Positions 1 to 64,000 of a DNA stretch of 64,000 bases are shown here, one piece after another. The notes under the pieces are model-generated. The model was given only the letters and a program-made list of their open reading frames with translations, was not told the origin of the DNA and made no database searches. A program made the translations under genes and the position numbers. Numbering within the stretch: position 1 is the first letter of the stretch; every line of letters begins with the position of its first letter. This DNA is from a candidate division FCPU426 bacterium (GTDB lineage: Bacteria; Oederibacteriota; Muellerivitia; Muellerivitales; Muellerivitaceae). The DNA is taken from positions 1,280,001 through 1,344,000 of the forward strand of contig CAVRAL010000001.1 of NCBI GenBank assembly GCA_963719085.1. The letters are read 5' to 3'.

Positions 1-2
1 TT

Positions 3-929
3 CGTGTCCCTCAAGTGCTCTTGATTGCCGGGGGTTCCATCGGCGAAATTTTTGAAATAGACGAAGGCTTGGTGGTGGAAAGTGAAATGCTTGGCGGGAT
101 GACCCGCGAGGGCGTCGTTCCACCCTTCGGAGAACCAGGCCCAGGAAATTTTTTTGTCGCTCAAACGGTCCCCGATCGTGGGCATGGTTTGGGCGGGGAC
201 TAAATTTTCCGCAGGGGTGTCCGCTTTATGGGGACCTTCGGCCGGATCCAAATCGTTGATAACGAAGCCATCGGGCGAGACGGGGCCGTCCTTCCCCGGG
301 AGCGGCATGCCGTCGGATCCCACCTGCGCCTTCAGGGCCTCCGGCGCGCCCGGAAAAACCGGGGGAGCCAAGGCCACAAACAGGATATGGTTCAAAAGCG
401 AGCCCCCGAAACCGCCGTGGAAATAATGGTCGCAGAGGGTATATTGGGCGGCCAATTTTCCTTCGGGCAGTTGGGCGGCGTCCACGCCGCTCATGACCAG
501 GCCGCCGTTGTTGCTGGCGGCCACGAACTTATCCATCTTCCCCCCGTCGATCTGGACCTGTTCCTGGTAAAAGCGGTGATGCATGTCCCCGGTGACGGCC
601 GTCACGGGGACATATTGGGTGAGGTCATAGGGTCCGACGGGCAGTGACTTCGGGAAACGATCGTCCCCGATTTTCTTTTTCGGGTCCAAATAAGGCTGAG
701 GCATGGCGGTCAGTGGCTTCCCCGCCAGGTCCACCTGTTTCACCGCGTCCCCGGCCTCCGCCAGCCCATCGGCGCCGGGAAACTTGCCGAAAAGGCCGTC
801 GAAGCTCCAGTTTTCTTGATAAATAACGATGATGTGCTGGATTTTTCCGTAATCCACCGGCCCCGCGGCGAATGCCCGGCCGCCTAAAGACAAAATCAAA
901 CCCATCGCGATCAAGACCCGGCGCCGCAT
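3..929 (-). CDS. acpA: Secreted acid phosphatase / phosphoesterase (AcpA / phospholipase C family), runs off the left edge
   Basis: Absent from the ORF track; my translation from ATG 929 (GGGAGG RBS) gives MRRRVLIAMGLILSLGGRAFAA (signal peptide), IQHIIVIYQENWSFDGLFG, GDMHHRFYQEQVQIDGGKMDKF and QYTLCDHYFHGGFGGSLLNH, which are phosphoesterase-family motifs. Confidence 0.85.
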   Translation of the reverse strand, partial: MRRRVLIAMGLILSLGGRAFAAGPVDYGKIQHIIVIYQENWSFDGLFGKFPGADGLAEAGDAVKQVDLAGKPLTAMPQPYLDPKKKIGDDRFPKSLPVGPYDLTQYVPVTAVTGDMHHRFYQEQVQIDGGKMDKFVAASNNGGLVMSGVDAAQLPEGKLAAQYTLCDHYFHGGFGGSLLNHILFVALAPPVFPGAPEALKAQVGSDGMPLPGKDGPVSPDGFVINDLDPAEGPHKADTPAENLVPAQTMPTIGDRLSDKKISWAWFSEGWNDALAGHPAKHFTFHHQAFVYFKNFADGTPGNQEHLRDT

Positions 930-942
930 AGAATCCTCCCGA

Positions 943-1506
943 TTAATTGAGCTTAAAGGAAATAGGAAGCCGCACCCGGCAATTCATCGGCTGTCCCGTC
1001 TTGTCCAGGGCCGGTTGGAACCTGGCGTCTTTCAGTTTGTCCAACACCACCGCGTTGAACGCCGGATCGGCGCCCTGAAGGATGGTCACTTGATCGACCT
1101 TTCCCTCGATATTGATCAGAAGCTCCACAATCACCCGGCCCTCTTTTTTTTGCTTGCGCATCTCCATCGGATAATCGTCCTCGTCGATCAATCCGCCCAC
1201 CCAAGAAGGCTGGCGGCTGGCCACGGCGACCGCCGCCTCCTCGGGAGTTGGCGTCGGCATGACTTTCGGCGGCGGCGCCTTCCCTTTTTTCGCCAGGATC
1301 CAGATCTCCGGAAGCGGGGTGGGTCGGGCGTCCACCGTCAAAAGAGGGACGTTGCTCTGGTCGACGTCGATCCGGTATTCGGCATGCGCTTCTCCCCAGG
1401 CGATAATCCCCAAAGCCCCGCCGAAAAGCCCGGCGTGCAACAGTCCGGATATCAGCATGCCCCGGAAAAGGCGGTCCCGCAGAATTTCGCCGAAAAGGCG
1501 TTTCAC
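943..1506 (-). CDS. tonB: Energy transducer TonB
   Basis: N-terminal TM with SxxxH, Pro-rich linker, C-terminal YP..EGRV...ARFQPA TonB domain. Confidence 0.9.
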   Translation of the reverse strand: MKRLFGEILRDRLFRGMLISGLLHAGLFGGALGIIAWGEAHAEYRIDVDQSNVPLLTVDARPTPLPEIWILAKKGKAPPPKVMPTPTPEEAAVAVASRQPSWVGGLIDEDDYPMEMRKQKKEGRVIVELLINIEGKVDQVTILQGADPAFNAVVLDKLKDARFQPALDKTGQPMNCRVRLPISFKLN

Positions 1507-1910
1507 TATTCCCGATCCATCGCCAGGGCCACCTTTTGGACGCCCCCCAGCTTGATCGCGTCCAGAACCGCGGCCAGCTTTTCATAAGTAATGTTTTTAT
1601 CCGCCTTGAGGATCACCTTCACGTCGGGATCGGTTCCCGACTCTACCGCCATTTGCTGCCGCAAACCCTCCAGGTCGATGTCTTTTCGGTTGAACTTAAG
1701 TTCCCCCTCCTCACCCAAAGTGACCGTGAGGGCGGGCTGGGGGGCCTTTTCCTCTTTCACCACCTTGGGCAAATGCACTTGAAGCGCCTGTTCGCTGATG
1801 AATGAGGAGATCACCATAAAAATGATGAGCAGCACCAGCGTGATGTCGACCAGGGGAGTGACGTTGATGCCGGTGACCAGGTTGCTGTCGTCGGAGCTGG
1901 GCAGCATCAT
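1506..1910 (-). CDS. exbD: Biopolymer transport protein ExbD/TolR
   Basis: INVTPLVDITLVLLIIFMV motif; ILKADK. Confidence 0.92.
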   Translation of the reverse strand: MMLPSSDDSNLVTGINVTPLVDITLVLLIIFMVISSFISEQALQVHLPKVVKEEKAPQPALTVTLGEEGELKFNRKDIDLEGLRQQMAVESGTDPDVKVILKADKNITYEKLAAVLDAIKLGGVQKVALAMDRE

Positions 1911-2533
1911 TTCGCCTTTTCTTGCTTGAGATAGGCCAGCAGGATCCGGGAAAGGCCGTCGGTGTTGGTTTGGATTTCCTTTAAGCGGGTGAGGAAAAAA
2001 TTGTTGGCGATGACCGCCGGGATGGCCACCAAAATGCCGAAGGCCGTCGCGATTAAGGCGCTGGAAATACCCGACATCACCACGGCCACGCCGCTTTGGC
2101 CCGTCATTCCCAGATCATTAAAAGCCTTAATCACGCCCAAAACCGTCCCAAAAAGCCCGACGAAGGGGGCGTTATTGCCCAAGGTCCCCAGGATGATCAG
2201 GTACCTTTCCAATTCCATTTTTTCCCGCAGCCAATGGGCGACCATCACTTCTTCCACCGTCGCCGCGCCCTTGGAAAAGCTTTTCAATCCCGCCAGCGCC
2301 ACCCGGGCCTCGACCCTTTGGCTTTTTTCAGCCAGGGCGATGGCCCCGGGGATATCCCGTTTTTCCAGGCTTGCCGCCAGGCTGTCCATCAAGGAGGCCA
2401 GATCGCCCTTATTTTTATTAAAGACCTTCGCCCGCTCAATCATCACGCCGATCGAACCAACGCTGGCCAGGATCAGCAACACAATCACCCAGGTGTCGCC
2501 CAACAAGGCCAGATGCATGAAAATTAAGCTCAT
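1907..2533 (-). CDS. exbB: MotA/TolQ/ExbB proton channel
   Basis: APFVGLFGTVLGVIKAF and GISSALIATAFGILVAIPA motifs. Confidence 0.92.
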   Translation of the reverse strand: MSLIFMHLALLGDTWVIVLLILASVGSIGVMIERAKVFNKNKGDLASLMDSLAASLEKRDIPGAIALAEKSQRVEARVALAGLKSFSKGAATVEEVMVAHWLREKMELERYLIILGTLGNNAPFVGLFGTVLGVIKAFNDLGMTGQSGVAVVMSGISSALIATAFGILVAIPAVIANNFFLTRLKEIQTNTDGLSRILLAYLKQEKAK

Positions 2534-2705
2534 TTAAATTCCTTTGTTCGATCTTGATTCAAGGAAACGCGGGTTCCCTTGATGATAAAAAGCCAAAACC
2601 AGGCGCAAGGTTTCGATCCCTGAAATCGAAACCACGCGCCGGGTTGGCCGGGGGATTTTGGTTGAATCCCTTTGAGTCTTCAATTCAAGCTTTTTCAACC
2701 CTCGG

Positions 2706-5423
2706 TTAAAAGTCGACGACCAATCCGCCGTCGAAGGAGGGACCGTAATACTCATTTTGAATCGGGAGGTTGGACGACCCCTGGTAATAGCGGAGCGGTT
2801 CGTTATTTAGGTTATTGCCATCGGCGTAGACCGTGAAGTCCTTGGTGAAGGCGTACTGGACCTTCGCGTCGATCTGGAAATAATCGTCATAATAAACATT
2901 CGGCACCGGGCCGCCCAAGGAAGACGGCAGGGCTTGGTCCCCGATCAAGGACAGGTTTTTCCCGGTGAAGGAACCGCCGACATCAATCGTCAGCCCGTTC
3001 TTCTTGTAAAAGAGCCCGGCGTTCCAGATGAGGTCGGACTGGCTGGGCAGTTCGGTATAAACCCCCGGGGAAGTTTCCCCCTGGGACCACATCCTGGAAA
3101 CCGAGCCCCGGAAGCCCACTCCATCGAAGGGATCGGGCAGCATGGTGTATTGCTGTTGGTACTGGAATTCCAGCCCATAGATCTGCGAATAGGGGATGTT
3201 CGAGTAGGTGATGGTCGTCGTCACCCCGCCCGAATTGATCACCTCGGCGTAATCCGGCGCGAAGTAGTTGCTGATATCCTTCACGAACCCGTCGACGGCC
3301 AGGATGGCGCCCTTGGCCGGATAAAATTCCCAAGAGCTGTCGATGTTGTTCGAGACCATGGCCTTTAGGTTTGGATTACCGTAGGTGTTGGTGACGACCG
3401 GGTCCGCCGAGGAAGTTCCCCCGTTGTTGTTTTGTCCCAAGGTGGGCGAGGGAATATATTGGTTGTAGGTCGGGCGGGCCAGCGTCTCCGAAAAGTTGAT
3501 CCGGGTGGTGAAGTCGGGATTAAACACGTACTTCATGCCCAAACTCGGCAAGACATTGGCGTAGTCGATGGTTCCCCTCTCGTGTGTCGCCGCGCCCAAT
3601 TCCACGCTATCCACGGGGTAATCCGAGTAGGCGTTGTACCAGTCGTATTTAATGTCCGTCGCTTCCACCCGGACGCCGCCCATGACCGTCATTTGGCCCG
3701 AGGTCAGGGTATACATGGCGTAACCCGCGTAGACATTTTCCCAAGAGTCCCAATCCAAAGCCTTGTCGGCCACCGGATCGCTCTCAACCAGGGCGCTGGC
3801 ATAGGGGCTGGAAGGGCTATTGAGCAGGCTCGTCAAGGCGCCCAGACCCGGGACCGGGCCCATGTTGTAAATGTCGCCGGGATAGAAAGAAGGCAGTGAA
3901 AAGGGGCTGAAGTCCGCCATGGTGGCCGGGTTCAGGGTGTTGGGGGCGAAATTCTTATCGTTGTAATCGGCGAAACTCATGTTCGCGTCCGCGCCGAATT
4001 TGAGGGTGCCCTTATCATCGCCGCCGAGGGACATATCGGTTTTACCGTCGGCTTTGAAGCCGTATTGATTCACCGTATAGGCCGATTGTTCGTTCGTGAA
4101 ACCCGAAAGCGCGAAATTGGCCGGGTCATTCTCCCCGGTCATCGCGCTGTTGTCGAAAGTGGGGCTGTTGCCGTTGTTCGTGGAATTGTTATAAGTGATC
4201 GTCCCGCCCAGATTGCTGTTCTTGTTTTTAAACGCGTAGCCGTAATGCCAAGGCACGTTTTGATCCGAGTAGGAATAGCTGGCCTTATAATCTAAATCCA
4301 AGCCGTTGAGATTATTGTCGCCGCCCAAACCCAGCCCCAAGGTGCGGAACTGGGTCAATTCATAGCTGACCTTATCCGACAACTTGGTCCCGTCGGCGCC
4401 GACGTCAATCGTATAGCTTCCGTCCGGGTTCAAGGTGGCGTTCCCCGTGGTGGCGTCGATGTTTTGATAGGCCGTAGTCCACTTCGGGGTACGGTACTCG
4501 TCATAACCGCTGTACATCAAATCGGCGTAATACTTGTTGTCCTTGTCAACCGAGAGGTCGATGTTCGCCCCTAACCCGCCCCGGATGCGGTCATAATCAT
4601 AATATTGGAAGTCATATTCGTTGATGGAATTGGGGCCCAATTGCCCCGAGCCGGCGGGGGTATAGGTCTCTTCCAGGTCGTCAATCCCGAATCTTTTCTC
4701 ATCGCCCGAGGCCGTGAAAAGGAAGCCCAGTTTGGCCTGCCCCCCGAGGTTCAGGGTTTCCGCCCAGGTCAAGTCCGCGGCGTAGGTGGGATCCTGGCGC
4801 TCCGGGACATAACCCCCTTCGGCTTTGAGCTCGTGGAAGCTTCCGGCGTAATCAAAAGCCGACTTGGGAACGAGGTTCATCTGTCCGCCGACTCCCTGCC
4901 CGTCCATATCCGGCAGGATGGTCTTGAAAACTTCCATCTCTCCCACCAGGCCGGCCGGAATATCGTCGAGGTCCACCGACCGCGAAGAATCGTCATAAGA
5001 CGGAATGAGCGTTTCGTTGAAAGTGACGATGTCCAGGTTCGAGTCCGTCCCCCGGATGGAGATGTAGCGGGGTTCCCCCGTATCGTGCTGGACCCCGACT
5101 CCGGGCAATTGCTGGGACGCCTGGGCCACGGTTTTGGCCGGGGTTTGGTTGATCTGGTCCTGGGAAAGGATGTTCACTTTATTCAGGGAGTCGTGCATCT
5201 GGTCAAAGGCCGCGGCTTGGTCGATCCCGCGGGCCTTCACCGTGACTTCGGGAAGTTCCGAAACGCCCGTCACGGCGGCGGCGAAGGTGTTGGCTTGGCC
5301 TTCCACGGGGGTGGGCATGGTGGCGTCGTCGGCTTTGGCGTTGGAAGACAACATGAAAGAGGAAATAAGAAACAACCCAAACGCTAAAAGAGGGGAGACG
5401 GTCCACTGAATCCGCATAACCAC
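2706..5423 (-). CDS. TonB-dependent outer-membrane receptor
   Basis: Signal peptide, TonB box (PEVTVKA), plug (LPGVGV..GEPRYISIRG), GNPNLK, NNLNNE, terminal Phe. Confidence 0.93.
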   Translation of the reverse strand: MVMRIQWTVSPLLAFGLFLISSFMLSSNAKADDATMPTPVEGQANTFAAAVTGVSELPEVTVKARGIDQAAAFDQMHDSLNKVNILSQDQINQTPAKTVAQASQQLPGVGVQHDTGEPRYISIRGTDSNLDIVTFNETLIPSYDDSSRSVDLDDIPAGLVGEMEVFKTILPDMDGQGVGGQMNLVPKSAFDYAGSFHELKAEGGYVPERQDPTYAADLTWAETLNLGGQAKLGFLFTASGDEKRFGIDDLEETYTPAGSGQLGPNSINEYDFQYYDYDRIRGGLGANIDLSVDKDNKYYADLMYSGYDEYRTPKWTTAYQNIDATTGNATLNPDGSYTIDVGADGTKLSDKVSYELTQFRTLGLGLGGDNNLNGLDLDYKASYSYSDQNVPWHYGYAFKNKNSNLGGTITYNNSTNNGNSPTFDNSAMTGENDPANFALSGFTNEQSAYTVNQYGFKADGKTDMSLGGDDKGTLKFGADANMSFADYNDKNFAPNTLNPATMADFSPFSLPSFYPGDIYNMGPVPGLGALTSLLNSPSSPYASALVESDPVADKALDWDSWENVYAGYAMYTLTSGQMTVMGGVRVEATDIKYDWYNAYSDYPVDSVELGAATHERGTIDYANVLPSLGMKYVFNPDFTTRINFSETLARPTYNQYIPSPTLGQNNNGGTSSADPVVTNTYGNPNLKAMVSNNIDSSWEFYPAKGAILAVDGFVKDISNYFAPDYAEVINSGGVTTTITYSNIPYSQIYGLEFQYQQQYTMLPDPFDGVGFRGSVSRMWSQGETSPGVYTELPSQSDLIWNAGLFYKKNGLTIDVGGSFTGKNLSLIGDQALPSSLGGPVPNVYYDDYFQIDAKVQYAFTKDFTVYADGNNLNNEPLRYYQGSSNLPIQNEYYGPSFDGGLVVDF

Positions 5424-5516
5424 TTCCTTTCAAAAACCCAGGATCAAAGCGTGCGTGAATGTAGGGATCCGCCATGCCCCGAACGTTTCCAGTAGATTAA
5501 ATAAAGGTAACGATCC

Positions 5517-5556
5517 GATGACGAAATCGTCATCTTGCCGTCATTTCAACGATCAT
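5517..5556. promoter_or_regulatory. OmpR-family operator: palindrome GATGAC-N6-GTCATC overlapping tandem GTCAT repeats
   Basis: GATGACGAAATCGTCATC at 5517-5534; GTCAT at 5529 and 5540, ATCAT at 5552; lies between the divergent TBDR operon and the response regulator. Confidence 0.6.
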
Positions 5557-5630
5557 TTACGCCCCGGCGATCGCGCTCAAATCGCGGAATTTAACTTGCT
5601 ACTTTTCCGCGTTTGAAATTACATAGGCCC

Positions 5631-6305
5631 ATGAAAATCCTCGTCATCGAAGACGAACCCAAAACCCGGAACTATTTATCCAAAGGCCTGACCGAAAACG
5701 GCTATTTGGTCAATTGCTCGGGCAAGGGCGGCGAAGGTTACCACATGGCCCGGGTCGGCGCTTACGATCTGCTCATCTTGGACGTCATGCTTCCGGAAAA
5801 AGACGGCTGGTCGATCTTGGAGGATTTGCGGGGGTCGGGCCACCGCTTCCCCATTCTTTTTTTAACCGCCCGGGACGCCGTGGGGGACCGGGTGAAGGGC
5901 TTGGAATCCGGCGCCGATGATTACTTGGTGAAGCCCTTCGCCTTCGCGGAACTTTTGGCCCGGGTCCACTCGCTTCTTCGGCGAAGCCCGGCCCGGTCGT
6001 CCGAAAGGCTGAAGGTCGCGGATTTAGAAATCGACCCCATCAACCACAAGACCCTGCGGTCCGGAAAAAGGCTCGACCTCACGCCCAAAGAATTCGCGCT
6101 TCTCTTTTTACTGGCGACCCGCGCGGGCGACGTTTTATCCCGGACCCGCCTGGCGGAGCAGGTATGGGAGATGAATTTTGACAGCGACACCAATGTGGTG
6201 GATGTGCATGTGCGCCGGCTTCGCGCCAAAGTGGATGACCCCTTCAGCCGGAAGTTAATCCATACCGTCCGGGGGGTGGGTTATGTTCTCGAAGACCGGG
6301 GATAA
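5631..6305 (+). CDS. Heavy-metal-type response regulator (CusR/CopR/CzcR-like, OmpR family)
   Basis: MKILVIEDE, DVMLP, LTARD, GADDYLVKPF, VWEMNFDSDTNVVDV, HTVRGVGY. Confidence 0.92.
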   Translation: MKILVIEDEPKTRNYLSKGLTENGYLVNCSGKGGEGYHMARVGAYDLLILDVMLPEKDGWSILEDLRGSGHRFPILFLTARDAVGDRVKGLESGADDYLVKPFAFAELLARVHSLLRRSPARSSERLKVADLEIDPINHKTLRSGKRLDLTPKEFALLFLLATRAGDVLSRTRLAEQVWEMNFDSDTNVVDVHVRRLRAKVDDPFSRKLIHTVRGVGYVLEDRG

Positions 6306-7719
6306 AAAAGAAAATTCAGCAAGCCCAGGCTCCCTGGCCACCCGCATGACCCTCTGGTACGCCCTTTGCGCCTTCGCGTTGGTCTTCACGGCCTCCGGAT
6401 TTCTTTACCATGCCCTGTCCGACGGCCTAAATCACGAGAACGACGTTCTGCTTTCCCAAAATTTTCAAAGTTTAACCTCGTATATGAACAAATCGCCCGG
6501 CGACCTTTATGACCTCCAGCAATTCGTCGGCCAAAGGCCCAAGTGGTACCGGACCACCTCTTTTTGGACGAGAATCCTGGATGGGAACCAGCTCTTGACC
6601 GAGACCCCCGGCATGTCGCGGTCCCTGCCCCGCGCCCTGTTTCAAAAAGGATACCCCAATGCCTGGAACTCCTCCGTCCGTTCCACCGAGGGAATTCCTT
6701 TCCGGGTCTTATCCACCCAAGGCGTTTGGCCCGGCTATATTCACCCCCAGGTCGCCATCCAGATGGCCATTGATATGAGCCCGGACGAAAAGATCCTAAA
6801 ACGATTCCGGAAAAAACTTTTGATCGTCTTGGCCGGTTCGCTTTTAGCCTACGCCTTCACGGGCTACTGGATCGCCCAACGGGGAATCCAACCGGTGAGG
6901 CTCATGGCGAAAACCGCCGCCCGGATCGGGTCCAGCACCTTGTACGAGCGCCTGGAGCGCGAAGGGCTCCCTTCCGAGCTTTCGGATTTAGCCGCCACCT
7001 TCAACGGCATGCTGGACCGCTTGGAGGATTCCTTCGCCCGGCTTTCCCGCTTCAGTTCCGACATCGCGCACGAGCTGAGGACGCCGCTCCAAAATTTGCG
7101 GGGGGAAGCGGAAGTGATATTGAGCAAAGAACGCGCTCCCGCCGACTACCAGGAGCTTTTGGGCTCTGCGCTTGAGGAATACCAGCGGCTCGCCAACCTG
7201 ATTGACCGGCTTCTTTTCCTCGCGCGGGCGGAAAATCCCCAGACCCATATCCAACGGGAGGAGCTGGATTTGAAGAAAGAACTGGGACTGCTTCAGGATT
7301 TTTACAACTTATCGGCGGGCGAAAAGGGCGTCACTTTGCGGGCGCAAGCCCCCGAGGGGCTTCAGGCGGACTTGGATCGGTCTTTATTCCAAAGGGCCGT
7401 GGGAAACCTGATTGAAAACGCCTTGAAATACACTCCCGCCGGCGGGGCGATCCACTTAAAAGCTTCCAGTGAAACCGGGAAAGTCCGGTTGGAAGTTTCC
7501 GACACCGGAAATGGAATACCACCCGAACAGGTTTCCCGTGTGTTCGACCGCTTTTACCGGGTGGACCCTTCCCGCTCACCCTTGTCGGGCGGCGCCGGCT
7601 TGGGACTTTCGATCGTGAAAAGCATCATGGACCTTCACGGGGGGACGGTGGAGATTAAAAGCGAGCCTTCCCGGGGAACCACGATCACCCTTTGGTTCCC
7701 GGTTCTCCAACGGGCGTGA
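6283..7719 (+). CDS. Heavy-metal-type sensor histidine kinase (CusS-like)
   Basis: Two TMs, HAMP, FSSDIAHELRTP H-box, N/G1/F/G2 boxes. Confidence 0.92.
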   Translation: MFSKTGDKKENSASPGSLATRMTLWYALCAFALVFTASGFLYHALSDGLNHENDVLLSQNFQSLTSYMNKSPGDLYDLQQFVGQRPKWYRTTSFWTRILDGNQLLTETPGMSRSLPRALFQKGYPNAWNSSVRSTEGIPFRVLSTQGVWPGYIHPQVAIQMAIDMSPDEKILKRFRKKLLIVLAGSLLAYAFTGYWIAQRGIQPVRLMAKTAARIGSSTLYERLEREGLPSELSDLAATFNGMLDRLEDSFARLSRFSSDIAHELRTPLQNLRGEAEVILSKERAPADYQELLGSALEEYQRLANLIDRLLFLARAENPQTHIQREELDLKKELGLLQDFYNLSAGEKGVTLRAQAPEGLQADLDRSLFQRAVGNLIENALKYTPAGGAIHLKASSETGKVRLEVSDTGNGIPPEQVSRVFDRFYRVDPSRSPLSGGAGLGLSIVKSIMDLHGGTVEIKSEPSRGTTITLWFPVLQRA

Positions 7720-7721
7720 CT

Positions 7722-8234
7722 TTATTTTAAATGAACCGCGTCCCGCAGAAACTGGACGGTTCCTTGCGCGCCCGAGTAGCCCACTTGTTGGGTGGACTGG
7801 TCGTTGGGGTAACGGACCACTAATGTGGGAAAACCGCTGACACTGTACTTGCTTTGAAGCGCGGCGACTTCCGGCGGGTTTTTCCCGTCCTCTTGATAGC
7901 GGTCCATCACCCGCACCGGGATGAAATACTGGTTGATGAATTGGGCCACCGGCTTCACCTCGAAAACTTCGGCTTCCAAGATCTGGCAATAGTGGCACCA
8001 TCCCGCCGTGAAATCGTAAAGAATACACTTTTTGCTCTCTTTGAACTGGGCTTCCCCTTCTTGGACGGACAACCATTGGATGCTATCGCTGTATTGGCCC
8101 GGAATGGCCGGCGGGATTTCCGGAGGTTTGAAATAGTTGTAGCCGGCGATGATGGCCCAAACCACGAAGATTATCCCCGCCGCCTGGGCCAGGACGACCC
8201 AAATGGAAACCGATTCGGATTTTGAGCTCGCCAT
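7722..8234 (-). CDS. Membrane-anchored thioredoxin-family protein
   Basis: N-terminal TM, YDFTAGWCHYC (CxxC), GFPT cis-Pro; start uncertain. Confidence 0.8.
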   Translation of the reverse strand: MASSKSESVSIWVVLAQAAGIIFVVWAIIAGYNYFKPPEIPPAIPGQYSDSIQWLSVQEGEAQFKESKKCILYDFTAGWCHYCQILEAEVFEVKPVAQFINQYFIPVRVMDRYQEDGKNPPEVAALQSKYSVSGFPTLVVRYPNDQSTQQVGYSGAQGTVQFLRDAVHLK

Positions 8235-8312
8235 TCCACCCTTCCTTTGTGGTTCCCGCCCGTTCCGGGCCAAAGCGCCACCCGGACATTGGGTCATCAA
8301 TAAATTGTCATC

Positions 8313-8328
8313 TATGTTCTAAATCATA
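8313..8328. promoter_or_regulatory. Crp/Fnr-type box (TATGT-N6-TCATA)
   Basis: One mismatch to the recurring TATGA-N6-TCATA motif; ~50 bp upstream of the ATG at 8379. Confidence 0.55.
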
Positions 8329-8378
8329 TAGCCAAAACCCGGAAGGAGCGAAACTAATTCCAATACAGGGAGGCCGCC

Positions 8379-9182
8379 ATGAAAAAACGTCAAGTTTACG
8401 CCTTGTCCGGATGTTTCGTGGGCGCGGGCGCGCCCTTGGGCGCTTTATTGCTTCAATACCTTTTTCAGCATCCCGGCATAGCCCCTATTTCATTCGTCGA
8501 CGCCCAATGGAACTCCCAACCTTTTTTTTACTGGTACATGCTCGTCAGCACTTGCGTGGTCCTCACGGTTTTGGGTTACTATCTCGGCCGCTACGAGGAC
8601 CGGGAACTCACTCATCTTCGTTGGGCCCAATATAGCGCCCAATTGGATCCGGTCACGGGCGTCGTCGGTCCCGTCCAATTCGAGGTTTTAACCCGGTCGG
8701 CTTGGGAAAACTTTCCCGCCCGAGGCTTTTACCTCGCCGGACTGGCGATACAAATCGACGGCCTGGAGGAGATTGATAAAAAGTACGGACACACCTTCGG
8801 CTTAGGCGTCCTGCGGGATGTGGCTTGGCTCCTTCATTTTTCCACCCGCGAAGGGGACCTGGTCACGCGGGAAGAAACCAAGTTTGTCTGCCTCCTCCCC
8901 CGTTGCGACGCCGCAGAAGCCGCCTCCATCGTCCGTCGGCTTCAAGAAAAACTCAGGGACCAAACCTTCCGGTACGAAAACGAAGTGGTCCACCTCACTG
9001 TGAGCGCCGGAATTTCGGTCACCGACTCCCCCTTGACCGGAAACCCGCGGGATCTTTTCAGACAAGCCGGCGAAAATCTGGCGATCGCGGCCAAGGGCGG
9101 TTTCGGCCAAATTCTGTCGAGCGCGATGAACCCGGCTTCCGGATCCATTCCGGGGACCGAGACCGTGGCGGACGCGTCATAA
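8379..9182 (+). CDS. Membrane protein with degenerate GGDEF domain
   Basis: Two TMs, DPVTG, IDKKYGHTFG, TVSAGIS; GGDEF replaced by REETKF; RxxD (REGD) retained. Confidence 0.8.
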   Translation: MKKRQVYALSGCFVGAGAPLGALLLQYLFQHPGIAPISFVDAQWNSQPFFYWYMLVSTCVVLTVLGYYLGRYEDRELTHLRWAQYSAQLDPVTGVVGPVQFEVLTRSAWENFPARGFYLAGLAIQIDGLEEIDKKYGHTFGLGVLRDVAWLLHFSTREGDLVTREETKFVCLLPRCDAAEAASIVRRLQEKLRDQTFRYENEVVHLTVSAGISVTDSPLTGNPRDLFRQAGENLAIAAKGGFGQILSSAMNPASGSIPGTETVADAS

Positions 9183-9199
9183 AATTTCAGGAGGCGGCT

Positions 9200-9433
9200 A
9201 TGTTAAATTTCAATCAATCAAACTCAAAAGACGCCGAATTAGGATCGGCCATCAGCCGCATGATCTCCGGGATGGCGTCGGGCCTGCATGTCAGCGCCGA
9301 GGCCGGCCATGTCACGATTTCCGGAATGGTGGATGACTTCGGGACCAAGCGGGACATCTCGGCCGCCGTCCAGGGCATGGGCGGGGTCAAGACCCTTTCC
9401 AACTGCATCCGGGTCACTCCCATCGGCGATTGA
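9200..9433 (+). CDS. Single BON-domain protein
   Basis: GGAGG RBS before ATG 9200; LHVSAEAGHVTISGMV...GVKTLSNCIRV pattern. Confidence 0.75.
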   Translation: MLNFNQSNSKDAELGSAISRMISGMASGLHVSAEAGHVTISGMVDDFGTKRDISAAVQGMGGVKTLSNCIRVTPIGD

Positions 9434-9451
9434 TTTTTTAGGGCCTTCATT

Positions 9452-10642
9452 TCATTTTCCGGGCGATGAGTCCCGAAGACCCTCGTCGAGGAATTGTTTT
9501 TGGATCTCCCTCACCTTCTCATCGTTGAGGATAAGCGCGTTCACGCAATCCGCGTCCAGTTTGTCCACGGCGAGCTTTTTGAGCGCGGCATAGGCCTCCT
9601 CGTTGCTCCAAGCCCCCTTGTAGGACCGGACGCTGGTCAAGGCGTCAAAAATGTCGGCCACGGCCACGATCCGCGCTTCCAAGGGGATCTCCCCGCCTTT
9701 CAATCCCTTCGGATAACCCTTCCCGTCAAGCGTCTCATGATGGTACTGGGCGATGTTGCGAAGCAGGTCGAGTCCCTCCAGGTGCTCAAGCCCAAAGTTT
9801 TTCGCGATGTCCTCCACCATGGCCAGGCCGCGGGTGGTATGCGACATCATGAGTTCCCGCTCCTCGGGGGTCAGCGATCCCGGTTTTAAGAGCACCCGGT
9901 CGGGGATCCCGATCTTGCCCAGGTCGTGGAGCGGCGCGAACTCGAAGATACGGTCGATCATCCGGTCGTCGATGGAAGCGGCGCCCGAAGCGCCCAAGTG
10001 CGCCGCGATGAGCCGGGAATAGCGCGACATCCGGTCAATATGACCGCCGGTCTCCGGATCGCGGAAGTGGACCATACTGTCGGCGGTCCTTACCGCCGCC
10101 GCCAAAACCCGCACGGCCAGCATTTCGGACGCCACCAAGGCCCCGATGAGATGCCCATAAACATCCAGGAGCGGGAACCGGTCGGGCGTGAAGGCGTCCA
10201 ACCGGAAGGAATTGAAGAACACAAATCCCCAGAAAGAACCATCCTGGAAAATCGGGAGGGTATAACTGGACCGGAAACCGAGGCTCTGGATGGCCTGAGT
10301 GTGGAAATGCGCCCCCGAATGGAAAATCGCCAGGTCATTCACCACGCGGGGACGGCCCACGCTTAATATCTCCCGGAGGGCCGGCGAATCGGCCAGTTTG
10401 GAATCGTAGAAAACCAGGGTGTTCTTCGATTCACTGCTGGCGATGAAAGTTTTGAGCATATCCGTGGGCCGGTCATAACTCGCCACCGCGACCCGGTCCA
10501 CCGCGGAAAAGCCCGCCTTCAGGTGGGCATGAATGGCCTCAAGCTTCCGGCCCAGCGTCGCCGGGGTGTTGAGCAAACTCAAGGGGTCTTCATGGGGAAA
10601 GAGATTAGCCTGAGAGGCCGTGGTTTCAAGGCTCAAGAACAA
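9452..10642 (-). CDS. GAF + HD-GYP phosphodiesterase
   Basis: RDPETGGH, LHDLGKIGIPD, HHETLDGKGYP, AVADIFDALTS. Confidence 0.9.
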   Translation of the reverse strand: MFLSLETTASQANLFPHEDPLSLLNTPATLGRKLEAIHAHLKAGFSAVDRVAVASYDRPTDMLKTFIASSESKNTLVFYDSKLADSPALREILSVGRPRVVNDLAIFHSGAHFHTQAIQSLGFRSSYTLPIFQDGSFWGFVFFNSFRLDAFTPDRFPLLDVYGHLIGALVASEMLAVRVLAAAVRTADSMVHFRDPETGGHIDRMSRYSRLIAAHLGASGAASIDDRMIDRIFEFAPLHDLGKIGIPDRVLLKPGSLTPEERELMMSHTTRGLAMVEDIAKNFGLEHLEGLDLLRNIAQYHHETLDGKGYPKGLKGGEIPLEARIVAVADIFDALTSVRSYKGAWSNEEAYAALKKLAVDKLDADCVNALILNDEKVREIQKQFLDEGLRDSSPGK

Positions 10643-10803
10643 CTCCTTCCGCTTTTTTTACCCGCGCCTCTTTTGCGAATGGTGGCCCAAGCGATCGCCC
10701 AGGCCTTGTTTTTGGGGAGGCCTTTTTTCTCGTAGCCTTCCTCAATATGGGCGGCTTGTCGCCGTTCCTTGATGCTGTAATGGCGTTTGATCTTGGTTTT
10801 CAT
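10633..10803 (-). CDS. Small basic conserved hypothetical protein
   Basis: AGGAGG RBS; RQAAHIEEGYEKKG...AWAT pattern resembles a widespread small-protein family. Confidence 0.6.
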   Translation of the reverse strand: MKTKIKRHYSIKERRQAAHIEEGYEKKGLPKNKAWAIAWATIRKRGAGKKSGRSCS

Positions 10804-10873
10804 GGGCGCCTCCTTCATTCCTATTCGGATCGGTCTTCCTTAAATCCAGCTTACCACTATCGGATTCCGGCAA

Positions 10874-10889
10874 TATGACCCAGCGCATA
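10874..10889. promoter_or_regulatory. Crp/Fnr-type box (TATGA-N6-GCATA)
   Basis: TATGACCCAGCGCATA between divergent genes. Confidence 0.6.
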
Positions 10890-10946
10890 ACACCCACGCG
10901 CGCCCTATCCTATGCTTAACTCGTCGGTTAAAAACACCCAACAGGA

Positions 10947-11747
10947 GTGGACCCTATGGATTCCCATCAATTATTTGACATCTCAGGCAAGGCCGCCATC
11001 GTCACCGGCGGGGCTTTAGGCATCGGATTCGGCATCGTGGAACGCTTGGTCAAAGCCGGCGTGGAAGTCTTGGTGGTGGACACGAACGAGCAAGCGCTGG
11101 CGGATGTCCCCAACCGCCTTAAAGAGGGAAAGGTACGCACCCTGGGATTGGATGTTTCGAAGGAGGACGGCTGGGATAAGGCCGTCAAAGCCTGCGTGAG
11201 TGATTTCGGCAAGCTGGACATTCTGGTCAACAACGCCGGTATCTATCCTCAAGTGCCCATGCTGAAAATGGACCCCGCGGTTTTCGACAAGGTCTACGCC
11301 GTTAATCTAAAAGGTTTGGCTTTCCTTTCCAAGGCCGCGGCCCTGCAGATGATCAAGCAAGGCCGCGGAGGCCGCATCATCAACATCGCCTCGATCGACA
11401 GCCTGCATCCTTCCATGGTGGGATTGGCGGCTTACGACTCTTCCAAGGGCGGGGTCTGGAGCTTCACCAAAAACTTCGCGGTGGAAGTGGCTCCCCACGG
11501 CATCCTGGTGAACGCCGTCGCGCCGGGCGGCATCACGACCGAAGGCGCTTCCAAACCTCTGGAAGGCAGCGGCATGACGGACGCCCAAATGAAGGCCCAG
11601 ATGGACGCTTTTATGGTTCGGATTCCGCTCAAACGCATGGGAGTCCCCGATGATATCGCCAAGGTGGTGCTTTTCCTGGCGTCCAGCGCGGCCGACTATA
11701 TGACCGGTTCTTTGGTGGTGGTGGACGGCGGCATGCTGCTCGCCTAA
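10947..11747 (+). CDS. SDR family oxidoreductase
   Basis: TGGALGIG, NNAG, YDSSK, VDGG. Confidence 0.92.
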   Translation: MDPMDSHQLFDISGKAAIVTGGALGIGFGIVERLVKAGVEVLVVDTNEQALADVPNRLKEGKVRTLGLDVSKEDGWDKAVKACVSDFGKLDILVNNAGIYPQVPMLKMDPAVFDKVYAVNLKGLAFLSKAAALQMIKQGRGGRIINIASIDSLHPSMVGLAAYDSSKGGVWSFTKNFAVEVAPHGILVNAVAPGGITTEGASKPLEGSGMTDAQMKAQMDAFMVRIPLKRMGVPDDIAKVVLFLASSAADYMTGSLVVVDGGMLLA

Positions 11748-11771
11748 AGATCGTCCAACAACTCCGGACGG

Positions 11772-12869
11772 CTAACCTTCGGCGCGTTGAAGCAATTCCC
11801 GAAGGATGGTTAAGTCTTCCCGGGCGCGGATCACCAGGATTTTGGTTTTGGAGTTTTTCGCCGAAATTTCCATGTCCGGGACCGCCGCGAGATTCGAGGT
11901 TTCATCCAGTCCAACACCCGCGTATGCCAAGGTGGAAATCAAATCCTGGCGCACCCGGGGCTGGTTTTCCCCGATGCCGCCCGTGAAAACCAAGGTATCC
12001 ATGCCGCCTAAGACCGCCATCATGGCGCCGATGGAGCGCCGGGCCGAAAGGATCAATTGCCCATAGGCCAGGATCGCCGACGACGAACCCTGATCCGCCG
12101 CGGCCATCACTTCCCTCAAATCGCCCGAGATGCCCGATACCCCAAGCAGCCCCGAGCCATGGGAAAGGGTTTCCAAAAGTTCTCGCGGTTTCAACCCGCC
12201 CCGTAGTTGAAGATGGAGCAGCAATCCGGCGTCGATGGAACCCGCCCGGGTGGACATCACCAGTCCTTCCAAAGGCGTGAAACCCATCGAGGTATCAATC
12301 GATCGGCCATTTTTGACCGCGGTAACGGAGGACCCGCTTCCCAAATGGCAGACCACCAAACGTTCCGGAACACGGCCCATCCATTCCGCCGCCCGCGCCG
12401 TCGAATAAGCCACGCTCAGACCGTGAAACCCAAAACGCCGGATCCCCCATTTTTTTATCCATTCGGGGGGCAAAGCGTATCCGGTGGTTTCGGGCAGGTT
12501 GGCGTGGAACGCGGTGTCGAAAGCGGCGAATTGGGGGAGGCCGGGGAACGCGCTCGTGATTTCGTCGATCCCTAAAAGCGCGGAACGCATATGCAGCGGA
12601 TCCAATTCCACCAAAGACTCCAATCGGGCCCGGGATTCCGGGTCGATCCGGATGGTCTTTTGAAACAACGCCCCCCCATGGACGATCCGGTGTCCCACGG
12701 CGTCCACCGGGGGAATTCCCCGCAACACGCCTCGGATGGTTTCTTGATCCTTGGGGTTCGCGCCGGTCAAGTTGCCCTGCCCCTCCAAGAGAACGCTCTC
12801 ATTGCCGGCGTCCAAAAGGGACCACTTCAAACTGCTCGAGCCGCAATTCAAGATGAGGACCTTTTTCAT
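11772..12869 (-). CDS. ackA: Acetate/propionate kinase
   Basis: [46 protein letters not shown] overlap with the xfp stop. Confidence 0.93.
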
Positions 12870-15217
12870 TCGGCCCATCTCCAATTTTTAATCTCCGGCA
12901 AGTCGTCTCCCCGCTCTTGGATATAGTTTCCGTGCTCAAACAGCTTATCCATCATGATCTGCCGGATATGCGCCGCCCGCGGGGCCAGTTTCGGCACTTG
13001 GCGGGCCGCATCGATGACCAGGTGAAAACGGTCCAAATCATTGCGGACAGCCATGTCAAAAGGAGTCGTGGTGGTGCCCTCTTCTTTATATCCACGCACA
13101 TGTAGATTTGGATGATTGTTCCGGCGGTAGGTCAGCCGGTGGATGAGGAAGGGATATCCGTGGAAAGCGAAAAGGATCGGCTTATCCTTGGTGAATAACG
13201 CGTCAAAATCCTTGTCGTCCAGGCCATGGGGATGCTCGCTGGAAGGTTGGAGCTTCATGAGATCCACCACGTTGACGACCCGGACTTTCAAGTCCGGGGT
13301 TAGGGACCGGAGGATTTTCGCGGCCGCCAGGATTTCCAAAGTGGGCACGTCCCCGCAACAGGCCAGCACCACGTCGGGCTCCCCGCCTTCGTCCGACCCC
13401 GCCCATTCCCAAATCCCGATCCCCAAAGCGCAATGCTCCGCCGCCGCTTTCATGGGAAGCCATTGAGGCGCGGGCTGTTTCCCCGCCACGATCACATTGA
13501 CGTAATTACAGCTTCGGAGGCAATGGTCGGTCACCGAAAGAAGCGTATTGGCGTCCGGAGGCAGATAAACGCGGATCACCTCGGACTTTTTATTGACCAC
13601 ATGGTCGATAAAACCCGGGTCCTGGTGGCTGAATCCGTTATGGTCCTGGCGCCAAACGTGGGACGTCAGCAGATAGTTGAGCGAGGGAATGGGCCTGCGC
13701 CAGGGAAGATGCCGGGTAACCTTCAGCCACTTGGCGTGCTGGTTGAACATCGAGTCAATGATGTGGATGAAAGCCTCATAGCATGAAAAAAATCCATGAC
13801 GGCCCGTCAAAAGATAGCCTTCCAGCCAGCCCTCGCATTGGTGCTCGCTGAGCATTTCCATCACCCGGCCGTCTTGGGCCACGTGATCATCGGTTTTCAG
13901 GATTTGCGCCATCGATTCCCGGTTTGTCACCTCGAAAACGTCGCCCCAGCGGTTGGACGCGGTCTCATCCGGGCTGAAAACCCTGAAGTTGTCGGGGTTC
14001 ATTTTGAGGATGTCCCGGATAAAAGCGCCTTGCACCCGGGTGCCTTCAGCGTCGGCCGCTCCCGGAACTTTCACGTCCACCCCGTAGGCGCGGAAGTCCG
14101 GTAGTTCCAAGGGCTTCATCAACAATCCGCCGTTGGCGTTCGGATTGGCGCTCATCCGTCGGTTTCCCTTTGGAACTAATTCCCTCAACTCTTTTTTCAG
14201 GCAGCCTTTTTCATCGAAGAGTTCCCCGGGCCGATAGCTTTTCATCCAGCTTTCCAAAATTTGAATATGCTCGGGCCGGTCCATCTCGCCCATGGGCACC
14301 TGATGGGCGCGGAAAGTTCCCTCGATTTGAATTCCGTCCACTTGCCGGGGGCCCGTCCAGCCCTTGGGGCTGATCAGGATGATCATCGGCCAACGGGGCC
14401 TCTCCCGGGATTCGCCCGAGCGGGCCTTGCGTTGGATTTCCTTAATTTGGTCGAACACCCGGTCCAACGTTTTTGCCATGTCCCGGTGCATGGAAGCGGG
14501 ATCGGAGCCTTCCACGAAATAAGTCTCATACCCATAACCCAGGAAAAGGTTTTTCAGCTCTTCCCGTGAAATGCGCGCCAAGACCGTGGGACCGGCGATT
14601 TTGTATCCGTTCAAGTGCAGGATGGGCAGCACCGCCCCATCCCAGACGGGGTTTAAAAATTTGTTGGAGTGCCAGCTGGTGGCCATCGGTCCGGTTTCAG
14701 CCTCCCCATCCCCGACCACACAGGCCGCGATGAGGTTGGGATTGTCAAAAACCGCCCCGTAAGCGTGCGAAAGCGCGTAGCCCAATTCCCCGCCTTCGTG
14801 GATGGAACCGGGAGTCTCGGGCGAAACGTGGCTGGGAATTCCCCCGGGGAAAGAAAATTGCTTGAAAAGCCTTTGGAGCCCTTGTTCATCCTGGGTGATC
14901 CGGGGATAAATCTCACTATAGGTCCCTTCCAGGTAAGCGTTGGCCACCGCGGCGGGACCGCCATGCCCCGGCCCCGCGATGTAAATCATGTCGAGGTCCC
15001 TTTCGCCGATGAGCCGGTTGAGATGGGCGAATAGGAAGTTGAGCCCGGGGGTGGTCCCCCAATGGCCCAGGAGGCGGGGCTTAATATGCTCGCGGCTGAG
15101 GGGGATTTTAAGCAGCGGATTGTCGAGCAAATAAATTTGTCCGACCGAGAGATAATTGGCGGCGCGCCAATAAGCGTCTATTTTCGATAGGGTTTCAAGG
15201 TTTATTTCGGCGGCCAT
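12866..15217 (-). CDS. xfp: Phosphoketolase (Xfp/Xpk)
   Basis: [59 protein letters not shown]. Confidence 0.96.
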
Positions 15218-15257
15218 AAAACAAGCCTCCTGTCCAAAACGATTAACCGGCGCTGCG

Positions 15258-15704
15258 TCAATCAGCCCGCAAATCCAGGTTTCCCAGATCATATAAACAA
15301 TGCGGATCGGGATAGGTCATGGACGAATAGACAATGCCCAGTTCGGCCAATCCTTGGACCGTAAAAATTTTAAATATTTCAGCCGCGCGGTCCGCCCCGG
15401 CGAAAACGGCGATCGGCGCGTCTTTGTTCATCAGAATCAATGTAGGAAATTGATCAACCGCGTGGGCCTTCGCGATAGGAGCATAGCGGGCGCAGTCTAA
15501 AATTCCTACCCGGACAATCTTTTCCCATTTTTCCAGAAAACCCGCCGAATGGATGCTTTGCCGGAAATCCGCCTCATCCAGGGGCATTTCAAAATCCACC
15601 AAGGTGAGCCGGCCGGATTTTTTAATTTCTTCCGCCCAATTTTCATCCGTCAAAATTTCAATCATGTCGAGTCTCCTAAATCCCTCAGCTGGCCTGGTTT
15701 TCAC
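15258..15704 (-). CDS. Thioredoxin-like protein without CxxC
   Basis: LTDENW...LVDF...VDQFPTLIL Trx pattern; true start probably the internal MIEIL. Confidence 0.65.
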
Positions 15705-16032
15705 CCGGATCTTGGCGCTCCATCAGCCACTCCTTCATCATTTCGACCCGCCGGGACCCGCCAAAAGCCTTGACCAGATGCCCGGCTTGGAAAAGCGCCA
15801 GGGTCGGAAACTCTTGTATCCGATATTGAAAAACCACCTTCGTAAAGCGGGCCACATCCACGCATCCAATCCTCACCAAATCCAGCCATTCCTCGCGGAG
15901 TTGCACCAAGCTTTGGCTTTGGAAAAGGTCGGGATCGCACCAAGGCGCGCGAAAATCGACCAACACCGGTTCCTCCGCGTCCAAAACCTGCCCGGCCCAA
16001 TTTTCCGCGCCGAACTTTTCTATCGATTCCAC
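15685..16032 (-). CDS. Thioredoxin-like protein with single active-site Cys (WCDPD)
   Basis: PVLVDFRAPWC...VDV...YRIQEFPTLALF. Confidence 0.75.
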   Translation of the reverse strand: MESIEKFGAENWAGQVLDAEEPVLVDFRAPWCDPDLFQSQSLVQLREEWLDLVRIGCVDVARFTKVVFQYRIQEFPTLALFQAGHLVKAFGGSRRVEMMKEWLMERQDPGENQAS

Positions 16033-16202
16033 GAAAGAGCCCCCTCGCCGCTTTTCCCGCCGGCCGGCTTGACCCGCTCGAAATGGGCGATTAAAAACAA
16101 GGGATTGGAAAATCGGATGCGGGGGGCCGCGGATGACGCCATCGCCCTCAACCGCCCCGAGGATAAAACAGGTTGATGTTTTTTATTTTTCACTTGTTCC
16201 AT
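16020..16202 (-). CDS. Small hypothetical protein
   Basis: AGGAGG RBS; fills the gap within the operon. Confidence 0.4.
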   Translation of the reverse strand: MEQVKNKKHQPVLSSGRLRAMASSAAPRIRFSNPLFLIAHFERVKPAGGKSGEGALSWNR

Positions 16203-16247
16203 CGCCAGCCTCCTTTGATTTCAAGATGTTTCCCGGATGATTTCCGC

Positions 16248-16967
16248 TTAGTTTTCGCCCAGCCGATCCGTCAATTCATCCAAATCCGGAATCGTGATCT
16301 TTCCCCGTTCCGTGGCGACCAGGCCTTCTTCTTCCAGTTTGGAAAAGGTGCGGATGGAAGTTTCCACGGTCGTCCCCACCATCTCGGCGATTTCACGGCG
16401 GGTTAAGGGAATGGTCGGGCCGAACTCCCCGGTCAAATCCACCAAAACCCGTAGGATCCGCTTCTCAACGCTTTCCTGCTCAAACACCTGGGCTTCCATC
16501 GAATGGCGCAGGCGACCGGACAATTGAATCGCCAATTTTGAGGCCAAAGCCTGGTTTTTCGAAAGGATCGAAAGAAAATCATCCATCGGACAAGACACCA
16601 CGGTGACATCGCTTTCCGCGAGCGCCTGGCACACATAATGACCCTTCCCCAAAGAACAACAGGAACCGAACATTTTCCCGGGCCCCACCAGACAGAGCGT
16701 CTGGCACCGGCCGCTGGCCGCGTGGGTTTGGGTTTTTACATGGCCCGACTTGACGAACCAAACAAATTCGGCCGGATCGCCTTCCAAAAGGATTGATTCG
16801 TGCTTGGCGAATTTTTTCTCCACCAAACACCGGCCCAATTCAGCCAGATGGGTCGGCGGAAGACCCTCAAAAATATCCATGGAGGCCAAAAAACTTTTCG
16901 GCATGGTTGGGCGGACCGCTTGGTTCTTTTCGATCGTCTTCATTTTCTTCCCCCTTGGGACCTTCAT
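16248..16967 (-). CDS. Crp/Fnr family transcriptional regulator, Cys-rich effector domain
   Basis: cNMP-like barrel (EGDPA..VKSG), C-terminal HTH LTRREIAEMVGTTVETSIRTFSKL. Confidence 0.92.
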   Translation of the reverse strand: MKVPRGKKMKTIEKNQAVRPTMPKSFLASMDIFEGLPPTHLAELGRCLVEKKFAKHESILLEGDPAEFVWFVKSGHVKTQTHAASGRCQTLCLVGPGKMFGSCCSLGKGHYVCQALAESDVTVVSCPMDDFLSILSKNQALASKLAIQLSGRLRHSMEAQVFEQESVEKRILRVLVDLTGEFGPTIPLTRREIAEMVGTTVETSIRTFSKLEEEGLVATERGKITIPDLDELTDRLGEN

Positions 16968-17398
16968 AAAAGTGTTTGGGGGGACTTCCCGTCCCCCCGC
17001 AAATATTGCGAAATCAATAGCGGCAAAAAAACAGTGTCGATCGGTTTGGTGAAATAACCGTTGCAGCCGGCTTCCTGAGCCCGCGTTTCCTGGCCCTTTA
17101 AATCGTAGGAGGTCACGATCAGGATGATGATGTCGCGGGTTTTGGGATCGGCCTTCAGTTGGCGGGTCAGCTCAATGCCGTCTTCCCCCGGCATCTGCAA
17201 ATCCATAAGAATGAGTTCCGGTTGAAAGCCCTCGAGCCTTCTCAAGGCCTCGTCCGAACTCTGGGCGGTTTCCACTTGATAACCTTCCAGTTCCAACAAA
17301 AGACGGGCCAATTTCAAATTCATGGGGTTGTCATCCACGATCAAAATCGGCTCCTGCCCGCTCTTTTTGAAATCTTCCGAAACAACCATGGTTGTCAC
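16964..17398 (-). CDS. Single-domain response regulator (DivK/CheY-like)
   Basis: ILIVDDN, MDLQMP, GCNGYFTKP. Confidence 0.9.
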   Translation of the reverse strand: MTTMVVSEDFKKSGQEPILIVDDNPMNLKLARLLLELEGYQVETAQSSDEALRRLEGFQPELILMDLQMPGEDGIELTRQLKADPKTRDIIILIVTSYDLKGQETRAQEAGCNGYFTKPIDTVFLPLLISQYLRGDGKSPQTLL

Positions 17399-17415
17399 CT
17401 CTTGGCTTCATTAAG

Positions 17416-17430
17416 GCAATGGTTGTGCCA
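17416..17430 (-). promoter_or_regulatory. Sigma54 promoter (-24/-12)
   Basis: Minus strand TGGCAC-AACCA-TTGC just upstream of the RR-Crp/Fnr-trx-xfp-ackA gene run. Confidence 0.8.
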
Positions 17431-17489
17431 GTCAAAAGCGGTGTAAAACGGGCCTTTATTTGAGTCGGGGCGGGGGGAAACAACCCCGG

Positions 17490-17507
17490 TATGGCGCCCA
17501 CGCCATA
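17490..17507. promoter_or_regulatory. Candidate enhancer (UAS) for a sigma54 activator
   Basis: Palindrome TATGGCG-CCCA-CGCCATA, 60 bp from the -24 element. Confidence 0.65.
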
Positions 17508-17562
17508 GCGGACCCGCCAGGGGCGCATCGACCGGCAACCGCTTCGGCGCCCTTTGCGCCTT

Positions 17563-17578
17563 TATGACCGCGGTCATA
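17563..17578. promoter_or_regulatory. Crp/Fnr-type box
   Basis: Perfect palindrome TATGACCGCGGTCATA. Confidence 0.75.
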
Positions 17579-17634
17579 GGGGCAAAAGCGCCCGGGCGTT
17601 AAATTGAAATCATGGAAGGGACAGGAGAGACATC

Positions 17635-17847
17635 ATGCGAAACCAAAAAACCATCATCGAGGAATACTTCACCCAACGATTAAAACTAAGACGGGAACGC
17701 CTGGCCCACCATTTGACGGCGCCGTTGGAGCTCAATTTCTATTTTCAATCCACGCCGATCCCGGACAAGTGCCCCAAGATCGACGATACCCCAGCGGACG
17801 AAAGGAGCCATTCATGGACGCCCAAATCGAAAAACCCGGGTGGGTGA
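17635..17847 (+). CDS. Small hypothetical protein
   Basis: AGGAG RBS, ~57 bp downstream of the Crp/Fnr box; overlaps the next gene. Confidence 0.4.
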   Translation: MRNQKTIIEEYFTQRLKLRRERLAHHLTAPLELNFYFQSTPIPDKCPKIDDTPADERSHSWTPKSKNPGG

Positions 17848-18086
17848 AAAACCTCACCCCGGAGTCCGAATTATTCGTTGATATGAACCGCTTCCTGCGT
17901 TACGGATTGGAATCCTTGCCCGAAGTGGAAAATCTTTTGAAAGAACTTCGGCCCTGCCAGGTCCTGCACCTTTGCGCCTTGAAAGAACCTACCATATTGG
18001 ATGACATGTTGCGGTTGAGGGGCTATGAGAGTTTCGCCGAATATAAGGATAAGAGTTGGCATCTCTATTTCAAAAAATGTCTCTAA
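17814..18086 (+). CDS. DUF2249/TusA-like small protein
   Basis: AAGGAG RBS; LKELRPCQVLHL..EPTILDDMLRLRGYE...WHLYFKK pattern. Confidence 0.6.
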   Translation: MDAQIEKPGWVKNLTPESELFVDMNRFLRYGLESLPEVENLLKELRPCQVLHLCALKEPTILDDMLRLRGYESFAEYKDKSWHLYFKKCL

Positions 18087-18102
18087 AGCACGGAGGCCGC
18101 CA

Positions 18103-18738
18103 ATGAACCATCAATTGCTGGCCCGTTATGGTTGGATCCTTATCCTACGGGGGGCCTTCGGACTTCTTCTGGGAGCGGCCGCCGGCGCCCTTGGATTATC
18201 CTTAGCCGGGTATCCCGCTGTTTTTTGGGGACACCCCTTATGGTTTCATTCCCTTTGGGTGCTTTCGGACCTCATCCTGATCTTGGGCCTTTACGCCCTG
18301 ATGGACGGTTTTTTCTGTGTCCTATTCGGAACCCGCCAGGACGGCAGCGGACGGTATTGGTGGGCCTTTATCGTGGAGGGCTTGGGCGGCATCGCCTTGG
18401 GAACCTTGACCCTACTGCGCCCGGAGATAAGCCTGTCGTGGTTATTGCGGTGGATCGCCTTTTGGGCCCTGGCCACCGGACTTCTGGAAATGAACCAAGC
18501 CCTTTCCTTCGCCGAGTACCGCGAGAGACGTTGGCCCCTCTTGATCGCAGGGGCGCTTTCCGTTTTGTTCGGTTTCGGGCTGGTCTTTTTCGACCTTCCG
18601 GCGCTGGCATTGATCGGCTGGGTGTCGGGCTACGCCATCGGGTTCGGCGCCTGCTTGTTTTATCTCGGGATACGCCTGCGGGTGTTTTTCAACCGTTACC
18701 GGCGCCAAAACGAAAGGCATGCCGCGTCCCTGACTTGA
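18103..18738 (+). CDS. HdeD family membrane protein
   Basis: WILILRG, GLYALMDG, IAFWALATGLLE; about six TMs. Confidence 0.8.
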   Translation: MNHQLLARYGWILILRGAFGLLLGAAAGALGLSLAGYPAVFWGHPLWFHSLWVLSDLILILGLYALMDGFFCVLFGTRQDGSGRYWWAFIVEGLGGIALGTLTLLRPEISLSWLLRWIAFWALATGLLEMNQALSFAEYRERRWPLLIAGALSVLFGFGLVFFDLPALALIGWVSGYAIGFGACLFYLGIRLRVFFNRYRRQNERHAASLT

Positions 18739-18766
18739 GTCCATCAAAAAAAATAAGGAGTTGAAT

Positions 18767-18940
18767 ATGCGCGCCCGTTCCAAAACAAAAACCGCTTCAC
18801 CCAATAAAAAACAACCCCGCCGGAAATTACCCAAAACCCCCGAGGCCGACCAAGCGCCGGAAGTCCGGCGCGTCCTTTCTTCCGAGGACGATGAGCGGAT
18901 CCTGGAGAATGTTCTGGACCAGGATCCTGAAAGGGCCTGA
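18767..18940 (+). CDS. 57-aa hypothetical protein (basic N-half, acidic C-half)
   Basis: Below the ORF-track cutoff; TAAGGAG RBS; MRARSKTKTASPNKKQPRRK...DQDPERA. Confidence 0.5.
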   Translation: MRARSKTKTASPNKKQPRRKLPKTPEADQAPEVRRVLSSEDDERILENVLDQDPERA

Positions 18941-18941
18941 G

Positions 18942-20339
18942 CTAAGCGCCGGGATCCTGGAGTCCGTATTTTTTGATCTTCACATGGAGCGTTTTATAGT
19001 CGGTCTTGAGGATCTTGGCCGCTTGGCTTTTGTTGCCGCTGGTTGATTTTAGGACGCTCCGGATCGCCTGTTTTTCCGATTCTTCCACGGCCCGCTCGGC
19101 GATTTGCTTGAGGGATTGCCCCGGCAAGACCGGCACTTCCACCGGGCCCGGCGATTCCGCGGGGCTTTTGGACTTGCCCAAAAGGCTTTTCACCTGCTCG
19201 GCATGGAGAGTGGTGTCCGGGGTCAACAACACGGCCTGACGGATCACGTTGCGAAGCTCACGGATATTTCCCGGCCAAGCGTGGGCCAAAAGCCTTTCTT
19301 CCGCCTCCGGCGCGATGCCGGTGACGGTTTTTTTGAGCTCGGCGGACGCCTCTTCCCGGAACCGTCCGGCCAAAATCGGGATATCCTGCCGCCTTTCCCT
19401 TAAGGGCGGGATTTGAACCGTGAATTCCGCCAACCGGTAATAAAGGTCCAGCCGGAAACGCCCCGCCTTCGCTTCCGCTTCCAAAGGCGCGTTGGTGGCG
19501 GCGACAAAACGAACGTCGATCGATTTTGTTTTTTCAGCCCCCACGGATTTCACTTGCCTTTCCTGTAAAACCCGGAGCAGTTTGGCTTGAAGACCCAGGG
19601 GTAGGTTTCCAATTTCATCCAAGAACAGGGTGCCGCCCTCGGCTAGGACCAATTGCCCCTCCTTGCGCCGGTCCGCGCCGGTGAAGGCGCCTTTCTCGTG
19701 CCCGAAGAGTTCGGATTCCAAAAGGGTTTCGGTCAGCGCGCCGCAATCCACGGCGATGAAGGGCCCCTGATGCCGCGAGCTTTCTTCATGCAGGGCCCGG
19801 GCCGTCAATTCTTTGCCCGCCCCGGTCTCGCCCTGGATCAAAACCGTCATGGAGGAAGCCGCCACTTTGCGGATTTGATCGACTAAGTCCCTCAAACCCG
19901 GGCTGGTCCCGCCCATGCGGGAAAGCGCCGGACCCTTGCCGGCCTTTTGGCGGAGCTCCTCCATTTGGGACAACATCTCGTTTTTTTCCAGCGCATGGCC
20001 CAAAGTCAAAAGCAGGTGGTCGTTCTCGAACGGTTTGGTTAAATAATCGTAGGCCCCGGCCCGGGTGGCCTCGACGGCTTTTTGAACGTCCGTCACGCCC
20101 GTCAACATGAGAACGGGCAATTGGGGCCGGGATTGATGAAGCTCCGCCAATACTTCCAAGCCGCTCATATCCGGAAGCTGGAGGTCCAGGATGACGGCCT
20201 CCACCGAAGCCACCGCGCGCTCGATTCCCAAGCGGCCCGTTTCCGCCGTGATCACCTCGTAACCGGCCACCTTGCCCAAAAGGGTCTGAAGCAGGCGCCG
20301 CTCGATGGGATCGTCATCCACCACCAATATTTTTTTCAT
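18942..20339 (-). CDS. Sigma54-dependent response regulator (NtrC/AtoC family)
   Basis: REC domain, [28 protein letters not shown], Fis-type HTH. Confidence 0.95.
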
Positions 20340-20385
20340 GGAACCATCCGGATTAAAGAATGAACAAAGTCCGAGGACTATTAAA

Positions 20386-20757
20386 TCAGGTTTCCAGGTA
20401 TCGCGCGATGATTTGGGGAAAAGCCTGGACATCGATCGGTTTGGGGATATAACCGTCGCATCCCGCCGCTGTTATTTTTTCCTCATCCCCCTTCATGGCG
20501 TAAGCCGTCAGGGCCACGATTTGGATGGCTTTTGTGTCCGGAGCGGCCTTCAGCCTCCGGGTCAATTCAAGACCGTCCATGCCCGGCAATTGGATATCCA
20601 TGAGGATCAGCCGGGGTTTGAAAGCTTGAAGCGTCTTCAGGGCCTCTTCGGCGTCGGGGACCGTCCTTACCTCATAGCCTTCTTTTTGAAGAAGGACGCG
20701 GGCTAGTTTCAAGTTGATGGGATTATCATCCACAATCAGGATCGGTTCACCGGCCAT
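20386..20757 (-). CDS. Single-domain response regulator (DivK-like)
   Basis: [29 protein letters not shown]. Confidence 0.92.
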
Positions 20758-22351
20758 CGGACTCTGCCTTCCATTCCAAGGGAAAGATGGCGAAAAAAAC
20801 GCTTCCTTTTCCCGCTTCGCTCCTCACCCCCACCTGGCCGCCCTGGGCCTCCACCAAACGCTTGGTCAAGGCCAGCCCCAGTCCCGTTCCGGCGTATTTT
20901 TTCGTCGAGCCCGAATCCAATTGCTGGAACTCGATGAATAGCCGGCGCAAATCCTCCGGTTTGATGCCGATTCCATTATCTTCCACTTCCAGGCGGAACC
21001 AACCGGTCTTCTCGGGCTGGATCCGCACCTGTATGATTCCCCGCTCGGGAGTGAACTTAATGGCGTTGGAAAGATAATTATAGAGAACTTGTTTAAACTT
21101 CGAACCATCCAAGATGACCTTGGGGAGTGAATCGTCCACCTTTACCTCGACCGTGATTTCTTTGGCCGCGGCCAGGCCGCGCAAGATATCGCGCACCTCC
21201 GCCGTCACCCTCAAAAGATCCAGCAACTCGGGGCGGAATTCCATCTTGCCCGCCTCCACCTTGGTCAAGTCGAGCACGTCGTTGATCAGTTGGAGCAGAT
21301 GCCGGCCGCTGGTCAGGATATCGCCCAGGTATTCCTTGTGGTCCGCCGAAACCGGACCCACCTTTTCGTGGTACATCAACTCCGAGAATCCGATGATGGC
21401 GTTCAAGGGCGTGCGCAACTCGTGGGACATATTGGCCAAAAACTCGCTCTTAAGGCGGTTGGCTTCCTGCATGCGCCGGTTTTCCTCTTCCAACAGCCTT
21501 TTTCGTTCGGTGGTATCGCGGATGGCCGCGGTCACAAAATCCCCTTCGGGAAGTTTCATGGGACTCAGGCTGATCTCGGCGGGAAACTCGGTGCCGTCCT
21601 TGCGCAAGGCGAAAAGCTCCAGGCCCGCCCCCATGGGCCTTGGTTTGGAGGAGGCGAAATAACCGTCCCGGTGGCCCGGATGGCTCGGGCGGAACCGTGG
21701 AGGAATCAAAACTTCGATTTTTTGGCCGACGAGTTCTTCACGCCGATATCCGAAAAGCTTCTCGACTTGGCCGTTGACCATGTCGATTTCGCCCTTCCGG
21801 TTCACGATGACCATGGCGTCCGGCGCGGACTCCAAAAGTCCCCGGAATTTGTCCTCGGCCTTTTTAAAATCGGTCACGTCCCGGGTGACCTTGATGAACC
21901 CGCGCGATTTTCCTTTTTCGTCCGTCAAGGCTGTGATCACCACGTCGGCCATGAACCGGGACCCGTCCTGGCGCACCCGCCAGCCCTCATCCTCCACCCG
22001 TCCGTCCCGCGCGGCGGCCCTCAGCAAGTCTTGGGGATGCCTTCTTTTCTGATCCTCGGGCGTGTAAAAAACCGAAGAGGGCTTCCCAACGATTTCCCCG
22101 CGCTTGTATCCCTTGATCCTTTGCGCGCCCTGGTTCCAGGTGAGTACATTCCCCTTGGTATCCAAAAGAATGATGGCGTAATCCTTGATGCTTTCAATGG
22201 CCCTCGCCTCATCCAGACGCGCGGTTTCCTCCGGAATAATTCCGGTTTTGGAAAGCTTGGGTTTCCCCGTCTTGGGGCCGATCCGCTTAGCCGGCTTTTT
22301 TATTTTTTTCTTCATTTTTTTCAATGGATGGCATCCCTTCGAGTTGAGCAA
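20747..22351 (-). CDS. Cytoplasmic double-PAS histidine kinase
   Basis: Two PAS/PAC domains (second FixL-like: H..HRDGY...RPMG), [18 protein letters not shown]. Confidence 0.93.
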
Positions 22352-22448
22352 TTCTAAGGGTTTTAGGAGGGCGCAAACAATAAAAGAAGCTTAATAAATA
22401 GGCCGTCTTTAATGCATTCTAGAGGGGCGCGCTGTGGCGCGCCCTTTT

Positions 22449-22985
22449 TTATTTCCCGGCTTCCCCATGGTAACGCCAAGCGCACCAAACCGGGGTGCCA
22501 TCCCGGTCCAATAACCGCAGTTCCCCATCCTCCCGCTCCACCAGGGCGGCCACGATGACCGACCGGCCGTCCCAGGAGGAATAATAGCCATGGACCACCA
22601 CCGCGTCACCCTTTCGAAGGCTGTCCGCCTGCCGGTCTAAAAACCAAACCGGGCCCAACTGAAACCCAAAGAAACCCCGATCGGTCGCCCAAAAAAGCTG
22701 GACGCTTTCATCCTTGATCCGCGGGTCCTCCTGGTATTTTTCTGTTTTTTCGACGGTTTCTTTATAGATTTGCCATCCTTGAGAATCCACCCCCGTATAA
22801 AGATTATCCTCGCAAGGGGCCCATCCCGACTCCATCCGGGAGCCTAGAGCTTCCCCGTCGGCCCAAAGGGGGCGTAAGGAAAAAAGTTGAATAGACGCGC
22901 AAAAAACCACCAAAATAAAAAAAATGTTCCGGCCGCAGGACAAAAGTTTCACGCCCCCCATTCCAAAAATCTTCTCAACAACCAC
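22449..22985 (-). CDS. Exported hypothetical protein, possible OB fold
   Basis: Hydrophobic N-terminus; LGPVWFL...GDAVVVHG...LLDRDGTPVW; start uncertain. Confidence 0.55.
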   Translation of the reverse strand: MVVEKIFGMGGVKLLSCGRNIFFILVVFCASIQLFSLRPLWADGEALGSRMESGWAPCEDNLYTGVDSQGWQIYKETVEKTEKYQEDPRIKDESVQLFWATDRGFFGFQLGPVWFLDRQADSLRKGDAVVVHGYYSSWDGRSVIVAALVEREDGELRLLDRDGTPVWCAWRYHGEAGK

Positions 22986-22991
22986 CAGCCC

Positions 22992-24356
22992 TTAATGGGT
23001 CGTTTCCTTCCAAGTCGATAAAAGCGGCCACCAGGTTTCCACCCGGGTTCCCTTTCGCGTCTGGCTGTCGAGGACCACCTTGCCCCCATGCCAGGCCAGG
23101 ATGCGTTGGACGATCGCCAATCCGAGGCCGGTTCCGAATTTTTCCTTGGCCTTCGCGTTGGAAGCCCGGAAAAACTCGCCGAAAATCTTTTTTCGCTGCG
23201 ACTCTGGGATTCCAATCCCCTCATCCTGGACCGATACCACCATCCATTCGGGCTTCATTTCAACCTCAATCGTGACCGGCCCGCCCGTCTCCGGGCTGTA
23301 CTTGACCGCGTTTGAGATGAGGTTATCCATCACCCGCCCAAAAGCGGCCTTGTCCGCCCATAGCCGGACGTCGCTCCCTCCATGCAGTCGAAATGAAATT
23401 CCCTTGGCCCTCGCCTGCGGCTCCTGGGCCTGAATCCGGCTCAAGACAGTCTTATAAACCTCGACCGTTTCCTTCTTCAAAGGCATGTCTTTTACCTGGA
23501 GCCGCGAAAGCCAGAGTAGATCATCCATGGTGGATTCCAGTCCCTGAACATGCCGGCGGGCGTCCCGGACCGACTCCCGCTCTTTCATGGAATTTTCAGG
23601 CAGGCTTTTTTCCAATTGGGCCAAGCGCTCTTCCACTTCCAACGTCGGGGTCTTCAAGTGGTCGGCCAATTGGTGGAGGAATTGGTTTTTAAAAACATCC
23701 AATTGTTCCAGCCCTTCCTTGGCCTCCTTCAGTTGGGCGGTTTTCCGCTTTAATTTCCATTCATTGATCCGCACGTCCAGGGAAAGCCTGGAAAGAAAAA
23801 TCCAAAGACCCGCCACGGCGGCCGAATAGGCGATCAAAAAGGCCCTTTCATAACCCAAGGAAGGGCCGCCGGCGGGACCCCAAAAATCAGCGATGGAAGG
23901 CCGGGCCGTTTGAAGCGCGTAAAGCATCCAGGGCAGGACAATTGCCAGGGGGGCGTAAAAAAAACTTTCGGCCACGGGAAAAATGTAGGCTCCGATGGCC
24001 AGATGAAATAAATAAAAGAGAACCAGCGGATTCCCCGCGCCGCCGCTGAAATAAAGGAGGGCCGTCAAGACCAGGAAATCCCCCGCCATTTGAAGGTGTA
24101 AAAGATTGCCACCGGACTTTTCCAGGTCGAGCCCCGCCGCGCCCGATCCCCGAAGCTTGTTCCAAACCGCCAAATAAGTCCCGTTCAACACCGCCAAAAC
24201 CACCAGGCAGACCACGATCGGGCCATAAGCGACCCGAAAGGAAAAAACCAAGGATCCCACTAAAAGGATGACGCCTCCGCCCAAGATGGCCGCCCAACGC
24301 AAATGGATGAACCACACCAGTCTTTCAATTTTGGCTTCTTGCTCGACGATCACCAT
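22992..24356 (-). CDS. Multi-TM sensor histidine kinase with atypical H-box
   Basis: RLVWFIHLRW, SGG.NP TM sensor; LADHLKTP; NLISNAVKYS, DEGIGI, GTGLGL. Confidence 0.88.
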   Translation of the reverse strand: MVIVEQEAKIERLVWFIHLRWAAILGGGVILLVGSLVFSFRVAYGPIVVCLVVLAVLNGTYLAVWNKLRGSGAAGLDLEKSGGNLLHLQMAGDFLVLTALLYFSGGAGNPLVLFYLFHLAIGAYIFPVAESFFYAPLAIVLPWMLYALQTARPSIADFWGPAGGPSLGYERAFLIAYSAAVAGLWIFLSRLSLDVRINEWKLKRKTAQLKEAKEGLEQLDVFKNQFLHQLADHLKTPTLEVEERLAQLEKSLPENSMKERESVRDARRHVQGLESTMDDLLWLSRLQVKDMPLKKETVEVYKTVLSRIQAQEPQARAKGISFRLHGGSDVRLWADKAAFGRVMDNLISNAVKYSPETGGPVTIEVEMKPEWMVVSVQDEGIGIPESQRKKIFGEFFRASNAKAKEKFGTGLGLAIVQRILAWHGGKVVLDSQTRKGTRVETWWPLLSTWKETTH

Positions 24357-24417
24357 AAAGGGTCTCCTTGAACCGGAATTGGACCATTTCAGTTTCCCGC
24401 CGAAATCCATTCCGGCT

Positions 24418-24433
24418 TATGACTGGCGTCATA
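24418..24433. promoter_or_regulatory. Crp/Fnr-type box
   Basis: TATGACTGGCGTCATA, 62 bp upstream of the kinase ATG at 24356. Confidence 0.7.
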
Positions 24434-24575
24434 GTGGGTTGGTTTTGGCGGGAGTAAGGTGGCGGCATCTTTCCATCGGAGGCTTGGATGAAAAAAATAA
24501 TTCACAATGTCCCCGCGCCGCTTTGGTTCTTTTGGGGCGCGATCTTGCTTTTTGGCGGGACGCTGATCCAATCGA

Positions 24576-24773
24576 TCATCCGTTAAAGCGTTTTGACTTA
24601 AACCCCAGACGCCGGGCGATTTTCCAAAGGCGGTTTTTAACCCCGCCCCACGCGTCCACCCGGTACAAGCCGCACTTGGGGCATTGCCCCGGTAAATCCG
24701 AGTCCTGTTCGGGGTGCATGGGACAGCCATAACGCTTTTTTCGTTTTCCAAAAATTAGATGAGTCATACCCAC
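24576..24773 (-). CDS. Small heavy-metal-binding-domain protein
   Basis: YGCPMHPE...PGQCPKCG motif. Confidence 0.75.
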   Translation of the reverse strand: MGMTHLIFGKRKKRYGCPMHPEQDSDLPGQCPKCGLYRVDAWGGVKNRLWKIARRLGFKSKRFNG

Positions 24774-24868
24774 CCTCCTTCACTTTTCCCCAAGCTATCG
24801 TTTCGAGACTTTTTTCATGATGACGCCTATCACATAAAGGCTTTTTTTAATTGGCTTGGCGCCGCGAC

Positions 24869-24886
24869 CATGGCATCCACGCCATA
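24869..24886. promoter_or_regulatory. Candidate enhancer (UAS) for a sigma54 activator
   Basis: CATGGCATCCACGCCATA, 15/18 identical to 17490-17507, 61 bp from the -24 element. Confidence 0.65.
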
Positions 24887-24946
24887 AACACCCTCTATGA
24901 GGCTCCCGCGCCCCGCGCAAATCCTGATTTAAGGCCATTTCGCCCT

Positions 24947-24962
24947 TGGCACCCGGGTTGCA
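24947..24962 (+). promoter_or_regulatory. Sigma54 promoter (-24/-12)
   Basis: TGGCAC-CCGGG-TTGCA upstream of the YceI gene. Confidence 0.8.
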
Positions 24963-24997
24963 TTAGCCATTTGAAATTTATTTTTGGAGGTTTCACC

Positions 24998-25711
24998 ATG
25001 CACAAACTATCAGTCCTGATGACGGCCATCGCCTTCCTAGCCTTTGCCCCCGTCCTATTGCGGGCCGACGGCGGATTCAGCGGCAACCAGCTCACCCAGG
25101 GTTATACCCCTTGGTACGCGAAGGCCGCCTCGATCACGGGTCCGGTCACGGACACGAAGCCCTTGGCGGGAAGCGGCGCCACACTCACCCTTCAGCCCGG
25201 CAGTTCCTTGTATCTGGAAGGGGACTCCACCCTGCACAAATACCAAATGCGGGCCGGTTCACTGTTGGGTTCCGCAAAGGTGGCTACTCTTCCCGAATCG
25301 AACCTGGTCGCGCTTCAAATCACCCAAGCATCCCTCGTAGTGCCGCTGGCGGACTTCAAGTCAAAGGAATCGGGCCTGGATAACAACGCCTATAAAGCCC
25401 TCAAGTCGGCCCAAAATCCCGAGATAAGCTTTTCACTCTTAAAAGGCCTGGTGACGGCCGGAGCCGCTCCCGGAACCTATACCTTCACGGCCCAGGGCAC
25501 GCTGTCGGTGGCCGGCCAAAGCGCCCCCATCACGCTGAGCGCCGACGCGTCTCTCAAGAACGGGGCGATCCGCTTGAAGGGCGTCCAGAAACTCAAGATG
25601 ACCGATTTCGGCGTAGCGCCCCCGTCCATTTCCCTCGTGGTGACTTCCATCACCTGCACCGATGAGATCGAAATTCACTACGACGTGACTTTCGCCGTGT
25701 CCCCAAAATAA
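24998..25711 (+). CDS. Secreted YceI family protein
   Basis: GGAGG RBS, signal peptide, GDSTLH, GLDNNAYKAL..NPEISF, GTLSVAG, MTDFGVAPP. Confidence 0.85.
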   Translation: MHKLSVLMTAIAFLAFAPVLLRADGGFSGNQLTQGYTPWYAKAASITGPVTDTKPLAGSGATLTLQPGSSLYLEGDSTLHKYQMRAGSLLGSAKVATLPESNLVALQITQASLVVPLADFKSKESGLDNNAYKALKSAQNPEISFSLLKGLVTAGAAPGTYTFTAQGTLSVAGQSAPITLSADASLKNGAIRLKGVQKLKMTDFGVAPPSISLVVTSITCTDEIEIHYDVTFAVSPK

Positions 25712-25752
25712 GGGCGCGGCTTCATTTGTTAAAAAATAAAGGAGGTAGGGCG

Positions 25753-27120
25753 ATGAAAAATCTTAAGAAACTAGCTTTGGGGGTGGCGCTGTTGGCCGGC
25801 CTCCCGATGCGCGGACACTCAGCCGAAATTTTCCAGAACGACGACTTGACCCTCAGCTTGGGCGGCCGGTTCCAGGAACTGGGCGAGTTGGAATTGGTGA
25901 CGAACGACCCGACCCGGGAACATACCCGGATCTATTTGTTCAACGTCGAGGACCGCTTGACCACTTCGGGGCAATTCCAAGGCTACAAGTGGAACTTCGA
26001 GTTGGGGCTCGGCGGCGAGGCCATCAACAGCACCAACAATCAAATCAACCTGAAAGAATTTAACGCCGATATCCCGATCATTCCCGACATGGTCTATGTG
26101 AAGGTCGGACAATTCAAGGTGCCGACCAACCTGGAAAGCGCGGTCTATGAGGGCAACCAGCTCTTCACGGAAAAATCCCTCATCTATAATATGTTTTTCA
26201 ACACGGGCTACGACAACGGCTTGTCCCTTTATGGCCAGATGGGTCAATTGGATTTCGCCGGCGGTGTTTTGAGCGGAGCCCCCAATTTGCCCCAACGGTA
26301 CCTGCCCGAAACCTTTAATTTCCCCCCCCTGATGTTCCTGAGGATCGGGATTGACGACGGAATCACGAAGGATCCCTTTCACCAAGCGCAGACCGGATTC
26401 GTCAAACCGACGAAGACCGAGTTCGCCCTGCACTTGAACGGCATGTATGAGATGGACAGCAACGCGGGCCATTCCACCGATCTGGCCCTTCAAAGCGGTT
26501 ATACCGGCGCCTTTGACGCCAACAGCGACTACGGCAACATGATGCTGTACGGCGCCTGGAACCCTTTCTTGGGAAAAACGGCCGCTAACTTCGGACCCGT
26601 CCACGCCCAATATTGGACCGCAAGCCTGGACACCCAAGTCCGGGCGCCCCTGGGCGACACCACCTTCACCCTGACGGCCCAGGCCAACCTGGCCCATTTT
26701 GACGCCTGGGACTTCGCGCCCATGGTCATCAATGGTCAAACCGTCACCTCCGGCCAGATCAATATCGGCGGCGCCGAAGTCATCGCTTCCCTGGGGGACA
26801 ATCCGTGGGAAATCGCCGGACGTTTCGCCTTGGTGGTTCCGGATAATTCTTTCCGGGTCACCCCGGCCGCCGGCACGGTTTATCCCTCGATCACGGGCAG
26901 CAAAGTGCTTTATGAGTTGACCCTGCCTTCCATCACCTGGCACATGAACTCGAACGCCAAACTGGTGGCCGAGGCCATGTGGATGATCAACGCCCCGGAA
27001 GTCTTGGGCAACGACGGCATGTACGTCTTGGCCGAGATGCCCAACCAAGTCGCCGCCACCGGCCTGGGCAGTGTTTCGCTGGTTCCGGCGGGACGCATGA
27101 TGTTCCAGTACTCGTTTTAA
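25753..27120 (+). CDS. Outer-membrane porin-like protein (OprO/P-like)
   Basis: Signal peptide, VKVGQFKVP, amphipathic strands, C-terminal FQYSF. Confidence 0.75.
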   Translation: MKNLKKLALGVALLAGLPMRGHSAEIFQNDDLTLSLGGRFQELGELELVTNDPTREHTRIYLFNVEDRLTTSGQFQGYKWNFELGLGGEAINSTNNQINLKEFNADIPIIPDMVYVKVGQFKVPTNLESAVYEGNQLFTEKSLIYNMFFNTGYDNGLSLYGQMGQLDFAGGVLSGAPNLPQRYLPETFNFPPLMFLRIGIDDGITKDPFHQAQTGFVKPTKTEFALHLNGMYEMDSNAGHSTDLALQSGYTGAFDANSDYGNMMLYGAWNPFLGKTAANFGPVHAQYWTASLDTQVRAPLGDTTFTLTAQANLAHFDAWDFAPMVINGQTVTSGQINIGGAEVIASLGDNPWEIAGRFALVVPDNSFRVTPAAGTVYPSITGSKVLYELTLPSITWHMNSNAKLVAEAMWMINAPEVLGNDGMYVLAEMPNQVAATGLGSVSLVPAGRMMFQYSF

Positions 27121-27130
27121 GGAAGACGCG

Positions 27131-27787
27131 ATGAAAAGGCTTAAAGCGCTTCACACACCTTTTCGCGGGGGTTTCCTGGCCGCCGCCTGCGCCGCTCTCT
27201 TGAGCGGCGCGGGCTGGGCGGCCGAACCTGTTTCCATGACATTCCAGTCGAAGGACGGCTATTACCGCGTCAATTCCAGCTTTGACGTCGCCGCCGATCC
27301 TTCGGTGGTTTGGGATGTGCTTACCGATTTCGAGCACATCCCAAACTTCATCAGCAGCATGAAAGAAAGTAAAGTCGTCAAACGCGATGGATTGGGGATT
27401 TACCTGAGTCAAAGGGCCGAAGGCGGCTTCCTTTTCTTCACCCAAAGCGCCCGGCTTCTTTTGTTCGTCCGGGAAACTCCGGGCCAATCCATCACTTTCC
27501 AGGACATGGACCGGAAGGATTTCGATCTGTATTGGGGCGATTGGAGCATCGTTTCGTCCGGGGACGAAAAAAAACGGGTGGAAGTCGCCTACCGCCTTTT
27601 CGTACATCCTAATTTTTCAGCCCCCTTGGCCGGGGACATCATGCACGGCAGTTCGATGGATATGATGAATTCCGTCCGGCGGGAAATCCTGCGGCGCCAG
27701 GCCCTCAAGGACAAGCAAATTCCGATCCAGGTAACCCAATCCACCCCCGAGACGGCGCCGACGCCCCTTCCCTCCAGCTCGAATTAA
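27131..27787 (+). CDS. Secreted SRPBCC/START (Coq10/polyketide cyclase-like) protein
   Basis: Signal peptide; VWDVLTDFEHIPNFI; GDW. Confidence 0.8.
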   Translation: MKRLKALHTPFRGGFLAAACAALLSGAGWAAEPVSMTFQSKDGYYRVNSSFDVAADPSVVWDVLTDFEHIPNFISSMKESKVVKRDGLGIYLSQRAEGGFLFFTQSARLLLFVRETPGQSITFQDMDRKDFDLYWGDWSIVSSGDEKKRVEVAYRLFVHPNFSAPLAGDIMHGSSMDMMNSVRREILRRQALKDKQIPIQVTQSTPETAPTPLPSSSN

Positions 27788-27797
27788 AACCTCCCAA

Positions 27798-27813
27798 TAT
27801 GTTCCGGATCATA
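27798..27813. promoter_or_regulatory. Crp/Fnr-type box
   Basis: TATGTTCCGGATCATA upstream of the hemerythrin gene. Confidence 0.6.
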
Positions 27814-27877
27814 ATGAACCCGCGAAGGAAGGCATAGGCTGGGTCAAGGTAAGCATCCGATAAAACCAGGAGCCATC

Positions 27878-28375
27878 ATGACCCTTCCTCTTTCCGCGCC
27901 CACCCTTCGGAGCCTCAACTATTTTCACCAGGACTTGGAAGATCTTTTCCAGCAGTACCGGTCCAGCGTCCTGGATAAAGACCTTAAAAAAGCCCGGACC
28001 CTTTGGGAAGTTTATGAGCGGGCGCTCTTGGGCCATATCCGGGAAGAGGATGAGATACTGCTCCCGATTTACCGCCAAAGGGCGGCGCCCCAAAGGGGCG
28101 GATCCCCCGACCTCTTCGTGGGCGAACACCAAAAAATCGTCGAATGGCTGGGCCGGTTGAAACTGCGCTTGTCCCGGCTTATCCCCTCTTCTCCCGCCAA
28201 GGACATCCTGGCCCTGTTAGACGATCAGGCTTTTTTTAAAAAACTTTTGGAACACCACACCCAGCGGGAAAACCACATCTTTTATCCTGAATTGGACCGG
28301 TTGGTCAGCCCGGAAGAAAAAACTGCCCTGTTGCGCTTATTGTCCTTTAAACTCGGGGATGAAGATCCCGCCTAG
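27878..28375 (+). CDS. Hemerythrin-like (HHE) protein
   Basis: H...HIREEDEILLP...EH...HHTQRENHIFYP. Confidence 0.85.
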   Translation: MTLPLSAPTLRSLNYFHQDLEDLFQQYRSSVLDKDLKKARTLWEVYERALLGHIREEDEILLPIYRQRAAPQRGGSPDLFVGEHQKIVEWLGRLKLRLSRLIPSSPAKDILALLDDQAFFKKLLEHHTQRENHIFYPELDRLVSPEEKTALLRLLSFKLGDEDPA

Positions 28376-28384
28376 GAGGCCCTC

Positions 28385-29206
28385 ATGAAAAAATCCGCCG
28401 CTCCCGCTCCGCCGACCAAATTCCACGCCCTTTTTCATCCGCCCCACTCGCCCTGGATCATCGCCGGCTTAGGCTTGTTGATCCTCATTCTGTTGGTCCT
28501 CCGCTCCTGGTCCAGTCCGGTGAAGATTCATCCCAAAATCGGCGATATGGTGGAAGCCGTCTATGGCATAGGCACCGTCACTGCCCGCCATACCTTTGAT
28601 TTAAAACTCGGGGTCTCCGACACCCTTGAAAAACTTTATGTCCAAGAAGGGGACGCCGTGTTGAAAGGCGCTCCCCTGGTGGCGCTGGCCGATCTTCCCG
28701 CCGTGCGCGCCCCCTTCGCGGGCGTTGTGACTTCCCTTCCTTTCAAGGAAGGCGAAACCCTCTTCCCCCAGATTCCCGTCCTGACCCTGACCGACGTGAA
28801 AAATCCCTATATCGTCGTCTCCTTGGAACAAGAAGGGGCGCTTCGGGTCCGCCAAAACCAATCCGCCATCATCAGTTTCGAGACCTTGCGAAGTGACCGC
28901 TTAAACGGAACCGTCTCCGCCGTCTATCCCAAGGACGGGCAATTCCTGGTGAATATTGAGGTGCCCCAGATGCCTGAAGGCGCGTTGGTGGGTATGACCA
29001 CCGATGTGGCGATCCAAGTGGAAACCCGGAAACAAGTCCTTCAAATACCCGTGGCGGCGCTGGACCAAGGCGAGGTCAAACTAATAAGGAACGGGAACAC
29101 CCTAAAGGTCCCGGTCAAGCTTGGCGCCGAGGACGGGACTTGGGCCGAGGTGACGGACGGGAGTATCCAACCGGCGGACCTCATCCTGCTTCCAAGGAAA
29201 CCCTAA
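28385..29206 (+). CDS. Periplasmic adaptor (HlyD/MacA-like)
   Basis: N-terminal TM, VQEGDAV..G, VRAPFAGVV, GMT..V, IPVAA. Confidence 0.85.
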   Translation: MKKSAAPAPPTKFHALFHPPHSPWIIAGLGLLILILLVLRSWSSPVKIHPKIGDMVEAVYGIGTVTARHTFDLKLGVSDTLEKLYVQEGDAVLKGAPLVALADLPAVRAPFAGVVTSLPFKEGETLFPQIPVLTLTDVKNPYIVVSLEQEGALRVRQNQSAIISFETLRSDRLNGTVSAVYPKDGQFLVNIEVPQMPEGALVGMTTDVAIQVETRKQVLQIPVAALDQGEVKLIRNGNTLKVPVKLGAEDGTWAEVTDGSIQPADLILLPRKP

Positions 29207-30453
29207 TGCTCTTTCTGGCCATCAAACAGCTCTTAGCCCGGCCCCGTCAGACCCTTTTGGCGCTGATGGGCATTATTTTCGGCACGGCGGCCTTTTTGAT
29301 CTTGTCCGGCATGATGCTGGGATTCCGGGAATATTTCATCCAGCGCCTGATCAATTCCACCGCCCATATCAGCATCTCGGCGGAGGACACCCAGTTGGAG
29401 GAACATTCTTTGGACTCCGTTTTTTTTCCGGGCGCCTTGGTGCGTTGGATCGCCCCCCCGGTCAACCACGACGTCACCCCGCATATCGAGTATCCCCAGG
29501 GATGGTTTGACCGCCTCGAAGCCGACGACCGGGTCCAAGCCTATGCCCCGGAAATGACGACCCAAGCCCTGATCACCCGGGGAAAACTTTCACGGACCAT
29601 CAGCCTGGTCGGCGTGGAAGCCCGCCATCAAATCCAGGCGACCGACGTCTTGTCCGACATGGTTTCGGGGAATTTCCTGGACCTGGACAAAGGCGGCTTC
29701 CAGGTGGTGATCGGCCAGGCCCTCGCCCAAAAGTTGGGGCTCAGGGTCAACGACACCCTCATCATCGTCAATACCCTGGGGCAAACCGTCCCCGCCAAAG
29801 TGGCCGGCCTGTTCAACACCGGCATCGACCAAATCGACCAGACCACGGCCTACGCGCCCATCCACTATGTCCAGCAAATCAACCAGACGCCCGGACAGGT
29901 CTCCCAAATTATCGTCAAATTGAAGGACATCACCCAAGCCCGCCGGGTGGCCGACCAATGGGCGGCCCTCAGCCGGGAAAAGGTGCAGAGCTGGGACGAG
30001 GCCAACGCCAACTTTTTCACGGTCTTCAAGATGCAGGACATGATCCGCTACATCCTCAGCGCCGTGGTGCTCATGATCGCGGCCTTCGGCATCTACAATA
30101 TCCTGAATATGATCGTCCTTCAAAAACGCGGGGAGATCGCCATCCTCCGCTCCATGGGCTTTGAGGCCTCCGACATCATCCAACTGTTCCTCTCCCAAGG
30201 ATTGATCCTGGGATTTATCGGCGGACTCTTGGGCCTGGGCGCGGGCACCTTGGTCTGCCTTTATGTCCAATCCATCAAGCTCGCGACCGGCATGGGGGTC
30301 TCTTCCGTCGACCATATGCTCATCGCCTGGCACCTTTATTTCTATGAAATGGCTTTTTTGCTGGCCTTCCTGTCGGGGCTTTTCGCGGGTTTCCTGCCCG
30401 CCCGCTCGGCCAGCCGCATGGATCCCATCGACATATTGAGATCGGAGGGCTGA
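29206..30453 (+). CDS. ABC transporter permease (LolE/MacB/FtsX family)
   Basis: TAATG coupling; KRGEIAILRSMG; PARSASRMDPIDILR. Confidence 0.9.
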   Translation: MLFLAIKQLLARPRQTLLALMGIIFGTAAFLILSGMMLGFREYFIQRLINSTAHISISAEDTQLEEHSLDSVFFPGALVRWIAPPVNHDVTPHIEYPQGWFDRLEADDRVQAYAPEMTTQALITRGKLSRTISLVGVEARHQIQATDVLSDMVSGNFLDLDKGGFQVVIGQALAQKLGLRVNDTLIIVNTLGQTVPAKVAGLFNTGIDQIDQTTAYAPIHYVQQINQTPGQVSQIIVKLKDITQARRVADQWAALSREKVQSWDEANANFFTVFKMQDMIRYILSAVVLMIAAFGIYNILNMIVLQKRGEIAILRSMGFEASDIIQLFLSQGLILGFIGGLLGLGAGTLVCLYVQSIKLATGMGVSSVDHMLIAWHLYFYEMAFLLAFLSGLFAGFLPARSASRMDPIDILRSEG

Positions 30454-30454
30454 C

Positions 30455-31129
30455 ATGGGTTTGAAAGCGCAAAGCCTCGTCAAATCCTTCGGGAATCCCC
30501 CCACCATCGTGCTCAAGGGCCTGAGCTTTGAGATAAAAGACGGCGAGTTCGTGGCCATCACGGGTCGGTCGGGCTCGGGCAAAAGCACCCTGCTTTATTC
30601 CCTGAGCCTTTTGGACCGGCTCAGTTCGGGCAAGTTATTGCTCGACGGCCGGGACACGACCTCCCTGACCCCAAAAGAAAAACACCGGTTCCTGAATCAA
30701 AAAATGGGATTCGTCTTCCAATTCCATTACCTTTTGCCCGAAATAACCTGCGAGGAAAACGTGCTCTTCCCCGCCCGCAAAACCAACCGGCACGAGGAAC
30801 TTCGAAAAAAAGCCATCCGGTTAATGGACCAATTCGAGATTGGTCCCATCCGCGCCAAGCTTCCCGGGCAAATCTCGGGGGGTGAAAGACAGCGTGTCGC
30901 CATCGCCCGGGCCCTCATCATGGAACCCCAATATCTTTTCGCCGACGAACCCACCGGCAACCTGGATTCGGTCAGCGGCGAAAAGGTGATGGAAATTTTC
31001 CAGCGAACCAACCGCCAATCCAAAACCACCATCATCATGGTGACCCACGATCTGGGCTACGCCAACCGGGCCAAGCGGCGGATCGGGCTCAAGGACGGCG
31101 CCATCGAATTCGACCGGCGCAAGGGTTGA
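30455..31129 (+). CDS. ABC transporter ATPase (LolD-like)
   Basis: [35 protein letters not shown]. Confidence 0.93.
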
Positions 31130-31154
31130 TTTCGCGCCTCAGAAAGGACCCGCC

Positions 31155-31952
31155 ATGAAAAAGGCTACCGCATTCGGTTTATTGGGCGCGGCGCTGGGCC
31201 TGGGCGCGCCCCTGGGGGCCTTCCTAGTCCGCGGCCTGATGGCGCCCCCGCCGCTGCTCGGCCACCTGGCGGGCGAATGGGGCCAATACGGTTTTTTTTA
31301 TTCTTACATGCTGTTGGGAACCTGCTCGGTTTTCGGTGTTTTCGGTTTGTACCTAGGCCGCCAAACCGACCGGGTCTTGACGCTCAACCGGGAACTTTCG
31401 AACGAAGTCGTGACCGATCCACTGACCGGGCTGGGCAACCACCGTTTCCTGCACGACTTCCTCAAGATTGAATTCCGCAAAACCTCCGTCCCTTCGAGGC
31501 CTCTTTCCTGCCTGATGATGGATTTGGACTTTTTCAAAAGGGTCAACGATACCTACGGCCATCCCTTTGGGGACCGGGTATTGGTGGGTTTTTCCAAGAT
31601 CGTCCAACAGTGCCTCCGGCAGGGCGATGTGGCCACCCGCTACGGCGGCGAGGAATTCCTCTGTATCCTGCCCAACTGCGACGAAAAGGACGCTTTAAAG
31701 GCGGCCGAACGCATCCGCGCCGAGACTCAAAAGGCCGTCTTTCGGGACGGAATCCACGAAACCCAAATCACCGTCAGCATCGGGGCGGTCACCCTGCCCC
31801 GCCCTTTAGGGTTGGACTATCAAGCTCTCATTGACGCGGCCGACAAAAACCTTTACGAGGCCAAGGGCCGGGGCCGAAACCAGGTCGTGCTGCGTACCTT
31901 GGATGCCCCGGTTGCCCCTTGTCAAGAAAGCGGCCAACAGCGCGCAATATGA
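31155..31952 (+). CDS. Membrane diguanylate cyclase
   Basis: DPLTG, DLDFFKRVNDTYGH, RQGD I-site, RYGGEEF. Confidence 0.93.
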   Translation: MKKATAFGLLGAALGLGAPLGAFLVRGLMAPPPLLGHLAGEWGQYGFFYSYMLLGTCSVFGVFGLYLGRQTDRVLTLNRELSNEVVTDPLTGLGNHRFLHDFLKIEFRKTSVPSRPLSCLMMDLDFFKRVNDTYGHPFGDRVLVGFSKIVQQCLRQGDVATRYGGEEFLCILPNCDEKDALKAAERIRAETQKAVFRDGIHETQITVSIGAVTLPRPLGLDYQALIDAADKNLYEAKGRGRNQVVLRTLDAPVAPCQESGQQRAI

Positions 31953-31963
31953 CCCAAGTCATA
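31948..31963. promoter_or_regulatory. Crp/Fnr-type box
   Basis: TATGACCCAAGTCATA upstream of cydA. Confidence 0.72.
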
Positions 31964-32042
31964 AAATCGAGTCTCCCGCTCCTTTAACATCAAACTGTTC
32001 GTTTGACCTTTTCTTGAACCTGGAAAAAACAAGGAGCCATTC

Positions 32043-33389
32043 ATGGATGTGCTGAGCCTTTCCCGCGCCCAATTCGGTTTCACCGTCGCCTTTCATTATA
32101 TTTTCCCTCCCTTGAGCATCGGCTTGGGGCTAATCCTGGTTTCCATGGAAGGGCTTTACTATTTCACCCGGAAAACCCTCTACCTGGAAATGGCCAAATT
32201 TTGGACCCGGATCTTCGGACTGATCTTCGCCATCGGCGTGGCCTCCGGCATCGTGATGGAATTCCAATTCGGCACCAACTGGGCCACCTATTCCCGTTTC
32301 GTGGGCGACGTTTTCGGAAGCGCCTTGGCCGCCGAGGGCATCTTCGCTTTTTTCCTGGAGTCGGGATTCCTCGCCCTGCTTTTATTCGGTTGGGACCGCA
32401 TCAACCGGGGCACGCATTTTTTCGCCACCTTCATGGTGGCCCTGGGCGCCCACTTCAGCGCGGTCTGGATCGTGGTGGCCAATTCCTGGCAGCAGACCCC
32501 CTCGGGCTACCACTTGGTGGGACAACCCGGCGGCGCCGTGCGGGCCGAGGTCACCGACTTTTGGCAGGTTGTTTTTAGCCCCTCCACCCTGGACCGCCTT
32601 TGGCATGTTTATATGGGCGCCTGGCAGGCCGGGGCTTTCGCCGTCTTAAGCGTGAGCGCTTATTATCTTTTACGGGGCAAAAACTTGGACTTCGCCAAAA
32701 GTTCCATGAAGATCGCCCTGGTCATCGCCGCCATCGCCTCAATCCTCCAGCTTTTTTCCGGCCATGACAGCGCGGTGGTGGTTTCCCAAACCCAGCCCGC
32801 CAAGCTGGCGGCTTATGAGGGCCATTATGACGCGCTGGGTCCAGCGCCCCTTTATTTATTCGGCTGGGTGGATGAGAAAAACCAGCAAACCCACGGCGCC
32901 TTCATTCCCGGTCTTCTCAGTTACCTGGTCACGGGTAAAACCGACGGGCCCGTCACGGGCTTGAATTCCTTCACGCCCGACAAGAGGCCGCCGGTGAATT
33001 TCGTCTTCCAAACCTACCACGCCATGATCGCCATCGGCATGGCGCTGATCCTGATCGCCTGGACCGGGATATTCCTCTGGCTCCGCGGTTCGCTTTTTAA
33101 GTCCGCCTGGTTCCTTAAAATTTTGGTGCCCAGCGTGCTTTTGCCCCAATTGGCCAACCAACTGGGGTGGTTTTCCGCCGAGGTGGGCCGCCAGCCCTAC
33201 ATCGTTTATAACCTGATGAAGACCTCGGACGCCCTGTCCAAGACCGTGAACGCCTCCGAGGTTTTGACTTCCCTGATTCTTTTCGGCTTCATTTACCTGC
33301 TTTTGTTCATCCTCTTCGTCTATCTGCTGAACGATAAAATCCAAAAGGGTCTCCAAATGGAAACCCCCGAACAAGGGAGGCGCGCGTGA
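32043..33389 (+). CDS. cydA: Cytochrome bd quinol oxidase subunit I
   Basis: [36 protein letters not shown]. Confidence 0.96.
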
Positions 33390-34408
33390 ACTTCGACTGG
33401 CAAACGCTTTGGTTTATTTTGGTGGGGGTGCTGCTCAGCGGTTACGCCATCCTGGACGGCTTTGACCTGGGAGTGGGCGCCCTGCATCTTTTCGTCAAGA
33501 AGGAGCAGGAACGGCGGATTTTCCTGAACGCCATCGGGCCCATTTGGGACGGCAACGAGGTGTGGCTGGTCACCGGCGGCGGGGCCCTTTTCGCGGCCTT
33601 TCCCGAGGTTTACGCCACGGTCTTCTCGGGCTTCTACCTGGCCTTCATGCTGCTCCTCGTGGCCCTCATTTTCCGGGCCATCGCCATTGAATTCAGGAGC
33701 AAACAGCCCATGGCCTGGTGGCGCAACCTTTGGGACGTGAGTTTCAGCGTGAGCAGCATCGTTTCCAGCCTCTTGGTGGGAGTGGCCTTGGGCAACATCG
33801 CCTGGGGAATCCCCATCGGGCCCGACCATGAGTTCGCGGGATCTTTCTTGGGGCTTTTAACCCCCTACCCCCTGCTTTTGGGCGTGACCACCCTGGCCCT
33901 TTTCATGATGCACGGCTCGATCTATATCGTGCTCAAGACCGAGGGAATCCTGCAGGCCCGTTTGAAAACCTGGGTGCCCAACACCATGATCGCCTTCATC
34001 CTTTTATATGTCTTCACCACCATCGCCACCCTGCTCTTCATTCCCCACATGGTGGACACCATCAAGCGCGTTCCGGTCCTGGCTTTGATCCCCGTCATCA
34101 GCGTGCTGGCCATCGCCAACATCCCCCGCAATATCAGCAAAGGACATGGCCTGGGGGCCTTTTTCTCCTCTTGCGCGGCGCTTTTGAGTTTGATGGCTTT
34201 GTTCGGCATCGGCATGTACCCAAACATGGTTTTTTCAAACCCCTCGCCGGAAAACAGCCTCACCATTTATAATTCCTGCTCCTCCATCAAAACCTTGAAG
34301 ATCATGGCGCTCTTCGCCCTGATCGGAATGCCTTTGGTCTTGTCTTATACGGCCAGCATCTATTGGGTTTTCCGGGGTAAGGTCAAACTGGACAACCACA
34401 GCTATTAA
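33386..34408 (+). CDS. cydB: Cytochrome bd quinol oxidase subunit II
   Basis: LDGFDLG, PIWDGNEVW, YWVFRGK; GTGA overlap with cydA. Confidence 0.96.
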   Translation: MNFDWQTLWFILVGVLLSGYAILDGFDLGVGALHLFVKKEQERRIFLNAIGPIWDGNEVWLVTGGGALFAAFPEVYATVFSGFYLAFMLLLVALIFRAIAIEFRSKQPMAWWRNLWDVSFSVSSIVSSLLVGVALGNIAWGIPIGPDHEFAGSFLGLLTPYPLLLGVTTLALFMMHGSIYIVLKTEGILQARLKTWVPNTMIAFILLYVFTTIATLLFIPHMVDTIKRVPVLALIPVISVLAIANIPRNISKGHGLGAFFSSCAALLSLMALFGIGMYPNMVFSNPSPENSLTIYNSCSSIKTLKIMALFALIGMPLVLSYTASIYWVFRGKVKLDNHSY

Positions 34409-34470
34409 TTCAACGCAAAGCTTTCATTTGGCCCGGGAATGGGCCAAGTGAAAGAAGCGGGGTCGCTCAG

Positions 34471-34809
34471 CTAGGCTTGCTGCGCGCGGCGCAGGCGGCT
34501 TCGGTTGGAACGGCGCTCCACCTTCGCGCCTTTTCCCCGGAACCCCATCACGGCCTTTGTGGCATGGGGTCCATGGGGCTCCCGGTTGGAATAGCTTCCC
34601 CGGTGGTGAAACTCCTCGATGGCCTTGGTTCCCGCCGGCGGGGTTCCCTTTTGAGCCTTGGAAAAACGCCGGGTCTTGTTTTTCACCGGCTTGCCCCCGG
34701 GAATAATCCAAGCTGCGTCTTTTTTATCGGCCACAGGTAATTCGCCCGGCGGCGTCCAAAACCATTTACCCACGCGCCATTTAAATTTCTCGATCCATTG
34801 GTTTGCCAT
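34471..34809 (-). CDS. Basic hypothetical protein
   Basis: GGAGG RBS; Crp/Fnr-type box upstream. Confidence 0.55.
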   Translation of the reverse strand: MANQWIEKFKWRVGKWFWTPPGELPVADKKDAAWIIPGGKPVKNKTRRFSKAQKGTPPAGTKAIEEFHHRGSYSNREPHGPHATKAVMGFRGKGAKVERRSNRSRLRRAQQA

Positions 34810-34861
34810 AGCTTCCTCCTTTTTCCTTGATTCCATCCTAGGCCGATCCGGAGGACTTTTT

Positions 34862-34877
34862 TATGACCTGGGTCATA
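34862..34877. promoter_or_regulatory. Crp/Fnr-type box
   Basis: TATGACCTGGGTCATA. Confidence 0.72.
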
Positions 34878-34987
34878 AGTCAAAGTGACCGGAGTCGGAA
34901 AATGGCTGGCGGAGGGCTTGAAAAATCGAAACAAAAAAGCCATGGAACCGAACGGTTCCATGGCTTTGGAAACCCGGGCGGCAGCGG

Positions 34988-35275
34988 CTACGGATGCCAC
35001 TCTTCCCAGTGATCCCCGTGGGCCCGGTGCCAATCATCGTCATGATGGTCATACCAGATCCGATGGTGGTCGCTATCGTAGTAATAAAGCGGATGGCCTA
35101 AGTCCACCGTTACCCGCCTGACGCAGCCCGCGGACAAACCCGCCCCCAAAACCAGAAGAAGGACCAGGACCTTCGCCGGACTCAAAGCCCGGCGCCCGCC
35201 CTTCAAAAACCAATAACCGAATCCTCCCACCGCCACAGCGGTCAAAGCCACTGCCAGAAAATGAATCAGTCCCAT
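34988..35275 (-). CDS. Small membrane/lipoprotein with His/Trp/Asp-rich tail
   Basis: GGAGG RBS, two hydrophobic segments, LSAGC lipobox-like motif, HHRIWYDHHDDDWHRAHGDHWEEWHP. Confidence 0.6.
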   Translation of the reverse strand: MGLIHFLAVALTAVAVGGFGYWFLKGGRRALSPAKVLVLLLVLGAGLSAGCVRRVTVDLGHPLYYYDSDHHRIWYDHHDDDWHRAHGDHWEEWHP

Positions 35276-35504
35276 AAAGCACCTCCATGGGTCAATCACT
35301 TCCCCGCCGATGTGGCCGGGAAAATGAACTGCTCACAATCAACTCTGTTCAATTCCATTAATTTATCCTAGGCTCCAAAAGCTAAAAAATGCCAGGCCTG
35401 GGCAAAATAGATCTCATAGGCGGTCAAAATTTTACGCTCCCTCCGGGCAGGCTCCGGCGTCTAAAGGAAAACCTTGCCCTTCTTGAGAAATCCCTTTTCC
35501 CAAT

Positions 35505-35536
35505 AAAAAAGCCCGCCGCCCAAAGGCGGCAGGCTT
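35505..35536 (-). terminator. Rho-independent terminator after the MFS gene
   Basis: GCCCGCCGCC-CAAA-GGCGGCAGGC hairpin with a minus-strand U tract. Confidence 0.75.
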
Positions 35537-35639
35537 CCATCCACTTAATTTTGAAATTGAGATTTGACGCTTATTCCGCGGCCGCTTCCCTACATTTAAT
35601 TGTCAAGTTGAGGAGCGACGCCTCGCCTACTCGGCGGCC
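35533..35639. repeat. Imperfect ~50-bp tandem duplication including the MFS 3' end
   Basis: Copies at 35533-35583 and 35584-35639; on the minus strand both begin with Ala-Ala-Glu-stop codons. Confidence 0.6.
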
Positions 35640-37261
35640 ATATGCTTGGTCTCCATCGCTTGGGGCCGCTTGAGGAAAAAGATCGGAATCGCCGTCAGGG
35701 CGATGGCGATCAGCATGTACCAACCCACCTCATCAAAACCCATCACGAAGGCCTGCTTCTTGACCCGGAAATAGGCTTCCTTGGCCAAGAGATTCATCGG
35801 ATGGGACAATCCCACTTCGTTCGAAAAACGGTAAGCCACGCCCTGCACGCTCTGGGCCCACTGGCTGAATCCCATGGCGAGGGGGCTGATGAACTGGCGC
35901 AGGTGGTCATAGGCCTTATCCTGGGCGTGATCGAAAAAGACGGAAAGAACAGCGATGCCCAAGCTTCCGCCCAATTGCCGGGACAGGTTCATCATGCCGG
36001 CGGCCTGGCCCAGCGAGGGTCCCTTGAAGGCGCCCAACACCATGGCGTTCAAAGGAATAAAGATGCCCGGCAAGCCGATGCCCCGCACCATGAGCGGCCA
36101 GAAAAGTTCCCAATAGCCGGACTGGGGCGACAGATAGGTCAGCATGTACATGCCCAGCGCGGTGATCGCGATGCCCGACAGCATGAAAAGCCGGGGCTCA
36201 TATTTAAAGAGAAGCGCGCCCACGATGGGCATCATGACGCCCATGGCCAGGGAGCTTGGCATAAAAAGGTAGCCGGTCGCCGTCGCGTCCATGTTTAAAA
36301 TATTAGTGGCGAAAAAGGGGATGAAAAAAAAGCCGGCGGTCACGATGGTCCCCACCAAGCCCATGACCAAGACGCCGTTGGCCAGCTCCATGCGCTTAAA
36401 GAGCTTCAAATCCACGATTGGATATTCCTGATTCCATTCCCACCAAACAAACAGCGGCAGGGCCAAAGCGCCGATGAGCGTCAGGGTCATAATCGTGCTC
36501 GAGGAGAACCAATCATCCGCTCCCCCGCGTTCCAAAACAAACTGGAGGCATCCCACCCAAACGGTCAAAAGCGCCAGACCCATGCTGTCCATGGGCGCTT
36601 CCCTCATCCGGCGGTGCGCCTCGCTATCCTCGCCATCCTTTGAATGGTTTTTCACGAACAGGGTGGTCAAAAAGGCCGCCAAGAGTCCCAAGGGCAGGTT
36701 GATATAAAAGATCCAGCGCCAACCCATGTGGTCGGTCAGCCAGCCGCCCAAAGGCGGGCCGATGGTCGGCCCCACGATGACCACGATGCCGAACAAAGAA
36801 CTCCCCATGCCCGCCCGCTTGCCCGGGAAAAGTTCTTGGATGATGGCCTGCGATGTCGGCAATAAAGCACCGCCCGCCGCGCCCTGGATGAGCCGGAAAA
36901 AGACCAAGGTCCAAAGGTTCGGCGAAAGCCCGCAAGCCACCGAAGCGGCGGTAAAAAGAAGGATGCAGGTGATCAGGTAACTGCGGCGGCCAAAGCGAAT
37001 GCCCAGCCAGCCCGAAATGGGAAGCACGATGGCGTTCGTCACGATATAGCCGGTCACCACCCAGCCGATCTCATCCAGGGTGGCTCCCAGGTTGCCCATC
37101 ATGGTGGGCAGGGCCACGTTGACGATGGTGGCATCGATGACTTGCAGCAAAGCCGCCATGCCCACGGTCAAGATGACCATGATTTCCACGCGGGTCAGGC
37201 CCCCGGCGTGTTCTTCCACCGGGGCGGGAGCGGTTATTTTCTTAGGGTTAGAGGCCGGCAT
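35627..37261 (-). CDS. DHA2 (EmrB/QacA) MFS efflux transporter
   Basis: DATIVNVALP, WVVTGY, GPTIGPPLGG, WRWIFYINLP, RQLGGSLG. Confidence 0.93.
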   Translation of the reverse strand: MPASNPKKITAPAPVEEHAGGLTRVEIMVILTVGMAALLQVIDATIVNVALPTMMGNLGATLDEIGWVVTGYIVTNAIVLPISGWLGIRFGRRSYLITCILLFTAASVACGLSPNLWTLVFFRLIQGAAGGALLPTSQAIIQELFPGKRAGMGSSLFGIVVIVGPTIGPPLGGWLTDHMGWRWIFYINLPLGLLAAFLTTLFVKNHSKDGEDSEAHRRMREAPMDSMGLALLTVWVGCLQFVLERGGADDWFSSSTIMTLTLIGALALPLFVWWEWNQEYPIVDLKLFKRMELANGVLVMGLVGTIVTAGFFFIPFFATNILNMDATATGYLFMPSSLAMGVMMPIVGALLFKYEPRLFMLSGIAITALGMYMLTYLSPQSGYWELFWPLMVRGIGLPGIFIPLNAMVLGAFKGPSLGQAAGMMNLSRQLGGSLGIAVLSVFFDHAQDKAYDHLRQFISPLAMGFSQWAQSVQGVAYRFSNEVGLSHPMNLLAKEAYFRVKKQAFVMGFDEVGWYMLIAIALTAIPIFFLKRPQAMETKHMAAE

Positions 37262-37367
37262 TCGGGGTCCCTCTCAAAATTTCAGGGGCAGTTGGATGAC
37301 TTTTCTATTAGTGGTATAAGGATTAGGGACTTTTTCCACAAGTAGGCACAAAAAGGATACCGACCCC

Positions 37368-37781
37368 TTGATGAAACCCAAGCCCGTCCGCCGTCAAAAA
37401 CCCGTCCAATCCCTGGAAATCAACGGAGTGCGCTATGAGATCGCCCAGCGCATTGAGATCATCGGAAAGGTCCTCAAGGTGGTGGGCGGCAAGTGGAAGC
37501 TTCTTATCATCTACCACCTGACCACCAACAAGTTTTGCCGCTTTGGCGAGCTCCAACGCAAGATCCCCGGCATCACCCGGCGCATCTTGACGCTTCAGTT
37601 GAGGGAAATGGAAAAAGACGGCCTGGTCCACCGCAAGATTTACGCGGAAATGCCACCTCGGGTCGAATACACCATCACCAAGGAAGGCTATGCCCTGCGG
37701 AAGGTTTACCGCCAAATGCTCTACTGGGGGGCCAATCATCCCAAGCTTTTGAACAAGGCCAGCCGTTCGGAAGACAAATAA
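37368..37781 (+). CDS. HxlR family transcriptional regulator
   Basis: GGKWKLLI, RFGELQRKIPGIT..LTLQLREME, PPRVEY. Confidence 0.92.
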   Translation: MMKPKPVRRQKPVQSLEINGVRYEIAQRIEIIGKVLKVVGGKWKLLIIYHLTTNKFCRFGELQRKIPGITRRILTLQLREMEKDGLVHRKIYAEMPPRVEYTITKEGYALRKVYRQMLYWGANHPKLLNKASRSEDK

Positions 37782-37831
37782 GGCGAAAGCCTTTCTTCCA
37801 AAAGTTTCCTCCGCCCTTGTTTTTTTATATT

Positions 37832-37848
37832 GTTACTATTAAAGTAAC
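37832..37848. promoter_or_regulatory. Rrf2 operator candidate GTTAC-N7-GTAAC
   Basis: Immediately before the Rrf2 ATG; second copy at 38289. Confidence 0.7.
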
Positions 37849-37851
37849 TTT

Positions 37852-38271
37852 ATGGCAACCAACACCCAATTTTCAATCGCGGTGCATTTTATGACCGCTT
37901 TGGGGGTCAATTCCCCGAACAGCGTCACGTCGAGCCGGATGGCCCAAAGTGTCAACACTTCCCCCAGCTTCGTGCGCCGGACGCTTTCAAAATTATCAAA
38001 AGCGGGTTTGGTCCATACCACCACCGGAAAGAACGGCGCCTGTACCCTCGCCCGGACTCCCAAAGCCATTTCGCTCTTGGATATCTACGAAGCGGTGGAA
38101 AGCCCCAAGATTTTCGCGATCCACCACTATCCGGAGGATAAAAGCTGCGCGGTCAGCTGCAACATCAAACCCGTCATGGAAAAGGTGTTGAAAGCGACCC
38201 AAAGGTCCACGGAAGAAAGTTTGGGGAAAGTGAGTTTGGCGGACGTTATTTCCGGCGTAAAGGCCGGCTGA
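37852..38271 (+). CDS. Rrf2 family regulator (HypR/SaiR-like)
   Basis: NTQFSIAVH, SVNTSPSFVRR, ISLLDIYEAV, CAVSCNI. Confidence 0.9.
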   Translation: MATNTQFSIAVHFMTALGVNSPNSVTSSRMAQSVNTSPSFVRRTLSKLSKAGLVHTTTGKNGACTLARTPKAISLLDIYEAVESPKIFAIHHYPEDKSCAVSCNIKPVMEKVLKATQRSTEESLGKVSLADVISGVKAG

Positions 38272-38286
38272 TTTTTTTTGCTTATT

Positions 38287-38307
38287 TTGTTACTTAAAAA
38301 GTAACAA
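38287..38307. promoter_or_regulatory. Rrf2 operator candidate TTGTTAC-N7-GTAACAA
   Basis: Upstream of the SDR RBS. Confidence 0.7.
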
Positions 38308-38326
38308 TAAACTCAAGGAGAATGAT

Positions 38327-39076
38327 ATGAAAAGGCTCGAAGGCAAAGTAGCGCTGGTAACCGGCGGTAATAGCGGCATCGGATTAGCGACGGTCAAAAG
38401 GTTCGTTGAGGAAGGGGCTGTTGTTTATTTCACCGGCCGCCGTCAAAAGCAACTCGATGAGGCGGCGAAATCGATCGGCGCCAACGCCATCCCCGTGCAG
38501 GGCGACATCGCGAAGCTGGCGGATTTGGACCGCCTCTACGCCAAGATCAAACAGGAAAAAGGACACTTGGACATTCTTTTCGCCAACGCCGGCACCTTTG
38601 AATTTTTGCCCATCGAAATGGTGTCGGAAGCGCATTTCGACAAACAGTTCAACACCAATGTCCGCGGCACGGTTTTCACAGTCCAAAAGGCCCTTCCCCT
38701 TTTGAAGGACGGCGCCTCAATTATCTTGAACGCCTCGATCGCCGGCTTAAAAGGCATGGCCGCCGCGTCGGTCTATAGCGCCACCAAAGCGGCGGTCCGC
38801 TCCCTGGCCCGCACCTTGGCCACAGACCTCAAGAGCCGGAAGATAAGGGTCAACATTGTCAGCCCCGGCCCGGTCTTGACGCCGGGTTTTGACACGTTAG
38901 GCATGACCAAGGAGCAAGTTCAAGGTTTCCTGGACAGCATGACCGCCCAGATTCCCTTGGGCCGCACGGGACAGCCCGTCGAGATCGCTAACGCGGTTCT
39001 TTTCTTGGCGTCCGACGAAAGCAGTTTCGTGAATGGCATTGAGTTGGTAGCCGATGGCGGCTTGTCGCAAGTCTAA
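38327..39076 (+). CDS. SDR family oxidoreductase
   Basis: TGGNSGIG, ANAG, YSATK. Confidence 0.93.
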   Translation: MKRLEGKVALVTGGNSGIGLATVKRFVEEGAVVYFTGRRQKQLDEAAKSIGANAIPVQGDIAKLADLDRLYAKIKQEKGHLDILFANAGTFEFLPIEMVSEAHFDKQFNTNVRGTVFTVQKALPLLKDGASIILNASIAGLKGMAAASVYSATKAAVRSLARTLATDLKSRKIRVNIVSPGPVLTPGFDTLGMTKEQVQGFLDSMTAQIPLGRTGQPVEIANAVLFLASDESSFVNGIELVADGGLSQV

Positions 39077-39088
39077 AAGAATTGGTAT

Positions 39089-39125
39089 AAAAAAGCCCTT
39101 AGGCGGAATGCTTAAGGGCTTTTTT
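39089..39125. terminator. Bidirectional terminator
   Basis: A-tract, AGCCCTTA...TAAGGGCT stem, T-tract between convergent genes. Confidence 0.8.
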
Positions 39126-39191
39126 AATTTCACGCTAGTTTCGAGTCAAAACAATCTCCGTCAATTCTCAAACCGAACCCTTTTAATTTGT

Positions 39192-39767
39192 TCAGGGATG
39201 AAACTTTTCGCCCTTCGAAAGCATTTCCACGAATTGGTTTATCCGTTTGCGCCGGGTTTCAGGTTTTTTCGCCGTTTGAAGCCGGTAAATGATGGAATAC
39301 ACATTGGGGCGGCTCAAACTTTCTAAAAAGACCTTCGCTTTTGAATTTTTACTGACTTCCCGCAAAAAATCCGCCGGTAATTCGGCTGAACTTTGCGATT
39401 GGTAGGCTTTCAACCAACGTCCGTCTTTTTTAGCGGATTCGATTTTTTGTAGTCCTACCGGTTTCATGCGGCCCGCTTTGATTAGGCGTTCGGCATGGCC
39501 GACATTGATCTTCGACCAAGCACTTTTCGACTGTCGCGGGCCAAATTTCTGCAGCCAGGCCTTATCATCAAAAGCCGCCTTTTGGCCGTCAATCCAACCG
39601 TAGCAAAGGGCTTCGTCCAAAGCTTCCGGGTAGCTAATCGAGATGACTTTAGAATCTTTCTTAAAAATTTTCAGCCAAACACCCTGAGACGCGACATGAT
39701 TTTTAGCGAGCCATTTTTTCCATTCATGGGCCGATTTGAAAGAAACGATTTTTAAGTCTCTGGCCAT
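39192..39767 (-). CDS. YdeI/OmpD-associated family protein
   Basis: EALCYGWIDG, SAWSKIN, AKKPETRRKRI. Confidence 0.88.
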   Translation of the reverse strand: MARDLKIVSFKSAHEWKKWLAKNHVASQGVWLKIFKKDSKVISISYPEALDEALCYGWIDGQKAAFDDKAWLQKFGPRQSKSAWSKINVGHAERLIKAGRMKPVGLQKIESAKKDGRWLKAYQSQSSAELPADFLREVSKNSKAKVFLESLSRPNVYSIIYRLQTAKKPETRRKRINQFVEMLSKGEKFHP

Positions 39768-39786
39768 TTTTAAACGTTCCTTTACT

Positions 39787-39814
39787 GGTCCAACCCGGGG
39801 CCCCGTCGCGGACA
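39787..39814. repeat. Degenerate copy of the 28-bp palindromic repeat
   Basis: GGTCCAACCCGGGGCCCCGTCGCGGACA, 22/28 to the consensus. Confidence 0.5.
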
Positions 39815-39902
39815 CCCGATCCCATCACATTGATTTTAATAAGGGAATTTCAAGATTTTCCATCAACTTCCCAGTAAAAATCGCTATCTTTTTTTCCCTT
39901 TA

Positions 39903-40214
39903 ATGTCTAACGTACAAGCCAATATCAAGGCTCTAGGAAGCCAAAAGGAAATCGCAATGGATATGTTGAACAGCAACCCCACGGAAACCGAGGCGGTCCC
40001 CACCTCCGTTCCAGCCCCCATGCCCAGCACCCCGGAATCGGCCGCCACTCCGGCCCCGACCCCCGCCCCTGCGCCGGTCGCAGCCGTTAAGATTGAAGTT
40101 GCAAAAACGGATAAAAAAACGGTTGGCGGATGGAACCGCTTTGCGGGCTACAACCCCAATGCCGCGAAAAACAAGCCAAAGGACGGCCGCAAAGGCCCCG
40201 GTGGCCGTAAGTAG
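39903..40214 (+). CDS. Pro/Ala-rich low-complexity small protein
   Basis: ORF with AAGGA before the internal ATG at 39957; followed by a hairpin terminator. Confidence 0.55.
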   Translation: MSNVQANIKALGSQKEIAMDMLNSNPTETEAVPTSVPAPMPSTPESAATPAPTPAPAPVAAVKIEVAKTDKKTVGGWNRFAGYNPNAAKNKPKDGRKGPGGRK

Positions 40215-40251
40215 TTCTAAAAAGGGCACGCGTTTCTTTTTCGTCTGGAAA

Positions 40252-40300
40252 TAAAAAAGGGCCACACAGTACGCATCGAGCGTGAAGAGTGGCCCTTTTT
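40252..40300. terminator. Terminator hairpin
   Basis: AAAAAAGGGCCAC...GTGGCCCTTTTT. Confidence 0.65.
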
Positions 40301-40403
40301 GTTTAACCCTTAGCTCTTAAAACATATGGGTCCAGTTGGAGTTCCCCCGCCTTAGTGGGCGGTCCATCTGTCAATTGTCAAGCCTGACCCTTTTACCTCT
40401 ATA

Positions 40404-40430
40404 TGACAGGCCGGCGCTCTAACCAAGCTA
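40404..40430 (-). repeat. Degenerate tRNA-Asp fragment (possible old att scar)
   Basis: 40404-40426 matches tRNA 52662-52684 at 22/23, followed by GCTA after a 4-nt gap. Confidence 0.65.
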
Positions 40431-40439
40431 AAAATATTG

Positions 40440-41057
40440 TTATTTCAATACGCACCAAAAATTATCATCTTCAGCGCCAACATGGGCTTCTGGAGTGGTA
40501 GGTTGGCTCATACAAGCAACAACCTGTCCATCGCTATACTCCAAATACAAACCACTGGAGCTTTGAAATGTATAAACATTTGAGCCGTCCGGATCCACGC
40601 GCAGGAAAGTTATAGTCCACAAATGATTATTAGAATTGGCAAGACTATCTAACATTATTAAAGCTTTTGAATAATTGGTACCAAAAGGTCCTTGAATCAA
40701 GTAATAAACATTGGATCCATCAGAAAAATTATTACTGTAAATTGGCGTAACAACGGTTTGGCCTACCGCAGTAGGTATTGAGTTCATGCACCATTGGAAG
40801 TTTCTTGAACCGTCCGGAGGAGAAACTACGGTTTCTTGTTTATTGGTCATTCCGGCGCCATAAACATTAAGCCCGTATCTAATTTTATTTTTAGAACACC
40901 TCGAAAAAGTGTTGATGGTATAAACACTTGTCGGCGTAATAGCGCTTGCTTCACTTAAAAAACCAGAAATTAAATAAACGCTAACTAAACCAACGATAAT
41001 AAAAACCCCAAAAAATAAACTATTATTAAACCAAGTGGTCTTTCCGATCATATGCAA
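40440..41057 (-). CDS. AT-rich exported hypothetical protein, possible beta-trefoil (ricin/fascin-like) C-terminus
   Basis: N-terminal TM; HLWTI, YTFQSSSGLYLEY, NFW. Confidence 0.55.
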   Translation of the reverse strand: MHMIGKTTWFNNSLFFGVFIIVGLVSVYLISGFLSEASAITPTSVYTINTFSRCSKNKIRYGLNVYGAGMTNKQETVVSPPDGSRNFQWCMNSIPTAVGQTVVTPIYSNNFSDGSNVYYLIQGPFGTNYSKALIMLDSLANSNNHLWTITFLRVDPDGSNVYTFQSSSGLYLEYSDGQVVACMSQPTTPEAHVGAEDDNFWCVLK

Positions 41058-41649
41058 GTCACCTCAAATAATTTAATTTAAACACAGCCAATTTTATCCC
41101 TGCATGTTTCGAAAACCGTTCACCTTCATGTCGACTATAACTTGAAGGTGATCCTCAATCAAAACCGTCTACCAATTTGATCCTTAATAAACACCGGCAG
41201 CAAAAAATCTGCAGTTAAATAATCCCCACCAATAATAGTATTGGTTAAATCGTATTGTTCGGAACTAACTAGTGCAGCACCAGCAGAAACAAAACCGCCA
41301 TTTGACGTTCAACCGCCAGAAACAATAAAATCAAATAAAGATATACAAGCTAAAGAAATTAATTTCGTCATACATTCCAATCCGATTTAAATTTCAAGTA
41401 TTGTGCCTTTTTTTAAACATATATATCAATAATAAAATGTACCAAAATATTTTTTTACATTCCCATAACACAAACCACTGCAAGAGAACAAAGGGTCGAA
41501 TAGTCCATGCTTTCCCCAAATACAGACACAAAAATAAAAAGCCTAAATTGGAAACCCATGTTGGGGCCTTATTTATATGGCGGGGGCATAAACCCTCCAG
41601 GGGGGCTACGCCTGGATCTCTATCGCCCCACCAACCCTCCACCGCAAAT

Positions 41650-41687
41650 AAAAAAGCCCCCAAATGGTTGTCCATTTAGGGGCTTTT
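41650..41687 (-). terminator. Terminator just beyond the distal att copy
   Basis: AAAAAAGCCCC-CAAATGG-TTGT-CCATTTA-GGGGCTTTT. Confidence 0.75.
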
Positions 41688-41693
41688 ACTAGT

Positions 41694-41739
41694 ATGGCGG
41701 GGTTGACGGGGCTCGAACCCGCGACCTCCTGCGTGACAG
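41694..41739 (-). repeat. att site: 46-bp duplicate of the tRNA-Asp 3' half
   Basis: Identical to 52622-52667. Confidence 0.95.
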
Positions 41740-41794
41740 CTCAACGCGGATTTAGCCCGACTGCTCCAAAACCATTACCCTACAATGCGAATCT

Positions 41795-42907
41795 TCACTC
41801 TGCCGACTTAGCGATCTGTCCGTTTGTCATACTGGTGTCATTGTACTTTTCCACCTGTTTAAAGGCGTCCTCCCGGTCTTTCCGGTCGATCCGGTTGTAC
41901 CGTTTGAACATGGCATAAGTCTTATGGCCTGATATCGACATAATGACTGAATCGTTCACTCCCGCTTTCCTCAAATTAGTCACCGCGCAATGCCTAAGGT
42001 CGTGAAACCTGAAATCCACGATCCCCGCCTCGCGCCGGGCGTTGGTGAAAGCGGTTTTAATATCATCCATACGTTCGCCCTTATGGGTGAAAACATAAGG
42101 ACTTCCAAGGGTCTTAGGCGTCCGTTTCAAGAGTTCAATCAAAGTCTCCGTCAACGGCACTTCCCGTTTTTCTTGGGTTTTAGTGTCGGCGGCTTCCAGC
42201 GTAATAACCTTATGCTGAAAATCCACCTGCTCCCACCTTAGGCCCAAAATTTCACCCTTCCTCATACCCGTCCAATAAGCCAACTGGACAATGGTACTGA
42301 TACGGGGTGAACACCGCGCCAAAAACACCTGGTATTCCTCAGGTGATAAGGTACGGTCACGGGATGCTTCCTTGAAGGCTCGGACCCTCTGAATCGGGTT
42401 CTTCTCCGACAAACCGTTAAGAACAGCCCGATTCAAAATGCACTTGAGGATACCCAAGTCCCGGTTAATGGTGCTGTTAGACAGCGACTTCCCAAAACGG
42501 TTTTTTCCTGGACCCTGATTCCCGGCCTTCCGCCGATGGTTCAAAAAGCCTTCCACGAGGTCCGGGGTAAAACTCGTCAAGGGCCTGTCACCAAAATAGG
42601 CCTTGAGTCTGTCCACCATTTGGATGTCGTTTTCGTAGGTCTTCCTTCGCACTTCGGAATACCCTAGAAACGAATCCGCCGCCTCGAAAAAGCCCGGTTC
42701 CGGTTTGCCTTCGGCCAAAAACTTGCCCGCCACAATTTCCTGCGTATGCTTGGCAAGGATTAATCTAGCCTGGGCCGCCGGAATCTGTCCCAATCGGACC
42801 CTCTTACGCTTCTTAATTCCCCCTTCTTCGACAAAATAATCTAAAAAATAACCCTTCAAATCCTTTCGGAGATGTTCGGGCAATCCATGAACATTAGGTT
42901 TACTCAT
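41795..42907 (-). CDS. int: Tyrosine recombinase / phage-type integrase
   Basis: TGMRKGE, FHDLRH, SGHKT..MFKRY catalytic residues. Confidence 0.95.
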   Translation of the reverse strand: MSKPNVHGLPEHLRKDLKGYFLDYFVEEGGIKKRKRVRLGQIPAAQARLILAKHTQEIVAGKFLAEGKPEPGFFEAADSFLGYSEVRRKTYENDIQMVDRLKAYFGDRPLTSFTPDLVEGFLNHRRKAGNQGPGKNRFGKSLSNSTINRDLGILKCILNRAVLNGLSEKNPIQRVRAFKEASRDRTLSPEEYQVFLARCSPRISTIVQLAYWTGMRKGEILGLRWEQVDFQHKVITLEAADTKTQEKREVPLTETLIELLKRTPKTLGSPYVFTHKGERMDDIKTAFTNARREAGIVDFRFHDLRHCAVTNLRKAGVNDSVIMSISGHKTYAMFKRYNRIDRKDREDAFKQVEKYNDTSMTNGQIAKSAE

Positions 42908-43106
42908 TACGTCCTCCCAATGTCCCTAGCGGCTCAATTGTATCAGGCTTGTGAAAAACCCGGTTAAACTCTGAAAGCCATATCCGCGGGTGTTTCCCCA
43001 CCTTTACAAAAGGCAATACCCCAGTTTGCCGCCAATACTTAACCGTATTGGGGCTAACCTTTGCTAATTGGGCTACCTCTTGATCCGTTAATAAGCTATC
43101 AGCCAT
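42900..43106 (-). CDS. Excisionase-like HTH protein
   Basis: LLTDQEVAQLAKVSPNTVKYW..G.LP.VKVG; overlaps the int start. Confidence 0.85.
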   Translation of the reverse strand: MADSLLTDQEVAQLAKVSPNTVKYWRQTGVLPFVKVGKHPRIWLSEFNRVFHKPDTIEPLGTLGGRNE

Positions 43107-43124
43107 AAATTTAACCCTATCCTT

Positions 43125-43224
43125 AAATTACTCCCCGATAACCGGGGATAAACTTTCAAAAACTGCTTTTAAATTCGTTTAAAACTATCGGTTAACTTCT
43201 AAATAACTCCCCTAATATTTGGGA
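43125..43224. promoter_or_regulatory. Two copies of AAATwACTCCCC-N7-kGGGA upstream of xis-int
   Basis: 43125-43148 and 43201-43224. Confidence 0.5.
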
Positions 43225-43229
43225 AATCC

Positions 43230-43619
43230 CTAAGAAGATTCCCCCTCCCCTGCTTTAGCCTTCTTTTTTAACCCCTTTTTAATTTGAAGCTTTATGGCTT
43301 CAATTTCGGCTTTTAAAGCCGTTTCAACGAACTTCGTATCCTCATCCACGAATAACCCCCTCTTATCCCTAACATCCTTCAATTTGGCCTTCACTTCTTC
43401 CAACAGGGCTACTTTTTCGAGGATTAGCCCCCCGGACTTCTTTTTGAATGCTTCGCCTTCCCCTTCCATCCATTCCCGAAGCTTTTCTTCTCCCCTTGCC
43501 CTTCGAATGAAAGCTTGAAGACCGCAGGCATCACATATGAAATACGGTTTTGCTTTCACCGTTTTCTTAACTTCAACCATTCCGCCACATAAAAAACATG
43601 GGATTTTGTTTAATTCCAT
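43230..43619 (-). CDS. Zn-ribbon + coiled-coil protein
   Basis: CFLCG...CDACG followed by a helical tail. Confidence 0.7.
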   Translation of the reverse strand: MELNKIPCFLCGGMVEVKKTVKAKPYFICDACGLQAFIRRARGEEKLREWMEGEGEAFKKKSGGLILEKVALLEEVKAKLKDVRDKRGLFVDEDTKFVETALKAEIEAIKLQIKKGLKKKAKAGEGESS

Positions 43620-43689
43620 GAAATGACCATCCTTTCGTTACGTTACGTTCGTTGTGGACCATTCCCCCAGAAAAGACTCAGGGGGAAAT

Positions 43690-43725
43690 AAAAAAGCCCA
43701 TAGAAGAATGATTCCTTCTATGGGC
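43690..43725 (-). terminator. Terminator hairpin
   Basis: AAAAAA-GCCCATAGAAG...CTTCTATGGGC. Confidence 0.7.
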
Positions 43726-43800
43726 GAATACTAAACGACTAATGGAAAAAGACGGTAGGAGCGGACAAGGAACGACGAAGGAATGAAACAGATTTATCTT

Positions 43801-44712
43801 TTATGAATTTTGGGTAGGATTCTCAAAAGAAAGGCCGAGATCAATTTCCCGAACACTATTTTCGAGGTATTTCGGATTCAATTGCCAAAAGCCTTTTCCC
43901 GAAGGCCCAGCAATCACCAATTCATGCCACGATTCCCCTTTATGGCTTTTGAATATTTGGCTCAGGGAATCGCTTTGAATTTCCTTCGGTAAATAGGCGT
44001 GAATTTCGTCAATATGAATTTCGGGGAGGTTTTTCAAAAAGGTTTCGAATAGAATTCGAACAACCTTGGCCGCGTTCGAATGAAATGACCATTTCTTCTT
44101 CCCAAACATAACCACGTTACACAATTTCGAATAACAGAGCTGTGTTTTCGACTCCCCAAGGGAATTCCCCTGATTAGGATAAAGGCGTAAATCCAGCCTG
44201 AATTTCACCCAAGCTTCCCCTAAAAGGCTCTGAATATCTTTGTAATTCAAATAAACGTCAATATGCTCATCACCCGAAAACCCTATTTGGTCTTGGCCGA
44301 ATTCCCCGCCTGTATTCCTAGTCCCACTTGACCAAAACGTTCCGTAATATCCCAAATGCCCTAGGGCCTCTTTCGAAGCTTCGACCGAAATTTCGGTCAA
44401 TTCGGAAATTCGAACCGCCGAAATAGACTTCAAATTGGGGTTTTTACGAAGTTCAATCCGGATTGCCTTGATAACCTTATCAAGGTTTTCGAATACCGTA
44501 TCTTTCGAATTAACTACCCAAATACCCAAAAGATTTAAAAGGTTGTCCGTAACAAAGGCCCGATGTAGGTTTTCATACTTAAACCCTGCTGGAATTTCAC
44601 CGTAAAGATTCACTTTAAATGTCGCGGGATCGGGGACACCTTCATTGGCGTATATGGCCTTAAGCCAAAGCATTTCAGGCTTCGAAAGTTTAAGGTCTTT
44701 TAAAAATAACAT
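43801..44712 (-). CDS. Hypothetical protein, possible wHTH domains
   Basis: 303-aa ORF; HTH-like ISAVRISELTEISVEASKEALGHL and a C-terminal wHTH-like segment. Confidence 0.6.
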   Translation of the reverse strand: MLFLKDLKLSKPEMLWLKAIYANEGVPDPATFKVNLYGEIPAGFKYENLHRAFVTDNLLNLLGIWVVNSKDTVFENLDKVIKAIRIELRKNPNLKSISAVRISELTEISVEASKEALGHLGYYGTFWSSGTRNTGGEFGQDQIGFSGDEHIDVYLNYKDIQSLLGEAWVKFRLDLRLYPNQGNSLGESKTQLCYSKLCNVVMFGKKKWSFHSNAAKVVRILFETFLKNLPEIHIDEIHAYLPKEIQSDSLSQIFKSHKGESWHELVIAGPSGKGFWQLNPKYLENSVREIDLGLSFENPTQNS

Positions 44713-44783
44713 CTATCATTTAACCCCGTTATTCGGAAAAACTAAAATCAACTAAACCACTTCAAAACCAAACAAATGCACAT

Positions 44784-45659
44784 TCAATCAGAAGTAATTT
44801 TATTTAACCAAGATTTCACAATCTTCAGCGATTCTTCATTACTATTGTAATTTTCGTATATCTTATGAAAAAAATCGGAGGGCATTTTTTGAATATTTTT
44901 ATTTTTCAAAAGCAAACACTTCCGCTGCAGGAAATGCATCATTCCGAGTTCATATGTGACATTTGGGTTGAAGATCGGTTTCCGTGGCAAAGAATCAAAT
45001 ATAGCTATGCCATATTTGGAACTTATTAAACAAGCTTGCCAGTTATACATGTCGTCAGTTAAAGAATGTTCATTCGCAATAATGGCATTGAACGTTTTAT
45101 CGTTTTCATGATATTCGTTAATAGTTTTTTTTATCGCAAGATACAGCTTACTACTTGCTTTTTCGTAACGAGTCATAATAAAAACATTGGTATCAAAAGG
45201 ATATTTTTTTAAAAATTTTTCTATTTTCCCGACATGTCCAACCAAATGAGGTGGAAATAATTCCGAAGGTAAATCCGGAATACTTTGAATGAACCCCAGA
45301 TGTTGAATTGCAGTTCCCGGCGCCCCCCCAAACTTAAGGGTATTTATAGTCAATAAACCGATTATTTTTCGTATGTCTTTTAACTTTAATCGAAATTTAG
45401 ATTTATTAATTTTTTTCGTAATATTCGAAAACACGTATTCAAATATTGGCTCAACTTGACTCAATAAGTCTGTATTGCTTTTTGTAGCGCTAAAAATAAC
45501 CTTTATGTTCTGCGACCAGGTGAAATAGAGTTCGTTTAACCGTTCTTTAAGCGATGAATCAGTAATGGTTTTCGTACTGATCTTTGAAATGTCGCCAATG
45601 ATGGCGTCCAGTTCCTGATTAAAAACTTTAATCTTTACCATCAAATGGCTAGATGTCAT
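44784..45659 (-). CDS. Helical N-domain + TIR/nucleoside deoxyribosyltransferase-like C-domain
   Basis: VFIMTRY...GIAIFD...NPNVTYELGMM...LLLK...PSDF. Confidence 0.7.
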   Translation of the reverse strand: MTSSHLMVKIKVFNQELDAIIGDISKISTKTITDSSLKERLNELYFTWSQNIKVIFSATKSNTDLLSQVEPIFEYVFSNITKKINKSKFRLKLKDIRKIIGLLTINTLKFGGAPGTAIQHLGFIQSIPDLPSELFPPHLVGHVGKIEKFLKKYPFDTNVFIMTRYEKASSKLYLAIKKTINEYHENDKTFNAIIANEHSLTDDMYNWQACLISSKYGIAIFDSLPRKPIFNPNVTYELGMMHFLQRKCLLLKNKNIQKMPSDFFHKIYENYNSNEESLKIVKSWLNKITSD

Positions 45660-46141
45660 TTTTTAGAAGAAGCTATTAAATTCAAAACGATATCTTCTCC
45701 ACTAGTTGTGAGTGCAAAAGTCCTTTTATTTTCTTCATTTTCACCCGCTCCCATCATTAACCCTTGCTTGACTAACTTAGAAACGGTGTCACTGATATTT
45801 GTGAATTTTGATTGCTTAGCGTTTTTACATAATTCAGCAATGTCAGATGTTGTGAAATTGGGCTTATCGAGATTATTTTCCAAAAAATAAGCTAATGCCA
45901 AAGCTAAATCAGCTTGGCTTTTTGGTGAAACTTTTTTCCTTATAAACTCGCTAGGAGCCAAAGCCTTATCAATCGGCTTCGAAACCGCTTGCGCAGCCGA
46001 AGGAATTACCATAGAGTCGCCAAGATTATTTTTTTTATGTTTGGCAATAAATTCTTCAATTTTATTTTCCACATACTTCTCAGGTCCCGTAACTTCGACG
46101 GAAAAATTCCCTAATTGTACTTTTATTGTTACGTTCGGCAT
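45656..46141 (-). CDS. Winged-helix protein
   Basis: LAYFLE..FTTSDI..NISDTVSKLVKQGLM..FALTTSG; ATGA overlap with the next gene; start taken at MPNV. Confidence 0.65.
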   Translation of the reverse strand: MPNVTIKVQLGNFSVEVTGPEKYVENKIEEFIAKHKKNNLGDSMVIPSAAQAVSKPIDKALAPSEFIRKKVSPKSQADLALALAYFLENNLDKPNFTTSDIAELCKNAKQSKFTNISDTVSKLVKQGLMMGAGENEENKRTFALTTSGEDIVLNLIASSKK

Positions 46142-46347
46142 TTGTTTCCTCGATTCAAAACTTAATGTTATTTGGATATTGAAATGCAAAGGAACTGCAT
46201 CTCCGCAGTATACAGCTATCGTTTCCAGGCACATCGCTTTAATCAGATAATTCTAATTCGCAAACTACTATCTGGGTTAAATCTGAAAAAGCAAACTTCT
46301 GTCAAAGCAGACATTTTTAAATAATCAACGGCTTGTGGCATTTGAAA

Positions 46348-46749
46348 TCAATGTTGTTCGATGTACTCCTGAATCTTCTTCTTAAACTCAATCGGGCTTT
46401 CAATACATTTATAAACTTCTCTAATACCGCCGGAACTCGCAATAATAATTGTACCGTAATTCAACCATCTCCCGAATATCCCCTGGTTTACAGCGATATT
46501 TGAAATTTTGTTTAACTGTGTTTCCAACGTGCGAGTTTCAAAAACACCCACTTTAATTAAAGTCCTCTTATCGGTAACTGCAAATTCAGAAGATTTTCTC
46601 TTTATAAAATTATAAACCCCTAAAATGATCCCCAATGGGAAAAATACTATTAACCAAAAAACCGTCCAACGAAAAACGATCCAATGAAATCGCGTTTCAT
46701 AAATAAGTTTTTCGTCATTTGCTAAATTCTCATCAATATAACGGCCCAT
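46348..46749 (-). CDS. Bacterial PH-domain (bPH_2) membrane protein
   Basis: EFAVTDKR..KVG, VNQGIFGRWLNYGTI. Confidence 0.85.
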   Translation of the reverse strand: MGRYIDENLANDEKLIYETRFHWIVFRWTVFWLIVFFPLGIILGVYNFIKRKSSEFAVTDKRTLIKVGVFETRTLETQLNKISNIAVNQGIFGRWLNYGTIIIASSGGIREVYKCIESPIEFKKKIQEYIEQH

Positions 46750-46900
46750 TGCCCCCCCTATTTCTTCACGATTTTAATATTTTCTGTTTTTTAAATCGCG
46801 CCTATTTCGCATTCACCTCATTACTCATGCTTTACTTTTTCTGACTTTCGACTCCAATCACCCAAGTTGAACCGCCATCACAACTTCACTTACATAAAAT

Positions 46901-47671
46901 TCAATTTTGAGTTCTCGTTCTATTTTCAAAAAGGAGTTTTTTGAAGATCACTTCGTTGTGGTAAAACACACTTTCTTTGCTAACCAAATGGTCCTTAGCT
47001 ATCTTTAATTTGAATTTATTTAACGCTATAGCGCCGAAGTCCAATAAAACATGATGTAAAGGACACACACAAATAACATTTTCTACTTTATCCGAGCCCT
47101 TGTGTTGTCGACCCAATGGCCTTATATGATGGGCTTCAGAATAGAAGTTTCCACGGGACAATCGAATTCGTTTGCCACATACCTGACACCGATGTTGGTG
47201 CATTTCCTTTACCCATCTGGAAACTTTGGTATCTCTAATAATTCGATAACTTTCTTTAAGCAACCTTCTTATCTCTTGAGAACCTTTAGGCATGTCGAAA
47301 GCCCGTAGTCGTCGCCTCTTAATATTTTGCGCTTTCATTTTTGAGGCTTGTTCCGAGGTTCGGATCATTTGTCTGACTTCAGAGTACTTAAAATTTCTAT
47401 AGCCAGGAACGGCCGATATACCTTTCTTAACATGCAAATCATGCCCATGTTGAAAATATTTATTTTTCTCATAGGTCTTACGATTGCGAATTACTAAATA
47501 GCCGCCTTTGTCAAAGAGCACACCCGGGAAATTTTTTAGGCTGTGATACCACTTACCGTCCTTACGATATAAGGCATGTTTTGCCCCAAGGCCAAAGTGG
47601 GCATTCAACATCTTTCCAGTTAACTTTTCAGAGTTTTTTTTATTTATTATATTTTTCAAAACATTGTCCAT
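46901..47671 (-). CDS. HNH endonuclease (McrA-like C-terminal domain)
   Basis: CQVCG...YSEAHHIRPL..GSD.VENVICVCPLHH. Confidence 0.88.
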   Translation of the reverse strand: MDNVLKNIINKKNSEKLTGKMLNAHFGLGAKHALYRKDGKWYHSLKNFPGVLFDKGGYLVIRNRKTYEKNKYFQHGHDLHVKKGISAVPGYRNFKYSEVRQMIRTSEQASKMKAQNIKRRRLRAFDMPKGSQEIRRLLKESYRIIRDTKVSRWVKEMHQHRCQVCGKRIRLSRGNFYSEAHHIRPLGRQHKGSDKVENVICVCPLHHVLLDFGAIALNKFKLKIAKDHLVSKESVFYHNEVIFKKLLFENRTRTQN

Positions 47672-47690
47672 TTAATCATCAAAAAAATAA

Positions 47691-48479
47691 TTAGACCGCG
47701 TAAGGACGCCGAAGCGAAAGATACCCTTCGACCGTTTTCACAATTTGAATTGAAGCACCATCATCTATGTCAGGAACACCAATGACTTTAGAAATCCAAG
47801 CCATTTTTCCATCACGCCTAACTATCCAATTCGACAAGACTCCAGAACTATCCTCAATTTGAATTTCGCCATTAGGAATTCTAATTGTAGACGCAAACAT
47901 AATTGCTCCATCAGTCGCACTATACTTTCCAAATCCCAAACTTTCTTTCCGAACATCTAAAGTCCCCTCAACACCATAAGCTACAACACCATTGCCAGTT
48001 CGAAAGACAGATACAGAAAGCATCTGAACATCCAAACCTAGTAATGCGAGTTCCCAAGAACGAAAATTTTTGTTAGCTACGACAGCAACGCGCTTGGGTA
48101 CGTTATCTAAAAAATTAACAGCTTGTCCTCGGGAGATATCCAAGCTACTAGCCAGAGTACTAATACAATCATCCTCCCAGCGACCGTACCTTAGTACCTG
48201 AAGTTGAGGCAATACATGTTGCTCAAGAGAATGTGATACTAATTCCACCTCGATAACAAACCAATGAGAAGCGTCTGGAGCAACAAGTGCCAAATCCGCC
48301 CTAGATTTCCGGCCTTCAAAGCTGAAGGTCCCCCTAAATGGGATGCACTTATAGCCAAGCCTAAAACACATTAAAGCCTTTGCCACTTCGCTTTCAAACT
48401 GAGCCTCAGTGAAAGAGACAGGATCAACCAGTCCAAACCGACGATCATCTGAACACTCTCCTACCATAACCATCTTCAT
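47691..48479 (-). CDS. PD-(D/E)xK-like nuclease-fold protein
   Basis: E..FE, RADLALV, WFVIEVEL..H; ATGA overlap with the helicase stop. Confidence 0.6.
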   Translation of the reverse strand: MKMVMVGECSDDRRFGLVDPVSFTEAQFESEVAKALMCFRLGYKCIPFRGTFSFEGRKSRADLALVAPDASHWFVIEVELVSHSLEQHVLPQLQVLRYGRWEDDCISTLASSLDISRGQAVNFLDNVPKRVAVVANKNFRSWELALLGLDVQMLSVSVFRTGNGVVAYGVEGTLDVRKESLGFGKYSATDGAIMFASTIRIPNGEIQIEDSSGVLSNWIVRRDGKMAWISKVIGVPDIDDGASIQIVKTVEGYLSLRRPYAV

Positions 48480-49639
48480 GCCTTGCCCCATTCCACTTTG
48501 GCAATTCCTTCCATTTCCCGTTCCTCTTCTTTTAACCGTGCCACTTCAGGATCAGTCGCGACCAATGTATAAACAACAGCATTACTCTTATCATGGGAAG
48601 GGCGCAAAACTCTCCCAAGTCTTTGAATGCGCTGTCGCCTTGTTGCCGTGCTCGCAGCGACAATCCCGATTTCAACTTCAGGAACATTAAAGCCTTCATC
48701 CAAAGCACGACATGTAACCAAAACATTTATTATACCTTTTCTAAAAGCAGCCAGTGTTTCAGCTCGCTCCCGTAAAGGTAATTTAGAATGATAGACGCCA
48801 GCTTTTACAGAGTTTGTCGTGAGCACTTCATAAATCAAATTGCAAGCTTCAATGTCTTCGTGAAAAACAAGAATCCTTCTTCCTGCGTTCTTCCGAACGA
48901 GACGCAACGCCAACTTTACGCGATTCAAACTCATATTTAAAATACGGCTCCTGCGCAATAACAGCGCTATGGTTTCTTCGGCTTCTATCCCTCGGCTTTG
49001 TATTGAGCGCGCAATCGATCGAGTTAACTTGTCATATTCCCTTTGATTATCTTCCTCCAAATCAAAAACGATATTTTTCAAAACGAAAGGAACAATTAAT
49101 TTGTCACGAAGGGCATCTTTATATGTATATTCGTAAATTACATTTCCAAGCTGCGGAATTAATATTTCCGTCAACCAATCATCGTAAGCACGCTCAGGGG
49201 TTGCAGAAAGTCCCAATGATGCTGATCGAGGAACCTGGAAAATGTTGCGGAACTTCTCACTTGCAGCTTTATGACATTCATCAACAATTAGAAGGCAGGA
49301 CTTACCCAAGTGTGCAGATGCTTTGGACCAATCCAATTTCGCAGCTGAATTCAAAACCGCAATATTGATCGCCCCACGCCTGAATCCTTGGCGCTTATCA
49401 ATTATTCGTATGTCGTCGAGTTCGAGTCCAAAGTAGTGGCTAGCTTCTTCCCACCACTGTTCAAGCAATGCTAACGTGGGAACTACAATGAGAGTTGTTT
49501 CTGGCGAAATCTCTTTGATGCAGGCAAGAGCAAAAACAGTTTTACCGGCACCTGTAACAACACTGGCGATACCCTTATTACCTGCCGCTTTCCAAACCTT
49601 TAGGGCTTCCTTTTGCCATTGTCGTAATTGGTTGCTCAT
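48476..49639 (-). CDS. SF2 DExH helicase (XPB/Ssl2-like)
   Basis: LRQWQ, TGAGKT, DECH, SAT, LDEGFNVP, QRLGRVLR. Confidence 0.92.
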   Translation of the reverse strand: MSNQLRQWQKEALKVWKAAGNKGIASVVTGAGKTVFALACIKEISPETTLIVVPTLALLEQWWEEASHYFGLELDDIRIIDKRQGFRRGAINIAVLNSAAKLDWSKASAHLGKSCLLIVDECHKAASEKFRNIFQVPRSASLGLSATPERAYDDWLTEILIPQLGNVIYEYTYKDALRDKLIVPFVLKNIVFDLEEDNQREYDKLTRSIARSIQSRGIEAEETIALLLRRSRILNMSLNRVKLALRLVRKNAGRRILVFHEDIEACNLIYEVLTTNSVKAGVYHSKLPLRERAETLAAFRKGIINVLVTCRALDEGFNVPEVEIGIVAASTATRRQRIQRLGRVLRPSHDKSNAVVYTLVATDPEVARLKEEEREMEGIAKVEWGKA

Positions 49640-49648
49640 TTTTATCGC

Positions 49649-51238
49649 CTATGAAGTTGTAGGCCTTGACGAAGAAGATGCCTCAGGAACATTCGACGCA
49701 GCTTCCCTTTCAGTTGCTGCCTTGTTCTCAATCCTAACAATTTTGGCCTTAAGAAGATCATTTTTGAGACGACGGACACTGTCAGGATTCACGCGACCTT
49801 GCAAACTTGTAACGCGAAATTCCGAAATAGCATCATAAATAAACTGCCGCAAACACTCTTCGATAGCTTCGGTTGAATAAATTGAAGAGTAGTATGGATG
49901 AAGACCGTTGACAATGATATGGATGACCCCCTTTTCAGCCCCAGCCTCAATCGTAACATAGGGATCGTGCTCGCTTCTTTCCTGTTCTGAGACTATCACT
50001 TTCAGATCAGACAAAACTTCGAGAGTATATAGACGATCGTCCACGCTGAGTGAAGCGACTTGTTTAGCATTATTGGCTTGAATCGTCTCAACTGGAGGTA
50101 ATACCACCGTACTAATTGCATCCTTGATCTCAGGATTTACGAATTCCGAAGCCATACTTTCAACCAAGTCCTTCATCTTTTCTTTTGACCATGATTGCCC
50201 TCGATCGCCCCGACGACTTTGAGCATACTCCCGATATGTTTTTGTTGCGTTTTCAAGATATCTTTCCAATTCCTCTTCTTCATTTCCTTGAAAAAGAATC
50301 GCATCCTTTGTATGAGAAACCTCAAAACCATCCAACTCGATGACTCCAGCGAGACGTTGGGCAATAAGATTATTTGCACCCTCATCATCAACACCGCCAA
50401 ATATGTTACTCGGCTTCCAAGCATTTGGGACACCTTGGATTTGACGCCCATGTTGGAATAAGGAAAAACCTGCCCATTTTCTGCCACCACTCCCTTTACG
50501 AAGGACACCAAACCACCCCTTCACTTTCTTCCCTTCAATATTTACATCAAATTCTTGTTTCATAGACTTACCTTCTGCATCGGTATCGATAGCATATTTA
50601 TCAATACTGGTAACCGCCTCACCGTTATAAGTAAGTTTCAAAACACCTGAAGAAAGGTCAAACCGATACATAGAGCCAAAATAAGTACGAATGGTATCTT
50701 CAGTTCTTTTCTGAATGTGTCTATTCAAATCAGAAATGATAATACGAGTGTAGTGTAAATTTTTATCTACGGGGCGGGACGTCAACGGAACGCGGGCGCG
50801 CCCTTCGACAATCGCGTTTACATCAATATCTGCCGTCCACTCAATACCACTATCCCATTCACAAGTAACTACCTGCCACCGTCTTCCTATCCAACACGCG
50901 GCCGTCTTCAATCCCATTCCATACTTCGATCGCCCCTTACTATCGCTAGTAGGATTAGCGATTTTAAGGGCTTGAATTAGCTTATCTTTAGTCATTCCAA
51001 TTGAATTGTCCTCAATGGTTATCGTCTTTTGTGTTTTGCTGTGAATTATATCAACCACTAGACCTGTGCCTTCCGCCTTGAAAATATCATTCACAATTCC
51101 GCCATAATTCGTGCGCGATTGAGTCGAATTATCAATAAACTCGGCGAGCGCATACCACATCGTATAAGGCAGACGGCTAAACTGACTAATGGCGCTTACA
51201 CCAACAGTTAAATCCGTTACATCATTTTCCTGTTGCAC
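49649..51238 (-). CDS. GHKL ATPase (prokaryotic MORC-like)
   Basis: ALAEFIDNS, IEDNSIGM, SKYGMGLKTA, S5-like GFSLFQHGRQI and RLAGVIE, C-terminal NGLHPYY. Confidence 0.88.
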   Translation of the reverse strand: MQQENDVTDLTVGVSAISQFSRLPYTMWYALAEFIDNSTQSRTNYGGIVNDIFKAEGTGLVVDIIHSKTQKTITIEDNSIGMTKDKLIQALKIANPTSDSKGRSKYGMGLKTAACWIGRRWQVVTCEWDSGIEWTADIDVNAIVEGRARVPLTSRPVDKNLHYTRIIISDLNRHIQKRTEDTIRTYFGSMYRFDLSSGVLKLTYNGEAVTSIDKYAIDTDAEGKSMKQEFDVNIEGKKVKGWFGVLRKGSGGRKWAGFSLFQHGRQIQGVPNAWKPSNIFGGVDDEGANNLIAQRLAGVIELDGFEVSHTKDAILFQGNEEEELERYLENATKTYREYAQSRRGDRGQSWSKEKMKDLVESMASEFVNPEIKDAISTVVLPPVETIQANNAKQVASLSVDDRLYTLEVLSDLKVIVSEQERSEHDPYVTIEAGAEKGVIHIIVNGLHPYYSSIYSTEAIEECLRQFIYDAISEFRVTSLQGRVNPDSVRRLKNDLLKAKIVRIENKAATEREAASNVPEASSSSRPTTS

Positions 51239-52238
51239 TTTTCACCCTCCTGTTTTTTTTAATCAATTTTCCAAATCGACCAACCGAGCCTCTTATATAT
51301 TCTTTATTCGCCTCAATGGATAACCAACGACGCTTCAATGACTCGGCAGTCGCCCCAGTCGTATTGCTTCCACCAAACGGGTCCAAAACAAGATCCCCCT
51401 TAACGGTTAGAAACTTGATAAAAAATTCCGCCATTTCTTTCGGCATACGAGCCGGGTGAAAAGCTATATTTTTTTCTTTGCAATATTCCTGATAAGGATC
51501 GTTTGTTCTAGTATTTGAAAAAATCAAGACATTGCTAGGAATGGCCCCGCCGTTTTTAGTAAGAAATGAAGTCTCCCCAATGTTATGTTCGGAAGGGCGT
51601 TTACCGGAATTATACTTTTGGGTCTTTAGCAACCGTTTCATAGACTCGCTGTATTCAACGAGCACGCGCTTATTGTTTGCCTTAGGAAATGCATCTTGCG
51701 ACATCCACCAAATATGGGTATATGCATCTTTTACTCGAATGCGCCGGACATTCACCCATTCAGCTGGTCCCGGTAAACGAGCAGGGTTATACCAAACAAA
51801 TTGCTGGCAAAGCTTCAAGTGACCCAAATCCAGAAACGCAAGAAGAGATCGCAGAGCAAGTGTCGACATCACTGGTTCGCCAGGCTCCCATGCATTGCCC
51901 ATTTCGAGAACAACAGACCCGCGCGGCTTCAAGAAATAATTCAATTCTTTGGCAAATCCCGAAAGCCACTTCGTGAATTCTTCCCCTTCCTTGTTTCCAT
52001 ATTTTTTTTTGCGGTTCAGCGGAAAAGGCGGGGAAGAAAAAATTAGATCGACTTTACCTTTATATTTTTCAAACATTTTCGACTTTAGAACAATTTCCGA
52101 ATCCCCGTGAATCATGGCTCCCAAACTAGTCCTATAAGCTATTTTCGGTTTTTGAATACTGATTTTTTCCAATGTCGTTCCAAATTCAAGAAAATGTTTT
52201 AGTGATTCTAACCGAACATCATTCAAAAGAGAACTCAA
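51222..52238 (-). CDS. Beta-class N4-C/N6-A DNA methyltransferase (M.PvuII-like)
   Basis: SPPF before HPARMP and DPFGGSNTT; EWVNVRRIRVKDA recalls M.PvuII; start uncertain. Confidence 0.9.
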   Translation of the reverse strand: MSSLLNDVRLESLKHFLEFGTTLEKISIQKPKIAYRTSLGAMIHGDSEIVLKSKMFEKYKGKVDLIFSSPPFPLNRKKKYGNKEGEEFTKWLSGFAKELNYFLKPRGSVVLEMGNAWEPGEPVMSTLALRSLLAFLDLGHLKLCQQFVWYNPARLPGPAEWVNVRRIRVKDAYTHIWWMSQDAFPKANNKRVLVEYSESMKRLLKTQKYNSGKRPSEHNIGETSFLTKNGGAIPSNVLIFSNTRTNDPYQEYCKEKNIAFHPARMPKEMAEFFIKFLTVKGDLVLDPFGGSNTTGATAESLKRRWLSIEANKEYIRGSVGRFGKLIKKNRRVKSATGK

Positions 52239-52463
52239 GTCAGCCTATGCAAATAAAACCCCAAACTGATTAGGCCACCTAAAAGACAGCTTATAACGTC
52301 CCATTTCGAGCCTTTATCCTTCAATTTATTTCAAAGTTAAGCTAATACACATTTCCACTTCTTTACGAATCCAAGACAAGAATTGCCACCTTTGAAATTG
52401 GCCTTGATCGATTTCAACAACCTCCTGCATGAAACGCAGGTGGCTGTTCAATAGAACCTTTTC

Positions 52464-52491
52464 GTGTCATATACGTGTCATTCGGTGTCAT
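52464..52491. repeat. Triple GTGTCAT repeat, candidate integrase arm-type sites
   Basis: Starts at 52464, 52475 and 52485; matching pair at 41824 and 41835. Confidence 0.7.
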
Positions 52492-52538
52492 TCAAAGCAT
52501 GTTTTTACCATCTCTAACCGTCGACTACCATCAGAAAT

Positions 52539-52591
52539 AAAAAAGACCTTTGCTCGCTCGGGTGATGAAACCCTTACAGGCAAAGGCCTTT
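52539..52591 (-). terminator. Terminator downstream of tRNA-Asp, supplied by the island
   Basis: AAAGACCTTTGC...GCAAAGGCCTTT with a minus-strand U tract. Confidence 0.65.
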
Positions 52592-52622
52592 GAAAATGTG
52601 CTAGGGACATTTTAATTTGTAA

Positions 52623-52699
52623 TGGCGGGGTTGACGGGGCTCGAACCCGCGACCTCCTGCGTGACAGGCAGGCGCTCTAACCAACTGAGCTACAACCCC
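52623..52699 (-). tRNA. tRNA-Asp (GTC)
   Basis: GGGGTTGTAGCTCAGTTGGTTAGAGCGCCTGCCTGTCACGCAGGAGGTCGCGGGTTCGAGCCCCGTCAACCCCGCCA; 77 nt, cloverleaf, encoded CCA. Confidence 0.97.
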
Positions 52700-52786
52700 C
52701 TGCAGAAGGACGAAAAAGCGGGAAAACACATCGCTTTGTCACAGGCCCCAAGGGGCCTTCCCACAAGGGAAGCGAAACGAGGCGCT

Positions 52787-52815
52787 ATACTACAAAGCGG
52801 GGCCGGTTTAGTCAA
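52787..52815 (-). promoter_or_regulatory. Sigma70 promoter for tRNA-Asp
   Basis: TTGACT-17 bp-TAGTAT on the minus strand. Confidence 0.65.
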
Positions 52816-52922
52816 GAAAAGCCCGACTAAAACGGGTGTGCGAAAGCGGTGTTTCCAAAGCTTATGATATAAAGTCTCAAGTTAGCTTTGGCCCAATCCA
52901 TTCCAATAGGAACCATTCTTAC

Positions 52923-53696
52923 ATGGCAAAAAAACTAAGCTGGTTGGAAAAGCACCCGAAAATAGTCGAAGTCCTGGATCGGCTTTGGCTTCTGCTGATC
53001 GCCCTCAACGTCCTGGCGGTGATTTACGGGACCGAGGAAGACTTGTATCAGGCCTACAAGTCTCGGTTCGACGGGTTCGAGTTTTTCTCGATCTTAGCCT
53101 TCACCTTGGAATACATCCTGCGGTTGGTCATTTGCACACGGGACAAACGCTACTCAAAACCCTTTAGCGGGCGGCTCAAATACGCCCTGACGCCCATGGC
53201 CCTCATCGATCTTTTCTCGTTTCTTCCCTTTTACCTGCCCTTCCTCATCCCCATGGACCTTCGGGTGCTTCGCGCCATCCGCCTTTTGCGCATCTTTCGA
53301 ATCCTCAAGATCTTCCACCACTCGGGTTATTCCAACGCCCTCACGCTTATCGTCAAGGTCTTCCATAATCGGCGCAAGGAACTGGCGGTAACTTTTTCGG
53401 CGGCCTTGGTGATTGTCTTGATCAGCTCATCTTTGATGTACTTCGCGGAACACGACGCCCAGCCCGTCGTCTTCCCCGATATTCCCTCAACAATCTGGTG
53501 GTGCGTGATGACCCTTTCGACCATCGGCTACCACGAGATTTATCCCGTGACCTTCGCGGGAAGATTTATCGGCGCTTTTATTTCGATAGTGGGAATCGGC
53601 CTATTCGCCCTGCCGGCCGGCATTTTGGGATCGGGATTTGTAGAAGAAATTAGGAATGAAAAGCGGGTTGAGGAAGAAACTAAGAAGCGAAAGTGA
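52923..53696 (+). CDS. 6-TM voltage-gated K+-channel-like ion transporter
   Basis: S4 LRVLRAIRLLRIFRILK; pore WWCVMTLSTIGYHEIYP. Confidence 0.88.
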   Translation: MAKKLSWLEKHPKIVEVLDRLWLLLIALNVLAVIYGTEEDLYQAYKSRFDGFEFFSILAFTLEYILRLVICTRDKRYSKPFSGRLKYALTPMALIDLFSFLPFYLPFLIPMDLRVLRAIRLLRIFRILKIFHHSGYSNALTLIVKVFHNRRKELAVTFSAALVIVLISSSLMYFAEHDAQPVVFPDIPSTIWWCVMTLSTIGYHEIYPVTFAGRFIGAFISIVGIGLFALPAGILGSGFVEEIRNEKRVEEETKKRK

Positions 53697-53729
53697 TCGT
53701 TCAAGCCCGACATTGTCCATAATTGGCTT

Positions 53730-53757
53730 TGTCCACGAAGGGTCCCTGTCGTGGACA
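53730..53757. repeat. 28-bp palindromic repeat
   Basis: TGTCCACGAAGGGTCCCTGTCGTGGACA. Confidence 0.8.
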
Positions 53758-53841
53758 GGATTAACACAAAGAGTCTGACCAAAAGTGGTAACTTCAGCCA
53801 GACTCCAATTACCAAATTTCGCCGTAGTTAAAGTTTCGGTC

Positions 53842-54809
53842 TTACTTTCGATTCCCGATTTTGATGTCAACTCCAGATACTTTTACAACCGCCCGCCAAA
53901 GGGCGTCCTGATTTGCGCGGTCATGGAGGTGTTCATGGCGCATGATCTCAATGGGACCCGTCATCTTTTTTGGAGGCGAGCAAAAGAACTTGCCAGAAAC
54001 ATCGACGCCAAACTTCGAGGCCGCGAGATATCTTTTGGCCCCTTCATCGACGGAATGCGACATTCCAGGAATAAGTTTCGAGATCGGCACAAATACGTTC
54101 TTCATCACAAAACCTAGATTGCGAGGCGCCTGGGTATCTGGAGCGGCTCCGGGTGAAACTGCGTATACGGCCATGTCCGCAGGAAGCTTTCGAGCAAGGG
54201 CCGCGACCCACCACGCGACAAATATTTTAGCATCAGAGTAAGCCGTGTAGGCTTGTATTTTACATTCGGGGAGCTGCGCAAAATCGCTTCTATGGCTGAA
54301 ACCCGGTCGCCTTTGTACTCTTTCGCGGCGAATGCCGCCAAGTCGGTAAATTGAAACATGGGTACATCACCTCGTGCAGGTTCCGCACCGGCAATAACGA
54401 TACGAGCATCCGGCGCCAGAAGTCCGGCCCCTAAAAGTCCCATCGTTAACTGGTGATGGCCGATCAACGGCGCTTGCGAAGCCTCAATGTTCTCGCTTGT
54501 CACAACACGTTCTTTGCCTGGCATCATACCGGCATTAAGAAGGAGAAAATCTATGGGTTCGCCTCCCTCTCCCTTAACTAGCTCGGCGACCGCCTTCTTC
54601 ACGCTTGCAAACGAATCTAGGTCGAGGGCAAGACCAGCGATATTTTTCGTTCCGGCATCGGTCCTTAATCCTCTAACGGCTTCATCCACTTTGGCCTGGC
54701 TGCGTCCAGTGACTATAACCTGACTCCAACCATCCATGGCAAGCTGCTTGGCTGCCGAGTATCCTAAACCAGACGTAGCGCCGGTAACGAGTGCAACAGC
54801 CTTTTTCAT
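53842..54809 (-). pseudogene. SDR oxidoreductase split by a frameshift near 54247
   Basis: TGATSGLG and LNAG in one frame; AYSDAK (YxxxK) and AVSPG continue in another frame. Confidence 0.82.
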
Positions 54810-54856
54810 AGTTTGTCTCCCAAATCCAACATTGAAGAAATTTCAAAAGCCCATTA

Positions 54857-54918
54857 CTGTAGTACACGCTACAGATTTACGCATCCGCCGTCAAGCGATA
54901 TTGTTGTGGTCGCTACAA
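54857..54918. promoter_or_regulatory. Two TetR operator candidates
   Basis: CTGTAG-N6-CTACAG (54857-54874) and TTGTTG-N6-CTACAA (54901-54918) between divergent SDR and TetR. Confidence 0.65.
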
Positions 54919-54957
54919 ATGGATTGTTTAATGAGTTTCGCGTGGGTAAAATAAGGC

Positions 54958-55545
54958 ATGAGTCGAAAAATAGAATTTAATTACGATAAGGCGTTGGATC
55001 AAGCGATGCGAGTTTTCTGGGGTGAGGGGTACTCCGGCGCATCCTTAAGAGACCTTCTCAAGGCGATGAAAATTGGAGAAGGCTCCTTCTACAATACCGT
55101 CAAAAGCAAAAAGCAACTCTACCTCGAATGCTTGAATCGATATGGAGCGGTCGAAGGCAATAAAAGAATTTTGGCTCTAACATCAGCCCCGAATGCGCGT
55201 CTCGGACTGCGGGCTATGCTAAGCGCAATGTTCGATTGTCTCGATGATCCGAAGAACCCCTCATCTCTTTGCATGATCGCGGCAATGATTTCCAATGATG
55301 TAATGGCTGATAGCGAATTAAAGAAAATGGCTATTGCCCATGTCAAACAAGCAAAAAAGTTAATTGAAGATAAGCTCCATGAGGACAAAAAAGCTGGGCG
55401 TCTTCCAAAAAGCTATGACTCACATACAGTCGCTGATGTCATAGTTACTTATTTCCAAGGCATTTGGCGCATGGCCATGATTTCATACCAACGGGAACAG
55501 TTCGAGCGTGAATCAGAGGCATTTCTTCAAGGACTGGGCCTTTAG
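54958..55545 (+). CDS. TetR/AcrR family regulator
   Basis: AMRVFWGEGYSGASLRDL..GSFYN..SKKQL. Confidence 0.92.
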   Translation: MSRKIEFNYDKALDQAMRVFWGEGYSGASLRDLLKAMKIGEGSFYNTVKSKKQLYLECLNRYGAVEGNKRILALTSAPNARLGLRAMLSAMFDCLDDPKNPSSLCMIAAMISNDVMADSELKKMAIAHVKQAKKLIEDKLHEDKKAGRLPKSYDSHTVADVIVTYFQGIWRMAMISYQREQFERESEAFLQGLGL

Positions 55546-55644
55546 TTTTAAAATTCCTGAGTCACACGGATACTCCAACATCCAAGTCATCGACACTTCG
55601 CCGGAAATGAAACAAGAAAATTAATTTTCAAAGGTCTTTTTTCT

Positions 55645-55672
55645 TGTCCACGACGGGTCCCCGTCGCGGGCA
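55645..55672. repeat. 28-bp palindromic repeat
   Basis: TGTCCACGACGGGTCCCCGTCGCGGGCA. Confidence 0.8.
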
Positions 55673-55712
55673 GCCAAACAATGGCTAAATAATAAGCCGC
55701 TACCTTCAGAAA

Positions 55713-56930
55713 TTATTCTTGGCCGAATGTTGTTTGATATGCGGGGGAATGAATGATTTGCCGAAATTGTGTATCAGCCTCAACTTTGGCCCTGTTTCCA
55801 GGATCCATTCCGTAAAGTATTTTTAAATCACTTATCGCGCTTGCCGCGTCTCCGGCCGCCCAGTCGGCAAGCGCCAAGTTATATCGGCTCATGTCATTCC
55901 CGGGGTCAAATTGGATTGAGGTTGAGAGAGCCCGGATAGCCTGACCGATTTGATGAACTCTATAGAAGGAATACCCCATCAAACCGTAAGCCTCACTATT
56001 TTTCGAGTCAACCTGAACGGCTTCCTGATATTTCCGGATCGCCGGAAAGAACTTGCCTTTCAAATAATAATCTTTTCCGGCTTTAATAAATTTTTCCAAT
56101 TCCCCGTTTTGATCAATTTCCTGCGCGCCCCAACGATCGAACTTATTATCCGAATGTCCGCTCGTTAGAACATAATCTTTACGGGTATCGAGCTTATAAA
56201 AGTGCAATTGGCGGTCAACATAATCCATCCAGCAACCCTCCACCCACAGAACCCACTGTTTGTCCGGGGTTAGATCAAAATTGATGCCATCACCAATATG
56301 GGTCAAGGTTTTTTTCTCAGGATCAAAACTGTAATAGTTCCAATTGCGGCCATTCGAGGGACCACCCGAAACCGCGATAAACGCCAAATCCCGATTGGGG
56401 TCCCAAAATAAAAAATGCCACCAATCCTCGTCAGATTCGAAGGACTCACCGTCAAACGAGGGCATTTTGACCCGCCAGATCGCGCCTGTTTCATTATTGG
56501 CCAGGATCATTTCGGGGTCATTATATTGATTCGGGCCAATGGCCCACGACCCGGTCGGGGATACGGATTCAATATCTAAATCATACTCAGGGACCGAAGT
56601 CGCCCTTTTCATATTAATCTGCATCATTCCATCCGCGTCAAGTTCATCGCCCGAGGCACTTTGAATGGTGCCATTCGTGGTCAATCGGCATGGTTTAAAG
56701 TAACTTTTCCCTTTAAGTCGGTAGACCCGACGCCAAAAATAAAACGTGGGGAACAAAGGCTTGTCCATCGCTATATCCCCTCCGGCCACAAGTAAAACTT
56801 GCGCGGCCACTGGAGTCGCATTGAGTATCAAAGTGGGTGTTGCGGCAGGGATATCCTTATTGTTGAAGGAATCAGCAAAAGTGTTATTGGCGCAGATGAA
56901 CGCCAAGAAAAAAATCCAAAAGAATTTCAT
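55713..56930 (-). CDS. Secreted protein with beta-propeller-like region and C-terminal TPRs
   Basis: Signal peptide; SPTG, WDP, TPD repeats; AIRKYQEAV..AYGLMG TPR pattern. Confidence 0.78.
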   Translation of the reverse strand: MKFFWIFFLAFICANNTFADSFNNKDIPAATPTLILNATPVAAQVLLVAGGDIAMDKPLFPTFYFWRRVYRLKGKSYFKPCRLTTNGTIQSASGDELDADGMMQINMKRATSVPEYDLDIESVSPTGSWAIGPNQYNDPEMILANNETGAIWRVKMPSFDGESFESDEDWWHFLFWDPNRDLAFIAVSGGPSNGRNWNYYSFDPEKKTLTHIGDGINFDLTPDKQWVLWVEGCWMDYVDRQLHFYKLDTRKDYVLTSGHSDNKFDRWGAQEIDQNGELEKFIKAGKDYYLKGKFFPAIRKYQEAVQVDSKNSEAYGLMGYSFYRVHQIGQAIRALSTSIQFDPGNDMSRYNLALADWAAGDAASAISDLKILYGMDPGNRAKVEADTQFRQIIHSPAYQTTFGQE

Positions 56931-57004
56931 ATAAGAACCCTTCTTCAACGACTTCTTAAAGTCTCTCGATAAAAAGCGGGATCAAACTTACCCCAACTTT
57001 TCCC

Positions 57005-57032
57005 TGTCCACCACAGGTCCCCGTCGTGGACA
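57005..57032. repeat. 28-bp palindromic repeat
   Basis: TGTCCACCACAGGTCCCCGTCGTGGACA. Confidence 0.8.
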
Positions 57033-57045
57033 GATCTGGAAAATC

Positions 57046-57336
57046 TTAATGCGCGTTAGAAGGCTTCTTTTTTCCAGCGACACTCAATAAGGCTTCGTTG
57101 ATGACTGTTTGGTATCCAATCCCCTTCTCACGGCCTATTTTCTTGGCCCATTCCAAGGCTTTCGGGTTGAGGCGGATGGAAACCGGAAAATAAAGCTCAT
57201 GAGGCGCTTTAGGCGGTCGACCACGCGGACGGCGCGGTTTTCCGGTGTGATGTTCGATTGCCCGACGGTTCTTCTCCACTTCTCCGGGAGTTAACCTCCG
57301 TGCTTTGTGAAACGGGAATTCATTTGAGCTCTTCAT
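57046..57336 (-). CDS. brnA: BrnA family antitoxin
   Basis: RGRP...VSIRL...GIGYQTVINEAL. Confidence 0.88.
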   Translation of the reverse strand: MKSSNEFPFHKARRLTPGEVEKNRRAIEHHTGKPRRPRGRPPKAPHELYFPVSIRLNPKALEWAKKIGREKGIGYQTVINEALLSVAGKKKPSNAH

Positions 57337-57601
57337 AACGGGTCCTTTCCCGACGGCTTGCCGGCCTCGCGCTGATGACGCGACAGACCTGGCCTTGTGA
57401 GCGCTTGGTGAAAACTACCACCAGAACTTTTCCACCATCAGATTCTCCAATTAACCATTCCCTGGACTCCGTGGTCGAATGCTTAGGGTCGGCGGCCACT
57501 AGGGCATATGGATCATCAAAGGCCGAGATAGCTGCTTTGAAAGAAACACCGTGTTTCTTGAAATTAGCTTCGTCCTTGGCGGCGTTCCAGTCAAATCGCA
57601 T
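57320..57601 (-). CDS. brnT: BrnT family toxin
   Basis: FDWNAAKDEANFKKHGVSF, RVISARPA. Confidence 0.92.
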   Translation of the reverse strand: MRFDWNAAKDEANFKKHGVSFKAAISAFDDPYALVAADPKHSTTESREWLIGESDGGKVLVVVFTKRSQGQVCRVISARPASRRERTRYEELK

Positions 57602-57607
57602 GTTATT

Positions 57608-57636
57608 AGTATATACTGTAAATGGGGGGTAGTCAA
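57608..57636 (-). promoter_or_regulatory. Sigma70 promoter giving a probably leaderless brnTA mRNA
   Basis: TTGACT-17 bp-TATACT, with the ATG 6 nt after the -10 box. Confidence 0.7.
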
Positions 57637-57681
57637 GATTGGGCTTACCAGCATCAGACCATCCCGCTTAGGGTTTTTAGC

Positions 57682-57709
57682 TGTCCACGACAAGAACTCG
57701 TCATGGACA
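57682..57709. repeat. 28-bp palindromic repeat (inverted orientation)
   Basis: Reverse complement TGTCCATGACGAGTTCTTGTCGTGGACA. Confidence 0.75.
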
Positions 57710-57983
57710 AGCGCCGACTTTCCGCTTAGAAGGGGGCTCAACGTACTGCGCCCATAGGCCGCGAACAGGGACAGGACCACGGGGATCAGCCCTCTATGCA
57801 AAATGATAACCGTCGGCCACAAGCCAATTCCTTTAACTCATTTTTTGAAAATTGGCTAAGATTGCCGTATCGCGCGTTGATATCGACCATTCATTTTGGC
57901 AAATGAAAAAGAGGTCGGTTCACGCCCAATTCTCGTAACCACCTTATGGAGAATTGGGATGCCTCGCAATGACAAATTCTGAA

Positions 57984-60900
57984 TCAAGCCGTTGTAGGCT
58001 GTGGTTCTTGCGCCTTAGAAGCGGCCTTTTGCATCTTCAATTTCTTCACCGAGAAACGGGACACGGCGTTCTTCGTAATGCTCTTGGCCGACAGCTTATA
58101 TAAATATTCCCCTTCGGCTTTGCCCGTGGCGTCCCAAACGCTGACGGCGTAGGCGCCGCCTTCCCGGCGTTCCTCGATCTTGTCGATCAATCCCCCGGTG
58201 GAATCAAACACTTCCAAGGTGACCTGGCAGTCTTCCTTCAAGAAATAATAAAAGCGGATCGGACCGGGAACTGGCGGGATGGGGAAAAAGCCCATGTCTT
58301 CCACGAATAAATGCGCCTTGCCGTTTTCTTCCGGCTCGAGGGCGATATCTTTCAAACGTAAGACCGGGAATTGGTCGCTGTGCAGGCGGATTTCGTATTT
58401 GCCTTCGGGCATGTTGGAAAAGTAAAAGGCTCCCTTCACATCGGTCACCGCCGTGGCCACCACCTGGTCATTCTTGGCCAGCTCAATTTTGGTTCCTGAA
58501 ACCGGGGTGGCGGCGTCTTTTCGGAAAAAGCGGCCGTTCAATTGGCTGAGTTTGCGGATGATGATCTTTCGATGGGCGGTGAGGGGCGCGGGTTTGCCCT
58601 TGGCATCCACCGCGGCCACATGGAAATACCAGGTGCCTTCGGGGATGTCTTTTAACTCAATGTTGCTTTCCGAGGTGAACACGTCATCGGCGGTGAGCTT
58701 GTCATCTTCCTGACGGCTGAGCTTGTAGATATAGCCAATCGCCTCATATTTGACGTCGGTGTTCGAGCGCAAATGAAAGATCGGGTTAAAAATCGGCGTC
58801 GCTTCGTCTTCTTTGGGATGGGTGGGACTTTCCACCAAAGGCGGTGGAATTTGACTGCCCGCGACCCGCACCGCCAAATGATTGGGGTCCGAGACATTCC
58901 CGGCCCCGTCCCGGCAAACCACATGCAGGTACCAGGTGCCCGGCTCGCCGGCTAAGGCCGTAAAGCCCGATTCAGTGGTGCGGACGACGGTGGAAAGGTC
59001 GGGGATCGTTTTGGCCGATCGGTCGAATACGTAGTAAAAGGCCTCGAACCCTGAAAGTTTCGGGCGGGGCGCCAATTGGAAATAAACCTTGCTGGCCTGA
59101 TACCAACGGCTCTCATCGGGGTGGCTGGTGGAAACGACTTCCGGCGGCGCCGGCCGTTCCAGGTCCACCTTCATACGGTAATGGGCCGGTTCGCTGAAAT
59201 TGCCCGCCCGGTCCCGGGCGACCAAATGGAAATACCAAATCCCGCTCTTGAGATTGCTTAAAGACGCCCGCAATTCTTCCGTGCCCGTGGCCTTGCCGGG
59301 CTCGGGCTTGGTCGTGGGATGCTCATCCAACAAATGGTAATAACCCGCGATGCCGGTGGCGTCCGAGGGGGCTTTCCAAATTAAAAGCGGCGCGGCGTTG
59401 GTGCTCCATTGATCCGGCGGATGGGTGGGGCTGGTAATTTCGGGGGCGTCCACGCCGTGGTCCGACAGGGCCGCGGCGGTTTGGTTGTCCTCGTGCTGTT
59501 CATTGCCCATCTTATCCACGGCCTGGGCGCAGTAATAATAGGCGGTGTTTTCGCGAAGGCCCGTTCCCTTGTCCATGAAACCCGGTTCCTTCACTTCCCC
59601 GTCGATGGAGATTTTTTGCTTTTTCTCGCCCTCGACCCAGCGGTAAACCCGGTAATAGGCGGTGCCCGAAACCCGGTCATTGACCGGATCCCACTTGAGC
59701 TCGATATCCCCATGGGGTCGCGACAAGGCCTTGAGGCTGACCACCGGCGGGGGGGGTGAAATATCCAGCGTCACGCTGGCCATCTCCACCGACGGGAAAG
59801 GTTCCACGTTGCCCACCTTGTCCTTGGCCCGGCAGCGGAAAGCGAAGCGCTGGCCGTCTTGGCCCTGGTAGCTGGCGCCCCTTTCATAAGTGTCCACCAG
59901 CCAATCGGTCCAAGCGCCGTTGGGGCCCGCCTTCACTTGCACATCAAAACAAGCCACGTCGCTTCCGGCGTCCACGGCTTCCCAGGTCACCGGGATTTGG
60001 GTGCGATCGAGGAATAAGGGCAAGGGATTGAGTTTTGATTTCGGCGCCGTAGTATCGATAAAGACCGGGTAATGGGCGGCTTCCCGGCTGAGATTGCCCA
60101 CCTTGTCTTTGGTAGTGATGTGGAAATACCATTTGCCGTCTTTGAGCGCGGGCGCCTGGAACTGGTTGGCCTTGACCCATTGGCCGTTTTCAGGCGTGGG
60201 GATGGTTCCCGGATGGCCGTCGATTAAAAGGTAATAACCGTCAACGCCCGATAGCTCGGCCGGGTCTTCCCAGGTGAATTGCGGAGTCTGGCTTTTCACC
60301 CAGTGATGGGCCGGATGGGTGGCGCTTTTCACCAGCGGCGGCTTGGCGGAAGAATCGACTTGGATTTTAAGACGCCCCGCCTCGCCAAAGTTGCCCGCCT
60401 TGTCCTTGGCCGACACATGGGCGTACCAAACCCCGTCGTCGGGCAGTGTAAAAACCGTATGGGTTCCGGTGATCCAGGTCATTTTTTCCGCCAGCGGTTT
60501 CCAATGCTCTTCGGAATTCACGGCGAAGTAATAGCCTTCGATACCGGATAGATCGACGGGTTCTTTCCAGAATAACTCCACCCGCCGGGCGACCATCCAG
60601 CCTTCGGGATTGGGATGCGTGGGAGACGTCAAAACCGGCGCGGCCACATGGGTATCGACCTTGATCCGGTACCGGGCCGGTTCAGGCGAGGTGTTGCCCG
60701 CGGCGTCCTGACAGATGACGGACAGGATATGGATGCCATCCCGGGGAACGTCGATTTCCAGATCCGTGGATTCTAAAAAGGCCGAGCTTTTGGGATCGGG
60801 CGTTACCTTTTCATCTTCCGAGAAGGTGTAGTAATAACCGGTGATCCCCGAAGGATCCGCCGGGGGATGGAACTTGAACTGGGCCTTGGATTTCGAAACC

Positions 60901-63572
60901 CAGTGCTTCTCGTCCGGATGCGACGAGGAGGTGATCTGGGGCTTGTCGGCGTGGGTATCCACCCGCAGGGCGTAGTGGGCGGCCTTGTGGTCGATATTGC
61001 CGGCCTTGTCTTTGGTGGCCACGTGAAAGTACCACTGGCCGTCCCCCGCGATTTCCAAGGTGAGCGTCCTTTTATCGGTGAAGGTGCCGGTCTTGTCATT
61101 GGGCACGCTGTCGTTTTTTTGGTTCAGCGTATAGAAATAACCTTCCACGCCCGAATCATCCAACGGGTCTTCCCAGTGAAGCGTCACTTTTTTCTCGGCG
61201 TACCAGCGCTGGGGTTCCGGATGGGTGGGGGATGAGACCAAAGGCGGCTGGGCCTTGGTATCCACGCAGACTTTGTAATGGGCGGCCTGGTTGGAAAGAT
61301 TCCCGGCCTTATCTTTGGTGCGAACGTGCAAGAACCACTGGCCGTCCTCGATGTCGGGCACGGTAAAGCTGGTTTTGGTCGTCCATTCGGAAGTTTCCGG
61401 ATGCGGCAAGGTGGAAGGGTCTTGGTCCACCGTAAAGTAATAGCCGTCCACACCCGATAACTCTCGCGGCTCCGCCAGCTCGATCTGCATGTCCTTCGCC
61501 TTATACCACTCCCCTTCTTTGGGGTGGGTGGAGGAGCTGATTCCCGGCGGCAAGGCCTTGGTGTCGATCCGGATGGCGAAATGCGCCGCGTTGGGGCCTA
61601 AGTTCCCCGCCTTATCCTGGGTGGACACATGGACGTACCAAAGGCCGTCTTCCAAGGGGCCCAGCGTCTGGCGGTTGGACTCCGTAAAATCACCCGCGGT
61701 CAATCCCGGAACCGTTCCCGGCTCGTGGTCGACCTTCACGAAATAACCCTTCACGCCCGAAAGATCTTCCGGCGCTTCCCAGGCCACCACGGGTGTGGGA
61801 TTGGGCGTCCAGACTTCGGATTTTTTGTGGGTTTCGCTTCCTAGATGGAGCGGCGGCAGGGCTTCGGTGTCGATCTGCGCCTTATAGTGGGTGGCTTCCG
61901 TGCCGATATTCCCCGCCTCATCCACGCCCGCCACGTGAAAATACCAAACGCCTTGGGAAGCCACCGGCAGCACCAAACGGCGCTCCGGGGTGTAAATGGC
62001 GTCCGGTGGAACGGGAAGGGTTTCGGGATAACGGTTTAATTTGTAGTAAAAACCGGCCAGGGGCACCGGAGCCTGGAGCTCGATTTCAATTTGATTCTTT
62101 TTTTGCCATTCCCCCTGTTTGGGGTGGCTGGGAGAGACGACCTTGGGCGGCAAGGCGGGTTTGGTTTTAAAAAAATCTTGCGACGCCGATTCCCGGGAAG
62201 AAGAGCGAAAAGCGCTCACGACCCGGTAGGCATACTGGGTATCGGCTTTTAAATTGGTGAGGCGGACCTTGTGGCTTAAAACCGGGGCCTTGTCGAGAAC
62301 CGCTAAGGAATAATCCGGCGCGCCCCCATCACCTTCAGGGACGATGCCGTAATAAACCTCCGAAGTGGCCGGAATATCGGTTTCCCAAGTCAGGGTCGCG
62401 CGGCAAGAAGTCAGGTCTTCCAGCTTCACGTCTTTCACTTCGGGCATTCGGGCCATATCAAAAGTGGAGCGCAATAAACTGCCGCCATTTTCGGTGCAGG
62501 CGTAAAGATAATCCCCGAACAAGGCGAAGGACCGAACCCCTTCCACATCGCCCGCGAAAGCCGTGGTCCAGTTTTGGCCGTCTTGGGATTTGAGGATGCG
62601 GCCCGAATTGCCGGTTCCGGCGAAAAGGGTATTCTCGAAAACTTCCAGTCCGTAGATATTTAATTCCCGGGCGCTCTCATAAACCCGCTCCCAATCCTTG
62701 CCGTTCTCCGTGCGGTAAAGCGTAATGCCCTTGCCGCCGGAAGCCCCGGCGTAAAGAAAACCGTTAAATTCCTTGAAGGACTGGATGAAATTTTGGCCGG
62801 TGGCCGAGCATTCTTCCCAGTGAACGCCGTCCTCGGTGGAAAAGAGAATGCCGCTGGGGTAGGTGCCCGCGTAAAGTTTTCCTTTAAAGACGCCCATGGC
62901 CGTGACCGCCACTTCGCTGAGCGAAGCCAAATGGTTCCATTGGGTGCCGTCAAAAGCGTAGACCCGGCCTTCGGAGCTGGTGCCGGCGTAAAGGCGGTTT
63001 TTGAATTCGCATAGGGCGTGGACCCGGTCCTCGCCGGTGGAAAAGGCATCCTTCCAAGTTTCCCCATCGGCGCTTTGGTAAATGGCTCCGTTGAGATTGG
63101 TTCCGGCGAAAAGGGAAACTTCCTTGCCCGGGGGGGCGTAGGTCGCCAGGCAATAAATTTGGGTGACATAGTCCCCTTCGCCCTCAGAGCCCGGCTGGGG
63201 ATTAAAAAATTTGGAGTTGCTGTTGGTGACGACATGGGCTTTCCAGGAGCCCGGCGCGCCGCTGCCGGACAAAAGCACCTTATCCCGGTTGGTGGCGGCC
63301 ACCAGCTTGCCCTTATATTCTAAAAGATCGTAAAAAATCGGGATTTCGGGAAAAGACTCGCTGGAAGAGAAAAAAGCCGGGGCCGCCGAGGCGAAATAAA
63401 GGTCGATGGCGTTCTTCAGTTTTTCCAGGGCGTCCTTGGCGTTTTTGCCCTGGGCCTGACAGCCGGGCAAAAGCGGGCAGCGGGCCACCACTTGGCCATG
63501 GGCCCGGGTTTCCAATTCCACCGGGAAATCGTAAGGAAAGGTCTTTTGGGCTGGGTGCTTTTCTTTTTTCAA
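57984..63572 (-). CDS. 1862-aa multidomain protein: HicB-like N-domain, Asp-box beta-propeller, Fn3, ten ~100-aa Ig-like repeats, carboxypeptidase-regulatory-like domain and FlgD-like C-terminus
   Basis: ARCPLLPGCQAQG..EKLKNAI; SxDGxxW repeats; SxTHP...GxWYFHV..DKAGN repeats; LEVFDSTG...WDA..AEGEYLY. Confidence 0.85.
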   Translation of the reverse strand: MKKEKHPAQKTFPYDFPVELETRAHGQVVARCPLLPGCQAQGKNAKDALEKLKNAIDLYFASAAPAFFSSSESFPEIPIFYDLLEYKGKLVAATNRDKVLLSGSGAPGSWKAHVVTNSNSKFFNPQPGSEGEGDYVTQIYCLATYAPPGKEVSLFAGTNLNGAIYQSADGETWKDAFSTGEDRVHALCEFKNRLYAGTSSEGRVYAFDGTQWNHLASLSEVAVTAMGVFKGKLYAGTYPSGILFSTEDGVHWEECSATGQNFIQSFKEFNGFLYAGASGGKGITLYRTENGKDWERVYESARELNIYGLEVFENTLFAGTGNSGRILKSQDGQNWTTAFAGDVEGVRSFALFGDYLYACTENGGSLLRSTFDMARMPEVKDVKLEDLTSCRATLTWETDIPATSEVYYGIVPEGDGGAPDYSLAVLDKAPVLSHKVRLTNLKADTQYAYRVVSAFRSSSRESASQDFFKTKPALPPKVVSPSHPKQGEWQKKNQIEIELQAPVPLAGFYYKLNRYPETLPVPPDAIYTPERRLVLPVASQGVWYFHVAGVDEAGNIGTEATHYKAQIDTEALPPLHLGSETHKKSEVWTPNPTPVVAWEAPEDLSGVKGYFVKVDHEPGTVPGLTAGDFTESNRQTLGPLEDGLWYVHVSTQDKAGNLGPNAAHFAIRIDTKALPPGISSSTHPKEGEWYKAKDMQIELAEPRELSGVDGYYFTVDQDPSTLPHPETSEWTTKTSFTVPDIEDGQWFLHVRTKDKAGNLSNQAAHYKVCVDTKAQPPLVSSPTHPEPQRWYAEKKVTLHWEDPLDDSGVEGYFYTLNQKNDSVPNDKTGTFTDKRTLTLEIAGDGQWYFHVATKDKAGNIDHKAAHYALRVDTHADKPQITSSSHPDEKHWVSKSKAQFKFHPPADPSGITGYYYTFSEDEKVTPDPKSSAFLESTDLEIDVPRDGIHILSVICQDAAGNTSPEPARYRIKVDTHVAAPVLTSPTHPNPEGWMVARRVELFWKEPVDLSGIEGYYFAVNSEEHWKPLAEKMTWITGTHTVFTLPDDGVWYAHVSAKDKAGNFGEAGRLKIQVDSSAKPPLVKSATHPAHHWVKSQTPQFTWEDPAELSGVDGYYLLIDGHPGTIPTPENGQWVKANQFQAPALKDGKWYFHITTKDKVGNLSREAAHYPVFIDTTAPKSKLNPLPLFLDRTQIPVTWEAVDAGSDVACFDVQVKAGPNGAWTDWLVDTYERGASYQGQDGQRFAFRCRAKDKVGNVEPFPSVEMASVTLDISPPPPVVSLKALSRPHGDIELKWDPVNDRVSGTAYYRVYRWVEGEKKQKISIDGEVKEPGFMDKGTGLRENTAYYYCAQAVDKMGNEQHEDNQTAAALSDHGVDAPEITSPTHPPDQWSTNAAPLLIWKAPSDATGIAGYYHLLDEHPTTKPEPGKATGTEELRASLSNLKSGIWYFHLVARDRAGNFSEPAHYRMKVDLERPAPPEVVSTSHPDESRWYQASKVYFQLAPRPKLSGFEAFYYVFDRSAKTIPDLSTVVRTTESGFTALAGEPGTWYLHVVCRDGAGNVSDPNHLAVRVAGSQIPPPLVESPTHPKEDEATPIFNPIFHLRSNTDVKYEAIGYIYKLSRQEDDKLTADDVFTSESNIELKDIPEGTWYFHVAAVDAKGKPAPLTAHRKIIIRKLSQLNGRFFRKDAATPVSGTKIELAKNDQVVATAVTDVKGAFYFSNMPEGKYEIRLHSDQFPVLRLKDIALEPEENGKAHLFVEDMGFFPIPPVPGPIRFYYFLKEDCQVTLEVFDSTGGLIDKIEERREGGAYAVSVWDATGKAEGEYLYKLSAKSITKNAVSRFSVKKLKMQKAASKAQEPQPTTA

Positions 63573-63791
63573 TCGCCGTTCCGCAAGTGGGGTCAGCCCG
63601 GGAAGAAGAGCCGGGGAGGGCTATTTTAAACAAACCCAGGCCAAAACCGAAGTAAAACCATTTCACCGCCAAGACGCCCCGCCAGCCTATTTCAGGCTAA
63701 CCACCGCTGGACAGTGCCGCCCTTGGGCTTGGGCGGTGAAAACTGTGTTGTCTGTGATTTGTTTGAGGATTCCAGCCCTATTCGCCGCGCT

Positions 63792-63998
63792 TTACCGCAA
63801 GAGGACGATTTTGGCCTCGCGGATCCGCAAGGGTTCGGTCTCGTAAAGGATATAAACACCGCTGGCGCAGTTTTGCTTGAGGTAGTTTTGGCCGTACCAG
63901 AGATAAGAATGAAAAGTGCCGTCCGAAGGCTCTCCCATCCCCAAATCAACGATAAATTCCCCCGCGGAGTTATAAATTTTCAAGCCGTGCTGGCCGGC
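63792..63998 (-). CDS. C-terminal FlgD-Ig-like domain of a protein starting beyond the right edge
   Basis: LKIYNSAGE...WYGQN....ASGVY; frame open to the window end. Confidence 0.7.
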   Translation of the reverse strand, partial: AGQHGLKIYNSAGEFIVDLGMGEPSDGTFHSYLWYGQNYLKQNCASGVYILYETEPLRIREAKIVLLR

Positions 63999-64000
63999 GA

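Follow-up and report, generated by a model that had tools for sequence, protein, structure and literature searches.

Operons joining a MORC ATPase to a Rad25-like helicase, a restriction-endonuclease-fold (RE-fold) nuclease and a cytosine methylase were predicted to be restriction-modification (R-M) systems by Iyer, Abhiman and Aravind in 2008 (PMC2292703), and a 2026 preprint still gives the role of prokaryotic MORC proteins only as 'proposed'. According to the text of the 2008 paper, the RE-fold or HKD nuclease of these operons is usually fused to the helicase, a B3 (VP1/RAV) domain is noted in the SWI2/SNF2 type, the distribution is sporadic and laterally transferred, and a MutL-like mechanism is proposed. 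In the sections of PMC5861437 devoted to it, R.CglI, a nuclease with a B3-like domain, cooperates with an SF2 motor subunit. PbeA or 'dnd_restrict_1' proteins, as presented in the relevant part of PMC10853773, are HKD nucleases fused to an SF2 helicase in CxC-ABC/Dnd-associated systems.

The locus described here resembles the predicted MORC operons in its MORC-type GHKL+S5 ATPase and in the partners of that ATPase, namely an SF2 helicase like Rad25/XPB, a nuclease with the RE fold and a cytosine methylase; both also show the sporadic, laterally transferred distribution, and for both a MutL-like mechanism is proposed. Helicase, RE-fold nuclease and methylase adjoin the ATPase as in the Rad25-helicase type, but the nuclease is a separate gene and is itself fused to the B3-like domain, and the methylase is of the N4-cytosine M.PvuII type, unlike the description in PMC2292703. 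These distinctions are drawn from the text of that paper, whose Figure 2 or supplements may depict an identical operon. The cassette is a variant of a class already predicted computationally in 2008, so that a sequence-only reading of the same DNA, which had called the gene set undescribed, was anticipated as far as the class is concerned. It stands in that we found no named or tested system matching the cassette in the literature or in PADLOC v2, which gave no full match to a named system, and no experimental work on the cassette in the literature.

A four-gene cassette carried by a tRNA-Asp island

The window, that is, the whole stretch of 64,000 nucleotides that was analysed, contains the following features.

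41694-41739, no strand assigned: distal attachment-site repeat, matching the tRNA-Asp 3' half perfectly over 46 nt (repeat search)
41795-42907, minus strand: tyrosine integrase (Phage_integrase, 2.2e-31)
42900-43106, minus strand: small HTH_17 excisionase-like protein (HTH_17, 1.1e-08; excisionase PHROGs)
46901-47671, minus strand: McrA/TagI-like HNH endonuclease, probably a separate neighbour, 256 aa
47691-48479, minus strand: R subunit, predicted RE-fold nuclease with a B3-like pseudobarrel, 262 aa (longest ORF to 48491)
48476-49639, minus strand: H subunit, XPB/Rad25-like SF2 helicase/translocase without a fused nuclease domain, 387 aa
49649-51238, minus strand: MORC-type GHKL ATPase, 529 aa (GTG start, AGGAGGG ahead)
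51222-52238, minus strand: M subunit, beta-class (permuted) N4-cytosine DNA methyltransferase of the M.PvuII family, 338 aa (TTG start uncertain)
52622-52667, minus strand: proximal attachment-site repeat, the tRNA-Asp 3' half, in a 46-nt perfect direct repeat
52623-52699, minus strand: tRNA-Asp (GTC) (ARAGORN)

The five ORFs between 46901 and 52238 all lie on the minus strand and encode, in transcription order, proteins of 338, 529, 387, 262 and 256 aa. They are joined by a 17-nt overlap, a 9-nt gap, a 4-nt ATGA overlap of the R start with the helicase stop, and a 19-nt gap. The five genes occupy 5.3 kb and the four-gene core 4.5 kb, and the methyltransferase gene has the tRNA on one side and the ATPase gene on the other. 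The island measures 10.97 kb between the 46-nt repeats, the copy at 41694-41739 marking its far end, and its GC content is 0.35-0.50 against 0.53-0.60 across most of the remaining window. The sequence-only reading had claimed five co-oriented, tightly packed genes inside a tRNA-integrated island, and we reproduced all four of its junctions exactly and found the island confirmed by the tRNA-Asp, the perfect repeat pair, the integrase and the low GC content. The four-gene cassette is cargo of this integrative island. Its ATPase is present in 1 of the 99 genomes of the phylum, and this patchy distribution, together with the attachment-site repeats, the integrase and the low GC content, points to mobility and horizontal acquisition of the cassette.

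A search of 185,579 species genomes found relatives of the ATPase in 175 genome stretches, of which the best 80 were kept. All four cassette genes occur together in 69 of these best 80 loci, across many phyla. They are co-oriented in 66, in the order methyltransferase-ATPase-helicase-R (32 loci), methyltransferase-helicase-R-ATPase (27) or ATPase-methyltransferase-helicase-R (7), and in the three further four-gene loci the methyltransferase lies on the opposite strand. Wherever both helicase and R are present (70 of 70 loci), R directly follows the helicase. Seven of the remaining 11 loci end at a contig edge where the partner genes would lie; one (L033) has ATPase, helicase and R with no methyltransferase detected, and three (L050, L062 and L069) are missing partner genes despite full flanks. 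Methyltransferase, ATPase, helicase and R form one conserved unit. These 69 of 80 loci bear out the part of the earlier proposal that links a PvuII-type methyltransferase to an ATP-driven, multi-subunit restriction-like machine.

Clustering of 586 flank ORFs from the 69 loci yielded no conserved fifth gene, the largest cluster spanning 5 loci. Four members of this cluster coincide with integrase matches. The defence context was sampled with 100 of 328 flank ORFs of at least 180 aa at 22 loci, and a PADLOC match at E <= 1e-20 lies within 4 kb at 9 of the 22, the neighbours being AbiE, Type IV REases, GajB-like, mad3-like and PDC candidates.

Subunits and their nearest relatives

Pfam and structure-profile matches uphold the domain calls made from the sequence alone for the M.PvuII-like methyltransferase, the GHKL ATPase, the SF2 helicase and the HNH protein. 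The methyltransferase matches PF01555 (1.5e-36), PADLOC MTase_II (8.5e-90) and M.PvuII (1BOO, 1e-76; residues 32-322 against 7-294), and carries the motifs SPPF (around residue 69) and FGGSNTTG (around residue 288). With its full-length alignment and SPPF motif it is a close relative of M.PvuII, as in the PvuII Type II R-M system, but the restriction side of the cassette consists of three unrelated proteins instead, and Pfam found no R.PvuII-like or C.PvuII-like family among the 13 ORFs of at least 125 aa between 39 and 57.5 kb.

The ATPase matches PF13589 (HATPase_c_3, 5e-24). None of the four Bergerat/GHKL ATP-binding motifs is missing from its GHKL domain; an S5/transducer-like domain follows in the middle of the protein, and the C-terminal region lies at about residues 340-529. 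E33, N37, D77, G81, the lid G102-x-x-x-x-G107-x-G109 and K311 are invariant in 20 homologues. Residues 257-267 fit the MORC-specific S5-fold motif GhXhhpXXRhl, defined in the text of PMC2292703, at 10 of its 11 positions, the exception being Q for the last 'h', and G257, F258, L260, F261, R265, Q266 and I267 within it are invariant. In Foldseek searches with an ATPase model whose pLDDT is only 64, E-values are about equal for MORC3 (5IX2), MORC2 (9CDJ), SMCHD1 (6MW7) and Hsp90/TRAP1, and the rmsd from this low-confidence model is smaller for the MORC and SMCHD1 matches than for TRAP1 and Hsp90. Membership in Mza, Tiamat, Hma or MADS was considered and rejected: the sole PADLOC v2 match is MzaB at E 0.0058, and in NCBIfam, where the cut-off is 850 bits, MzaB scores 24.

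The helicase matches ResIII (1e-21) and Helicase_C (2.3e-17) in Pfam and archaeal XPB/Rad25 (2FWR, 2.2e-38), with invariant Walker A residues (G30, G32, K33 and T34), DECH (120-123), SAT (145-147) and motif VI (Q336-R343). Its best PADLOC and NCBIfam matches are PbeA (4.7e-79, covering only model positions 252-644 of 672) and TIGR04095 'dnd_restrict_1' (1.3e-57; 195.9 bits, below the cut-off of 600). Unlike PbeABCD, however, the cassette has no HKD domain, CxC ABC ATPase, DndE-like gene or dnd genes, and PADLOC matched no neighbour gene to PbeB, PbeC or PbeD. The cassette differs from archaeal XPB-Bax1 in lacking the Bax1 N-terminal and Cas2-like domains and in having a B3-like domain, a methyltransferase, a GHKL ATPase and a mobile-island context.

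R has no family match in Pfam, PADLOC, NCBIfam or PHROGs. In its AlphaFold2 model the N-terminal domain (about residues 22-178) adopts the RE fold, in agreement with the earlier call of a PD-(D/E)xK-like nuclease, and the C-terminal domain (about residues 178-262) forms a B3-like pseudobarrel. The invariant acidic residues are D62, E77 and E79, and the third catalytic position is E, not K, which we take to be a BamHI-like variant. From this model we read R as a fusion in which a putative RE-fold nuclease is followed by a B3-like barrel for DNA binding. The pseudobarrel is likely the DNA-recognition domain; its mean pairwise identity is 47%, against 56% in the nuclease domain, a higher divergence of the sort expected for a specificity domain. 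A B3-like DNA-binding domain is likewise part of the R subunit in CglI/NgoAVII, with which the cassette also shares, by the account in the sections of PMC5861437 concerned, the small R protein combining a nuclease domain with a C-terminal B3-like sequence-reading barrel, the separately encoded SF2 translocase and the cognate cytosine methyltransferase. In methyltransferase, both ATPases and nuclease the predicted catalytic motifs are intact, and they do not vary among homologues.

Proposed mechanism and competing explanations

We think it quite probable that the cassette is a horizontally acquired, self-contained four-gene ATP-dependent R-M module. The M.PvuII-family enzyme would N4-methylate cytosine in a short target and thereby mark host DNA, and R, with its putative RE-fold nuclease, would read the unmethylated target via the B3-like barrel. 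The XPB-like motor, encoded immediately upstream of R and apparently translationally coupled to it here, would bind R, much as H.CglI pairs with R.CglI and XPB with Bax1, and would translocate along or unwind DNA from the target site. The MORC-type ATPase may form DNA-bound dimers that serve as a clamp or matchmaker in the manner of MutL, licensing cleavage only after ATP-dependent communication. We infer that the cassette acts by DNA cleavage rather than by exclusion or abortive infection. The further proposal, to which we give slightly less than an even chance, is that it represents a distinct minimal ATP-dependent R-M class that requires two different ATP-driven machines, a translocase of the XPB type and a genuine MORC clamp, to license its B3-guided RE-fold nuclease to attack DNA without m4C.

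Methylation-marked defence might also operate without simple cleavage, by a BREX/Pbe-like replication block or an ATPase-sensed abortive self-DNA nuclease. The cassette helicase is closest to the PbeA and TIGR04095 models, GHKL ATPases serve as sensors in other defence proteins, and, in the part of PMC10853773 that deals with such systems, Pbe reportedly acts without detectable DNA degradation and suicide models are proposed. We nevertheless regard this as unlikely, since it is the standard logic of restriction to combine a conserved RE-fold nuclease, here with invariant acidic residues, with DNA binding and a cognate methyltransferase, and the cassette flanks hold no conserved toxin-antitoxin-like or small regulator gene.

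The earlier reading had included the HNH protein as a fifth component, which would give the complex a second nuclease as an integral part. Its gene is co-oriented and lies 19 nt downstream of R, or about 79 nt if the later start implied by the 235-aa gene call in the public collection is used; no terminator-like site was found at the junction, and HNH nucleases occur in some MORC/paraMORC neighbourhoods according to the text of Iyer et al. (PMC2292703). Against this, no full-length HNH homologue lies beside the cassette at any of the 69 cassette loci, the 42 members of the HNH family, about 240 aa long and labelled McrA, are encoded on contigs without the cassette, and the cassette already owns a conserved nuclease. 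The protein matches HNH_2 (Pfam, 1e-08) and mREase_IV (PADLOC, 5.3e-09), and its HNH part alone is nearest to the Type IV enzymes TagI (6GHS, 2.6e-16) and EcoKMcrA (6GHC, 4.4e-09). It resembles these in its homologous HNH domain, and its homologues bear the JGI label 5-methylcytosine-specific restriction enzyme A, but no known reader domain was recognised in its first 140 residues (for residues 1-138, no Pfam match at E <= 1 and no usable Atlas match). We therefore consider a five-gene system very improbable; synteny, which the earlier reading had put forward as a check, holds for four genes and fails for HNH. The HNH protein probably works alone, as a Type IV enzyme that depends on modification, outside the conserved cassette, and may be an independent McrA-like enzyme sharing the island by chance. 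Among the loci compared, the HNH protein encoded at L020 is a different one, and the relative at L079 is only 91 aa long and corresponds to the N-terminal domain.

A methyl-directed DNA repair module, on the lines of Dam-MutL-MutH-UvrD or XPB-Bax1 excision repair, is scarcely credible given the patchy, clearly horizontal spread (1 of 99 phylum genomes; 175 matches in 185,579 species genomes), the integrative island on which the cassette rides, the defence genes adjoining it at 9 of 22 loci and the lack of a conserved MutS-like lesion or mismatch sensor nearby.

Meaning for prokaryotic MORC systems

PADLOC v2 has no model for the cassette ATPase or nuclease and picks up just the methylase, as a Type II orphan, and the helicase, as PbeA-like; the cassette therefore fills a gap in defence annotation. 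Its four-gene boundary replaces the five-gene one, which matters to anyone cloning the system. As a small, sharply delimited cassette found in many phyla, with every partner structurally assigned, now also the nuclease-plus-reader subunit that goes unrecognised by every family database, it offers a practical entry to a first bacterial MORC biochemistry. If the two-ATPase reading is true, the cassette would be the simplest natural system for the action of a MORC ATPase on DNA in answer to a methylation mark, and it is in such methylation-responsive action that eukaryotic MORC silencing is proposed to have its prokaryotic root.

The tRNA-Asp island and its cargo

Open reading frames and their exact spacing confirmed the five co-oriented genes described in the sequence-only reading, and also their junctions: the methyltransferase (MT) gene overlaps the ATPase gene by 17 nt, 9 nt separate the latter from the helicase gene, the helicase gene and that of the 262-aa protein overlap by 4 nt (ATGA), and the HNH gene follows after 19 nt. 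The proposed integration at a tRNA was likewise upheld. A perfect 46-nt copy of the tRNA-Asp 3' half lies at the distal end with an integrase (Phage_integrase, 2.2e-31) and an excisionase-like gene (HTH_17) beside it, and GC content is 0.35-0.50 inside the island limits versus 0.53-0.60 for most of the remaining window. The genes thus travel as cargo on an integrative island of 10.97 kb.

Features of the island (window positions)
52623-52699, tRNA-Asp, just upstream of the four-gene cassette
51222-52238, minus strand, methyltransferase (MT), 338 aa
49649-51238, minus strand, GHKL ATPase, 529 aa
48476-49639, minus strand, helicase (HEL), 387 aa
47691-48479, minus strand, R, 262-aa protein
46901-47671, minus strand, HNH protein, 256 aa
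46348-46749, bacterial PH-domain membrane protein
45656-46234 and 44784-45659, overlapping pair of 192 aa and 291 aa
42900-43106, excisionase-like small gene
41795-42907, tyrosine integrase
41694-41739, distal repeat

A promoter and terminator scan of 46200-52700 gave counts at or below the shuffled expectation. The remaining cargo consists of five co-oriented genes (43230-46749), among which the PH-domain protein is the sole confident family match (bPH_2, 4.8e-13). The overlapping pair, a 303-aa protein and a 129-aa protein with CxxC pairs have no match in Pfam, PADLOC or NCBIfam and at most marginal PHROG matches (E 0.0015-0.0084); these genes without a family may be further unrecognised defence genes. 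At 40404-40426, 1.3 kb beyond the distal repeat, there is an imperfect second tRNA-Asp fragment (22/23 nt identical to 52662-52684), flanking a lower-GC stretch (0.42-0.46; region 39100-41690) with an unassigned 205-aa ORF (40440-41057), which together look like what is left of an earlier insertion at this tRNA. Immediately beyond the island region, a TTG-initiated ORF of 1862 aa occupies 57984-63572 on the minus strand.

A conserved four-gene unit

In a scan of one genome per species, relatives of the ATPase were encoded in 175 stretches, and the window proteins were placed by tblastn on the best 80 of these loci. Hosts include Planctomycetota, Acidobacteriota, Alpha-, Beta- and Gammaproteobacteria, Bacteroidota, Gemmatimonadota, Verrucomicrobiota, Chloroflexota, Actinomycetota, Myxococcota and Armatimonadota. 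MT, the ATPase, HEL and R are kept together in 69 of the best 80 loci, so that four of the five genes proposed from the single sequence have conserved synteny. The genes are co-oriented in the order MT-GHKL-HEL-R in 32 loci, MT-HEL-R-GHKL in 27 and GHKL-MT-HEL-R in seven, and three further loci carry all four with MT on the opposite strand. Wherever the other two genes sit, R directly follows HEL in every one of the 70 loci with both genes. That gene order is rearranged yet content retained is strong evidence that the cassette is a functional unit.

Of the 11 incomplete loci, seven are truncated by a contig edge at the place expected for the partners (L001, L025, L043, L063, L067, L068, L070), and the remaining four miss at least one partner although their flanks are complete (L033, L050, L062, L069). 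In L033 the ATPase, helicase and R are present and no methyltransferase was detected, an absence that would put a cell with an active restriction system at risk, unless the genome encodes a methylase elsewhere. Rosetta-stone evidence in the form of fusions between cassette genes was not found, save for an open MT-HEL junction in one of the 34 loci with MT-then-HEL order; here (L079:4498-7195) the two frames are joined in one 654-aa ORF with an N-terminally truncated MT, which may reflect decay or a misassembly.

The HNH gene, which had been counted as a fifth component, does not belong to this unit. No full-length relative of it occurs in any of the related loci, and clustering of 586 flank ORFs (at least 70 aa, at most 4 kb away) from the 69 cassette loci revealed no fifth conserved gene, the largest cluster spanning five loci, four of which coincide with integrase matches. 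The HNH protein in L020 is a different one (PADLOC mREase_IV and PDC-S36), and L079 has a 91-aa ORF resembling the N-terminal domain only, just upstream of the joined ORF on the other strand. The HNH family comprises 42 proteins, mostly of about 240 aa, on contigs that differ in length from those of the cassette; several carry the JGI name 5-methylcytosine-specific restriction enzyme A. The nearest matches of the HNH domain are TagI and EcoKMcrA. The N-terminal 140 residues have no Pfam match and no usable ESM Atlas match, and the 99 genomes of the window's phylum contain no full-length relative of the HNH protein. Our preferred reading of the HNH protein is a Type IV-like enzyme in its own right that shares the island, and the operon, although real and correctly spotted, had been drawn one gene too long. 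Other, different Type IV enzymes adjoin the cassette in L017 and L020, as is expected of defence islands.

The context of the cassette is mobile and of the defence-island kind. In a PADLOC scan of the flanks of 22 loci (100 of 328 ORFs of at least 180 aa), nine had a match at E <= 1e-20 within 4 kb. These matches were AbiEi/AbiEii, two Type IV enzymes, a GajB-like helicase, a mad3-like protein, a dCTPase-model protein, a DruM-like C5 methylase, PDC-S06, PDC-S44 and PDC-M61.

The four proteins

Judged by sequence, catalytic motifs are intact in all four proteins. MT matches PF01555 (1.5e-36) and aligns end to end with M.PvuII (1BOO, 1e-76; residues 32-322 versus 7-294) across the SPPF motif and the C-terminal FGGSNTTG cofactor motif, by which it is a predicted permuted N4-cytosine enzyme of the M.PvuII type. 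We rejected avoidance of CAGCTG as a hint of PvuII specificity, as the host-genome observed/expected ratio of 0.86 (rank 27 of 64 six-base palindromes, Markov model) is uninformative; the deficit in the window flanks (3 versus 14.7 expected, mononucleotide model) was not upheld under the Markov model.

HEL is XPB/Rad25-like (2FWR, 2.2e-38), with Walker A, DECH, SAT and motif VI all invariant among homologues. It also matched TIGR04095 of NCBIfam, but under the model's cut-off.

The ATPase matches PF13589 HATPase_c_3 (5e-24), and the ATP-binding residues E33, N37, D77, G81 and the G102-to-G109 lid are invariant in an alignment of 20 homologues. Residues 257-267 agree at 10 of 11 positions with GhXhhpXXRhl, which Iyer et al. 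(PMC2292703) give as the common hallmark of prokaryotic and eukaryotic MORCs. With a weak AlphaFold2 model (pLDDT 64), Foldseek returned the ATPase modules of MORC3, MORC2 and SMCHD1, and Hsp90/TRAP1 equally well; the model is too weak to part MORC from Hsp90-like folds, and our call of a MORC-type ATPase therefore rests on motif and Pfam family, not on fold. Of 8000 scored candidates, 1062 were relatives of the ATPase at E <= 0.001, and the top 120 share 58-65% identity with it. Plasmids gave two distant matches only (28.6-32.4% identity over 59% of the query), the phage records searched gave none, and the ATPase is present in one of 99 genomes of the window's own phylum.

The 262-aa R protein has no match in Pfam, PADLOC, NCBIfam or PHROGs. 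Its AlphaFold2 model (20-sequence alignment) is confident (pLDDT 84.6) and has two domains, which we compared exhaustively with known structures.

Structural matches of the R model (comparison score in brackets)
Residues 22-178, restriction-endonuclease-fold nucleases: XisH 2OKF (9.0), PaqCI (8.3), NucS (8.0), FokI cleavage domain (7.5), Bax1 (6.5); likewise Can2, McrC and HamA
Residues 178-262, B3 pseudobarrels: FUS3 (7.9), RAV1 (6.8), R.NgoAVII B3 domain (6.5), ARF1 (6.3), BfiI (6.0)

Foldseek concurs (VAL1 B3, probability 1.00; XisH; EndoMS). Residues D62, E77 and E79 form a PD...ExE arrangement that is invariant among homologues, ExE being a recognised alternative to ExK that is known from BamHI. 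The model, its structural matches and these residues bear out the suggestion of a PD-(D/E)xK-like nuclease, and from the model we read the protein as a putative R subunit combining reader and nuclease. Mean pairwise identity is 47% in the B3-like domain versus 56% in the nuclease domain, and this greater divergence fits a specificity-determining role. A word-indexed search found 158 relatives and an exhaustive profile search 626 representative clusters, the best 150 of which are, with few exceptions, separate proteins of some 260 aa or fragments, with no fusion to other cassette genes. ESM Atlas contributed unnamed clusters only and a weak NucS_C lead at 0.82.

Relation to described systems and a proposed mechanism

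The description of the system as new stands in part. A class combining MORC, Rad25-like helicase, restriction-endonuclease-fold nuclease and cytosine methylase is already predicted in the text of PMC2292703; no named or tested equivalent of the cassette was found in the literature searched. Relative to the class as set out there, the cassette differs in its stand-alone subunit with restriction-endonuclease fold and B3 domain, in having an m4C enzyme of the M.PvuII type and in its constant set of four genes. Membership tests rejected PvuII Type II, CglI/NgoAVII, Mza, Tiamat, Hma and MADS. Pbe was also rejected: PbeA joins an HKD nuclease and an SF2 helicase in one protein (PMC10853773), and HEL, whose best PADLOC match it is, aligns with the helicase part only (model positions 252-644 of 672, 4.7e-79) and is devoid of the HKD nuclease domain. 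The cassette is thus a variant of a predicted kind, its function itself predicted only, and in a preprint from 2026 the role of prokaryotic MORCs is still called a proposed one.

On the molecular level, MT would mark host DNA with m4C, and R would bind unmethylated sites via its B3-like domain. The XPB-like motor would pair with R and move or open DNA, as the H.CglI motor does with R.CglI (PMC5861437); a Bax1-XPB pairing is known from PDB titles among the structural matches, and a complex prediction for HEL and R (score 0.00) gave no verdict, speaking neither for nor against pairing. The MORC-type ATPase might serve as a MutL-like clamp coupling recognition to cleavage, a role proposed for the class in 2008 (PMC2292703). 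The component logic of the cassette equals that of Dam/MutL/MutH/UvrD, minus MutS.
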